Below, piece after piece: positions 1 to 64,000 of a stretch of DNA of 64,000 nucleotides; position 1 is the stretch's first letter; every line of letters starts with the position of its first letter. The position numbers were made by a program, and so were the translations under genes. The notes below the pieces were generated by a model that saw nothing but the letters and a program-made list of their open reading frames with translations, did no database searches and was not told the DNA's origin. Source of the stretch: Podarcis filfolensis (lineage: Eukaryota); the NCBI GenBank assembly GCA_964270895.1, contig OZ185441.1, one strand, 5' to 3'.

Positions 1-2035
1 TGTCCTACTGAAATGAAAGAGATTGAAGTCTAAATAATTTGTGAGGGACAGGGTAAGATTGCCAGGTTAACTTTTAACATGTTTTAGCAATTATGAGATG
101 CTTTTAGTATCAGTTTCATCTCACATGCATTTACAAAGACAAAGTAGAACACCTGAGAAGTTGTCCTAACAAGCATTCTGATGCAGCCGGTACCAGCTGG
201 CCTGTGTCTCAAGAAATATTAGCAAAGTGACACCAAAGAAGGTAAAGTGATACTAACAAGGTAAAATGCCAGTGTTTTGGATATGGTACTTAGCCCTGAT
301 TTCCATAGGTATATCCACCCTCCTTTGACATTTATTCATTGGTGGCTGTTTCATGCATGCAAGACATTCCTTAATGTTGCAGTCACAAAGTGATGAATAT
401 ACATGCATGAATTCAGCCTTAGGTGGGGTTTATTAGATGGTGCTGAGGCAGACAGGAGAGGATGGCACATCATGTGTACAACCAGAGAATAGCCCAAACC
501 ACAGTATTCATGAATTATGTATATCTGTGTTTTGAAGCTATGGATATGTACTTGGAAGTAGGTTCTATCAAAGTTAATGCATTCAGTATGCTTAGATAAT
601 GTGGTGCCAGCCTATACCAGTCCATATCAAACTATACCTTGATTAAATCTGTCTATCTGGTGCCTATTTGATTATGGATTGGACAGTAAACTACATTTGA
701 AGTTAGTATTCTGACATTTTAACTGGGATTTAAAACAGGGTAGGGCTTGGGTTTTCGTTTTGCCCATTAACATAAATCGTATGAGCAATAATGTGCAAAT
801 AAAAAAAAACTTTTTTGAAATTCTGGGGAGTGGAAATGCTAAATGTTAATTTGAGACGTCAATTATCAGTGTTGGTTTCCCCCCTCTTTCATTTTTTAAA
901 AATCTGAAAGATCTGAGATTTAGGGCAGGCTTATGCCTTGAAACCACAGGGAACAATTATGAATGGGTTAGCTCCATAGGCAGCAGTAATATGTAAAACA
1001 GCTTGCTCTGATTATGGATAGATTTTCTGTGCCAGCCCCAAGAACAACCAAGAATATGCAGTTCTTGTGTTAACCAATAATATGTGGGTGATCAACATGA
1101 TCCATTGCTTCCACATGCTGTGTTGGTCCCGCAGAGCTATATTTTTGCTGAAGCATTCCTAACAGCTTTCCACATGGTGACTGTAACCTAAGAACTGCCC
1201 CTTGGTAATCAGATTCCATTACTATCAGTTCATTTCAAATAAATACTTAATCTCAGAAATTGTATGTTAAAGTTTCTTTTTGAGATGCTGCTCCAAGGAA
1301 AGCCCCTTTCCCAATGTAGACTGACCACTAAGTAAGCTGCTCATCTGCACATCAACACAGTTCTCAGTGAAATTTATTTCCATGTAAACAGCTTAGTTCC
1401 CCTACAAGTCAATGCCAACGGATAAACGCTCGTTGTTGCAGTGGTGTACTGTCATTGTGAGTCAACCAGTATCATCACAACAGGATGAGTAATTAGTAGG
1501 TATGGTGCAATATAGTTACAAAGTGGTATGAAATTAGAAAAATGTTACAGAATTAGTCAACACAGAGCCAACTATTTTGGCACAAGCTGATGATCTCATA
1601 CTACCAGCCCATTCATATGGGATTGCACCCGAGAAGCATCAGGAATCTGCACTCAGCCAGGTTGTGGTTCTGGTCTAGATGCAGATATCCAGGAGCACCA
1701 CAGCAGTACATACCTTATACTCCAGTCTGTGAAGGCATCCATTTCCACCACCTGTACTACTGAACATCTGGTTTGTAGGAGAAAGGAGGGCTTCTTGAAG
1801 ACTACTGCTTACCGGTACATCCAGGTCCGTAGCTCAGGATGAGAGTCAATTTGAATGAATTATGCATCTACTATGAAACTGTAAGCAATAATCACAAACA
1901 AACTGTATGTACACGGTAGTTTGAATTCTGATAAGGATTGCTTTTTTCTAATGGATCCATCCTTTCCCTCCATATATTGATAGCCTGTGTTTAGATGGAT
2001 GAGTTAACAGCTTGCATTCTCCCTGTCAAATATCG

Positions 2036-2255
2036 GTAACATAAGAAGAGCCTAGCTGGATCAAGCCAAAGGCCCATCTATTCTCACAATGGCCAACCTG
2101 ATGACCATGGGGAAGCCTGCAAGCAGAGCATGAATAAAACAGCATTCTCCCCATTTGTGACTTTCAGCAACTGGTATTCAGAGTCATGCTGCCTCAAGCA
2201 GTTGGGGTAGAACATAGGCATCCTGACTAGCACTCACTGATAGCCTTATCCCCTA
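2036..2255 (-). mobile_element. Old CR1 3' fragment
   Basis: aacataagaagagcc..ctggatca terminus typical of CR1 reverse complements; diverged. Confidence 0.55.
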
Positions 2256-2865
2256 GTGCTTCATTAATGGCACTCTTAAGCACATTTCTCTGAGATGCCT
2301 CCACTGAGATTGCCCTGCCCCTGCAGCTTCCATAATCTGAGTAGGCAAGAGGGTGGCAGGGACGAAAATGGCATCAGCAAACTATGAGCCCGGCCCAAGG
2401 GCTCGGCTGCTCAGTTATTTCAGGGGCAAATCTCTGCAAGAAGGTTTAGAACTATAAAAATAAGCAAGACAAAAGGAATGGATGATTGGAGCATTAGATT
2501 GCAATCCTATAGAAATTTAGGTGGGATTCAATCCCAAGGAACACAATGGGACTATTATGCACTGATAGTCTTCCTCTTATACAGTTTTTCAATTCAGGCA
2601 TCTGTACAATTTTAACATATCCCTTGGGTGTTAGTTCTTGCTTTGTTAATGCTTTAGGAGAGACTAAAAAGCATGGGATGCTCTAGAGAACCACCATATC
2701 ATCTTCTTCTGGGTCTTACTAATTCATTTTATCATGTAGCCAGCAATCACCACAGTGCTGACATCCCTTGGGACCCTGCAACAGCCATTCCTGTCATGTG
2801 TATTCATCATACAGTTTCATTTTGCTGTCCATTTCTCTGAGCAGAGCCTAGTCCCAAAGACAACC

Positions 2866-3174
2866 TGTGTCTTATTAGTGAAGAGAAATGGAGACTCATG
2901 CTGTCCTCTGTAATCACAACTGTTTATTTACAGTTTCCAGGACCAAACCAATAAAGTTTGCTGCCTGAGGTTAAGGACAAGATGGCAACCTTCCCCCCAG
3001 TCTACAAAAGTCAACCAGACTGGCAACTGAGTATCTTGCATTCAACATTAGTGACAGGACAATATCCTCTACCACACCTGAGGGAGGCAGGCTAATTTAC
3101 AGAGACACAGTAGTCTTCATAGTACACACAGTGCTATCCTCCAACACCTTGCCACATTCCCACCCCCACCCCCC
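2866..3174 (-). mobile_element. Possible degraded 3' LTR with polypurine tract
   Basis: On the minus strand a G-rich tract (3157-3174) abuts tgtggcaa; AATAAA at 2923-2928. The left boundary is uncertain. Confidence 0.35.
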
Positions 3175-3707
3175 AGTGTTCACTGCCTAAGGTGACTGCT
3201 TTACTCTTCCTAGTGACAGAACTGGCCCAGTCGTTTTTGCAGGTTGGGCAAAGGGGCAGGTACCAAGCATGCACATTGTACTAGCCCTAGAACAGCATCA
3301 GTTGCTAAAAAGCAAGACCATGCTCTCACCCGAGACCCCTTGCCAGTCAGAAGGGTAAACTCAAAATATGTTTCTTTGGCCAGATTTGGGGGAAGGGGGC
3401 GAAGTGCGGGGGGATCTCTCTGAAAAACACAACAAAACACCCACTCCTCCAACTCCCTCACATCTGATGAAGTTCAAAGAGGCAAAAGGGAAGACAAGGA
3501 AGACAAACCCTCAGTCAACAGCAGCTAATTAGTGACAAAGTAAAATTCTTCCGAAGTCCTGCAAAGCAGTAACAACTAGCAATGGCTCAGTAAGTCATGT
3601 GTTAAGAGTGAGAGACAAAGCAAAGACAGGGGCCATTTGCCAATAGCTCCAGGAGAAGCAGCCGAACAAAATAAAAATGGAATCATTCAAAACTGGCATC
3701 AGTAATA

Positions 3708-3946
3708 CAGTGGTACCTCAGGTTACGAACTTAATTCATTCTGGAGCTCCGTTCTTAACCCGAAACCATTCTTAACCTGAGAAGCGCTTTCGCTAATGGG
3801 GCCTCCCACTCCCACCACACCACCAGCGCACATTTCTGTTCTCATTCTGGGGCAAAGTTCTCAACCCAAAGTACTACTTCAGGGTTAGCGGAGTTTGTAA
3901 CCGAAGTGTTTGTAACCTGAAGCGTTTGTAACCTGAGGTACCCCTG
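3708..3946. mobile_element. Tc1/mariner-superfamily (pogo/Tigger-like) MITE
   Basis: Terminal inverted repeats (TIRs) cagtggtacctc..gaggtacccctg; TA TSD. Confidence 0.88.
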
Positions 3947-6253
3947 TAGTGGCTTCTTTTGCCCACCCCACCACTAGCCTCATCAGTTCTTCCCTCAACG
4001 AACCCTTACTTCTGCAGATACAGTTTAGTGTTCGGGAGGAAACAAATTGATAATTCTGAGTAAACTGTCTTTCCCCCCTCCTTCTACACTCCCTTTTAGG
4101 CATAACACAGGTCACAAATGCTGGCAATGAGAGTGACTCATATTCTTCAAAAACCTCTACCTTATGTTAATTCATTATCTGTCCCTGGACACTAAACAGG
4201 ACAAAATGACTCAGTGACAGACAGACAGACAGACAGACAGACAATAGCAAGGAAGTGAGGCTGAGGCATTTATATCTTAAAGACAGATTATGCTACAGCT
4301 TTATCCCTGAAACGAAAAAGATGTTTTATTTTAAGAGACAAAATAAGAGTTCATATTCATTAGAATAAGAACCAACATCTTTAGGACAGTTGAATTTTCA
4401 GACTTCCACAGGCAATTTGCTCTGGAGGGACTTTTCTTTTGTGCACCTGCTCTCTGCATGTCGACATCGCCCTGATGGGCCTACGGGGTGCTGGTGGGCA
4501 GATGGTTCTGTGCCGCAGCAGGAAGCAATAGGCTGTAATGGCCATCTGGTCCCTTCCAGTTCTACTCGCCATGCCATGAAATAAATTGCTCAAGGATCAA
4601 AGCTTGATGACCCAAAACTGAGAACGGCAGTGCAAACACATTGATGTGGCAAATACTGCTGCAGCAGCATGGCCAGGACAACAAGCCAGCACCAAAGTTC
4701 AGGAAGGGAGCGTAAATATTTATGGTGGTACCAATATATTTTTCTTCACAAGTGGCTAGATGAAAAGTTATGGCTTAGTGTTGTGGAGGAAATGTGCCGT
4801 AGTTTATTCCAGGAATGTGCCATTTAATAACCCCTTGCTAAACTAACTTACCAACATGATCTTCAGATAGCTGGGCTGCTCTCCCCTGCTCTTAATCCCA
4901 ACCTTGGCATATAAACCATATCCAGCACAATATCCAGTTATTTTTTAGCTTCTCATTACAGCATGGAACCTTGCAACTGGAGCATGTGAATACTGAGAGA
5001 GAAAGTCACCTTGCAGTGACTCTTTCACTACACAATTTATTATGTAAATTGGCCTACAGTGAATGCAATTCAAAAGGCTAATTCAATGACCCAACTCAAA
5101 TTTTATGTTGATGAAAGAGCACATGTCTCAGGCCACGTCTCCTTGCAGCTGTAATGTACAAGCCCTCTGTCAGGGCTCCTTGCACATTTGATTCACAATA
5201 GGAATTGGGGGTGTGGGTGGGGGCGTTGTGTAATTAAATTCAACTTATATGCCTGAGAACATTTCCTGATTTATTAGCAATGCTGTTAGTTTTGGCTGAG
5301 AAAGATGTGTTAGGAGACTGGAGAGCTATTTAAAGCAAAAGAAGAATCTTTTCTGAGCATTTCACTAACAACATGATAGATATATTCCATATTGCTGACT
5401 TTTATTTTAATCACCTGCCAGAATGCAACAGCGTGTTGAAGGATGATGCGTCAGAAAGAGACTGTGATTCCAAAGCGCTATTAGAAATCCCTGAAGTCCG
5501 CAAAGAACACAAGCAATGGAGTGAAGAAATATTTAAGCTGGCAGCAAAAGTCCATTTTTACAACTCATTTATTCATAGAAATATCTCCCTCTAGTTTGCT
5601 ATGTTTATTACGCAATATAAACACAAACTGAGAAAGGTAGAAGTAGATTTGGCAAGTCTGAGCTGAAGAACTGTGGGGTCTGATCATCTGTTTGTTCAAC
5701 TCTGCTTCAAAACGTCACACATTTTCTACATGAAGCTCTCAGTCTTGTAGAATTTACCATATAAAGTATATGTGATGGTGGCACATATATCACTTCTGTT
5801 ATTCCATTTTGTACATCAACAGCCTTTCCATAAAGCAATATGGTAAAGTGCAGTGATCAGCCATCCATAGTTTTCATGCTATTTCTCATGTGCTTGACCA
5901 CACTTCATATTTAGTTGGGGTGATCTGGAGTTGTCTCATACTGATCCAGCAGAAGCCAAAATCAGCGCAAATTTGGTCAACTAAGTTCTTATCCATGCTT
6001 AACTTTTGCCCTCCTCTTTCCATGCTTGGGTCTGGACATTAACACTCTGTATGCAATGTGGATTTTTTATTTTGTTGTGTTTTGACCTGATCTTTCCGGG
6101 CAAAAACTCATTCTTTGAAGCTGAATTGGAGCAAACATCAATTTGGGTTTTCTGCAGATTGTTTTTTTCTCCAATTGAGCTTTAAAGAGTGGGTTTTCAC
6201 TGTGAAAGCATAGGAGCATGAAAAAAAGGGTGCTCAGACATGGAGCTTTAAAT

Positions 6254-6950
6254 TGTGTTTCGAGGACCCGATCCCCGCTTTGTGGAACGAAGACACACAG
6301 ACACAGAGTATAAGGTTAATGGGCAAGAAAAGGCCACAACTTTATTGATTACAGCAAGTGAGAAGGTATTGGCTTAGGCATTGGACCACGACAGATTGAC
6401 TCCACCCACTCGGAGAGGGGTGAGCCCAAAGGGGGTTTATTCACCAGAAGGTGGAGCCTGTTGATGCTAATACAACTATAAGCTCTCCCCTGATGTCACC
6501 GAGGGTCGTGCCATGGCCCCCCGCCACACAGGCATCAGACAGGATCCACGACCGCCGGATTCCTTTAACGGAATACCCAAATTTGAAGGGGTAGGCGATG
6601 GCCACACCTAGCCCTTCCACACACCATCAACACATTCCAATGCCTAACCGCCACCCGAGCCCAAGAGGCTTGCCACCAATACCCTCACAGCTGTAACCAA
6701 TCCCTAATACTGTTGATGATGCTACCTAACCAAATATTGTTCCCCCGATCTGAAAGATGAACCCCATCATCCCAGAACAAGGCCTGATCACCTATCCGGA
6801 TACCATCATGAGAAATAAATGAGGCGGAATGGCTGGCACAGCAGTAAGTTAAACTGCAAACCACGCCCCCTCCAAGCCGCCCAGTTGGGCGCTTACCTGT
6901 GGGCGTGGTGCGCCAGCCAGGTGAGTGGGGCAGGGGGCGCAATAAAACAA
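6254..6950 (-). mobile_element. Probable solo LTR (ERV/Gypsy-like)
   Basis: GC-rich 697-bp block flanked by TAAAT at 6249-6253 and 6951-6955; minus-strand AATAAA at 6341-6346. One terminus is non-canonical (..acaa). Confidence 0.6.
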
Positions 6951-7615
6951 TAAATTATTATTATTATTAACACAGTGAGTTTTTACCGTGCAAACTGCAA
7001 GTTGAATGGTGAAATGTAAGTTTTCTGTTTCACACAACAAAAAAGGCATAGCAAATATAGGGACCTTAAAATTAACACATTGTGCAAATTTCACATGAGA
7101 AAATCCTCTTAAAGATTGTAAACGGGGCATGTTTAGAATGTATTTGCTATGCTCCACTGCCATCTGTCTATAGAAAGTTAATTAATGAGCTTTAATAAAA
7201 TAATGGCTGCTTGGGAAAATGCTTGTTAATAGGTCACATCATCGAGTCACATTCATAATAAGAGGTGTAATTAAACAGCTGAAGAGTCATTAAAGATTTT
7301 GCTTCTCAATGATTGTTCTGTTTTTCTGGGGAAACACTTTCTCTGGGAAAATTACTTTGTATTGCCTTTCAACGCTAGTTAAAATGCAATACAAAGTAGC
7401 ATACAAAAGTAACATGCAAAGTAACAATACAAAAGCAAATGTGTTTTCCTCCTCCTCATAGTTCCTGAAAAGAGTCACTCACACACAGCACAATCTGGAC
7501 CGAATCCAGAATGGGGATTCCTAACACACAAACCAAACAGATTTACAACAGCCAGCTGCAATGGAATTGAGCTCTTTTGCTAAAGGTGACCCACTTAACA
7601 AAGTATGTCTGATAT

Positions 7616-7985
7616 TGTTATGTACTGAGTTGAATAGGATCCAAACTGCAGCAGTCTGATTGGTCCTAGAACAATAGGATCCAAAAGGAAGCAGTCTGAT
7701 TGGTCCTAGAACAATAGGATTCAGAATGCAGCAGTCTGATTGGTCCTAGAACAATGCAGCAGTATGATTGGTTGGCAGGAACCACCCAATCATGCTCCAG
7801 ATAGAAGTGAATCCACAACCTGATTGGCTTACAGTAGAATTCCGGAATTAACCAATCATGTGCAGCCCATTGTGTAAATAATGTATATAAAGCAGATACC
7901 TTGAGGGGACTTTCATTCATTCCTCCTCACCACTATGAGCTGAATAAAGAGCATGAAATCACTTTGCGACTCTGAGTATATTTCA
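7616..7985 (+). repeat. 5' LTR of Gypsy element
   Basis: tgttatg...tatttca; TATATAAA at 7884-7891; AATAAA at 7943-7948. Differs from the 3' LTR at only 7851 and 7870. Confidence 0.97.
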
Positions 7986-7986
7986 C

Positions 7987-8004
7987 TGGCGACGAAGGTG
8001 GGAT
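7987..8004 (+). promoter_or_regulatory. Primer-binding site, tRNA-Ser(GCT)-like
   Basis: TGGCGACGAAGGTGGGAT begins 1 nt after the LTR. It is complementary to the 3' end (..ATCCCACCTTCGTCGCCA) recalled for vertebrate tRNA-Ser-GCT. Confidence 0.8.
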
Positions 8005-8110
8005 CCCGCTGAGCTGACTGCCACACACAGCACCGCAGCACCGCCACCTGCCGCACCGCTGCCTCGCACTGTGTATCCAGGCTTCAGCTCCGGGACACAA
8101 GGAACTCAGA

Positions 8111-10195
8111 ATGGCAACCGACAGCAGCTTCTCGCCGTTCAACCCAGCATCTGGAGACTGGGAAGCGTACGCCTCCCGTTTCACCTTCCTCCTAGAAGCC
8201 AAAGGGGTCACCGATGAAGAAGACGCCAAGAAGAGGGCAATATTCTTCAGCGTCTGCGGAGAGGAGACGTTTGAAATCGCCCGGGCTCTCCTTGCGCCTG
8301 AAGACGTCGCTACTGTTCCATACAAAACAATAATGGAACAGCTGAAGGGGCACTTTTCGCCACAGCCCTCAGTGGTGGCTCGTCGAAATGCCTTCTACGC
8401 AAAGCGGCAAGCCCCTGGGGAAACCATAACTGGGTTTGTGACCTCTCTCCGCCAAGCCGCCCGGTTCTGCAACTTCTCAGAGCTGGAGAACATGCTTCGG
8501 GACCGCCTCGTCGGTGGCCTGAAGGATGAGAAGCTGCAACGACGCCTCTACGCTAAGAAGAACCTAACGTTCCAGGTCGCTCTGGAGGAGGCCCTGGCAA
8601 CGGAAGCTGCCAAGAGGTCGACGCAAGAGGCACGGCCGAGCCAGCCGTCCCAACCGAGGGTCCACCACGAAGACCTCACCGACGACTCAGGATCCAACAG
8701 GGAGGAGGTGCACCGAGTACAGCAGCGCACTCAAGCAGCCCACATACCACAGCTGCCTCGACGAGAAGGAGGGAACTGCGCAAGCTGTGGAGAAAGTCAC
8801 GAGAGGAGGACCTGCCGTTTCCGCAACACAGAGTGCAGGCAGTGCAGAAAATTGGGACACATCGCCCGGGTGTGTCGGGCTCGGCCCACCCGACGCCAGG
8901 CATCAGATGACCAATCCAAGAGCCCCAGGTCCCGGGGCCCAACGCACCAAGGCAACTCGACGGAGCTCACGGACTTCCAGGTATACCAGTTGCCCCACCC
9001 CAACGTAGAGAAAATTTATGTGGAGGTACAGATAGAGGGGGCCCCATGCCGCATGGAGCTTGACACGGGTTCAACTCTATCCATAATCTCAGCAAGGACC
9101 TTAAGGAAACTGTGTCCTACTGGGGGTCCCAAACTCAGGCCGGCCCCATTCACCCTCCGGGACTTCCAGAAACGTAAGGTCCCCACAATAGGGGTGGGGA
9201 CCTTCAGGGTGCAATACCGAGGGCGGACGCGGCAACTGGACTTGCTTGTGGTCAAGGGCCCCTACATTAGCTTACTGGGATTGGCATGGTTTGGACCACT
9301 GGGGCTAGCCGTCACCGGGGTGAACCACACGAGCTTACAAGTGGACGTGGACGCCATATGCAAGGAATTTCCAGGGGTTTTCGATGGGAAATTGGGACAG
9401 TATACAGGCCCCCCCATTGCTCTACAGCTTGACCCCACAGTACGACTGGTCAGGCTCAAGGCCCGCCGGGTCCCGTTCGCCCTGAAACCCTGTATAGACG
9501 AGGAATTGGACCAACTCATGGAGCAAGGAGTGCTGGAGCCGGTGCCTAATGCCCCCTGGGAAACCCCAATCATCACACCCGTCAAGCCTAATGGTTCGGT
9601 CCGCATCTGCGCAGACTACAAATGTACCATAAACAAGGCCCTCACAGCCCATGCATACCCAGTGCCAGTGGTCAGCCATGTCCTTGCCACCCTGGCTGGG
9701 TCGAAAATTTTTGGCAAGCTGGACTTGGCCCAAGCATATCAACAGCTGCCAGTAGATGAGGCCACAGCAGAGGCACAGACGATTGTGACGCACAGAGGAG
9801 CGTTCAGGGTAAAGCGGCTGCAATTCGGTGTCAGCGTGGCACCAGGCATATTCCAGAATCTAATGGACTCTCTCCTTAAAGGGATTCCTGGTGTCACCCC
9901 CTTCTTCAATGATGTGTTGATTGCCAGGCCCACACTAGAGGAGTTTGAGGACCGCCTCCGCACCGTTCTGCACCGTTTCCAGACGGCGGGTCTCAAGGTG
10001 AAGCGGGAAAAATGTCTACTAGGAGTGCCTCAGGTGGACTTTCTGGGATTTATGGTGAACGCAGAAGGGGTCCACCCGACTGGGGACAAGGTACGGGCCA
10101 TTTGTGATGCCCCAGCGCCCAAGAACAAGACTGAACTTCAGGCCTTCTTGGGACTATTGAACTTTTACCATTCCTTCCCCACAAGGCAGAGGTAG
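8111..10195 (+). CDS. Gag-protease-RT part of gag-pol (ends at a frameshift)
   Basis: Zinc knuckles CASCGESHERRTC and CRQCRKLGHIARVC; protease LDTGS; RT motifs ICADYK, KLDLAQAYQQL, LQFGVSVAPGIFQ; the YxDD position reads FFND. Confidence 0.92.
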   Translation: MATDSSFSPFNPASGDWEAYASRFTFLLEAKGVTDEEDAKKRAIFFSVCGEETFEIARALLAPEDVATVPYKTIMEQLKGHFSPQPSVVARRNAFYAKRQAPGETITGFVTSLRQAARFCNFSELENMLRDRLVGGLKDEKLQRRLYAKKNLTFQVALEEALATEAAKRSTQEARPSQPSQPRVHHEDLTDDSGSNREEVHRVQQRTQAAHIPQLPRREGGNCASCGESHERRTCRFRNTECRQCRKLGHIARVCRARPTRRQASDDQSKSPRSRGPTHQGNSTELTDFQVYQLPHPNVEKIYVEVQIEGAPCRMELDTGSTLSIISARTLRKLCPTGGPKLRPAPFTLRDFQKRKVPTIGVGTFRVQYRGRTRQLDLLVVKGPYISLLGLAWFGPLGLAVTGVNHTSLQVDVDAICKEFPGVFDGKLGQYTGPPIALQLDPTVRLVRLKARRVPFALKPCIDEELDQLMEQGVLEPVPNAPWETPIITPVKPNGSVRICADYKCTINKALTAHAYPVPVVSHVLATLAGSKIFGKLDLAQAYQQLPVDEATAEAQTIVTHRGAFRVKRLQFGVSVAPGIFQNLMDSLLKGIPGVTPFFNDVLIARPTLEEFEDRLRTVLHRFQTAGLKVKREKCLLGVPQVDFLGFMVNAEGVHPTGDKVRAICDAPAPKNKTELQAFLGLLNFYHSFPTRQR

Positions 10196-10236
10196 CGGAG
10201 CCCCTACACAGACTCCTGGACAAGCGGGCCCCTTGG

Positions 10237-12186
10237 ATGTGGGGCCAGCGCCAGGAGGACGCATTCCAGGCAGTCAAGGACTTGCTTGTCTCAAACTCGG
10301 TCTTGGCACACTTCGACGAGAGGCTGCCGGTGGTGCTAGCATGCGACGCCTCGCCCTATGGCATTGGCGCTGTCCTGGGACACCAACTCCCGGATGGAAG
10401 AGAGGTACCAGTGGCATACTTTTCCCAGACACTCAACGCAACCAAGCGGAACTACTCGCAAATTGACAAGGAGGGTCTGGCAATCGTGAAGGGAGTAAAA
10501 AAATTCCATGATTTCTTGTACAGGCGGCCCTTCACCGTGGTGACTGACCACAAGCCGTTGCTTGGCTTGTTTGCCCCCAAAAAGCAGACCCCCCAAGTGC
10601 TGTCTCCTCGCGTCCTCAGGTGGTCAATTTTCCTTGCCAGCTACCAGTATGCACTGATTCACCACCCTGGGAAGGCGATGGGCCATGCGGACGCCCTCAG
10701 CAGGCTACCACTACCGGAAACAGGCCCCGACCCAGCACCTGCACAAGAGGTTATGAGCCTGGAGCTGCTTCCCGACCGCCCCATTCAGGCACAAGAAGTT
10801 GCACACCATTCCAAGAAAGATAGGGTCATCTCCCGGGTCCTGGACTGGGTGTGGAGGGGATGGCCCAGCAGCAGCCCCGGGCCAGAATTCGCCGGCTACA
10901 CAACCCGCAAACATGAACTGTCGGCCCACAAGGGGTGCCTGTTATGGGGAAGCAGGGTCGTTGTTCCCCAGCCCCTCTGCAAAAGGGTCCTCACAGCCCT
11001 ACACGAGACACACCCAGGGGTAGTAAGAATGAAGGCCCTTGCCAGGAGTTATGTGTGGTGGCCGGGGATTGATGGAGAGATAGAGGCCTGGGTCAAACAC
11101 TGCCAGGCCTGCCAAGAATCCCGCCCAGATCCCCCAAGGGCCCCAGTCCAGTCCTGGGAGTCCGCCCAAGCACCATGGTCACGCCTGCATGTGGACTTCT
11201 CTGGCCCCTTTCAGGGGAAAACATTCTTCATAGTGGTGGACTCCTACACCAAATGGCTGGAAGTCGCACTGGTACCGTCCACTTCTACGTCCGCAGCCAT
11301 CCGGGTACTACGCAGGCTGTTTGCAACCCACGGGCTCCCTGACACTCTCGTCTCAGACAACGGGACTGCATTTACGTCAGGAGAATTCCAAACCTTCACA
11401 GCGCAGAACGCCATCCGACACATCTGTTCGGCGCCATTCCACCCTGCCACCAATGGCCAAGCAGAACGCATGGTGCGGACCACCAAGGACACCCTTCGCC
11501 GCATGACGCAAGGGGATTGGGAGTACCGCCTTGCCACATTCCTTCTAGCACAGCACAGCACCCCCAGCTCAACGACTGGCCAGAGCCCCGCTGAACTACT
11601 AATGGGTCGGCGCCTTGCAATCAGATTGGACCGCCTTCACCCCGATAGAGCTCAGGATGAGGTAGTGGTGGGGGAAGGCAGGAACCCCCGGACCTTCGAG
11701 GCCCAGGACCCAGTGTACGCAAAGAATTTTGGGGCAGGCCCTGCATGGGTACCCGCCACAGTCACCAGGGTCACTGGCCCCATGTCGTACGAGGTGCTAA
11801 CAGATGGGGGGCAATGCTGGCGCCGCCACTGCGACCAGATACGGCGACGATTCCCGGGAGAAAACCAGGAGGAGGAGGACAGGTCAGAGGAGTCCCAAGG
11901 GAACAGTGGGGCAGTGAGGCCCATAGAGCAGCAGGGGCAAGCAGGAGAGGCAGAATCAGTAAATACAGAGAGGACCCGTGAGGCTGAAAGGACACTGGAA
12001 CCAGAACCACGACTGAGCGAGCCAGTTGCGCCAGACCATACAGCCCCATCACAGCCAGCATCCTTGGAACACAAGCCAGAACCTGAACCCCGGACCAGGG
12101 AACACCCCAGGCCGCAACGCACACGTAGGCCGCCGGCGTACCTTGGGGACTATGAATGCGACCTCCCAGGCAGGACTGGAACTTAG
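10237..12186 (+). CDS. RNase H-integrase part of pol (out of frame with the upstream ORF)
   Basis: RNase H LACDASPYGIGAVL and TDHKPL; integrase HHCC (LHETHPG..CQAC); DDE core (VDFSGP, SDNG, AERMVRT). The frame is open upstream of the annotated Met back to about 10178 (HKAEVAEPLHRLL). Confidence 0.92.
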   Translation: MWGQRQEDAFQAVKDLLVSNSVLAHFDERLPVVLACDASPYGIGAVLGHQLPDGREVPVAYFSQTLNATKRNYSQIDKEGLAIVKGVKKFHDFLYRRPFTVVTDHKPLLGLFAPKKQTPQVLSPRVLRWSIFLASYQYALIHHPGKAMGHADALSRLPLPETGPDPAPAQEVMSLELLPDRPIQAQEVAHHSKKDRVISRVLDWVWRGWPSSSPGPEFAGYTTRKHELSAHKGCLLWGSRVVVPQPLCKRVLTALHETHPGVVRMKALARSYVWWPGIDGEIEAWVKHCQACQESRPDPPRAPVQSWESAQAPWSRLHVDFSGPFQGKTFFIVVDSYTKWLEVALVPSTSTSAAIRVLRRLFATHGLPDTLVSDNGTAFTSGEFQTFTAQNAIRHICSAPFHPATNGQAERMVRTTKDTLRRMTQGDWEYRLATFLLAQHSTPSSTTGQSPAELLMGRRLAIRLDRLHPDRAQDEVVVGEGRNPRTFEAQDPVYAKNFGAGPAWVPATVTRVTGPMSYEVLTDGGQCWRRHCDQIRRRFPGENQEEEDRSEESQGNSGAVRPIEQQGQAGEAESVNTERTREAERTLEPEPRLSEPVAPDHTAPSQPASLEHKPEPEPRTREHPRPQRTRRPPAYLGDYECDLPGRTGT

Positions 12187-12196
12187 AGGGGAGGGG
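12185..12196 (+). promoter_or_regulatory. Polypurine tract
   Basis: AGAGGGGAGGGG directly abuts the TG of the 3' LTR. Confidence 0.9.
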
Positions 12197-12566
12197 TGTT
12201 ATGTACTGAGTTGAATAGGATCCAAACTGCAGCAGTCTGATTGGTCCTAGAACAATAGGATCCAAAAGGAAGCAGTCTGATTGGTCCTAGAACAATAGGA
12301 TTCAGAATGCAGCAGTCTGATTGGTCCTAGAACAATGCAGCAGTATGATTGGTTGGCAGGAACCACCCAATCATGCTCCAGATAGAAGTGAATCCACAAC
12401 CTGATTGGCTTACAGTAGAATTCCGGAATTAGCCAATCATGTGCAGCCCACTGTGTAAATAATGTATATAAAGCAGATACCTTGAGGGGACTTTCATTCA
12501 TTCCTCCTCACCACTATGAGCTGAATAAAGAGCATGAAATCACTTTGCGACTCTGAGTATATTTCA
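12197..12566 (+). repeat. 3' LTR of Gypsy element
   Basis: Direct repeat of 7616-7985 (368/370 identical). Confidence 0.97.
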
Positions 12567-14870
12567 GATATGAAGCTTCAAAATTAAAAAAAAAAATGTC
12601 TGTCCCCACCCCCCGATCCTAGCATTGCATTTTGGGACCTTTCATAAGTCTACCTTCTCAACATTAAGCAGATTGTGACATCACAGCTCACAGTTATTTG
12701 GCCTGATCCAGCATGGGTAGCGCATGCTTTAAAAAGGCTTCCCATATCTCAGTTAGGGGTGTGTGGGTGTGTACTTTCTCTAGGCGACTTGCTGCATCTA
12801 GCACAGTGCTGGTGCTGGGGTAGCCTATATGGCCTTCCAGCTGTTGCTGAATGGGAACTCCCAGTATCCCTGACCATTGGTCATGTTAGCTGGAGCTGAT
12901 GGGAGCAGAGGTCCAACAGCAATGGGTGTGGGTGGGTGTGCACAGACCAGGTGCCTATGATCTAGCACATGGAGTTCCATGGGGATCCCAGAACTGCAGT
13001 GAAATAGCAATGTGCTATTTGCTACATTAAGGGGTTTTTGGACTGAAAAGCCATATATAACAGCAACAACATCTATTTGGTGGAGAGCTGCACACAGACA
13101 CACTTGCACAGCAGAACTCATTATTGTGTGCTCATATCTTTGGACAGAAGGAACTCGATTCTTGGGAGAAGACAACACCATATTATAAACCTAGTTTTTG
13201 AAAAGCTTAGTGAAGACAATGTTTGTTATTGTTTCTAATGCATCTTTTAAATTTTTAACTCCATGAGTTTGATATCTAGAAAAGTAGCCCGTGTCAATAA
13301 TTTGGGAGTAAAATTCCATTAAAACCACAGGCTGTTATTCTGGAGCAGGGGTGAGAGGACCTGTCACCCTCCAGACTCCATCGCTCATCAGCTCCAGAAT
13401 AATGGGAGTTGGAGGGCAATGAGTTTCGTCAGCTGTACTCCAGAGCAATAGATGGTTCCTTAAAAGTTTATGTAGGATTCTTCAAGTAACAAAGGAAACA
13501 CTTTTCTACTCATCTTCCCCTACAATGCATAGCCCAAGGAGCAAACTTGCTATTTTTACATAATGGATTTTCAGTTCAGATGAGGCAATGAGGATGACCA
13601 GGAAGCGAGGCTTGTGCACCCTGGCAATGCTCCAGAATCTTCTGCCGCACACAAGGGTTCAACAGCAGACATGAATGCTCTGTGACAGACAACAGATAAA
13701 GTGCTCCTTGAAACAAAGTCTGGAAGCCGCTGGCCTGTAATGTAGGCCTATTCCTGACCCTAAAAAAAAACCATCCTAAAAATCTGGAAATAAGCATCCA
13801 AACTACCAGCATTTGCCATTCATAATGATAGAAGCAAAACTGCTATTGAAAGTTATTCCTTGCAATGGGTACTGTGTATTTCTGCATTGGTGGGACTTAA
13901 AGTAAAAGGCCCTTCGGCCTGTCAAATAAATTGTAAATCTCTTTCATTTCTTTTTACTCTGTTTTGCTAGACATTTTCAATTTGTGCCATCTGCTGGTCA
14001 AACTATATCACTACAGTTGGCAAAGGCGTTTCGGTTAGAACGCTCCCCCGCCCCTGTGACTTAATTTTGCCAAATCACATCACTGGAATTGCTTGCATAT
14101 CATCATGGCTTGACACAGAGCTATTGCAAATTATAGCAATACCACATATCTCACTAACAATGAAATGAATACACTTTTAGATCATAGAGGTTACAGAAAT
14201 GAAGAAAGCAACCATAGTTTTCCTTCCTAAAGGCTGCTTCAGTAAAGCTCATACCTAATGTCTAGTATTATCAACTTGCTACTCCTGTTTTAGACTTAGC
14301 CTTTATAACCCTGTTTTAATACCACACTGACACTTTTACATCAAGAATATCCTTCTTCAGTCTAAAAACCAGATCGTCCCAACAGTGAATGATTTTGGGT
14401 TTTGAGTTTTCAAATGTTTATTCCCCCAAGTGGATAAGCACTAAATATCATGTGCATATTACTCATGTGTTTAGACCAGCAGTGGTGAACTCCCATCAGT
14501 GCCATCTGGAATGGCCAAACCACCAGATATTATGTGAGCTGGACTTGAGCACCAGTATCAGGAGAATCACATGTTTCCCACCCTGGTTTACTCTCTGAAT
14601 ATCCTTTCCTATTTTCTCCTTAAGCAAAGAGCTGATCATCCCCTAACTTTTGCGGTTTTCCCCAGCTGCAATTCTGCACAGCCCACAATGTTTTTCCATT
14701 GATTGACATCAGCAGTGGCAGTTTGCATCTGCTTCTGGCTGAGGAACTCTTTGTACCTTGATGCATTAATGGCTTGTGGCTGAGGAGCCTTTTCGCTTGC
14801 CACAACTTTTCATAAGTCATCATCTGTCATCTTTGTGTGGTGTCCCCCCACCCCACCCCGTTCCTAATCC

Positions 14871-15326
14871 TTAGCCTTTTAATGCTGGCAATAATTCAGG
14901 TACTGACTTGGAACAGAGCTCTCTGTCTGCAGAGAAAGTTTGACGCTTGGCTCTCGTTTCGGTGTCTATTTTAGTCATACCATTTTCTTCACTTGTGGAT
15001 GCATCTCCATCAAGATTTCCTGCTACTTTGTAATCCCTCTGAACAGCAAGATAATCGTCTCTGGGCTTTTTTCTTGTATTGTCACACATGCTGCCTTTTA
15101 AATGGACACCAAGAATATTCTGTTTTGGAGCATCACCCGGCTGCTCTTTGTTCTTATGGTCTTCTGGAATTGTGGGGCATGCATTGATGGAAGATGCACA
15201 ATGGTAATAACCAGAAATCTGCTTCTTTTCATGCATAGCGCAGAGATCAATTTGCCTTAAGATCTCTGTGCCAAAAGGACTGTCTTCATACTTTCTATAG
15301 AGATCTTCCTGAATTTTTGTAAAGCC
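14871..15326 (-). pseudogene. AKAP7: AKAP7-like exon ending the 2H domain plus a non-canonical C-terminal extension
   Basis: Acceptor ccaatgttttag|ggc (phase 0). Reads GFTKIQEDLYRKYEDSPFGTEILRQIDLCAMHEKKQISGYYHCASSI, then stays open to TAA at 14871. Possible internal donor aatg|gtatga at 14981. Confidence 0.85.
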
Positions 15327-15619
15327 CTAAAACATTGGAAAATACATTGTGTATTACACACTGTGTTTTTGAAACCTTTTTTTTTTTAAGAAACAGATTT
15401 TGGTTTTTTTAATCAGCTGCCCAAAGACTACAATGCTTTAAATGTGGTGTTTGATCATTCTTATAGTGCAAATAAGTAGCTAACAGAATCTCAATATTTT
15501 TGCTATCAATATTTTTTACTTTGTGTGTTGTGTCATTTCACTTTCCAGGAACGACTTGCTTTTTCTGTCCAGACATTTGATACTGTGGGCATGAAAAGGA
15601 TGATTTGATAACATTTATA

Positions 15620-15861
15620 CAGTGGTACCTCGGGTTAAGTACTTAATTCGTTCCGGAGGTCCGTTCTTAACCTGAAACTGTTCTTAACCTGAAGCACCAC
15701 TTTAGCTAATGGGGCCTCTTGCTGCTGCCGTGCCGCCGGAGCACAATTTCTGTTCTCATCCTGAAGCAAAGTTCTTAACCTGAAGCACTATTTCTGGGTT
15801 AGCGGAGTCTGTAACCTGAAGCGTATGTAACCTGAAGCGTATGTAACCCGAGGTACCACTG
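15620..15861. mobile_element. Same MITE family
   Basis: TIR cagtggtacctcgggtta..taacccgaggtaccactg; TA TSD. Confidence 0.9.
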
Positions 15862-15894
15862 TACTGCTTTTGTATGCAATGCCTTTGAGTAAGA

Positions 15895-15921
15895 ACACAC
15901 ACACACACACACACACACACA
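15895..15921. repeat. (CA)n microsatellite
   Basis: Read directly; similar tracts are (CA)n at 60471-60498, (GACA)n at 4217-4242 and (TA)n at 35529-35546. Confidence 0.9.
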
Positions 15922-17086
15922 GCCATTGTTTGGACCCTAGTTTTACTAGCTACAGCTTGGTAGAACCCCAACACCTTATGACTTTCCTAAAATCAACAAA
16001 CTAGATTTGAGATTGAAAAATCAACAGGTACGTACATAACTGTCATCCAAGGAAAATCCACAACTTATTTTATCTTTCTCAGGTGCAAAACCCTCAATGC
16101 ATAATTCTACCTCTATAAACTTTTTAGCAATTTTGTTTAACTATGTTGCAAAACTTCTCAACAATAGTCTTGGATCACTTTCAGCAGGATCTTTTTTCCT
16201 CATAGCTTCCCCCACCCCCACCCCCCATTGTTCAGTTTCATTTGTTTCACAACTGCATTCTTCCACATTAAATAACACTATCCTATCTTGCTGTTTGCAC
16301 TACGCAATGGTCCTCTTTATTCAGGAAGAACATATATTAAAGTGAACCAACGACTCAGGAGTGTACTGTAGAAGGTGCCTATTCTGTGGAGTGGGGGGGG
16401 GGGAGAAGAAACAAGTGCTGAGAGTTACGTCTTTTGGATGACTGATTAACACCAAGAGTAAATTTGGAAGATGGATATTACAGCAGCCGCAATGTGCAAA
16501 ATGAAATGTCAAAGTAAAACACCTCTTAATAAATATCCTCTTCTGCCACATATTAATGCAAAAAACACTCTCATTGAGTCACTGTAATCTAGACTTCCTG
16601 TTCAGTGATCTTTGTCATTTTCTAATTGTAAAAGCATAATAACTTCTCACCTCTCACGCTTCTGTTCTCTAGTCAAGTTCTTTAATTATGGGCTCAAATA
16701 CAACAAGGTCTAGAGAACTTCATATGATATGAGTATGGTAATTGTACTTTGAATTTGCAAAAGCTTCCAACCCATCCCGCAACAAGGATGAGACGACGCA
16801 CACTGAATCCCAACCAGTTCCAATAGGGCTTGAGGGTTATGGAGTCCTTCACTGTAGCATAAATACATGTCCCTGCAACAAACTTCCCATGAAAATATTT
16901 CAACTGCTATTACAGCTGTACAGGGAGATATAGAATTTGGAGAGAGAAAGGGGCAGGCACATCTGTAAAAAGTTTTACAAGTAATAAAATGTAATACAAA
17001 CAAGATTCAGCCCCATAATAACCTCATGGCAATGAATGTTGAGTGACAGAAAGGGGGAGGGGGGCTGAAAACTGGATGAGTGGGAG

Positions 17087-17257
17087 CAGTGCTTTTTTTC
17101 CTGGGGGGACACAGGGGTACCCCTAAGCATTTTGTGAAACTTTGTACTTTTGTCCATTTACTGTATTTATTTTTCCTGATTTGAACTATAAAATGGTTTT
17201 CTTGAGTCAAAATGAGAGTACCCCCAAACTTTTTTTTTTTAGGAGAAAAAAGCACTG
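17087..17257. mobile_element. hAT-type MITE (cagtgctttt family)
   Basis: TIR cagtgcttt/aaagcactg; homologous to the 19539 and 33233 copies. Confidence 0.8.
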
Positions 17258-17627
17258 GGAGGAAGAATAGAATGGAGTGGCTGAAACAAAGAAAAACACA
17301 GGCATATATAAAGGGTAGAAAGAACCATCTTGCTGTCTCGAAAGGTCACTTCCTGGTTCATACTGACACAGCTATTTTTTAAATTTTCACCAGGGATATG
17401 AGAGAGACAGAGAAAGCTCACACTGCCCATAGAAATCAATGGCAAAATCCAAGATTTTAAGATGGACGATGACATGGGTATTTTGTGACATAGTGAGAGC
17501 TGCTTCAGTTTCTCCTTGTATGGTCCACTTCCTAAATATAGATACAGTATTGGGATCCCTACACTGGTCAGAAATGCCCCATGGGAACAGGTTATCAGAC
17601 AACATGGACTATCATTCTAACTAATTA

Positions 17628-17900
17628 GAGCCAGTGTGGTGTAGTGGTTAAGAGCGGTAGACTCGTAATCTGGTGAACAGGGTTCGTGTCTCTACTCTTC
17701 TACATGCAGCTGCTGGGCTAGTCACACTTCTCTGAAGTCTGGGCTAGTCACACTTCTTTGAAGTCTCTCAGCCCCACTCACCTCATAGAGTGTTTGTTGT
17801 GGGGGAGGAAGGGAAAGGAGAATGTTAGCCGCTTTGAGACTCCTTCGGGTAGTGATAAAGCAGGATATCAAATCCAAACTCCTCCACCTCCTCCTCCTTC
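17628..17900 (+). mobile_element. tRNA-derived SINE (Squam3-like)
   Basis: A-box-like gtggtgtagtggtt and B-box-like gggttcgtgtc; 3' tail ..gcaggatatcaaatccaaac followed by a CT-rich repeat. Confidence 0.7.
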
Positions 17901-18357
17901 TAATTTCAGCAGTTTTCATATAGCACTAAAAACACATATTTGGAATAAGCATCAACCCTATCACTTTGTTAGATAAGGCTACCTGATGCAGCTTATTCCA
18001 TTTATTTAGTGTGTACATTGCTAAAAGGGGTGTGAGAGAGACAGAAAATGGCAAATTATTAAGCATAATTGGCAGATATGCTAAAAAGATTCAGCCAAGC
18101 CACTAGTGCACAATTGCTCATTGGGTCTAAATAAGGCGTTGATATCACACTTGGCCTGCCTTCTATAATCTTTAATTACATGATCACATTTTTACAGAGC
18201 TCGCAGTTAATGCTTGCAGAAGTGCATAATTTAGAGGGGATCAAATGCTAATCTTTTTTTAGATGCCAAATGAGTCCTTAATCTTTATTCGATGACAATT
18301 TAGTCCTTTAACTGTTATACTTCTTGATTACTCTTACCACGGAATACCAGTGTATAA

Positions 18358-18407
18358 ATTTATTATTATTATTATTATTAGTAGTAGTAGTAGTAGTAGT
18401 AGTAGTA
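18358..18407. repeat. Compound microsatellite (TAT)n(TAG)n
   Basis: Read directly from the sequence. Confidence 0.9.
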
Positions 18408-18451
18408 TTTCTTTTTCAAAGGGAGAAGATCCTAGAGCTATGTCCAGCAGA

Positions 18452-19040
18452 TGTGATGGGACATCTTCCTCTTCCTCCCCCCTCGCCCTGCAGGCTCTCA
18501 TGTGCTCCTCAAGTCTGCTCCTAGGGGTAATCCTTTAACCCACCAGGAACAGATTTTTTGGGGGGTGGGGGGTTACGCAGGGATGCGGAGAAGAAGGGAA
18601 AATATTATGCAACTAAACTGACATTAGGTTCAGATATCATGATACCATTAGATTGTAAGAAAAACACTGGGGTCTAATTCGAATAGTAGAGTGCTTGGTA
18701 TTTGGTGGGTGGGGCTTGTGTATTTTGCTCCAGAATCAGCTCCTCCCTTCAGTGTGTGTTCAGTTAAAACTGTCAGTTAAGAGGGACCAACTGCCTCTTC
18801 TTGTTTCTTGCCTCAGACTTGTCTCAGGGTACTGTTTTAGTTTCTCTCAGACATCATGTTATTTTGCTACAGTTTTCTCTCAGTTTATTATTAAAACTTG
18901 TTTATGTTTATGTGAACCACTTGCTTTTCTCAAAGAAAAAGAAACTCTGCTGAACAATGGTGGAATATCCTTAACTTGCCTGAATGAGGTGATATTCCCA
19001 ATTTGCCAGGAGGACTGATTTTGTTAATCATGCCACAACA
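18452..19040 (+). mobile_element. Probable solo LTR
   Basis: TG..CA termini (tgtgatgg..ccacaaca) with a 4-bp CAGA duplication at 18448-18451 and 19041-19044; LTR-like composition. Confidence 0.5.
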
Positions 19041-19538
19041 CAGATATCACCCCTAGACATCCAACCATTTCTGTATAATTGCTGAATTTAAACAAGTACT
19101 TAAGTGAGGCTCTGAAATAACCAGGGAAAATGTAATGTACAACCTGGTGGGAAAGTACAGCCAGCAGATGGCATCAGAATAGCTACTACAATGCTGTGTC
19201 TGTAGAGTCATATGCATATCCCTTTTCCCCTTTTATTATCTCATATTCAGCTTCTTTGCAAAGCAACCAAAATATTTCATTCTAGTACCGCTTTCCTGTG
19301 CATTTTTTATCCATCAAAACAGGGAATTTACTTCAAAATGATGCTTGATGCAGCACCACAGCATATCTGGCCAAATTGATCCAGGCTCCAGCTTAACATA
19401 TCCTCTAGTACATCTACCACCTAACTTCAAACATTTTGGCCGAGCCTGACCTAGAATGAACTGGATCAATATTGTGCTTCAAAAAGTCTGCAGGAAGAAA
19501 GTCTCTCTCAACCCTGGTGAGCACAGGTCTCCTAAGGA

Positions 19539-19716
19539 CAGTGCTTTTCTTCTGGGGGGGACGCAGGTGTACGCATACCCCTAAACATTTTGTGAATCTT
19601 TGTACTTTTGTCCATTTACTGTATTTAATTTTCCCGATTTGCACTATAAAATGGTGATTTTCTTGAGTCGAAATGAGAGTACCCCTAAACAATTTTTTTG
19701 GGGGGGTAAAGCACTG
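19539..19716. mobile_element. hAT-type MITE (cagtgctttt family)
   Basis: TIRs; degenerate 8-bp TSD cctaagga/cttaagaa. Confidence 0.82.
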
Positions 19717-21196
19717 CTTAAGAATGTAGGTTAAGTACTACTTCAACTGATATAACAAAGTTGCTTTGACAATGTGGCCAGTGCTGGTATGGCTATTTTG
19801 CAACCTAGGCCAGGCTAACTTCTTGTACACATGCCCCAAATTGTTAGCTTCTATTTTCAAAAGCAGATGTCTTGTAGAAAACAATGAAAAACACAAAACT
19901 ATATAACCAGAACTAATCCTTATAAAATTGTGCCCCTCAAAGGTCAGTACTGCACCCCTTTGAAGTCTGCACCCTAGACGGCTGCCTCATCGGTCTAATG
20001 ATAGCACCAACCCTGAATGTAGCTCCAAAACTTGCAACTATTTTTTAAAAGAGAGAGAGAGAGAGAGCATTTCTATGTAAGAAAATGTATAGGAAAACAC
20101 AGATCATTAGGATTTTCTTTTTCTTTCCCGAGTAAACATGCAATACACCTGTGCAAGGACTGTGGACAAATGCACTTCCCAGCATTTTTGTATGTAGCAG
20201 AAAGAAGTGCAAAAATTGACACATGGTTCTAACTCATTTTTTCACATCAAAAATTACACCATCTAAGGTGGCCATTATCACTTCTTAATGTTGTTCTATT
20301 AAGTTCAGCAGGACTCCTCGTGAATAAAGGCAGGATAAGGGAATCAAGGGCAGACAAACAAAGACATGTGTTTCATTATATTAGATAAGAGTCCTGAATC
20401 AGAATATGAACAATTCCAATTCCATAGAGGGCTGAGATTTATGTGATGGGGCTGCTCAGCACTTAGAATGACATATTTATGTCCCTTTTTTCAAAACATA
20501 AAACACTCTGAGCTTCTCATTTGATTGAGGAAGTGGCGTAGGAAAGAAGGTCCAGCTATTTCTTCCCACATGGTTTATTTAAATAGCTCAAGCTCCAAAG
20601 CTGTTGTTTGCAACCGTGTTTTCTCCCTCCTGGGCAAATAGCAACTTTGGGGAAGAGGATTTGAACTGGGAAACCTACACAGGAGGAATGACTTGCTTGC
20701 ACTGCCCCCATAACCACTTCTGTAGCAAGGTTCATGCTAACTGCATCCCCCCCCCACCCCATGTGTTTGAGGTGGAGACAGGCCCATTTGTATAAGGTGT
20801 GTGTGTGCAACCCTAAGACAAAGACTGTGACATGTTTGTTCTATCCCAGAGAAACGGAGCTAAGAACTCAAACACATACACTGAGGCAAAGTATAGGAAT
20901 GAGGGATGGATCCCAGCATAGTGCAAGCAAATGGCTTATGCAACTGACTTGATGCAGGGGTGCTGCGATAGCCCCCAGTGCTACTATATCAACACTAGGA
21001 GGGGAATCCGAGGAAATTATCTTCATCAAAGGGGGAGGAAGGAAGCCAGGCATGGCCCACCCTGAGATATAGAGTGGATGAGGTTTGAGAGGCTGCCAGG
21101 GCAGTGGATTAACATTTGGCCCAGCCTCTGCTTGATCACAACATTGAGGGAACAGGTTGGGAAAAGAATAAGGCATCATTAAAAGTCCAAGAGAAT

Positions 21197-21553
21197 GGGA
21201 TGCAGGTGGCGCTGTGGGTTAAACCACAGAGCCTAGGACTTGCCGATCAGAAGGTTGGTGGTTCAAATCCCCGCAACCGGGTGAGCTCCCGTTGCTTGGT
21301 CCTAGCTCATGCCAACCCAGCAGTTCGAAAGCACATCAAAGTGCAAGTAGATAAATAGGTACCGCTCTGGCGGGAAGGTAAACGGCGTTTCCGTGTGCTG
21401 CTCTGGTTCGCCAGAAGTGGCTTAGTCATGCTGGCCACATGACCCGAAAGCTGTATGCCGGCTCCCTCGGCCAATAAAGTGAGATGAGCGCCGCTACCCC
21501 AGAGTCGGTCACGACTGGACCTAATGGTCAGGGGTCCCTTTACTTTTACCTTT
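21197..21553 (+). mobile_element. Sauria SINE
   Basis: Head gggatgcaggtggcgctgtgggttaaacc, conserved body and (acctt/acttt) tail; degenerate flanking duplication. Confidence 0.92.
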
Positions 21554-23316
21554 AAAGGTCCTAGAAATAAGGTCTACCTTTTACAGGAGAGTGTTTTGTT
21601 CAGAAACACATTTTTGCAGTGTCATTCTTCCAATGAAGGAACACTTTGTATCGTTTGCATTTATTATCTTCCCATCAGCCTTGCTACTGAGTGCATTTCA
21701 GCTGTGTGCCCAACATTATCTACTTAATGGAGATTTACAAGACAAAACAAAACAAAATAAACCATTAGCTCAACATCACTCATTCCTATCCTCCTGCATT
21801 TCTCCCTAGACAACAGAAATATTGTCACCCTCAGCCTTAGAGTAAATATCTTTATAAATAAGTTCTGCTATTTCCAAGCTGAATGAGAGACATCAAATAT
21901 CTGAAGAAATACTTCATACCTGACTGGCAGAAGCTCATGGTCAGGGAACGCTTTCTTCCACTATTAAAGCATTCACTTCACGTCCTGAGAGTGTATCATT
22001 ATTGTTTCCTTCTGCTTATTATATTGACCTCATAAAAACACACAGCTATTCCAGGAAACAAGGAAGACAGCATTTGAGCAGGGAAAACTTAATCTAATCA
22101 GAGCCACGTTTTTACTTTAATTGTAAAGCAATAAAACCCAACCAAATCCTATATCCTGCTGCAGTTAAAGGTTAGATCAGCATATCATGTATTTATACTG
22201 CAAAGTCCCAGAAGCCTTGAATGCTACCTGACATAAATCCTGCAGTCAGCTGAACATTCCCCAGAACCTCTTTTGCTCCTTTGGTGGAAACAGCTCAGGG
22301 CTGCATTTCCATGCCACTGATGTAAGCAAAGGCAGTAAAAGCAAAACTGCAGTTTTGAATCTCAAATCACTTTATTCTCAAGTAATCCTACTGATTTACT
22401 ATGGAGTAAATAGTTTGCAGGCTGCAGTTTATACATACATGAAATGGTTACCCTACGGCCTATATAAAGTTCTTTCCTTGACTAGAGATAATACCCTATT
22501 TCTCACTCTCACTCCACTTTGTCTGAGGAGCAGGTGGGGACATGGAAGATTCATTTCCTCCTGGGGTCCTTCCATGCTAGGAATTTACTCTCTGCATTTG
22601 TGATTCTGTGTTCACTCTACATGATTATGTCTGCATCAAATTGTTGTTCTGCAGTGTCAGTAGGCACAAATTGTCTCAGCACCACTTCTTCTATCTTTTT
22701 TCAAAGAGGCATGGTTTTGGCATGGCAATGACATTCCGAGCAGCCTAACTCTTCACCTTGGTTTGATTTAGATTTATTGTATGTCTATGCCACTTTTCAT
22801 TCAAATGAATCTCAAAGCGGCTTACAAACTTCCACACACTGTGGCTATTACTTTCTAGTTAGTGCCGCATTAGCAACATGGATGTTCAAATTTTATATAT
22901 AAAAAAAGGGTTAACACACCTTTTGTTTATTTTTACTTTTAAATGCAGACATTGATGTAGTAGCAATTACATGAAGAAGTGTTTTCGTGCAAGTCAAAAA
23001 TATTGATTTTTAAAATGGCATGCTCAGTTGGTGTTATATATGTTAGAAATGCAACATCCGGGATCATTGTAGCTCAAGAGATACCTCTGCTAGTGTTAAA
23101 TTCAATCAGCCAAGAGGGGATGTGTGGAGGTGTTGGTTATCTAGCAGGCAGAGTAGCATGATGTTTGCTGAGGTAGCAGATGCCCTAGATGGGGCTACAC
23201 TTCCTCTGAAAGTGCAGATGTGTAGCTTAGATGTACTTTTTGATCCATTATTGTTGCTTGAGGCTCAAGTGGCTTCAGGGGCATGAAGTGCTTTCCATCA
23301 ATTTTGGCTGGTCACC

Positions 23317-23362
<46 letters not shown>

Positions 23363-23762
23363 TTATTATTTATACCCCAGCCACTCTGGGCAGCTTCCAA
23401 CAAAAGATTAAAAATACATTAAAACATCAGTCATTAAAAATGTCCCTAAACAGGGCTGCCTTCAGATGTCTTCTAAACATCAGTTAGTTATCTATTCCTT
23501 TGACATCTGGTGTTCCACCGGGGGGGGGGGTGCCACTACCAAGAAGGCCCTCTGCCAGGTTCCCTGTAACTTCGCTTCTCGCAGTGAGGGAACTGCCAGA
23601 AGGCTCTCGGCACTGAACCTCAGCGTCTGAGTTGAACGATGGGGGTGGAGACGCTCCTTCAGGTATACTGGGCCGAGGCCATTTCGGGCTTTCAAGGTCA
23701 GCATCAACACTTTGAATTGTGCTCGTAAATGTACTGGGAGCCAATGTAGGTCTTTCAAGGTC
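23317..23762 (-). mobile_element. L2-clade LINE 3' fragment with (TTA)n tail
   Basis: ORF2 C-terminal remnant LHWLPVHLRAQFKVLMLTLKARNGLGPVYLKERL; about 15 TAA units at 23317-23361. Confidence 0.8.
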
Positions 23763-23799
23763 TCTACCTGGACAGGGATGGCCTAACTTTTGTTATATA

Positions 23800-24270
23800 G
23801 GCTCTGGTAACCTCTAGGTCAGATTACTGCAATGTGTTATATGTGGGACTGCTTTTGAGGAGTGCCTCAGAATCTGCAGCTGGTGCAGAGTTCAGCAGCC
23901 AAGTTGCTGACCAGGGCAAGATGGTCTGAACAATCACACTAATTCTTGCATGACTGCATTGGCTCCAATTAGTTCCTGGCCCCAATTCAAAGTGTTGGCT
24001 CTGACCTATAAAGCCTTGTACAGCTTGGACCCCAGTACCTCAAAGAATACCCCTCCACACATGAACCAACCCAGACCCTTCCTTCATCATATGAGGACCT
24101 CCAGGCCTCCTCCAAGGGAAGTGTGGAGGGTGGCAACAGGAGAACAGGCCTCCTCAGAGGGGGTCCCCATTTATGGAATGATCTCCCCAGGGAGGAACAT
24201 CTGGCACCATCACTATCTGTTTTTAGGCTCCAGGCAAAAATATTATTGTTCTCCCAGGCTTCTGGGTCTT
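23800..24270 (+). mobile_element. Older L2-clade LINE fragment
   Basis: gattactgcaatg, ctgcattgg and caattcaaagtgttg correspond to the DYCN / LHW / QFKVL motifs, frameshifted. Confidence 0.65.
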
Positions 24271-24492
24271 AATTTTCTGTTTACCTTTGACTAGAGCAAT
24301 GCTGTTTTGTGGGTGGAGGTCAAGTCAAGTCATGTGAGAGAAGTTCACGATGCCCTGAATAAGATAAAATCTCCTAACAATTTGATATATCATTGTTTTG
24401 CATGCAACATGGTGATCCAAAACATTTTTCAATGTTCTAAAGGAGCAAGGAAACAAAGCACAAAAAGGAGATAATTCCATCTGCTTAATTAT

Positions 24493-24605
24493 CGTACGTC
24501 TCAGTGTGTGTGATTTGGACAGTTTCAGAATCGTCAGGTGGGGTCTGAAATCTTTGCTGCCTCTGATGCCTACATTCATTCTGGTGAATGAGCTCGCCAC
24601 AGCTT
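24493..24605 (-). pseudogene. AKAP7: AKAP7-like exon with second HxT motif (RPHLT)
   Basis: Acceptor ttttattttcatcacttgtctcctag|aa. Reads EAVASSFTRMNVGIRGSKDFRPHLTILKLSKSHTLRRT (113 nt), followed by ataatt instead of a GT donor. Confidence 0.88.
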
Positions 24606-25319
24606 CTAGGAGACAAGTGATGAAAATAAAAGACATTTGTTTACAGGACATTCAGATACAGGCACTCCATAGCAGTTCTAAGCAAAACAGGGAGGCAGAC
24701 TAAACATACCATATGCTCCAATGGTGTACAGTCTCTTCATCTATTTACATACCATGGCAATCTTACTTGGCAAACATGGGAACATTTATTTTAAAGCAAT
24801 TATTGAGGCAAAATGTGAAGAGCTAGTATGAATACCACCTGAACAGCACCATAAGATCAGCCATATCTACAGGCTGTACAGTATACAAGTAAAGAACTGT
24901 TACCTTCAGCTGGTCATTCATTCCAGAGAGCTGGAATGGCAACACCAAAAACCTGGTTTCTAGTATAGGTTAAGTGCACCTCTGGGGGTATCTGGTACTC
25001 CTAGTAGTACCCCAAATGAGAAGTACAATTGCCAGGCAGGAGTATACTGGGCAAGACAGTACCTTTGATATCCTGGTCCCAAGTTGTTTAGAGCTTTAAT
25101 GCTAAAAGCAAGACCTTGAACTGCACTTGGTAGCATATTGTCAGCTGGTGCAGTTCCTCCAGCAGAGGTGTTCTATGGTGTCCATGGGGTGCCCCGTGGA
25201 CCACTGCTGAGGAATCACCAACCTAGATTCAGCATTCTGCACCACCTGCAGCTTCAAGTTAGGCTCAAGGAAGTCCCACATGCAGTGTAGTGCAGTGCAT
25301 TGCAGTAGATTTAATGGAT

Positions 25320-25472
25320 CGGCATTTCAATCCCTTTTCTAATGATCATGGAATTCACCTTTTTTAGTAGCTGTCATGCACTGGCTTGACATCTTCACTG
25401 AGTTGTCCACTAGAACCGCAAGGTCTATTCCTGGTCAGTCACACATCCCTTTAGCAGATATGTGAAATTTTG
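25320..25472 (-). mobile_element. Old CR1 ORF2 fragment
   Basis: Resembles the [19 protein letters not shown] region of the CR1 at 52218. Confidence 0.55.
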
Positions 25473-25766
25473 TGTTCACCACAAGCCAGTATGTGGCCAG
25501 AGTCAGCCACATTAAAACTGAGGGAACACTTGCTTACAGTGTTCTGAGGGAATTTGAAACACAATGGCAACAGTGGAGAGACTTGGATGCCCAAGAAAAG
25601 CAGGGTCTATTTTAATATATGTTAACAGAAATTTAATGAAGCAGGAGAAATCTACTTTTTACACTCAAGTAATCAACATCCATAATTGTATTCAACGTTG
25701 ATATGCTATTTCAGTGTTTCACTGAAATAGTAATCTCATGCAAATTGTGAATGCTTAAATACTAAC

Positions 25767-25924
25767 CCACAATTCTGCTTAGCATTTGCTGTTCATCCTC
25801 TGACATTTTAATATAGATCACTTGGTTGTTAAACTGGCCAATCCCACGAAATGCCACGCTGAAGAGTTTTCCCCGCAACAAAGCTTGCACTTTGGCCTTG
25901 CTGTGCTCCAGAGCAGAAACAGCC
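25767..25924 (-). pseudogene. AKAP7: AKAP7-like exon (intact, 158 nt, phase 2 to 1)
   Basis: Acceptor ttcctttcgtttaaag|g; donor gtgg|gttagt. Reads AVSALEHSKAKVQALLRGKLFSVAFRGIGQFNNQVIYIKMSEDEQQMLSRIV. Confidence 0.88.
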
Positions 25925-27231
25925 CTTTAAACGAAAGGAACACACTCCTAAGTAGGAAATCACCAGCCAAGCAGCTTTGGAAATAAATACTAAGGTCAAG
26001 ACGGCTTTTTGGAACGTCTGCTTGCATAGATGCAAAATATTCATTGCAAAAGCACAAGGTCAGCATAAAAGAACAAAATGGGATAGATCTAGATAAGCTT
26101 TTCCCTGACCGCAATAGGATCCAGCAGAGGTTCCCACTGAAGGAAGCTGGGAAGCAATTCTCACCAATTTCCTCTGTACACATACCCAGCACCACCTTCA
26201 CTGCTACAGAGGATCCCATAATGTTGTGGAGCAGTTTTTCAGAGGGCATGGTGCCAGAAGGGGAAATTGACATAATTCACCTCTTTCTTCCAGTGCAGCA
26301 ACATGTGGGGGGAACTCCTCAGCAGCCTGGATCAGACCTTTTTGGTCCTGAAGGTCACGTGCAGTGGTGGGTGAACATTCACCACAAGCCAGTATGTGGC
26401 CAGAGTCAGCCACATTAAAACTGAGGGAGCCTGCCTGACCAACAGCTGTTTGGTGGGCTAGTGACACATTTTTAATGAGGAGATAAATATGCAGGGAAAA
26501 CTCTTCCCTCACATCTCTCTCTCTCCCCCCCTCTTCCCATTAAAATTATGCCCCTTCCCTTGAATGGAGAAGTCCATCCCTGTGTGTCCATCTGCTCATC
26601 AAAATGCAGGAGATTGTTCTCCTAGGGGTTGTCTAAGCAGTACAGGGACACCGATCTTTACAGGATTGGGAGCACTGCAGGAATGAGGTTAAAACCCCCT
26701 CCCACTGCACATGAAATACTGCCCTCCTTTCCAACTTATGGCTGAGCAGCTGAGCAGCAAAAGGAAGGTGGGGAAGCTCCTCTGGGTTTGGCGGCCTATG
26801 AGTTGCCTGCCTCAGATATTGGAGGTTCATCCATAGATTGCACTGTCCTCTGTTGTCATCCATGCTGACATTGTAGTAAGTGTCCTTGAGTTTGCTTACT
26901 TTCAAGTAAGTATGCTTAGGTCTGATAAGTTACCAAGCATCAAGCACTGAAGAGGCAAGTAAAATGTTTGCTGTATCAAAAGTTCTGCTTGTGTTGAAGG
27001 TAGCAGGCCCTTTAAAAGCCTTAGACAAATAAATTGGGCTTCTTCCTGTATAATATTAAACTGTAATTGTACCACATCATTGTATTACACACAGTTTATT
27101 TACTATTACCCCAGAACAAATCCATTATTCAATTAAATTTAATTGATCGTTATCTGTTACACTGCAAGCCCCACAATAGGTTTCGGTTTTTAGTTGTTCA
27201 TTTCCTGTCAGGCTAAAGCCCCCCAAACATA

Positions 27232-27426
27232 CAGTGGTACCTCAGGTTACAGACGCTTCAGGTTACAGACTCTGCTAACCCAGAAATAGTACCTTGGGTT
27301 AAGAACTTCACTTCAGGCAGCGGGAGGCCCCATTAGCTAAAGTGGTACCTCAGGTTAAGAACAGTTTCAGGTTAAGAACGGACCTCCAGAACAAATTACG
27401 TAAGTTCTTAACCTGAGGTACCACTG
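27232..27426. mobile_element. Same MITE family, internally deleted, opposite orientation
   Basis: TIRs and TA TSD present; 195 bp. Confidence 0.88.
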
Positions 27427-28115
27427 TACATACATTCTAAACCTGAAGCTCAACCAGTTATTTCAATCATACTCCTAAAAATAAATCCTGAGATATAAAA
27501 GATAAACATAAATATTAAATAAGACATTGTTTAAAATAGCTTCTGCAACATAAAACCCTAAGAGATTTCTGAAGGTACCTTGTAGAGCTCCATTTAATTT
27601 TATGAAGTGCTATTCATATAGCAGCGCAAGTTTATTTTTTATAATATATACATTTACAAAAACAGACATATTGATTATTTCCAATGGGTAGGATTGCCCT
27701 CAGGCATAAACTATCAGAAACACTTGTGTGATAAGAGTCTGCTATACCAGGACCCCTCTGAACCAAGGACATTGGGTTGCCTTCCTCCACCTCACAGCAC
27801 TTCAGCCCAGAAGCCCTAGTGGAGCCACAGTCTCCTTTTTAACACTCATCTTGAGGATGAACTGCGCTTCGGAAGCAGAGACTGAGCTCAGCTCACATGG
27901 AGCTTCCATTGCCTACGTCTTGCACAGAGCTGTCCAAGGTAAACATTGGAACCTTGCCTCACATTGCCTCTGTACTGCCAGGTCTATTATTCAAAACAGG
28001 ATAAGACCACTAGCTATCATGTCCTGAATACTTTGAATGTTATGATACAGTTATGAAAATTTCAATTTTATAATAGTCCTCTAGTAACTCACAATAAAAG
28101 TTATTTCACCAACGC

Positions 28116-28254
28116 CAGTCAGTAGAGCACGAGACTCTTGATCTCAGGGTTGTGGGTTTGAGACCCACATTGGGCAAAAGATTCCTGCATTGCAGGGGGT
28201 TCGAAAAGAAGACCCTTGGGGTCCTTCCAACTCTACAGTTCTATGATTCCATGA
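28116..28254 (+). mobile_element. SINE with tRNA-Lys head and CR1-type 3' tail
   Basis: cagtcagtagagcacgagactcttgatctcagggttgtgggtttgagacccacattgggc resembles tRNA-Lys(CTT). The tail ..ccttccaactctacagttctatgattccatga resembles the 3' end of the CR1 at 52218. Confidence 0.8.
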
Positions 28255-28632
28255 CCAGTTCACACATTCAGTCAGTGGAAGGATTTCCACTCATACAGCA
28301 GAAATTGTCTTCCTTTCCTTCTCCCCGGCACCCCCTAAATCTATTCTGTAGTAGATTTGGGGAAGGGGAGGTGTGTGCACAGGGAGAGGGAGGGTTCCAC
28401 TGTGCAAGCAGAAAATCTTACACAGATGAACCTAGTTCGCTGGATAAACTTACTACCTTGGCTGACCCAAGCTAGAAAATGGACAGGGGTAGCACAACCC
28501 TCACAGTGGCATTTGATCCCACGCTGACCATGGTATCCAACACAAACTGTGTTAAGAATAAAAACCATTCATTCATTTAATTGCAAAGCGACATTTTAAG
28601 TTATTTCCTCTCCCTGTTTTAAGTTCCCTTAC

Positions 28633-28768
28633 CTTCTCACATCATATTCTGTCCTCAGATGAGCTACAGTAATCATAAATGCACCGTTTGATCTGGAATT
28701 GGGGCTCTCAAGAGGTCAGGCTCTTTGGTGAATATCAACTCTTGGACATCTTCAATTTTATCTAAAAT
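28633..28768 (-). pseudogene. AKAP7: AKAP7-like exon with first HxT motif, 1-nt deletion
   Basis: Acceptor cctttttatcattag|att; donor gagaag|gtaagg; 136 nt. Reads ILDKIEDVQELIFTKEPDLLRAPIPDQTVHL, then 2 nt (tg), then ITVAHLRTEYDVR in the shifted frame. Confidence 0.88.
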
Positions 28769-31700
28769 CTAATGATAAAAAGGAGGTTTATCAAAAATAA
28801 TGCACCCACTTTGTTAACATTTTAACCCTAGACCCAGAGATAATTTATTTAGCTTCTTAAGACACTTGGGAAGTGTCCCTGTTCAAGATGTGTTCAGTCA
28901 TTCTCCAGGTGCTAGGCAGTGATTTGAAGTTATCTCTCTTAAACCAAAAGCAATTTTTAACATCAAACTGAACTCATTTTGGGGTTCATGAAAACAGACT
29001 GAGATAAGGAACTTTTTTAGGCTCTAAAAATAAAGTTCTTTGGGAGGGGAGGGATTCCGGATTTACCATCCCTAAGAAACACATTATTGATACATAATTC
29101 TTATGTGCAACTTCAGACTTCCAGTTGAGTTGTATCTACTTGACAGAATGCAGAATGCATCTTCACCTTTGCCTGAATCCCAGAATTTCAATAAGATCTT
29201 TCCTTAAATTTTAAATATATAGAGTATATTCTGAGGAAGCAGAAACTGATTGTGCTATTTCTGAACCTCAGCTTCAGTGAGGGCACAAAACTAAGAGAAC
29301 TAAGTATTGGTGTGGTCTTATGCAGCTGCCAATTGTTAACAGACTGGAAAATGGAATAGCATTTCCATAATTAATTGTGTGCTACTTTCTGATTACATGA
29401 AGAAACCGATGCATTTTCCCAAGTGGGAAACTGTGATGGCAAATAAATCCGTTCAGATGACTAAATTTGCCACTTTTAAAGACATTGTTTTTGCTGATCT
29501 GCATGGCCCGTTCTCAGCATTTTCCAAGTCTGTTTCATCTGTATAGCTGAAAAGCTGCAGGAAAAAATATTATGCTTTTTGAAAGAACCTTCAGTAGCAT
29601 TCTTAGGATTAAGATGAATGAATTTAACCAGGAGAGGGAAGTCCCAATGGCCAGAAGCTTAAACATGCTCTGAAAAGAAGTTATGCTGAAATTCTAATTG
29701 GCGTGGTTCAGTTTTGTTCACTTGAAAATGCTCTTATGTTTCTGGGGCACCAAAACCAGACTATAATATTTTCTATACTTCAACAAAAAAAAGTTAAGCA
29801 TATAGACATGCTGTTCAAGGGCATTCAAGTGGCCTGGTGTACAATTGTGTGCTTATATTCCATAACCTTTTTTTATTATTAGTGCTGCAGGCTTGAATTC
29901 TGGGGTGGGAAACCCTTTTTCAGCCTGAGGGATGCATCCCTTTCTGGGGGCCATACATCTGTAGTCAACAGGGCCAGAGGTCAATGTGAGTGGAGTAAAT
30001 GTGAATTTCACACTTGCACAGTAGTCTAGTGTCTACACACACTCACAGCTTACTCTAGCCTTAATTCAGGCAAGCAAGAGGCATTATCAGAGTTCAGACA
30101 AAAACACTCAAGGAGCATGTGAAGCAAGGCCCAGGTGGCAGGGGGAACATCCCAACAGTCAGAGAAAGTAGCCTGGGGGGCACATACAGAACACCCCTAG
30201 GCCTGAGGCTTCCCAGCCCTGCTTAAATTGATGGATTAATCCAGTGGAAACCTTATTGGTCTGGCAAGCCATGTCCTCATCTGTTTCCATCCCTGTGTGC
30301 CCAGAGGAGAAGCATATGCCTGTGCTGCCCAGGGCGGACGCGCTCCTGAGGGGGGGCATGGGAGCGCTCCCGAGGGGGGCGGGGGGCAGAGGGTGCCCTC
30401 CCATGTGCCACAGTTCAGGGTAGGAGAGGGGTGGGGAAGCTGCTGCTCACTGTCCTTCTGCTCTCCGCAGCCGGGTCAGACATGACCCGGCAATGGAGCT
30501 GCTGCGGCCAGGTGTGCTTTGCCACGGCTGAGGTGGGCTGCTCTCTGCTGCCAGGTCAGAAGAGCCGCTGCCACCAGGTGCCAGGTGGGCTGCCCATTCG
30601 CCTGCCATTTTGTCACCCCCCTCAGTCATGACACCCGGGGCGGACCACACACACCACACATCCTTTCCTACGCTTCTGTGTGTGCCAACTTTGATAGGCT
30701 GACATCACCTGACAGCATTGCAAGGAGCTCTGCCAGCCCTGCACTCAGGGCTTATCCTGAGTCTAGGGCTGGCAAAGCTGCATCTTGCAGGTATTGGCTG
30801 CATGACTGAATTCACAACAGTGAACTCAGTCATGCAGCTGATGCAGCCCCCTGACATTTGGGTTTTCCAGATCTTTGTACGAGCATTTTTATTTATTTTT
30901 TATTTGTCTGCAATTGCCGTTTGCTCTGATTCAGCAGCAAAACATGGGTTTCCCAGGGAAAGCACTGGACGAAAAGCAACAACAACCGCTACTTGGACCT
31001 GTGCCCAGAAATGTGGCATAAAAGGGAGTGTGGACGAGCCCATAGTTACAGCAAATTAAGTACTAATTAGGAACGGCTTAATGATTTTTAATTCACATCA
31101 CAGCATTCCAATTATTAAGCCAAATTTGCCTTACCTGGTCATTTGCTATTGGGATTGCAACAAAATAGGCATATCCCTTCTGTGTTTCTTAGATACATTT
31201 TTTTCTTTGTGTTCCTGTTCCTTCTCTTCTGCCTTCATCTTTTGGGTTCCTTCATCTGAACCATGTTGCTACCGATGAGAGAAAATGTCATCTTCATTTT
31301 CATGTTCCTGCTGCTTCTCTGTGGTTGGGTCTTGTGTGTCTTCCTCTCTCATACTACAAGATTGAAGTTTTAGCATATTTGTTAGTTCTGCATGTTGGCT
31401 GTCATCATGCAATTTCTTCTCCATCACCATCACCTCTAATCTTTCTTTTTGCTCTCTTTGTAGCAGGTCTTTGGCCTTGAGCTGCTCTGTGCTGCTCTGG
31501 TTCCACTTATGTTGCTGTTGCAAGTTCTCATTCCCCAGTGATTGATTCATGTTCTTCCATAGAGACTTTGAATCCAACAGATTTGTCTCTTCCCGATCTT
31601 GTTGCTCCTGCTCCTCTTCCATTATTATCCCATTCTTGCACTGGGTTTGCTGCTGGTCTTGTTTTTCATGAGGTGCATCCTTGTACCTGTTATTGCGTTG

Positions 31701-31823
31701 CCAATGGGCATCCTCACAAAGAAGTTCTCGTTACAGATAGGTAGCCGTGTTGGTCTGCCATAGTCAAAACAAAACAAAAATTTCTTCCAGTAGCACCTTA
31801 AAGACCAACTAAGTTAGTTCTTG

Positions 31824-31861
31824 GTATGAGCTTTCGTGTGCATGCACACTTCTTCAGATAC
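31824..31861 (-). ncRNA. Minimal type-I hammerhead ribozyme motif (Penelope-associated)
   Basis: GUAU-CUGAAGA-A-GUGUG catg CACAC-GAAA-GC-UC|AUAC. Both core boxes, helix II, a 4-bp helix I (GUAU/AUAC) and a palindromic AGCU in place of helix III. Confidence 0.65.
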
Positions 31862-31866
31862 ACACT

Positions 31867-31904
31867 GAATCTGAAGAAGTGTGCATGCACACGAAAGCTC
31901 ATAC
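31867..31904 (+). ncRNA. Second minimal hammerhead motif with a mismatch in helix I
   Basis: GAAU-CUGAAGA-A-GUGUG catg CACAC-GAAA-GC-UC|AUAC; helix I pairs at 3 of 4 positions. Confidence 0.5.
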
Positions 31905-33232
31905 CAAGAACTAACTTAGTTGGTCTTTAAGGTGCTACTGGAAGAAATTTTTTTTGTTTGTTTTAAAGAATTTCTCCTTCATGACCATTCCGCTGTACAC
32001 GTGGGTTGCAATTTTACAGACACACATGATACCTCTCCAATTTTGTTCCACTCTTGTTGCACCTCGACTGTTACTGATGGCATATTTTGTCCTTCTTGTA
32101 CCTGTACGGTCATCTTGGGAACCTCTCCTCTTCCATTCCGTTGCTGCTGAACAGTCACTGTCACATACTGTGCTTTATCTCTTTCCCCCTGTTGTCTTTG
32201 TTGACATGAACCATTACAGATGGCATCTTCTTTTCCTCAGTCTGAGTTTGCACTGCTACATCGAAAGTAGGCCTTGCTTTGGCCTATTGTATATTTCCCA
32301 CCCTTGCCTATTGACCTTCACCTGGAAGCTTTGGAGACTTCCCATTCCCATTATTTTCTTCAGACGGTAACAGCTGCAGTTGAGCCATCATCTTTAGTCT
32401 ACAACACCAACACTGTTTCTTCCAAAACGGGTTCCTCCTCCAGAATATTGTCCTTTTTTTCTAGGTCTGAAATCTGCTTTGTAGAAGAGATTGAGAAATG
32501 GACAGATGCTAACACGAAATTCCAAAACCATGAATAAGAGGTAAATAATAATTCCACTTGATTGTAGCACTGTAACACATCCTGAGAAAGGTCTAAGCTC
32601 AAAAAAAAAGTGGCATGAGGACAGTAGGACCATATTGGTTCACATTATTTCTGGTTGAACACAGGTTGTCCAAGTGTCACAAGCATTTGGGGATGCTGAG
32701 AACTGAGTGATAAGAACAAGGAACAGTTTACAGACCCAAGTAGGCAAAACAGCTGCTTAAAGGCAAAACCAATATGGAATGATTAGCACCAGAATATTTG
32801 TATTTGACAGGCATGAATTGCTCTGTGTTATACTGTAAATGGATACAATATATAAGACTTCAGGAAACAGTCTCTGTGATGAAAATCATAGGATGACACT
32901 AGAAAGCTCACAGCGGAGAAAGAAAAATATGCAATTTAGCATGATACTTACTTTCAAATATTTCTCTAATGTCAGCATCAAGGAAGGGATGTTCTGTCAA
33001 ATTCACTTTCTTCTCAGTCCTCAAGCTATATTTTGTATAATTACAATACATACATACAGCACAAAATATTACAAAATATTAGTAAAACCAGCAAATCAAA
33101 TAAATTAGTGAGACCACAAGACTTGCTATGTAGCTAAACATGCTGTATGTGCTGTATTGCTCTAGACCATTTTAGTCTAAGCTCTTGTACACTATCTTTG
33201 TGACATTGGTTGGCATAATAAAGGGATAGATG

Positions 33233-33409
33233 CAGTGCTTTTTTTCTTTAAAAAAAGTTTAAGGGTTCTCTCATTTTGACTCAAGAAAATCACCATTTTA
33301 TAGTTCAAATCAGGAAAAATAAATACAGTAAATGGACAATAGTACAAAAATTCACAAAATGCTTAGGGGTATATGTACCCCCCTGCATACCCCCAGAAAA
33401 AAAGCACTG
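33233..33409. mobile_element. hAT-type MITE (cagtgctttt family), opposite orientation
   Basis: Perfect 8-bp TSD gatagatg at 33225-33232 and 33410-33417. Confidence 0.88.
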
Positions 33410-36400
33410 GATAGATGTATGTGGATTTTTTTTTATATTATTATTTTGCATATGGGGCCAGCACAGCTACCTTTTCAGAGAGAGACAGAGACAGAGAGGG
33501 GGGGGGGGGGAGAGAGGTGGTTTTTCAGCACATAAGAGATGAAAATGAAAACTTCTTGAGATTCCAAACGACAGGGCAAGGGACACAGAGATATGGAACT
33601 TTTGATGTAGGAAATATATCCTGCCTCTTGCCACCTACTAGCAAGGAGATTGCAAAGTTTCCAAGAAATGAGAGATTTGATAGCTTAGCGTGCTTAAGGC
33701 AAAGCTGCATGGCATGCCAGAGAATTTTAAAGGTAACTTCTAAGGTGAGATGGATGTCTTAGGCTTTGGGGGAATCACTGCCTTGTCTTAGTATTCTAAA
33801 TTGTGCCACCTAGAATGAGTCATAGGATAATTACATAACTAGAGCAGAGAAACCCCTTCTAAGCTGCTAAACCTGGAACTATTTATGTGGCTGGAGGCTT
33901 CATTCCCCTCCTACCACTCCAGGAGGCAGATTTAATGGCTTTGAATTTAATAGGAGTCTGGTAGGTACACAAAATGCATAATAGACTTCTCCAAATACTG
34001 TAATTTTGAGAGTTGCATTTTCCATTGCCAAGAGTCGAGATGTGGGGTCAGAGAACCAGCTGTTAATGGATTTTCTTTTTTAAAAAATTGCACGTTTCCA
34101 GTATTGAATTGAATAGTCTCATGTAAATCAGCACAGTAGGTCACAAAACATATTCCATTTTGTTTCCAATTAAAGCTAAATCCAAGGGTATGTCAGCAAA
34201 TCTGAAGACAGAATTTAATGGAGTAGAGCTTTTAATTTGGGTTGCTTTATTACCCCTGAGAATGGCAAGGAGTCAGCCAGTATACACTTGAGTACTGTGC
34301 AACTGGTGATCTTGAGGACAATCCTCGCCAGGCAGCTATAATTTCTTGTGTTCTTGCTAGCATTTCAGCGACTGAGTGCGTGTGGCCGGTATAGGAAGGC
34401 TGGTGAAGGAAAACTGACAAAATTGGCAAAGGACTGGAATAAGGGGGTTCTGTTTAGTATGTGCAGTTGAGCGTCCCTCCAGATTGGTGTTTTATTCGGC
34501 CATATTCTGCAACATGTCGTTGAACAGTTATAGTGCATTTGTGATGGCTTTCTTTCGCATTATGACTTGTTCTGCAATGCTACCACATTATTGCTGCTTG
34601 GAGAGGATGCAGCACCACTAAAGCAAGACAAAAACAAAAACAAAAACAAACCCAGAACATGAAAGGTCACATGATTTTGTCAGGAAGTTATGGGAGATGG
34701 AGTGATTGGAAAAGATGCAGTATGGCCGCCTCAAAACCTTTGTTTGCACAAATAGCATCACAAGTTGGATCACTTATGACCACCCCAGTACCATCACAAG
34801 CACAAATCATTGCCAATGCTCAAGAAAAGGGACACTGGGAGTTAAACTGTATGATAAAAGCATGAATTAGATGTATTACTCACATGTATTACAGTTTTCT
34901 GCATGCAGGTGTGTGCTCACAGTTTAGGACTCGTGCATTCTGTATCATTCTCCAATTTCATGCGTTTGTGCAACCTCTTCTATACATTTCCAGGTACAAC
35001 AAAAGGCAGGGATTTTTTTCAATATTTGGGGTCAATGTTCTGGACACCCAGCCCAAATATCCTCCCGTCTTTGGAGGGAGACATTATTCCCATTCATGAA
35101 TATGAGAAAGCACAGGAAACAGGGACCCATCTATTCCCCACCTTCTGTTCCTACCATCCTCTGGTAACAAGTGTTGAAACTTTTCTATTCGTATCCATGC
35201 TTAAAAAAACAAAGTTCTACTAGTGAATCTCACCTTGTTCCTTTTCTACTTTTACTACAAACACAGGATGATTTTTCATGTTATATTCAGAGTATACCAT
35301 TAAAATCAATGGATTCCAGTTACTTAAGCCTATTTCTTTCTATGGGTCTACTCTTAGCATGACTATGGGGGATATCCAGTGCTAGTCACTGAATATCAGG
35401 CAAAGTATACTGTTACTTAGTTATTAACTAATATTAAGCGCTGCTCATCACACTGAAAGATCTTGTTAAGCTTCATCATGATATAAATTTTTAATATCTC
35501 AATTATTATTTAAGCAATTCATTGCATTTATATATATATATATATAAAAGTAGTGGCTATGTGTGGTCACAGCAGTTGCCAAGATCATGCATATATTGAT
35601 GGATAAAAATAGTTTTTTTCCCATAAGCCAGGGCTCTTAGGAATACCTATTCAATAAAGCTAGAATTACAGAAACTCCACGATGTCTTAATTTAAGTCAG
35701 CCAGCATTTTAAGTGTACCACAGAACAAAATGATTGTGCAGTTTCTGGTTAATATGCTTTAAGAAATAAAAGCAGCAGCTACACTAAAACATCTCCATAG
35801 GAGCTAATCACTGAATGACTTTGCCCCGCATTTTAAGTTTTCACACTTTGCCAAGACCTGTGTTTAAACAGATTAATCTAACACTCACATACACCCCTGC
35901 AACTCAAGAAAGCACTCAGACCTAAGCCAGACATCTAAGTGTTTTTGTATGCATATCAATAGTGCCATAATTGTCACCAACATCATAGTTTTTAAACCAA
36001 GGCTAGGCCCCCAATTTTTCCTTCCTTCTCACATTGCAACACCACATACATTTAAATGGCCATCCTATCTCCCAGGTGATGATTATGTAGAAGCAATAGA
36101 TAAAGAAGAAAAAAGCTGTTACCACTGGATTGATATCTGTACAGAGCACTTGTTAAGATCTGGTTGTGCAGATCTTTAAGCATATTGCTGCTGAAACTTC
36201 AAGCTCTCTGTGCACACAGGTAGGAGCTTCTTCTGCTTACTGATTTACAATGTGTCAGTTCAGAAGCTGTAGGTAGAACAATTAAAAACAAAACAAAAAA
36301 CCAGCCTTCTAGCTTTTGCCATCCATAAACTATAGGAGGCTGAAGTTGCATGTCTCTGATCTTTTCCTCCACCAGCCACTACCAGCAATGGTGGACCTTG

Positions 36401-38954
36401 GCATATACAATTTCAGTGGGGCTTTGTGCAATGCCAAAATCCACCACTGCCCTCACCTTTTGCTTTCCATTGGACACAGTAGTGGCAGTACCTGCTGTAA
36501 TGCCCCCAAAGCTCCAAACCTGGTGATACTGAGCTGGTCACGTTTCCCTTTACCATCAGTGTTAAGCATCTGACACTGCAATCCTGTCTATGCAGAAGTA
36601 AATCCTATTGAGTTGAGTGTGGCTTACTCCCAAGTAAGTGGGCTTAGGACTGTAGCCTCAATGTGCTATAAGGTATTGTATTAAGCTGCAGACACAAAGC
36701 CAATGAAAAGATGTAAAGTTCCCATTCTTCCCAGTCTTCTGCCTTCGCCAAGCTTCCCCATTGTTGCCACCGCAAACACACACAATATTAGTCTGTTATA
36801 CACTCACTCTGCAGAAGAAGGGGATGCTTAAGGAAACCAAAATGGGTAAGTATCTGTTGAAAGAAAGCTCAGGGGCCATAGCCAGCCAAAATAACACATT
36901 CACAGTACAAAGATTTATTGATTGCTGCCATTCCGTTCCAGTGCCTTCACCATTGTTTCACAAAATTAATTTAAACCGATGGTTAAGTTTCGCTCCAAAC
37001 TATGTCACCTTTTAGCATAAATCTCATCAGTTAGAAATGCCATTATGGCTTACACCTTTCATTTATTGCATAATAAAAAGTACATTAAATATTCATTTTA
37101 GGAAGAATGAACATATTTCCAAATAAAATATTAACTTCCACTAGTCTGAATGTGACAGGGAACCTAGAACATATAGACAAGACACAAAGGGCCCAAGACA
37201 CCAACATTTTGGATCCCGCTATCAAACAAGATCCAAAGAATGCTGAAAATAGCAAGGTTTAAACATAGAATTTCTAATAACTGCATATTTTCCTACAGGT
37301 ATATTATTAACAAGATTTGTAACAGTATTGCAAAAAGCCCGACTCCTTAGCCCTAGTGTGTATGTAAAGCACTCAGGATATTTGAAGGGCTGCCCACTTT
37401 CATGTCATCCTGCTCATCTTGTTGAGAACTGGCAGAGAGGTCCTGGTCCTTTCTTACTGCTAACTCAAGTACAGACAAGTGTGGGCAACAGCATGTCACT
37501 TCCCTTTCAGAATTTAAATACCTCCCCCCCCCCCTCTTTATGCTTATTTTCTAATACTGAGACAAAATTCTTTTGCTCAAGCTTTCCAGGTCAGCTGTAT
37601 TCAAAGTTTCCATCAGCTAGGAAAATGGCTGGCACTCTCTTCTGAAGTAAAATGATAGCCAATGAATTATAGCCTGCATACAATTGAAAAAGGAGCTTGG
37701 GTGTGTTCTACCCAGGGAAATATGCCAGAAAACAGCATAGTTGCAGAGATTTCTTGTTACACTGGGACCCCAGTTTGAAGCAGATTTATCACAATAAGTC
37801 ATCAGTTCCCTAAATATATTGCTGCTATGTAGTCCACCAGGCACTACAAGGCTGCACTATACCCAAGTCATAAGTGACTCAGCTCCATTGAAATCAGTTG
37901 GATTTAAGTTGCAATCCTATACCCCATTGAACACTTTATTTCTGACAAGACAAATGCAGGATTGCAGTGTTCCTTCTCTGCACAATTGCTCTGCGAGCAA
38001 CCTTTTTTTGTCTATATATTATGCAGCATACCTGCTTCATTTTAATGGAGCTGAAACTTATCCAGAAACACAAAACTGTACATATTTAAAATAAGATGAA
38101 CTATAATATATACTAGGATTTGTACTTTATATTAGCCTTTGGACTCCCCCCCCCTTTTAATGGAACGGTTTAGGGTTGTTGTTGGTCGTACTTAAACATA
38201 ACAGTTGCTTCAATCACAATCAATGGGAAAAAGACTGGCAGCGGAGATGAAATAAGCACTGCACATCCTGACAAATCAAAGCAAATGGCTTCTTCATCCA
38301 AATTCCACATTTCTGCAGGCAACAAACCGGGCTAGAAAAGCTACCTCCAAAATCAAATGCCCTTCATCCAAGGAGCTCAGGGCAACACACGTGATCCCTC
38401 CTCTTTATTGTAAGAACCTACAAGGAGCCCCGCCGGATGAGACAAAAAGCCAATCTGTGCAGCATTACGCTCTCACAGGGGCGAACCAGAGAACGCCCAC
38501 AACAGAACACAAGTTCCATAGCACTCTTCCACTAGTGATCTGCAGCAGCTGACATTCAGAGGCATACATCTTCTGACAGTGTGAGTATATCATAGCATAA
38601 AGTGAAGCGGAACCCTAAAGAGACAGAGCTATTGTGTGTTCTGAGTTCTCAAGTCCAGTGGGTAGGAGACAGCCTGTTCTCTACAGGGTTGCACTCCCAT
38701 GGAAGGAACTAGCTTGCGGATGTCCTGGATTCAGTACTGTCACTGAGATGGTCTTAGTGCCTTGAAGAGACTATTTCCAGCTACAGCTGGTTCACCAACA
38801 ACCACTGTACTCTGCACTATGACAACCTCTAGATTGAGCTATTGCAAAGCCCTCTACATGTGGCTTCCCTTGAAGATGATTCAGAAACTTCAACTAGTCC
38901 ACAGAGGCCAAATAAGTGGCTTGGGTTCCTTTTAGAGCGAGTATATAACCCCTG

Positions 38955-39052
38955 TTTTAAAACAGCTGCACTGGTTACCAGTTTGTTTCTGAGCCCAATT
39001 CAAGGTGCTCACATTGGCGTTTTAAAGCATCAAATGATTTAGGCCCCAAGTC
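38955..39052 (+). mobile_element. L2-clade fragment
   Basis: Translates to LKQLHWLPVCF..QFKVL. Confidence 0.6.
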
Positions 39053-39157
39053 CCACCGACCCCCTTGGATGTTAAGATGGGCAGAGGGGGCTCTCTTGGT
39101 AGTTCTTCCACCCTCAAAAGTCCAGGGGGTGGGCAGATTTACATGGCTGTTTATAAT

Positions 39158-39642
39158 TGTGGCGTTTGCCCTCCTAGGTGACATGCTGGGTCATAAGGAA
39201 AGGGTTAAATGAGTGTGAAGTGACTGGCAAATGGGAACCCAAGGGGAGGAGTTAGAATTAGAGTTAGTGTTGTGGAGAAGTCAGTCCAGTGTTAGAGAAG
39301 AGTGAGGAAGGATATGTCTGTGGGTTGGGATAGTTTGATGTGAGAGAGTGAGAGAATCTGTTAGGAGGAGTCACATATACAGCTGGTATAATCAGTAGTA
39401 GGTAATAGGAAGGTATAGGCCGGTAAGAACCTAAGATTAAGAAACTGACAAGAAAAAATATCTGAAAGCATAAACTTGCTAAGGCTTATAAAATAAACTC
39501 TTATTTGGTTTAATGTTAACAACTGTCTGGACTCCGTGTGTACCAGAGAGAAACGGGTTGGTGGCAGCGGGGAAGCAATCACGGTGGTGGCACAGGGATC
39601 AATAGACCGTCAAACGTCCAGGGACCCTGTGTGATCGCCACA
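39158..39642 (+). mobile_element. Solo LTR
   Basis: 7-bp inverted termini tgtggcg..cgccaca; TSD ATAAT at 39153-39157 and 39643-39647; AATAAA at 39492-39497. Confidence 0.85.
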
Positions 39643-41742
39643 ATAATCTCACTGGTTTTATCTGGGGTTTTTTACAACTGTATTTTATATTGATGTACCC
39701 CACCCTGGAACCTCATGGGGAAGGGCTCATAAGAAATTTTGTAAGTAAATGAATCACAGCCTTGGTAACCTTACCCTCCATGGATTTGTCTAATCCCCTT
39801 TCAAAGCAGTCCAAGTGAGTGATGATCTCTACACCTCGTGACAGCAAATTGCATAGTTTACCACAGAAGTTGAACTACGTGAAGAAGTACTTCCTTTTGT
39901 CCATCCCAGTCTCAGCAAATATATATAAAATACATTATCAAAAGACACATTTCCCATAAATACATGTCAAACCCAGACAAATATCTTGTGCCTATCCCCT
40001 CTCCAGCCACATCAATGTGCATATGGCCATCTCTGATGTGCTTCTATTGAAAACAAACTCCCATTCTGGCAACTGCGTGCAATTCACACTCAGTGCCCCT
40101 GGAAAATAAGAGGGTTGTAAAGACTGTAGTCCTATTAGCTATGTTAGCGTGGTTGCAACTGTGAAATGTGTGGCAAGGAACACCTGTTTCCATCTGTTTG
40201 CTAAATACATTGCAGTGTTAAAACTAGAGCTAATTGTTTGGTACAGTCATATAGGTCCAGAGGCTCACAGAAACAACTAATGACACACAATGTTTGCACA
40301 TACATCGCCTGACTATTATTGATGGGGCTACAAACTGCTTGTATGAATATGTGCATCTAAAAGGCAAGTGGGAGGCCTCCACAAGGCTGGCGGCTGACGT
40401 TTCAGTGAGTGTTTGCAACCCGCTCTTCTGAGATGCGGTTCCTATTTTTGTAGAACAGCTTGCTTCACATACAAACATGATCTTCTTTTGCAAAAATAAT
40501 GCTTTCAAGTTTTGATGGACTTGGAATATCTCAAGCAATGCTTAACAAGGCTACATTTCTACAGCAGACCACAGCAGAAATTGTTCTTTGCTATGAAGCC
40601 AGCCAATATAGTATAGACAGGGATAATTGAGCACTGACAGTTACTAAGGCAAATAACAAAAAAGAGCCATTTATAGCTATGCTGTCTACCAATTATGCAA
40701 TAACACATGTCACCGTTCAAAACAAGAAGCTCTTTTCTGTCACCTTTTATTTCCCGTCCTCCCTGACAATTATGTATATTAAGGAGATTGGAAGGCTCAA
40801 CGTTGCTATCAACAACCCAGCATGGATTTAGATCTCTCCTGCAAATGATATCCATTGATTTCTTATGAAACTGTAGCAAGAGTGCTACCAATTTATGGGC
40901 CCAGGATAATCATACTGTCTCAAAAGAGACTTGGGCAATACCCTGCTGCTCCACCTGCAAAAAGGAGAGGCAAAAGCAACGCATCAGCAGATTTCAATAA
41001 AAAGCCGGAGAGACTTCCACAGCAGAAACATCCATCAAACAGTGTTGAATGCTTCACACACACAGTGGGATTTCGAGGCACAGAAAACTGCTCTAGAAAT
41101 ATAAACCTAGCAAATTAAGGAGCTTGATGAGTCTTCTGTGGCCTTTGTCTTGTACTGAGTAGTGCAACAAAATGTTTCAGCATCTCAGAATCCCTGCAAT
41201 CAATCCAAGTGAAAGACATCAGAAAGACGGCATGAATCCTGAATCCTGAATCTGATGCCTGTTCTATACAGTGCAGCAGAAAAAGGACTGGAAGTGAGGC
41301 AACACATTTTTTAATGCTCAATGAAAACAAAAAACCAGCACAGCATGCAAAGTGCAAGGCTTTCTTTCTGATATGCTAGGTTTCTACTTTTGGAGAGTTT
41401 TTCATCACAAAAAGCATTCAAAAGGCGACATCCCTCACCAGTAGTCAAAAGTGATACCTCCTGCTTGCATAAATCCAGCCTAAGAAACACAAGATTTGGC
41501 AGATTGGATCCAAAAAAACCTACATCCCCCAATCTGTTCTGGGGTTTCCCCCAACCCATGAGAGCAAATGAGGAGGGGGGGGGAGCTCTGTTGCACAAGA
41601 AGAAGTGATTGCACATATGAGATGACTTCATTGCATTTAACCCAGGGTTGTCAATTTGGCCTCTGTAACTGAGCAATTCACAACTACTTGATATGGAGAC
41701 ATTAACAGGTGGTGACATTTACATCTATGTAAGTGGTTAAAT

Positions 41743-42100
41743 GTGGACGCGGGTGGCGCTGTGGGTTAAACCACAGAGCCTAAGACTTGCCGATCAGAAA
41801 GTCGGCAGTTCAAATCCCCGCGATGGGGTGAGCTCCCTTTGCTTGGTCCCTGCTCCTGCCAACCTAGCAGTTCGAAAGCACGTCAAAGTGCAAGTAGATA
41901 AATAGGTACCGTTCCGGCAGGAAGGTAAACAGCGCTTCTGTGCACTGCTCTGGTTCGCCAGAAGTGGCTTAGTCATGCTGGCCACATGACCCAGAAGCTG
42001 TACGCTGCCTCCCTCAGCCAATAAAGCGAGATGAGCGCCGCAACCCCAGAGTCGGCCACGACTGGACCTAATGGTCAGGGGTCCCTTTACCTTTACCTAT
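41743..42100 (+). mobile_element. Sauria SINE
   Basis: Same family as the 21197 copy; TSD gtggttaaat at 41733-41742 and 42101-42110. Confidence 0.93.
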
Positions 42101-43091
42101 GTGGTTAAATACTTCACCTGGGCTCCACCAGACAACCTGTTTATTGAACATTCACCCTGATTTGCTTGGACAGTGCTTACGTGGAGGTTAGAGGATATCT
42201 GTTGTTCCTTGAACATACCTCAAATTTGTTTACAGGGAGGGTATACAACAATCAGCATACATTCTGCTTTCTTGTGTTATACGCCTTGCCATTAATCAAT
42301 TGATTACCCCACACTTTTCAATGCATTTTTAGAGTGAATTTGCTGCACCATAGCGATAAAACACTTTAATCCACTTTAATTGTGGAAACCTTGATTTCCA
42401 GTATGTGGTCAGTTCTTTCCTGCAAAATACTGAGAGTCTAGAAGAGATGCTGCTTAGTCGTCAATGCTACTGGAAGGGCAGAACAACAAACAAAGTGTAC
42501 TTCTGAGCTATCATTTTCAGAGCCACATAAAGAGATGGTCCATTGTGTCCCCAAGCAGCAATTTCAGGAAGTTCCTTTAAGCATGACAACCTGCTTTGCC
42601 TCCAATTAACAATATATTTTCAGCCCCGAGCAAGTCTAGAAATAATTCCCAATTCAGTTCTTCCTAAGGTAAGTCAGCACTCAGAGAAGTCCTTAACCTG
42701 GCTATGTTCTGCTAGTCTCAAAAGTAAATTGTAGGAAACAACTTGAAAATGGATCTGAAGAATAATGAAATAGTGAAGATGCTGAAGGATGCACATGGAG
42801 CCTATAGGTTGGCATTGGGGAGCAGGGAATGAATGAAGGATAGTGGGTTTTATAAAGTCCTAGAACAAGAGACACCAAGAACACCACCCTACCTAAAGTC
42901 CTGGACTCTCTCACTTAGAAATTCTAATCCTAAAAGTGCAGCAAATTTGCTCAGCAGGAAGGAAATGCACTCTGCAGATGCTCAGGGACCCTCTTGCTTA
43001 TTATTACTCAATAATTGGAATTAGTTACAAGCTCTGAATTTGAATCTTGAGTCTAAAAAAGAGAGAGAGAAGAATCTATAAGGGTATTATA

Positions 43092-43450
43092 AAAGGTAAA
43101 GGTACCCCTGCCCGTACGGGCCAGTCTTGCCAGACTCTAGGGTTGTGCGCTCATCTCACTCTATAGGCCGGGAGCCAGTGCTGTCCGCAGACACTTCTGG
43201 GTCACGTGGCCAGCATGACAAGCTGCATCTGGCGAGCCAGCACAGCACACGGAACGCCGTTTACCTTCCCGCTGGTAAGCGGTCCCTATTTATCTACTTG
43301 CACCCGGGGGTGCTTTCAAACTGCTAGGTTGGCAGGCGCTGGGACCGAACGACGGGAGTGCACCCCGCCGCAGGGATTCGAACCGCCGACCATGCGATCG
43401 GCAAGTCCTAGGCGCTGAGGTTTTACCCACAGTGCCACCCGCGTCCCTTC
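43092..43450 (-). mobile_element. Sauria SINE (different subfamily)
   Basis: 14-bp TSD ataagggtattata at 43078-43091 and 43451-43464; body carries diagnostic differences from the other copies. Confidence 0.92.
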
Positions 43451-44691
43451 ATAAGGGTATTATAGCCCTACCCTAACCTACAATTATCTTGAAATGCCTC
43501 TTGAAAAAGTTTAAAGATTCCCAACTACCCACCCTAAAGGAAAATCATTTTGTTTACTAACAACAGAATTCCATAATTCAATCTTGCCAGTGGTTAATCA
43601 GGATAGGACCAACTTGAGTTCAATGGTTTCTCCACCCCCACCTATATTTACAAGTATGTCTGATGGAGGTCTGCATTTCTGTGCACAATAGATGCTTCTT
43701 TACAGACTCCTTAAAAACAAGTATATATTCAAGTAGGTTAAACGTTCTCTTAATTACCCACCTGATGATAGCAGTGCTAGGATTCCACAGTTGAAAATTG
43801 TAACAATGACATTACCCATGTGGGTCAGATTCCCTAGACAGACATCTTAGAGATACAGTGGATAATTAAACTTTATTAGCCTAAGATTATGCTTTAGAAT
43901 GAAGTTTTTAATATCCAAGCCACACTCCACACCAACTAAAGAGTTCCATTTCAAAAGGGGAGAGTGAATTCATCAATCAACTAATGGAAAGCAGTGAGTG
44001 GGAGTGTAACAGCAGCACTCTCACCCATAGCTGGTTGCAAGTTTTCCCTAAAAGGACAAAAAGAAAATGGGTGATGGGGGGGGTCATTAGGATAATAGTG
44101 CAAGGGGACAGGCTTGATCTTTTCCTTCTCTCATCCTTGTAAGCTTGCCACATGTCCCTGAGATCTGCTCCATGACTTCCCAGCTCAACTTTTTTTGGAA
44201 CCGCTGCCCCTATTTTGTGGAATTCCCACTCACTGAACATCTGACAAGTACCTATGATGCTGTGTTTCAACATCCTATTCACTCAGGGTTTCGCTGTGGA
44301 GTGTATTCCTACATTTTTCTGCATTTTATTTTGTACTTCAAATCTTGAAATGCACGTCGCTCTGGTATTTTATGTGTTGAAATCATTTTTAAACAAATTT
44401 ATCTCAGGGAGGAGAACAATAGAATGGCATTTAAAAATGCTATAGTTCGATAACAATAATCAAGAGGGCAGTTAACCCACAATGTCAAATGTAATCAAAT
44501 ATTGATTACATGTATTGAGTCAGCTATTAAAATGCATATTCTGCCCTTTATCGTAAAATGATCTCAGGGCAGGTCATTACATATAAAATTAAAACAAACC
44601 AATAAAATATACACAGTTTTAAAAATACACAGTTTTAATATATTATCCTCCATCCATGCCACCATTTTTGCCAGGACTGTTTGTTTACTAT

Positions 44692-44826
44692 GGGGTAGCC
44701 AATGTGGTGCCATCTGAATGCTGCTGGACTCCAGCTCCCATAATCCTTGACAAGTGACCAGGTTGGCTGAGGCTGATGGGAGCAGTAGTCCAACAACTTC
44801 TGGAAGGCATCATGTTGGCTTCCCCT
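44692..44826. mobile_element. Old palindromic MITE; related copies near 12835, 13345, 47100, 48055, 61910
   Basis: Imperfect palindrome ggggtagccaatgtggtgcc..ggcatcatgttggcttccc with a gatgggag..gtccaacaac core recurring in the window. Confidence 0.6.
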
Positions 44827-45282
44827 GACATGAGCCTTACAACACCGTTACAGCTGGGCTTGGGTTGTCAGGCTCTTACACAGGAGGAAGACATGGCAGG
44901 GCTGAATAGTAGGAAACTGAATTGGAGAAGCAAAGCTCTCCATCCTGACTTCCATCTCTTCCTGGATTAGATGGTCCATTGCACTGATCCAGCAGGCTCT
45001 TCTTACATTCTTATGTCCCCCCCCAGACGCCGACTTTCCTACAGAATGGAGAGCCTCTGGAAAAGCTTGGGAGGATTTGGAGCAGCCAAGGTTAGGCAGG
45101 CAGAACCAGAGGCAGCAATGACAGAACAGGAGTCTGAACAGGACGGTGCAGTTTTGTCATCTTGAACCAGGTGCCACTTACACAGATGGGAGCAAGCCTG
45201 CCCACCCCATAAGAGCACACATTTGAAAAATGACATTTCTATAAGGTGAGCAAGTCTCACAAGTGAGTGTATCGTGCCTCAT

Positions 45283-45646
45283 TGTGCTGGTCCTGCGGGT
45301 TACCCGAGAGGCAAGGTCCAAGTCCGGTCCATGGTCAAAGGTGCAACATGGAGGCAGTCCGTAGTAGCTGAAGCTGGGTGCAGGGCAGGGAGTCGGGTGA
45401 AGTCAGGAACAGGCTTGCAAGCAGGGAGCCAGGGTGGGTCAGGAGCTCAGGCAGGAAAGCAGGACAAGGTTCAGGCAGGAACTAGCCACCAACAATGTTG
45501 CTCCCTCAACTTGGGACTGGGGCTGGCTGGCTTTATCTGCCCCGAGGCATAGGGTGTCCCTGATCCTCTGGTGACTCGCCTCTCCTGGCCTGGAGGCGAG
45601 CACTCCTTCTGCAGGAACTTAGGAGTCCGAATCCCAGGCCATCACA
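45283..45646 (-). mobile_element. Solo LTR
   Basis: tgtg..caca termini; TSD CTCAT at 45278-45282 and 45647-45651; GC-rich. Confidence 0.8.
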
Positions 45647-47686
45647 CTCATCTTTAAAAGCTTGGTGGGCAGGGCATGGAAACTTGTTGGGAGACCTTTG
45701 TTCCTTCCATCCGTTATTGTCCTGCTCTTGAACTCCTGAAGCATGTGTTTGCTGCTTAAGCTATGCTGTTCTCTTTTTCAGGAACTTGAGAACCACAGAA
45801 AGAACAACTGCAAAGTTATTCAGCCCCCTACCTATCCTGCCCCGCCATCCCCACCCAGCAACAGCAATGGGCAAACCAGAAAACCTCTTGCTTTAATCAG
45901 ACAAGCAAGGATCTCTGCTTTCATGTTTTTTTGTTTTTTGGAGATGCAGCACAGTCTCTGACTTAGCCAGAGGCCCAATAGAAAAGAGTTACTTTCACCT
46001 GATACCTGAAAATAATGAATATCGGTACCAGTCTAACTTTATATCCCAACCTTCCTCCAAAGTGCTAAAGACATGGTTCTGCAGCCCTCATTTTGTCTTC
46101 ACAACAACCCTGTGAAGTTGGCTAGACTGAATGATAGTGACTAGTCTAAGATCAGCCGGTAAACTTAATATCTGAGTGAGGATTGGATGGAACCTGAGTC
46201 TCCCTAGTATTGATCCAATTTTTCACCACTAAACCACACCCGCTCTCTCGATTTTAGCTACAAATCAGTATTGAGTACTTATAACAGGAGCCCTACTGGT
46301 TAATCCATTTTACTGCTGGGGTGGGTGGGGTGGAGAGCTGGAGAGCTTTGCAGTTGTTATTTCTGTGGCTCTCAAGTTCTTCGAAAATCATTTGTCTGCT
46401 TGTGAGCAAGTCAAATTCATGAGATTCCACAGCTGCAGAGGCCCATTGAAGTTTCAGTGGTGAGGAAATCACTACATTATTCCAAAACTCAGCTGTTTGA
46501 AACATACTGAATGCGAATCCATTGGTAAGTTACAATGTGTTAAATTACCCTAATTAAACGCTTATGTAGCATGACAGAGTTCATGATATTTCATTGCAAA
46601 TTATAGATCAGGCACCTACTCTCGTAAGCAAGTGTTGCGTACTTTATCTTCATTTTCTCTTTTCCTTTTATTTCTCATCTCTGTACAGGAATGAAAAAGA
46701 ATAAAAACTTTTCAAGTTAATTGCCTTCTAGACAATTGTTTTGGAGCTGTAGTCTTTTCAAATATCTTTAGGCACCTCTGAAAATCAGATGTGAAAAGTG
46801 GTGGTATTTTATTTATTTTTTGGGACATTGCTATGCACCTAAACCAATCTATGACGGAGTAGGCTGGCCTTAACACCAAATGCACCGGTTGCTATGGTTT
46901 GATCATATACTTCAATCATAGAGAAAGATCATTTAAATTGGGCTGAAGGAATGAAGTGCTTGGAGTACTTTGAATTCCAGTACAAAACCAACAGTGCAAT
47001 ATGGAGTCCGCCTATAGGAGAGAGGCTGCAGGAAGGCATGCAAATAGCTCCAGTTCAATGGTGAGAAACATTGGGCTTTCCAGATGTTGCTGGCATGCTG
47101 CTCCCTGCTAAAATAGTCAGTGATCAGGGATAATGGGGGATGTAGTCTAGCAATACCTGGAGGGCCACACATCCCCCACCCCTGCAGTACAACAAACAAG
47201 TGACAACATATGCATTTGTTTAAGTATCAGATTGGAAAAGTTAATAGGATGTTGCCATGCAGCCCAACACAATATTCCTTTGGGGAGGGAAGCCAGAAGT
47301 GTTTCTATGTACCATGGCCTCTTAATATTTAATGAACTAAATTGTTAAACACCAAACTGATAGTTTGACATTAGCCCTATTCCTGCATGTAGGACAATGG
47401 TGTGTTTACTTGGGATCACCACCCTCAACCTCACGTCTGCTTCCTTGAACAACTGAGTATTGCACAGAGTAATCTGTAAGGAAAACTCAATATGCAAGCT
47501 GCTGCTCATGTGTCAGGGCTCTGTGCAAAGCAGGAGACTTGCGCTACTAGGTGACTCAATTGTGCAGAGTCCCTATACATGCGCTCACACACTGAGAATA
47601 CTTTACAGACAGAAATAAAACCAATGTTAAGTCAGGCTGAAAGTGTAGTCCTACTCCAGAGTCCACACACCACTGCACTACACATG

Positions 47687-48009
47687 TAAAGGTAAAGGGA
47701 CACCTGACCGTTAGGTCCAGTCGTGACCGACTCTGGGGTTGCGGCACTCATCTTGCTTTATTGGCCGAGGGAGCCAGCGTACAGTTTTTGGGTTATGTGG
47801 CCAGCATGACTAAGCCGCTTCTGGCCAACCAGAGCAGCGCACGGAAACGCCGTTTACCTTCCCACTTTGACGTGTTTTCGAACTGCTAGGTTGGCAGGAG
47901 CAGGGACCGAGCCACGGGAGCTCACCCCGTCACAGGGAATTGAACCGCTGACCTTCTGATCAGCAAGTCCTAGGCTCTGTGGTTTAACCCACAGTTCCAC
48001 TGGCATCCC
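47687..48009 (-). mobile_element. Sauria SINE
   Basis: 12-bp TSD gcactacacatg at 47675-47686 and 48010-48021. Confidence 0.92.
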
Positions 48010-50216
48010 GCACTACACATGAATAACATCTAAATAGGACTTTTTAACAAAACCAGTGGTAGGGAACATGTGGCCCTCCAGTTATTCTTGGACTCCAACT
48101 CCCTTCTCTAGCCAGCATGGTTAATGATTAGAAATAATGGAAGTTGTAGCCTAGCAACAACTCTTCCACCTCTGTTGTACATCTGTTCCTGGCATAATTT
48201 TATTTAACTTTAAAGCTGTACACAAGAGGTAAGGTTGTGCAGTATCATATATTTACCCTATCTTTCTTTCAATAGTTACACGGGTATTTCCCAGCAATTC
48301 AAAGCATGCATGATTAGAAGTAATGTCCATTCAGATTGGTGAGGTTTGCTTCTGAGTAAACATATGCAAGATTGGGAAGTATAGCCCATCATTTAAAAAA
48401 GAAACTGTTTGATTTCTTAAAAAACCTTCGCATTTTCTTTCTTTCCAAAGGGCAGGGATAAACCCTTAAGACGAGAAGTCCTCACCACTACTAGAAAGTG
48501 TGGACCTCTTCTAAGCTTCTGAATTTCATTATAAGTGAAATCCACTAAATAAATATTCACAGGATTTTATATTTAAAGTTTCTTCTCTCCTTTGATCTTC
48601 ATATGAGCAAACCTATGCTTTAACTGCTTGGAGGGAAATGTAAATATCCTGGATTAACCAAGATGGAACTTACAAGTAGCCTTTTTAAGCAATCAAGTTG
48701 ACAAAGGAAAATCAAGGTGCTCATTTATTATTTAATGTAAATATTTTAAGAATTAAATATTTCCACATCTCCGAAACCTCATATTTTATCCATTAAAGTC
48801 ACAAAGTCATTCTGTTACCAGATTTCCCCCTCTATAGTTGGCAATCTTGGCTCGGAATTCCAGAATCCATTAGAATGCATGAACAAATTTATTGGCATAT
48901 TGCATATGTTGAAGTCTTAGTTATCAATGAAGAGACAATCGTTTATACTCTGTGCTCCACTGTTCTGGAACTTCAACCTTTAGACCGAAGGACCACCTTC
49001 ATTCATATGAAACTCCCCACATGATGAAGACTTCATGTTGTGGGGTAGGTGGTTACTCAGGCCAGGGTATGGTTATTTTTTCATCAGGGGCCCTGAAACT
49101 CAGGATCACTGGTTAGAAATGCAAATACTGTAGCGTCTTACAGCAAATATATTTGGGATCTTCACAAAGGACATATGAAGGTCTCTTGCTCAGCTCCCAT
49201 TCATTTAAATGAATCCTTTGTTTGTGGATTGGGCCTCAATATGTTAACACTCGCCCAACCTCATGGTAGCCCTCTTTCAATCAACAACTGTGAAAATAAT
49301 AAATAAACAAACCCACAAATAAAGGTAAAGTGGGTGCATCACTGCCCACAAACAAAAATTTAAAGGTTGCATCTTTGTCCAGTCTCAATCACTGGGCTGG
49401 TCCCATGCAGTAAAAGTTGGTTTGACTTGTGCCAATGAAACACACCCTGGTATCCAAAGCATCCTAAAACTAAACTGGCTCTGTTGGTACCACATTGTGG
49501 AAAGCAGTTTTCCTTGATGAATAAGCAATGTTAACTTGTATTTTTGTTGAATTTTTAGTGCTTCAAAATCAGGAAAGCAAACGTCCTTCCATTTATATTT
49601 AGGTCCTGCTTTGAGCTGGGAATTGTACTCTATCCACCACATGCTCAAATTCTAGAATTCTGCGTCTGGTTTTTCTCAGCCTTGGTCTTCTAGCATCACA
49701 TAAAAACTCAATCAACTCAGCTTTAATATGCTTTGGGTTGAGTTGAGGGGAACGCTGAATTGCTACTAGGGACAGAAGGAATGAAAAGATCAAAGCATGA
49801 ATCAGCTGAGTGGGGATGCAGTGCCCATGTGCAGACTCCACCAGCCTCAACAGCCCCCCCCCACATTTTCCCTGCTAACCTACCAATGTGACTATATGGG
49901 CATGCAGGCAAGCCACACAAAGGACAGCTGCAAAGAATGGAAGATTTTCTGCATTCTTCCCTGTATGCCCATCCAACGATTGGTCTCTGGCCATGCAAGT
50001 TAGGGCTCGTCCACACTTGTCCCATGCTGAGAAAGCATGGATCTGAACAGTTTTCCCATTGCCCTGTTCCTTTCTGAGGGAAAACCCTCTCCTTTAGCTC
50101 TAAATCAGAGCAAATGTCAATCTGGACAACACCTGAATTGCCCTCTGCTCCAATTGAACACTAAACAGCGATTCTCTCTTAGGGAAAGCAGCATAACGAG
50201 AGGAAGTGTAGGTAAG

Positions 50217-50529
50217 CAGGGCAGTGTTTACCCCGGGGGTGCAAGGGGTGCGGGGCACCATGGCGCCGAATTCTGGGGGGTGCAAAATGTATAACTACTG
50301 TATACCGGTCCCTCTCGATCGGCAGCAGTGAAAAGCAATGAAGCGAAAGTCCCCGCCCTCGTCCTCCATTGCTCTGTTACTCTGTAGTGTCAAATATTCC
50401 CGAAGAAACAAAAGCAGTTTTTGTCAACAACTTTGGCTTCCCCCTCCCAAAAAAGCTCAATAAAAGTTAATTTGGGGGCGCTGGGCGGATCTTTGCACCC
50501 CAGCAGCACATATGCTAAAGACGGCCCTG
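50217..50529. mobile_element. hAT-type MITE (cagggc family)
   Basis: TIR cagggc..gccctg; 8-bp TSD taggtaag/tagataag. Confidence 0.8.
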
Positions 50530-51976
50530 TAGATAAGCATTCATTCTCCATCCCCTGCAATGTCCACATGCATTCATATGGGGAGTGGTTAAGAAGAGCA
50601 GGGCTCTCTTCCACCCAACTGCAGTTTTTATTTTATATTTGGCATGACTTTAGTTTGGACTTTGCTGTGTGAGGTGAACACATTAATTTTTTAAAAACCA
50701 TTTAATTTTCCTAAGTGGTGACTTTTCTAATTACACAGATAAAGCTGGGAAATACACTTACATCTACAAGCATAGATTTACATTCCTGGCTGCTGCTGCA
50801 AATATACACTCTGCACACACACACACCCAATCCATGGCTGATCAAATTTAAATAATGGCTGTTCTAGGATAAAAGTATTTAAGAGCGGCAATGGGATTCC
50901 TTTATATCTCAAAATCACCACTCAGATTTGTCATAATATTTGAGATAGTAAACCTAAGATCCTAAAGCCTTCTTAAATTGTTCTTCTGCAGTACAGCCAT
51001 TATTTACCTCCACAAGCAAATTTACTCACTATAATCTAAACAAGATATAATTTGAAATTGGCAGCAGACATCTAAAAGCATAATGCATTTTCAGTGGAGT
51101 TTGGCATTCTCATGCTGCACATCTAATTCCTCTCCCATCCCCAGAAGAGCAAAAGCAAACTATGAAATTCCTCTTTTCCATTCTGGGAGAATAATTGCAA
51201 CAATAAAATAGAAAGATTTCGGACCATTTTACCATGCATTATAAGTGGGGAACAAGCGTTCTTTCCTTCACAGCCAAGAAAGTAAAGAGTTCCACACTGC
51301 AATTTTTATCTTTATTGGTGAGGATGTACATTCCCTATGCAAATTGCACCACTGCCATTCAGATAAATGGTTACACCGAACCGAGAAGGACAGGACTAAT
51401 TTACGTCTGTCCATCTCTACAATCCTTTTAATGAATTTTACAAACAGAGGCCTGGATCCTGCCATGTTATATTATCACTTCAGCCACAACCCCATGGTTC
51501 TTTAATTAGTTTCCACGTAGTGTGGGAAGCTATGGTAATAAGAAGGACTTCTTTTTGAATGGCCACCATGCAAATCCATTGCTGCCCGCATTTCCTCTCT
51601 TTTTTCACAAGTGACAAGCCATTAAATACCTGAATTATTTTATTTGTCATTTCAGAATGTCTGCTTGGGCTTCGATGCCAGGAAACTAATGAAATAAGCT
51701 CTGGAAAAAGTTCAGATTTAATGAAAGCAAGCCTAATACGACAGATGAAGCTTGTACAATGTGATGCATTTTAGCTTAAAAGGCAGCAAGTCCAAGGATC
51801 ATGCAGCACTCTTGCCTGGAAAAAAATTCATGCATTGATAACATTTATTTAAAATATTTATATACCATCCTCCAGCCAAGCTTCCAGAGCCCTTTACAAA
51901 AGCAAGATACAAATAACAAAAAATCAAGCTCAGATAGAACAGCTCACAACATACTAAAAGAGCATTAGAGTTGAAA

Positions 51977-52041
51977 GCCTGGCGTGCTCTGGTCCATGAG
52001 GTCACGAAGAGTCGGACACGACTAAACGACTAAACAACAAC
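51977..52041 (+). mobile_element. 65-bp 3' stub of a Bov-B (RTE) LINE
   Basis: gcctggcgtgct..ggtcacgaagagtcggacacgactaaacgactaaacaacaac; 10-bp TSD agagttgaaa at 51967-51976 and 52042-52051. Confidence 0.85.
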
Positions 52042-52217
52042 AGAGTTGAAAATACAGGGGGGGAAATCACCTGCTGAATCTTCTTGGAGACGGAGTCCAC
52101 CATTGAAGAGTTGAAGATAGAATCAGACCACCACCCCTGTAGGGGGGAAACACTGCAATTCCAAACTTCATCAGGTGTCTGACCATGACAATGGATATAT
52201 TTTAACTATTTCCAAAC

Positions 52218-54330
52218 TAGAATCATAGAATCATAGAGTTGGAAGAGACCACAAGGGCCAGCGAGTCCAACCCCCTGCCAAGCAGGAAACACCATCAGAG
52301 CACTCCTGACATATGGTTGTCAAGCCTCTGCTTAAAGACCTCCAAAGAAGGAGACTCCACCACACTCCTTGGCAGCAAATTCCACTGTCGAACAGCTCTT
52401 ACTGTCAGGAAGTTCTTCCTAATGTTTAGGTGGAATCTTCTTTCTTGTAGTTTGGAACCATTGCTCCATGTCCGCTTCTCTGGAGCAGCAGAAAACAACC
52501 TTTCTCCCTCCTCTATGTGACATCCTTTTATATATTTGAACATGGCTATCATATCACCCCTTAATCTCCTCTTCTCCAGGCTAAACATGCTCAGCTCCCT
52601 TAGCCGTTCCTCATAAGGCATTGTTTCCAGGCCTTTGACCATTTTGGTTGCCCTCCTCTGGACACGTTCCAGTTTGTCAGTGTCCTTCTTGAACTGTGGT
52701 GCCCAGAACTGGACACAGTACTCCAGGTGAGGTCTGACCAGAGCAGAATACAGTGGCACTATTACTTCCCTTGATCTAGATGCTATACTCCTATTGATGC
52801 AACCCAGAATTGCATTGGCTTTTTTAGCTGCCGCGTCACACTGTTGGCTCATGTCAAGTTTGTGGTCAACCAAGACTCCTAGATCCTTTTCACATGTACT
52901 GCTCTCAAGCCAGGTGTCACCCATCTTGTATTTGTGCCTCTCATTTTTTTTGCCCAAGTGCAATACTTTACATTTCTCCCTGTTAAAATTCATCTTGTTT
53001 GTTTTGGCCCAGTTCTCTATTCTGTCAAGGTCGTTTTGAAGTGTGATCCTGTCCTCTGGGGTGTTAGCCACCCCTCCCAGTTTGGTGTCATCTGCAAATT
53101 TGATCAGGATGCCCTTGAGTCCATCATCCAAGTCGTTGATAAAGATGTTGAATAAGACCGGGCCCAAGACAGAACCCTGTGGCACCCCACTAGTCACTCT
53201 TCTCCAGGATGAAGAGGAACCATTGATGAGCACCCTTTGGGTTTGGTCAGTCAGCCAGTTACAAATCCACTGAGTGGTAGCATAGTCAAGACCGCATTTT
53301 ACCAGCTTCTTTACAAGAATATCGTGGGGCACCTTGTCAAATGCCTTGCTGAAATCAAGGTAGGCTACATCCACTGCGTTCCTTTCATCTACCAGGCTTG
53401 TAATTCTGTCAAAAAACGAGATCAGGTTAGTCTGACATGACTTATTTTTCAGAAATCCATGCTGACTATTGGTGATCACAGCATTCCTTTCTAGGTGCTC
53501 ACAGACTGTTTGCTTAATGATCTGCTCCAGAATCTTCCCTGGTATTGATGTCAGACTGACTGGGCGGTAATTATTTGGGTCCTCTCTTTTCCCCTTTTTG
53601 AAAATAGGGACAACATTTGCCCTCCTCCAGTCTGCCGGGACTTCGCCTGTTCTCCAGGAATTCTCAAAGATGACTGCCAGTGGTTCTGAGATCACATCTG
53701 CCAGTTCTTTTAATATTCTTGGATGCAGTTCATCTGGCCCTGGAGACTTGAATACATCTAGACTAGCCAAGTATTCTTGTACTATCTCCTTAGTTATTCT
53801 GGGCTGTGTTTCCTCTGCTGAATCATTTGCTCCAAATTCTTCAGGTCGGGCATTGTTTTCTTTATCGGAGAAGACTGAGGCAAAGAAGGCATTGAGGAGT
53901 TCAGCCCTTTTTGTGTCCCCTGCTTGCATTTCACCATCTTCTCCTCTGAGTGACCCCACTGTTTCTTTGTTCTTCCTTTTGCTACGAACATACCCATAAA
54001 AGCCTTTTTTGTTGCTTTTAACCTCTCTAGCAAGCCTGAGTTCATTCTGTGCTTTAGCTTTTCTGACTTTGTGTCTACACGTGCTGGCTATTTGTTTGAA
54101 TTCCTCTTTGGTGGTTTCCCTGCTTTTCCATTTTTTGTACACATCCTTTTTTAATCTTAACTCAGTTAAAAGTTCTTTAGATAGCCACCCTGGCTTCTTT
54201 AGGCACCTCCCATGTTTCCATCTCATTGGTATTGCCTGAAGTTGTGCTTTTACTATCTCCCTCTTAACAAACTCCCAGCCATCATGAACTCCCTTTCCGT
54301 TTAGTATTACTGTCCATGGGATCTCACCCA
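52218..54330 (-). mobile_element. CR1 LINE, 5'-truncated, young
   Basis: The 3' terminus is the CR1-type repeat (tagaatca)n on + at 52218; the RT ORF is open; there is no endonuclease domain. Confidence 0.95.
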
Positions 54331-54340
54331 TCTCACCCAA
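52295..54340 (-). CDS. CR1 ORF2 reverse transcriptase domain and C-terminus (681 aa, N-terminally truncated)
   Basis: Motifs [57 protein letters not shown]; no internal stop. Confidence 0.93.
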
Positions 54341-54825
54341 CTACCTCACCCATCTCACCCAACTACCTCTTTCACATCCCAAGCCAGATACCAAATTGAG
54401 GGGGTGACCTGCTCTATGTGTTGGGTTGATGACAAATGGAGACAGCCACGACACAACCACATACTCTGTAACCTCACACCCGACTAACACACATATGCAT
54501 ATACCACACAAACGCTCCTTAGTGCCTTGTGTAATGTTGACAACAATAACATTTGAATGGTACTCTGAGAGTTAAAAGCGAGCTGCATCCATCTCCTTTC
54601 AGACTTCAGACATTTAAGAGAATCAACATCTCCTGGTCTGGAAAGTATTTAGAATTCTTCTTCACACACACACCCCACTATCTCTCACTCAGGGTACCCA
54701 AATCACCACTCCCAGGTCCTCCCAGCTTTCACTTAGGGATCCTCACTCACACAATTTTACAACCACTCAGGACATATTGCATTTGCCTCATGATTCCCTT
54801 GAATGTCTGAAGCTTGAAGGAGATG

Positions 54826-55259
54826 TGTCAGGGAACTGCCATCGGAGCCAGAGGGAGAGGGAGGGCTCCAGAGGGGTTCCGGAGAGCGTCCCGGGAGGGA
54901 GAGAAGCAGCCCATCTTCTGGGGAAGGAAATCAGCGTAGCACCAGTGGAGAAGGGGGGCAGATGGGGGAATCGGCGAGGTGGCTCCATGACTCCTCGCCG
55001 GAGACCAGCGGGGAGAGCACGGGTCCTCCGCTGCCCACACCCACCCTGCGCAGAAGGCTTCCGCGCAGGGAGAGTAGGCGGAGACTTGGCGTCAAAGAGC
55101 TTCTTTGCTGGAAGAAGTTCAAGAAACGCCCACTGACGGATTCTGCCAGCGATTGAGACAGCCACGGGTGAGTGGCTGTCCGGACAGAAAGGGTTCACCC
55201 AGGTAACCCAGCCAGGTGTGGCGTCAATTTACGCACGAGCAACCCCTAGAACCATTACA
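54826..55259 (+). mobile_element. Solo LTR
   Basis: tgtca..ttaca termini; TSD AGATG at 54821-54825 and 55260-55264; CpG-rich. Confidence 0.82.
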
Positions 55260-55568
55260 AGATGGATGTTCCATAGTTTGCTTCTAATGCCACAATTCTC
55301 TCAGATCTTGGTTATTTATAAAGGGAAACCATAAGCAGCCACCTCCAAGTACCAGTTCAGTGTTATTGTTGCCAACAATACACAATGAATTATATCGAGA
55401 GGTGCTGACACTGCTGCCTCCAAACAGACAGAATATCATTTTCATATGAATGCCAGTTGGAAAGCTTAAGTATTGCAGTCGCTGCCTTTTCCACCAATCT
55501 GTTTTAGTACAAGGGTGAATTGTTATTTCTATCCCATCATAAGGAAATATTATGTCAAAATTTTATAG

Positions 55569-56113
55569 CGTTATGGGTTTGCGGGTGCCAGACTCCTCTA
55601 AATTCCTTGCTGCAGTAGGTATTTGAATTTAATCAAAGCTTGGGGAGTTAAACAAGATGCCAGACACCTAATCCCTAGACTCAGCTTTTCTTGTTCAGAA
55701 GATTGCCTGCAAGATGGGCCATTAAGAAAGCCAAGGAGAGGAGGCTCCGAGCCAGTCAGCAACTGAGTGGGGCCCCTCCTCCAGCTCTGAGATAGTTGGA
55801 AGAACAAAATCCAGAGTTGCGAGTTGGCTGTGATGTGACCTGGGCTGGCTGGGGGGGGGGGGGAGGTTGCAGGCTGGAAAAGGCAGAGAGAGAGTGCACA
55901 GTGTTTCATGTCTGTTTGAATCCAAGGCTGTGGGTATGAGGCCCTTTTAAGGTATTAATGCTGTGAGCCCCTCCATTGTAGGCTTAGGTTATACTGTATA
56001 TGTGTGTAAATAAACCATATATCATAAAGACACCACAGTCTCTGCTGTGCCTCATTTCCATTGAGGTGGTATACTTGTTTTTTCCAGTTTAACTGAGAAT
56101 ATTCTGGAATACA
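55569..56113 (+). mobile_element. Possible LTR fragment
   Basis: LTR-like composition with aataaa near 56009; no TSD found; boundaries approximate. Confidence 0.35.
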
Positions 56114-56299
56114 TGTGAACATCTTATCAGAATAAGGGCGGGTGGCCTTAAATATATTTTTGGGGCAGTTAACAATCTTATTATTTGATCTTAACTAGTT
56201 GGATGCAATAACATTTTCAGTTTTTTCAATCCTATAAGACAAAGCCAACCTTCTTGCTTCTGAATTTGTCCCTGAAATGCATGCTTTTCTTTCCCCTGC

Positions 56300-56420
56300 A
56301 CACCTCACCAGGGAGGTCATCCCACAAACAGGGAACTGCCACTGAGAAGGCCCTGTCACTGGTCAATGCTAACTGGGTAGTGCCAAGTAGTGGCACCACC
56401 AAGGGCCTATCCTGGGAATC
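56300..56420 (-). mobile_element. L2-clade fragment
   Basis: RAFSVAVPCLWDDLP motif in the minus-strand ORF. Confidence 0.6.
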
Positions 56421-59094
56421 ATAGAGCCTAAGGTGGTTTATATCAGAGTAGGTACTCCTACTGTAGCATTTCGTAAAGGCCCACTTCACATTAGCAGTAT
56501 TTTTTTTCTTCCAAAATAGGTGATATTTTTGGTGTATATTGTTGCTGGTGGATAAAGATTACTGGTGCAGTAGCCTTTCCTATCCTTGCTATACATTCCT
56601 TTAGGTTACTATAATTTTAATCCTATTAATTTTGCGGTCCAGGACTGATCAAAAATTCTCTAGACCACAGCCAATTAATTTTAGCTGCTATGCGCTTTGT
56701 TGCATTAATTCTAAATGCTCATTTTCTTTTTTCTAGCTTTTACAAACCATAGCACAAAAGATATCTGCATTTCTTTGTTGCTCTACAGATGGCAGCTGCT
56801 GTGTAAGGCATGAAATGTAGCTTAAGATTTTTCAGAGCAAAACTATGCCCAAAGAATTTTCTTGTTTATAACTGTATACCCAAGCAATTGCACTGAGGCA
56901 GGCTGTTCAAGGGGGAAATGTTGATGTGCCATTGGTCTTGTAAAGAGTTGATAACATCAAGCAGTTAAGGGGTTGTTCTATATAAAGTTGACTTGGTTCA
57001 GCATTGACTTGAAATTCCTGAGGACTTCAGATCACAATGCTTTTTGGAATATAACTGATATGAATAATTATTTGAATAAGGTCTTGTAATATGCTGAACT
57101 CATCCCTTGCCCCAATCCATTCTCCAAGAGTAGCAATTAAAGAAACTTGGTAATATGAGCAGCCTGATCCTATCCATGTTTACGTCAAAGAAAGTTCCAC
57201 TGAATTTAATGAAACTTATTGCCCCTGTTTTCTTTGTTAGCCATTTTGCATTTTAATGGCAGAGAAAGGGGAGATATAAATTTTATTATAAATGTACATA
57301 AGTGTGTATAGGATTTCAGTAAAGAATCCAGACGTTTTTGTAAGATGAAAATCTCTTGTGCAATTATCTTTATCACTGCATATTCTATGTTATGTTGTAT
57401 CATATTGGTAATGTTTTGAGGATACTTGTGAAATAATTGGGAGAATATGCATGTGCTGATTGTGCCTGTTTTCATTATTGCCACTTTGAAAACCTGTGAC
57501 ATTCAGGCAGTGGTGACACCACACACACACGATAGTGGTGGGCAGAAAGGGCAAAGCATATTTCTAGATGGGAAAGTTGTGTCCCACATGTTAAGATCTC
57601 TGAAAGAAAAATAACAGTTTATGTTAATGATGGGAGTCCAGTAATGGGAAGCAAGTATGGGGTGGGGGGCAAGCTCCTTGTTTGGAAGGACACTTGCCCC
57701 CTGCCCTCCATCTGGTACCATTCATGCATTCAGGAACGCATAACAAGTCATGTAACAAAACTGTCTGAAAGTTCAATTGTGGCACCAGTCTGAGTATCAG
57801 ATTGGCAAGACATTTTAGTCTACTGAGTCTACTCCATTCCTCTGATGTATTTATTCTGCAGAAGTGCTTTAACAGTCCTAGCTGGCCTGCATCTACTTTT
57901 GAGTTATGCAAAGTATATAGCTTCTAAAATGTCACATGCTGATTGAGATATGTCAGCAATCTGCAAAACCATTTTCCCCCTTGAAGATTCAAGATATGAT
58001 TAGGGAAGAGTGAAATTTCCCTTCAAGATTACATGCATTGCTGTTTCAAGTGGTGAATAATCTCCTACTTACTCTACCATATGAGAATGATATAAAATTC
58101 TGAGTGATTGTGCTCATATATGTTATTTTAGAGAGCAGCTTCAGCTGAGATGGTGCCTTCAATTGGCTCAATCCACCTACCTTCAACTCCCTGCAATTCA
58201 TTTTGCTGGTGCTTATTTCCAAGCAGGGCTTAATGGTTTGTACCAGGGGCAACTAAAATTTAAACAAAACAAAAAAATTAAAACCCCTGAGGCTCAAGTG
58301 TGTTTATTATGAAAAACTGTGGAAAAATTGATCATTTAGTTCTATGTTTGCTACATGCTGTTAAGCAATACAATGTAAATTGGAATCTGAAAAGTAAAAT
58401 ATCCTTTGTTGGAAATTTAATATCATTTCTGCACCAGTTTCATATATTTCCTAGACTTTATGGGCAAAGATGTTTTCTGATGCTATTTTAAGTTTTCTGT
58501 TGAAGGTATATAAAAAGACCTGAAGATGATTTAAGATAAACATCACTTCCCATAGTATACCTATGTATAATTTTTCTCTCAGCATCACGACCAGTCAAAT
58601 AAGTTTTACAGGGTTTCCAAAACAATGCAAAAACCCAGGTGGCCTATTGACTAGAGGCAAAAGTTGAATTTGTGTACATAGGTCATGTGACTACCCCTCT
58701 CTTATCCTGAACCTTAGCCAAAAACAGACTTAATTTCCTCCAAAACTTATCCTTTACTTAATAGTCTCTCTGGAATCCCGGCTGGAACAAGATCTTAACA
58801 AGGAATTTAAGGGCATCATCGCTGAATCATAAACACACACAAAAACCAATACCTGACTTTTTAAAATACATTTTGGTATCATCCAGGTTTCTGTACTTGG
58901 CTAAATTCAGGGTCTGGAAACCAGAAGGTAGGAAAGAGCCCCTGCTGCTTTAAAGCTGAAATCCACTGTGGCAGATGGTGGAGATACTCTGGGGGAGGAA
59001 GGGGTAAAGAAGGCAGCATTTTTTGCACCTCATGCGGCTGCATGAAAGCTATAGTCTCGACACTGTGCTTGTAAGAATGTAGCTGTAATATACA

Positions 59095-59358
59095 CCGTAT
59101 TGGCCTGAATATAAGCCTCACCTTTTTTCCAAATTCTAACTGTGAAAAGCTAAAGTGTGGCTTAAATTTGCAACCTTACAAAAACTGGCTTTTACAATAC
59201 AGTGGTACCTCGAGTTAAGTACTTAATTCGTTCCGGAGGTCTGTTCTTAACCTGTAGCTGTTCTTAACCTGAAGCACCACTTTAGCTAATGGGGCCTCCC
59301 GTTGAATTTTAAAGGTGCGGCTTATATTCGGGTGTGGCTTATATTCAGGCCAATACAG
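59095..59358. mobile_element. CCGTA-type TIR MITE containing a truncated copy (59200-59301) of the cagtggtacc MITE
   Basis: Outer TIR ccgtattggcctgaatataagcc / ggcttatattcaggccaatacag; the inner element has only its left TIR. Confidence 0.8.
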
Positions 59359-59507
59359 TATTATTTTCTCCTAATCTGGGTGAGGGTGATTGTGCATGTC
59401 TTCCTTCTACCCAGCCAGCAGCCTGCCAGTCCAGAGGATGCCATTTTAGTGGTAACAGTAATTGACCAGTTTTGCATCTAAAGGTGCTTTGAGATCAGTG
59501 TGTTTTA

Positions 59508-59803
59508 CAGGGCTGTCTTAAGCATATGCGGCGCCGGGGTGCAAAGATCGACCTGGCGCCCCCCCCCCCAGGTGCACAGGAGGGCAGAGTTGGCTGGCCG
59601 CCTCAGCGTCTCACTGGCTTGGTCACCCCCAAACTTGTGGTGCAGAGCTGCCTGCAGCAGTAGAGCCCGCCTCGGCGCTCCAACCAACTGGTGGGCTCTT
59701 CCCCAGATTCAACTTTCGGGCCCCAGACTCTTGGCCTTGCGTCCCTGAGAGCCCAGCACCCGGGTGCCCCACACCCCTAGCACCTATGGGTAAGACGGCC
59801 CTG
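59508..59803. mobile_element. hAT-type MITE (cagggc family), opposite orientation
   Basis: TIR cagggctgtctta/taagacggccctg; 8-bp TSD gtgtttta/gtgttgta. Confidence 0.8.
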
Positions 59804-60468
59804 GTGTTGTATTTCTAATAGGTTGTTCAGGTGCGATTTTTCTCTGTGCATGTTTGACACATTAGCTTCCACGCATTCCTTTTTTAGCTTCCGTTTTTTT
59901 CAGCCACAAATACCCATTATTGCTATTCTTCTGAATTTCATCAACAGCAGCGCGGGGGATCTTTACCTAATGTATCCAGGATTGGAGGGGGAGGAGGGCT
60001 CCCTTCAGTTATTCTCCCCTGCCGTCCTCTACCCTTTTCTATTCTGAGCAGGCATACAGGTATTTCTGTATCTGTGCACACGGACCTTTAAAAAATAAAA
60101 TAAAATCCAAGGATGGTGTGAAGGAGCAAATGTTACCAGTCCTAGTTATGTTTCATAATGGGCAAATTGGAGACTTCTGCTTGAGGGGGGAGGGATATAA
60201 TGTGGGCTTCTAGAAACAAGAATGTGCTCAAATGACAAGTAAACAGAAGCACAGATGAGATGAGAGAGGCCACCCACCGAAGGCGTCACCATGCAAGCCA
60301 CCCACAAACTACCCCCACACACAATGCACTAGCAAGCTTCCAGGTTAGCAGTGAATGCAGGTTATAATGGGTTGTTTTTATATTTGGTTTTTGCAGTAAG
60401 GGAAATCCATGTTATTATAATGACTAGCATTTTGATAGTGACAATGTGCACAAGCTGCAAAAAAAGCA

Positions 60469-60499
<31 letters not shown>

Positions 60500-62638
60500 A
60501 TAACTTGTGTGCATGAGCAGCATCAATTTCCTAATGAACTCCCATCCGGAAGATCCTAATTATTATGATTTTGGCTTTGAAAAAATATCAGATAACATAC
60601 AGATGATGAAGTGTTGTAAACTGGGCACTCTGAATTCACGTTTCCACATATCACTAACAGTTGTATGGTTTTAGTATCCATTATTTATAGCGGTTGCAGT
60701 CCACACCAATCAGGATTTGAAGATTCCAGTTTATAACCTTATTAAAAAATATGGCAGCAGAGCATAACTTGGCAGGCTCTAACTCGCAAACAGCTGAATT
60801 GCTTAATTTATCTACCTACCAAAGTAATCAAAACAAGCTGAGCGGAATGATTTTTAGTTATTCAAGAAGAAAAGATAAGGAAGCGCTGGTTATTTATAGA
60901 TTAAAGACCTGTGCTTTGTGAGGGAAAGTGAGGGCATAAACTCTTCTTCTGTTCCAATTTCTATATTTACAATGCAGTCCTATGTATTTCTATTCAGAAG
61001 CAAGTCCTGCTCAGTTTGATAGGCCTTGCTCCCAGGTAAAGATATAGGATTTCAGCCTTGTTGTTGTACATGTTCTACTCTTCTGAAACAGTTATTTCCA
61101 GAGATCTGCTTTGCTTAATCAAGTGCTTTTAAACCCGAGGGATGAACTATCCATCCCGAGTGCTTCTTTGATCACTACTTTTTAATTTTCACCTTCTAAG
61201 TGTAACAAATGGAAGGCTGGGATGAAGCACACAATTTATTTTCGCAAGACCCTCTAGATATTTTCTGTTTAGCCAAAGCAGAAAACAAAATTCCAGTTAT
61301 TTGTCAGAATCTGAGAAAGGGAAACGGAAAAGACGGGGTGGAGCGAGGGGGAAGCTTCAACTGCAGCAATAAGCCGACATCTAATTATAGTAGTGAGAAG
61401 GGAAGATCAATACTGCCTTGCTGTCTCTTGTTCTTTTTGCTCACAATGGCATTAGATTACCTCTCAAAGAAGAAGGGCTCTCCAGACATAGGATGGCTGC
61501 AAAATCAACATTTCATCTCTCACGGATTGATTCCAGGAATTCAGGCACCAGCCTAGAATTCTTCACTCTTCCTCCTTGCAAACTATCCCCATCTCCCCCT
61601 CCTCACTTTCATTTGAATACTACTGTACTCACTAATTTCCTTCCAGCCTGAAGTTTGCACCACTGCTTCACTTTAACTGCTCCTAATGAGGAGCTCCTGC
61701 TAAAATGACAAGAAAGCAGGGCTGGCGATGCCTAGCAGCTGGCTTCTTGGCAACTCCTCCAAGCAAGGGTCACAGGCAAACATCCCATCTGGCCAATGGA
61801 TCACATTGCCGCACATTCCCTGTTCAAGTCAGTCCACCTCTTCTGCACAACTGACATCAATGAATGGGAAGAGATCACAACCGGAGGGAGTTGGGTTTGT
61901 CATTAAAACAGAGCTGGGGAACCATTGGTTCTTCAGATGTTATTGAACTCCAGCTCCTATCAGCCCTGGCCAACACAGCCAATGGTGGGGGATTATAAAT
62001 AGTTCAGCAGCCTCTGGAGCAGCAAAGATTCCCCATTCATGTATTAAAAACAGTGGGATTATTGCATCTGCAAATGAAATAAGATACCTGGTAATTATCT
62101 CACCCAGAACCTGAATTCATTAGCTTAGATTTCCCCTTCCAATAGTAATTTTACTGTCTATTCGAAAATAATATTCTGTACATCTCCTAACAACTAGAAT
62201 GAAGCAGAAGGTACAGTGTACCTTGTGCTGACAGCAGAATGCGCATCCATATACATAAGGAAAGTGGCATTTGGGATTTAGAGCATGGCTGAGCTGAAAC
62301 GTGGGGGCATCTTCTTGAAAAGTACATTCTCCCTTTCTCCTGCAAAAGGGAGCCCTTGTTTCAGTTATCTCTGAGGGGGGGGGCTCACAAGCAGAGGTAA
62401 AAGTGTTCACCTCCTTTATTTAGAAGCAAATGCTACTATAAAGGAGGCCCCCGCAGTGTGATTCCCCCCCCCCCCCATCTTTTGAAAGCAGATTGCTTCC
62501 TCTAATGTAGCAACAATTACTTAAAAACACACCATGTGGAACACGTGGTGCTTGCCTGGCGTGATCCTTGCCTTCTTCTGGCAAAGCACTTAACGGGAGA
62601 AAGTGAGGATGCTGTAATGCTTCAGTGTGCTGGAAATA

Positions 62639-62864
62639 TAGTGATACCTCGGGTTACATACGCTTCAGGTTACAGACTCCGCTAACCCAGAAATAGTGCT
62701 TCAGGTTAAGAACTTTGCTTCAGGATGAGAACAGAAATTGTGCTCTGGCGGAGCGGCAGCAGCAGAAGGCCCCATTAGCTAAAGTGGTGCTTCAGGTTAA
62801 GAACAGTTCCAGGTTAAGTACGGACCTCCAGAACAAATTAAGTACTTAACCCTAGGTACCACTG
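62639..62864. mobile_element. Same MITE family
   Basis: Degenerate left TIR tagtgatacctcggg; right TIR ggtaccactg; TA flanks. Confidence 0.85.
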
Positions 62865-63877
62865 TAGTCTGCACCACTATGAAATCCCCACCCACTCCTT
62901 GGGTACCGTGTTTTGTCAAGCAGGGAGGGGGGAGGCAACACAAAGTAGGGATTCCCCCCCTTTAGGGGAACACTGCATGTCCCTTAAAATGATACCTGCT
63001 TGCTGTGAAAAACAATCCCAATGAAAATTCATTGTGACCCCAGATTAGAGGCTAATAGCACAAAATACCCACAACATCTGACGCAGGAACGTATGTGTGC
63101 TTCATGTTCAGCATTCAACTGTTGTCAGTGTAATAGAAAGTTTGTAAATCAGGGTGAGATAAGGCAGCATTGTCAGTGCACTACATTTTCATCAAGGCAC
63201 TTTGACAGGAAAATAATAGAACTGAAGCCCTGATTCAGTCAAAAGAATTATGGCTTAATTCTAGCCTCTGTTGTTTATCGACAATTCCATACATATCTAA
63301 AGAGAAGTGGATTGCAGTTTGGAATGTCAGGACTGAGCTCAATTTTCTTACAAGGAAATTCTCTTGATTTTAATATAATATGTGCAACGAACAACTGGAT
63401 CCTGTGTACATTTACTCAGAAGCAAGTAGGCTCAGTCTTAAAGGAAGGGTGCACTGAATTGCTTAATGTGCAGTAATGGACTATTCATTGACTGGCCAGG
63501 ATGAGATGAGATATTAAAAATCAGAACAGTTGTAGGCTCAAGGAGATCACATACAAGCTATGCATGATTATTTAGAAGTAAAATATATCAAGTTGAATTG
63601 TATTAACTCCAAAGTATATAGGATTCTATAGCATCAGAAACAAAGGCAGTCCTAAAATTGTACCCTCTAATTCTCCAGACTTTTCATATATATCATATAC
63701 ACTGGGCCATATTAACTATAGAAGAGTTGCATTAATGTGTGCTTGGAAAGCTCTATTTTTTAAAAATATCCATTTAAGTTACTTACTGTTGATGCCTTTA
63801 AAACAAATATACACATTCAGATGAGGATAAGCAATTCTCCTGAATGTTCAAACCACATCACATACATTAACTCAATA

Positions 63878-64000
63878 AAAAAGGTAAAGCTGTAAAGGAC
63901 CCCTGGACGGTTAAGTCCACTCAAAGGCGACTATGGTGCTCATCTCGCTTTCAGGCCAAGGGAGCCGGCATTTGTCCACAGACAGCTTTCCAGGTCATGT
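63878..64000 (-). mobile_element. Sauria SINE 3' part (runs off the window)
   Basis: aaaggtaaag tail plus the ggtgctcatctcgctt and gggagccggc body motifs. Confidence 0.8.

Follow-up and report, generated by a model that had tools for sequence, protein, structure and literature searches.

A probable pseudogene of AKAP7L, an ancient vertebrate paralogue of AKAP7, in the lizard Podarcis filfolensis

Location and identity of the gene

The window analysed here, a 64,000-nucleotide stretch of DNA from Podarcis filfolensis, carries on its minus strand, from about 33025 down to 14810, six recognisable exons (2–7) of an AKAP7-type 2H phosphoesterase gene. An earlier note on this DNA had placed a decayed, intron-containing gene of this type at 14871–32508; the assignment was borne out by the domain matches, by exons 2–7 lying in order and by multiple lesions, but the range proved too narrow, as exon 2 lies at 33025–32952 and the ancestral stop codon at 14812–14810. 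The central domain of AKAP7 (5jj2/2vfk/3j4q in the PDB) is matched by the segments 14874–15326 (E 1.7e-11), 25765–25926 (E 6e-5) and 24328–24651 (E 2e-4). Pfam family PF10469 (AKAP7_NLS) is recognised in exon 7 (30.3 bits, cut-off 24.4) and exon 5 (24.4 bits), and scores 120–142 bits in intact AKAP7L orthologues. The tblastn searches with these orthologues aligned exons 2–4 (33021–32956, 32480–31132, 28768–28632) and exons 5–7 (25926–25771, 24612–24496, 15326–14765) in the expected order, and the exon boundaries in the window are those of the Crocodylus and Rhineura genes, sharing with both NDQ|ILD (phase 0), K/R (phase 2), I-A/E (phase 1) and RRx|GF (phase 0). As every intron is kept at the orthologous position, the gene is not a retrocopy.

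All searches and comparisons of the window were made exon by exon. Identity to the paralogue clade (clade II) and to canonical AKAP7 (clade I) is 90% vs 36% for exon 4, 88% vs 45% for exon 5, 76% vs 65% for exon 6 (the clade-I figure spans only 20 aa) and 79% vs 55% for exon 7, while exon 3 DNA is 81% identical to Rhineura exon 3. Since every exon is closer to the paralogue clade (75–90% vs 36–55%), the gene is identified as AKAP7L rather than canonical AKAP7; the possibility that it is a young duplicate of an intact canonical AKAP7, which would have undone the earlier interpretation, is answered by the same figures. Sequences specific to AKAP7L are all present in the window, namely PFLDADIREIF, the VTVQVQ repeats and the tail KMTDDDL* (the family tail ends in KLTDGNL). 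A word search with the exon-7 piece returned solely the P. lilfordi ORF, and one with the exon-3 piece returned no matches.

Relatives of the gene among vertebrates

Intact AKAP7L, mostly annotated as "uncharacterized protein LOC…", is present in other squamates, turtles, crocodilians, birds, monotremes and marsupials, as well as in amphibians, coelacanth, gar and sharks, and the searches turned up none from a lacertid or a placental mammal. The 85 family members retrieved by the word search include no lacertid protein, with ten other squamate genera represented. According to the exhaustive HMMER search combined with the word search, the proteins are 575–990 aa long from squamates to sharks; with their Q-rich N-terminal region and long C-terminal tail they fit the enlarged, little-described paralogue that had been suspected. 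In an intact AKAP7L, a short conserved motif (PFLxADIREIF) lies in the N-terminal part; repetitive sequence rich in K/R and Q follows, then the 2H domain with its two HxT motifs towards the C-terminus. The tail is acidic, and the tail in the window aligns to it. The full length of the intact Rhineura domain, both HxT motifs included, can be aligned with human AKAP7 gamma (5jj2, E 1.3e-52). The PF10470 RII-binding domain was not detected in the intact Rhineura and Hemicordylus proteins, and lack of the PKA-RII-binding helix would make AKAP7L an enzyme rather than a kinase anchor.

A gene tree with AKAP7, which had been proposed as a check, separates the paralogue clade from canonical AKAP7 with an SH-aLRT of 100; it comprises database proteins of AKAP7L and canonical AKAP7. 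Heterodontus, Latimeria and Rhinatrema each contribute one protein to both clades. A young AKAP7 duplicate or retrocopy is ruled out as the origin of the window gene by the retained introns together with this tree. No genes were found within 10 kb of AKAP7L in Rhineura, Crocodylus and Lagopus, and no neighbour was recognised in the window. Canonical AKAP7 adjoins EPB41L2. In a chicken gene list AKAP7L adjoins EPB41L3 on GGA2, in the EPB41L3/ARHGAP28 neighbourhood (PMC10035218); the literature searched yielded only this kind of gene-list mention and no paper describing or assaying the paralogue.

Lesions in the reading frame and splice sites

Exon 2 (…HPFLDADIREIFE, 32952–33025, minus strand as for all exons and point lesions below), delimited by tblastn with the Hemicordylus protein and by reading of the sequence, has an intact acceptor (atatag|) and a strong phase-1 donor (GAAA|GTAAGT). 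The large exon 3 (31135–32476, delimited by DNA alignment to Rhineura) has coding sequence for a stretch rich in K/R, for Q-rich repeats of the VTVQVQ type, for an acidic region and for the first 2H strand (PNYFVAIPI). Its ancestral acceptor AG is gone through an 8-bp deletion, and a substitute AG at 32478–32477 would preserve the frame; its donor (CAG|GTAAGG) is intact. Within the exon, alignment to Rhineura reveals an A-run that is one base short (frameshift 1, 32454–32460, FRPRKK|GQ… vs …KRTIFWRRNPFWKK), two in-frame TAG codons at 32308–32310 and 32284–32286 (CAA and CAG, respectively, in Rhineura) and a 1-bp deletion also detected by tblastn (frameshift 2, 32203–32204, CATGT-CAACAAAG). A third frameshift lies between 31715 and 32006, where translation of the empty site and the Rhineura alignment put 'CVSVKLQ' and 'EDAHWQRNNRYKDAPH' in different frames even with the repeat insertion taken out, and where 61 nt are left vs 105 in Rhineura. 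The insertion in question (31718–31964, no strand assigned) consists of 247 bp from a palindromic repeat with a very high copy number and has a duplication of TTCTTT at its flanks; an Rfam scan of it gave no hammerhead family at E<=0.01, only sub-threshold matches to generic hairpins (miRNA precursors). Further downstream, an in-frame TAG (31269–31271, tblastn and alignment) sits within a 21-nt segment absent from Rhineura, and, where the 2H domain begins, a 4-bp deletion relative to Rhineura affects the Pro and Asn codons of PNYF (frameshift 4, 31167–31168).

Exon 4 (ILDKIEDVQELIFTKEPDLLRAPIPDQTVHL / ITVAHLRTEYDVR, 28633–28768, tblastn and alignment) has both splice sites intact and keeps the His codon of HxT motif 1 (CAT, 28681–28679), but the alignment shows the loss of 1 bp in the Leu-Thr codons of this motif (frameshift 5, 28674–28675), leaving CAT-TTATG vs CATCTTACT, so that the Thr codon now reads ATG. 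Exon 5 (25767–25924), with both splice sites intact, and exon 6 (24493–24605) both have open frames and were located by the PDB match and tblastn. Motif 2 (HLT) is intact in exon 6 (CAC 24540–24538, ACG 24534–24532). The earlier note had both HxT regions matching AKAP7; motif 1 does not just match but has itself been hit. The donor of intron 6 has AT for GT (24491–24492, ACG|ATAATT, from the alignment), compared with AAG|GTGATT in Rhineura and AAG|GTAATT in Crocodylus. Exon 7 (14810–15326, PDB match and tblastn) encodes the last 2H strands (GFTKIQEDLY…IDLCAM…GYYHC) and the acidic tail and ends with the ancestral stop (TGA, 14812–14810). The alignment identifies in it a GAG>TAG change 17 codons ahead of that stop (14864–14866) and an additional A in TTAAAAGG (14871–14880), seen in the window only, which makes a TAA at 14873–14871 that ends the 121-aa ORF.

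The gene thus bears five or more frameshifts, one splice lesion and, besides the TAA arising from the additional A, four premature stops (three TAG codons in exon 3 and one in exon 7). As had been noticed earlier, they are spread over three exons (3, 4 and 7) and one splice donor (intron 6). The 2H domain is left without a continuous open frame by the loss of 4 bp at PNYF, the loss of 1 bp in exon 4 and the loss of the intron-6 donor.

Species distribution of the lesions

In the comparison with the P. lilfordi assembly, made over exons 5–7, the AT donor of intron 6 (ATG|ATAATT in P. lilfordi) and the exon-7 TAG are common to both species. Among contigs of other Podarcis runs, the 4-bp deletion in PNYF is common to those of X3 and X8, which align to the window with no gaps over 30915–31392 and 30915–31717, and the X18 contig is of the same length as the window at the exon-4 frameshift; because all gaps of this contig are accounted for elsewhere, X18 shares the exon-4 length state. 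Some lesions are common across Podarcis species and older than their split. Others differ between sources: at the poly-A site behind 32453, contigs of runs X4, X8 and X18, from three other organisms, have the extra base, and run X3, whose organism label is that of the window, is without it. The 247-bp insertion is missing from the contigs of X3, X4, X8 and X18 (joint 31717>31965, both=6) and is, for that reason, private to the window assembly or haplotype. These two lesions, together with the additional A of exon 7, are private and recent. Sharing with relatives is seen for the AT donor and the exon-7 TAG and, among the contig indel rows listed, for the exon-4 and PNYF indels; the repeat insertion and the missing poly-A base are not fixed among relatives. 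No RNA run containing this stretch was found.

In exons 5–7, 6 synonymous and 5 non-synonymous differences separate the window from P. lilfordi (pN/pS 0.22, p 0.015), and the divergence of these exons is half that of the flanking DNA (1.6% vs 3.2%, p 0.007). This pattern looks like continuing constraint and counts against the pseudogene reading. The window departs from the family at only 4 of 67 conserved columns, and its lineage-unique changes number 9, vs 1–9 in intact squamates. The slight decay of the sequence, together with a pN/pS of about 0.2 in exons 5–7, suggests that the loss was recent.

Origin and meaning of the decay

We consider it very probable that the window gene is a pseudogene of AKAP7L, an ancient vertebrate AKAP7 paralogue, still in its original intron-containing structure. 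Its reading frame is broken at least nine times. One break lies within catalytic motif 1 and a second where the first strand of the domain is encoded, and the intron-6 donor is lost; no 2H enzyme is expected to be made from it. Several apparently independent disabling mutations at what seems to be the ancestral locus, common to related species, are what one sees in a unitary pseudogene.

The reading that the loss is very recent or incomplete, so that the 2H exons stayed under selection and some Podarcis may still make a working enzyme, we regard as improbable. According to it, the AT donor and the TAG that trims only 17 residues of the tail, both also present in P. lilfordi, may be tolerated, and the window's species gained its disabling frameshifts only lately. 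The pN/pS of 0.22 in exons 5–7, with a synonymous rate (4.1%) near the intron rate (3.2%), agrees with it, as do the limited amino-acid decay of the window exons, the demonstrable youth of the poly-A frameshift and of the repeat insertion, and the observation that Rhineura, too, has a truncated tail and an upstream TGA with the domain still open. However, an AT-AG intron with the donor ATAATT matches neither the U2 nor the U12 consensus, there is no good in-frame alternative donor after exon 6, and the signal of selection comprises 11 substitutions only, with a synonymous count inflated by transition bias. Moreover, organism E carries the exon-4 frameshift and organism C the PNYF deletion, so the lesions are not confined to one species.

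It is hardly credible that the living animal has an intact gene and that the lesions arose in assembly or base calling. Two of them do lie in homopolymers (A-runs at 32454–32460 and 14877–14880) and the 247-bp insertion is absent from other runs, but nonsense substitutions, a 4-bp deletion, a GT>AT change and an altered Thr codon are not of the homopolymer kind; the independent P. lilfordi assembly has both the donor lesion and the exon-7 TAG, and indel states are repeated in contigs from other runs. Long transposable-element ORFs in the window are uninterrupted; the indel-free CR1 ORF invoked earlier against base-calling error is indeed there, as a reverse-transcriptase ORF of 681 aa at 52298–54340. 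Only slightly less far-fetched is the idea that the gene is a defunct additional copy, whether of canonical AKAP7 or of an AKAP7L surviving intact elsewhere in the genome. While the evidence from the source genome is confined to loci in the window, this idea sits poorly with all introns being at orthologous positions, with the much higher exon identity to AKAP7L than to AKAP7, with a lineage-specific exon 3 and tail that align with Rhineura, and with the absence of lacertids from the 85 family members despite the ten other squamate genera.

Ancestral AKAP7L may have hydrolysed 2',5'-linked or cyclic phosphodiesters like AKAP7, and its loss could be tolerated since canonical AKAP7 or PDE12 would cover the function. 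A link of AKAP7L to 2-5A and RNase L would follow by analogy with AKAP7. With AKAP7L retained in other reptiles, in birds and marsupials, and in amphibians and sharks, the lizard lineage has probably lost a candidate enzyme of a type able to switch off an antiviral alarm signal. A far broader scenario, which we put forward as speculation that will probably not hold in full, is that AKAP7L is a second vertebrate 2H phosphodiesterase, perhaps nuclear and perhaps 2-5A-degrading, repeatedly lost (in placentals and in Podarcis), an ancestral brake on OAS-RNase L, a candidate donor of viral PDEs, and one for which Podarcis is a natural knockout; on this scenario, AKAP7L would have gone unstudied because placental mammals are without it. 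To our knowledge, all work on OAS-RNase L and AKAP7 has been done on placental mammals.

A pseudogene is an ordinary kind of event, and the interest of this one is that it points to a gene family without description in the literature searched: a sister gene of AKAP7 whose intact 2H catalytic core has survived from sharks to marsupials. Should AKAP7L degrade 2-5A, RNase L in non-placental vertebrates would be under the control of one more enzyme, and the lineages that lost it, here Podarcis, would be natural experiments. AKAP7L also adds to the cellular genes that are candidate ancestors of the PDEs captured by coronaviruses, toroviruses and rotaviruses.

Relationship to known 2H phosphoesterases

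The central domain of AKAP7 (AKAP18 gamma/delta) is a 2H 2',5'-phosphodiesterase (5jj2 and 2vfk in the PDB; Gusho et al. 2014, PMC4161237), and cleavage of 2-5A and restraint of RNase L have been demonstrated for AKAP7 (PMC4161237, PMC8406329). Its whole 200-aa domain aligns to intact AKAP7L, both HxT motifs included, and both belong to Pfam family PF10469. Unlike AKAP7, AKAP7L (~41% identical in the domain, and in a clade of its own since before the gnathostome radiation) has no RII-binding helix PF10470 and adds a Q-rich N-terminal region of 250–650 aa and an acidic tail. The 2H domain of ASCC1 (8tly and 8tuk in the PDB) is a remote PF10469-type relative (E 1e-9), much farther off than AKAP7 and set in another architecture. 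Viral 2',5'-PDEs (coronavirus ns2 and the C-terminal domain of rotavirus VP3), held to come from a cellular AKAP7-like gene (Goldstein & Elde 2024, PMC10835031), share the 2H superfamily with AKAP7L according to the literature, and profiles of AKAP7L and AKAP7 run against PDB sequences reached no viral PDE structure at E<=10. The closest counterparts of the window gene are the intact orthologues from Rhineura (LOC133370213), Hemicordylus (LOC128323107), Sceloporus ('AKAP7-like') and Crocodylus (LOC109313944), which have the same exon plan, 75–90% identity in each 2H exon and the same N-terminal and tail sequences; their 2H frame is open, whereas the window gene is disrupted by frameshifts and stops, by damage to a catalytic motif and by a broken donor.

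Identification and orthology of the gene

Minus-strand stop-free pieces of the window match the central 2H phosphoesterase domain of AKAP7/AKAP18: 14874–15326 (E 1.7e-11 to 3j4q and 8.8e-11 to 2vfk), 25765–25926 (E 6e-5 to 5jj2) and 24328–24651 (E 2e-4 to 5jj2), the first two also matching Pfam PF10469. tblastn searches with the Rhineura, Hemicordylus and Sceloporus proteins of AKAP7L, an ancient vertebrate paralogue of AKAP7, recovered exons 2–7 in order on the minus strand, with splice phases and exon boundaries identical to those of the Crocodylus and Rhineura genes. In exon-by-exon searches of the gene model, best identities to the AKAP7L versus the canonical AKAP7 clade were 90% versus 36% for exon 4, 88% versus 45% for exon 5, 76% versus 65% (the latter over 20 aa only) for exon 6 and 79% versus 55% for the 2H part of exon 7; the clade-specific exon 3 shares 81% DNA identity with Rhineura. 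The closest public match of the window is the Podarcis lilfordi assembly OX395132.1, whose orthologous locus aligns with 441–26447 at 94–97.6% identity. The domain matches, the exon order and the lesions described below bear out the reading of an earlier note on this DNA, namely a decayed AKAP7-like 2H phosphoesterase gene.

Lesions of the window copy

The lesion map places damage in exons 3, 4 and 7 and at the donor of intron 6, in agreement with the three exons and one splice site of the earlier note. Exon 3 (minus strand) carries a -1 in an A-run (32454–32460), in-frame TAG codons at 32310–32308, 32286–32284 and 31271–31269, a -1 at 32204/32203, a net frameshift between 32006 and 31715 (61 nt left versus 105 in Rhineura), a 247-bp repeat insertion (31718–31964) and a -4 at 31168/31167, which hits PNYF, the first strand of the 2H domain. 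An 8-bp deletion has also removed its ancestral acceptor AG, and was left out of the lesion count because a nearby AG at 32478–32477 would preserve the frame. The inserted repeat is palindromic, is bordered by a target duplication of 6 bp (TTCTTT) and comes from a family of extremely high copy number (contig depth up to ~6e5); an Rfam scan of it returned only sub-threshold hairpin matches, with no hammerhead family at E<=0.01.

In exon 4 one base is lost (CAT-TTATGATT versus CATCTTACTATT), turning the Thr codon of the first HxT motif into ATG. Exons 5 and 6 each keep an open frame, and the second motif (HLT) is intact, so that of the two HxT regions previously said to match only the second stands unaltered. 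The donor of intron 6 reads ACG/ATAATT, versus AAG/GTGATT in Rhineura and AAG/GTAATT in Crocodylus, and use of the sole nearby GT after exon 6 would break phase with the exon-7 acceptor (phase 0). On the minus strand of exon 7, a GAG>TAG change (14866–14864) lies 17 codons before the ancestral TGA (14812–14810), and a +1 A creates a TAA at 14873–14871. The locus of the sequenced animal is unable to encode the 2H enzyme.

Age of the lesions and constraint

An independent assembly and contigs of other runs confirmed several of the lesions. The AT donor and the exon-7 TAG are both present in the independent P. lilfordi assembly, which lacks the +1 A. Contigs of four public sequencing runs were aligned on 28000–33100. 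One run, X3, bears the organism label of the window but comes from another study and sample; the other three (X4, X8 and X18) each represent a different organism. In every one of the four, 31717 is directly followed by 31965, which makes the 247-bp insertion a private feature of the assembly or haplotype of the window. An extra base at 32453, seen in X4, X8 and X18 but not in X3, restricts the poly-A frameshift to a single species. The X3 and X8 contigs are gap-free across the PNYF region, so the -4 deletion is common to them, and the gap letters of the X18 contig are all accounted for by a 4-bp intron deletion, so at least X18 has the exon-4 frameshift too. In X4 and X8 the VTVQVQ repeat region is shorter by 48 bp (32093–32140), which leaves the frame unchanged. 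At single bases 28474, 28819, 29277, 31093, 32196, 32352, 32798 and others the window departs from each of the four runs, X3 included; either these positions set the assembled individual or haplotype apart or they are assembly errors. The pseudogenisation of AKAP7L is recent and, within Podarcis at least, shared between species.

Decay of the window copy is only slight. It departs at 4 of the 67 family columns whose residue is kept by at least 95% of the 68 intact members (median 1 and maximum 7 departures among these members), and has 9 unique changes at columns invariant in other sauropsids, versus 1–9 in six intact squamates. Exons 5–7 differ from P. lilfordi by 6 synonymous and 5 non-synonymous changes (pN/pS 0.22, binomial p 0.015) and diverge by 1.6%, versus 3.2% for the non-coding DNA around them (Fisher p 0.007), a pattern not expected of a gene whose splice donor had been lost before the two lineages split. 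This signal may reflect chance together with transition bias. Or perhaps constraint persisted until recently, and the decisive frameshifts may be younger than the shared lesions; however, the many frameshifts and stops of exon 3 point to longer neutrality, at least for the N-terminal region. In Rhineura, whose gene counts as intact, an in-frame TGA upstream of the annotated start (~9983 of that locus, L002) cuts off conserved N-terminal exons, the C-terminal tail (28400–28700) contains a TAA and several indels, and the open frame is now limited to the Q-rich region and the 2H domain; the regions flanking the 2H domain therefore seem dispensable in the group.

Other elements in the window

A GC-rich 4.9-kb insertion (7616–12559), absent from the orthologous P. 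lilfordi locus, contains two long open frames, at 8018–10192 (725 aa, protease and RT) and 10135–12183 (683 aa, RNase H and integrase). It is a young element, Ty3/gypsy- or ERV-like, whose pol appears intact. The 2-kb ORF that the earlier note took for CR1 and described as free of indels is indeed uninterrupted (52298–54340, minus strand, 681 aa); it has an RVT_1 domain (E 7e-35), and no endonuclease domain was detected in it. In each of the 2-kb blocks 44001–46000 and 46001–48000, G exactly equals C in number and A equals T (469/469 and 531/531; 435/435 and 565/565), as is found at 23 of the 62,001 offsets of the window. No inverted repeat accounting for this parity was found, and it is probably a coincidence.

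The AKAP7L family

The more interesting outcome is the paralogue family, ancient, annotated and unstudied, rather than the pseudogene. An exhaustive HMMER search with the last exon revealed long proteins (575–876 aa) from Rhineura, Hemicordylus, Sceloporus, Crocodylus, Lagopus, Macrotis, Tachyglossus and Rhinatrema, named 'uncharacterized protein LOC…' or 'AKAP7-like' in the source database, which match the 2H part and the entire acidic tail; the coelacanth protein P0018 is a further member. A word search with the Hemicordylus 2H domain gave 85 family members, from ten squamate genera, turtles, crocodilians, many birds, monotremes, marsupials, caecilians, frogs and sharks, with lacertids and placental mammals not among them. 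Some squamate entries are short, partial or transposon-fused (P0007 and P0008 from Heteronotia, P0135 from Gekko, P0078 from Varanus, P0128 from Python), which may reflect mis-annotation or additional independent losses.

In a tree of 61 2H domains of proteins (the window copy, compared exon by exon with no joined protein, is not a tip) a long branch separates AKAP7L from canonical AKAP7, with SH-aLRT 100 on either side, which upholds the 'little-described paralogue' of the earlier note. Both clades contain one protein each from Heterodontus, Latimeria and Rhinatrema, and a gar protein falls in the AKAP7L clade; from this distribution, the duplication is therefore older than crown gnathostomes. 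Squamates are represented in the canonical clade by gecko AKAP7. Our literature search found the gene named only in a chicken selection scan, which places 'AKAP7L' between ARHGAP28 and EPB41L3 on GGA2 (PMC10035218), a symbol that presumably denotes the same clade; neither the AKAP7 evolution paper (PMC3508976) nor the viral-PDE paper (PMC10835031) describes a vertebrate AKAP7 paralogue.

Because both HxT motifs are invariant in 28 of 28 diverse members, we infer that the ancestral AKAP7L protein was an active 2H phosphoesterase. It would have had no role in PKA anchoring. Cleavage of 2-5A is known for AKAP7 (PMC4161237, PMC8406329), and by analogy ancestral AKAP7L might have cleaved it too. 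Intact members, in which a domain scan found PF10469 and no RII-binding domain, differ from AKAP7 in the latter respect but resemble it in the 2H domain and the two HxT motifs: the Rhineura domain can be aligned over its whole length with human AKAP7 gamma (E 1.3e-52), with both motifs conserved.
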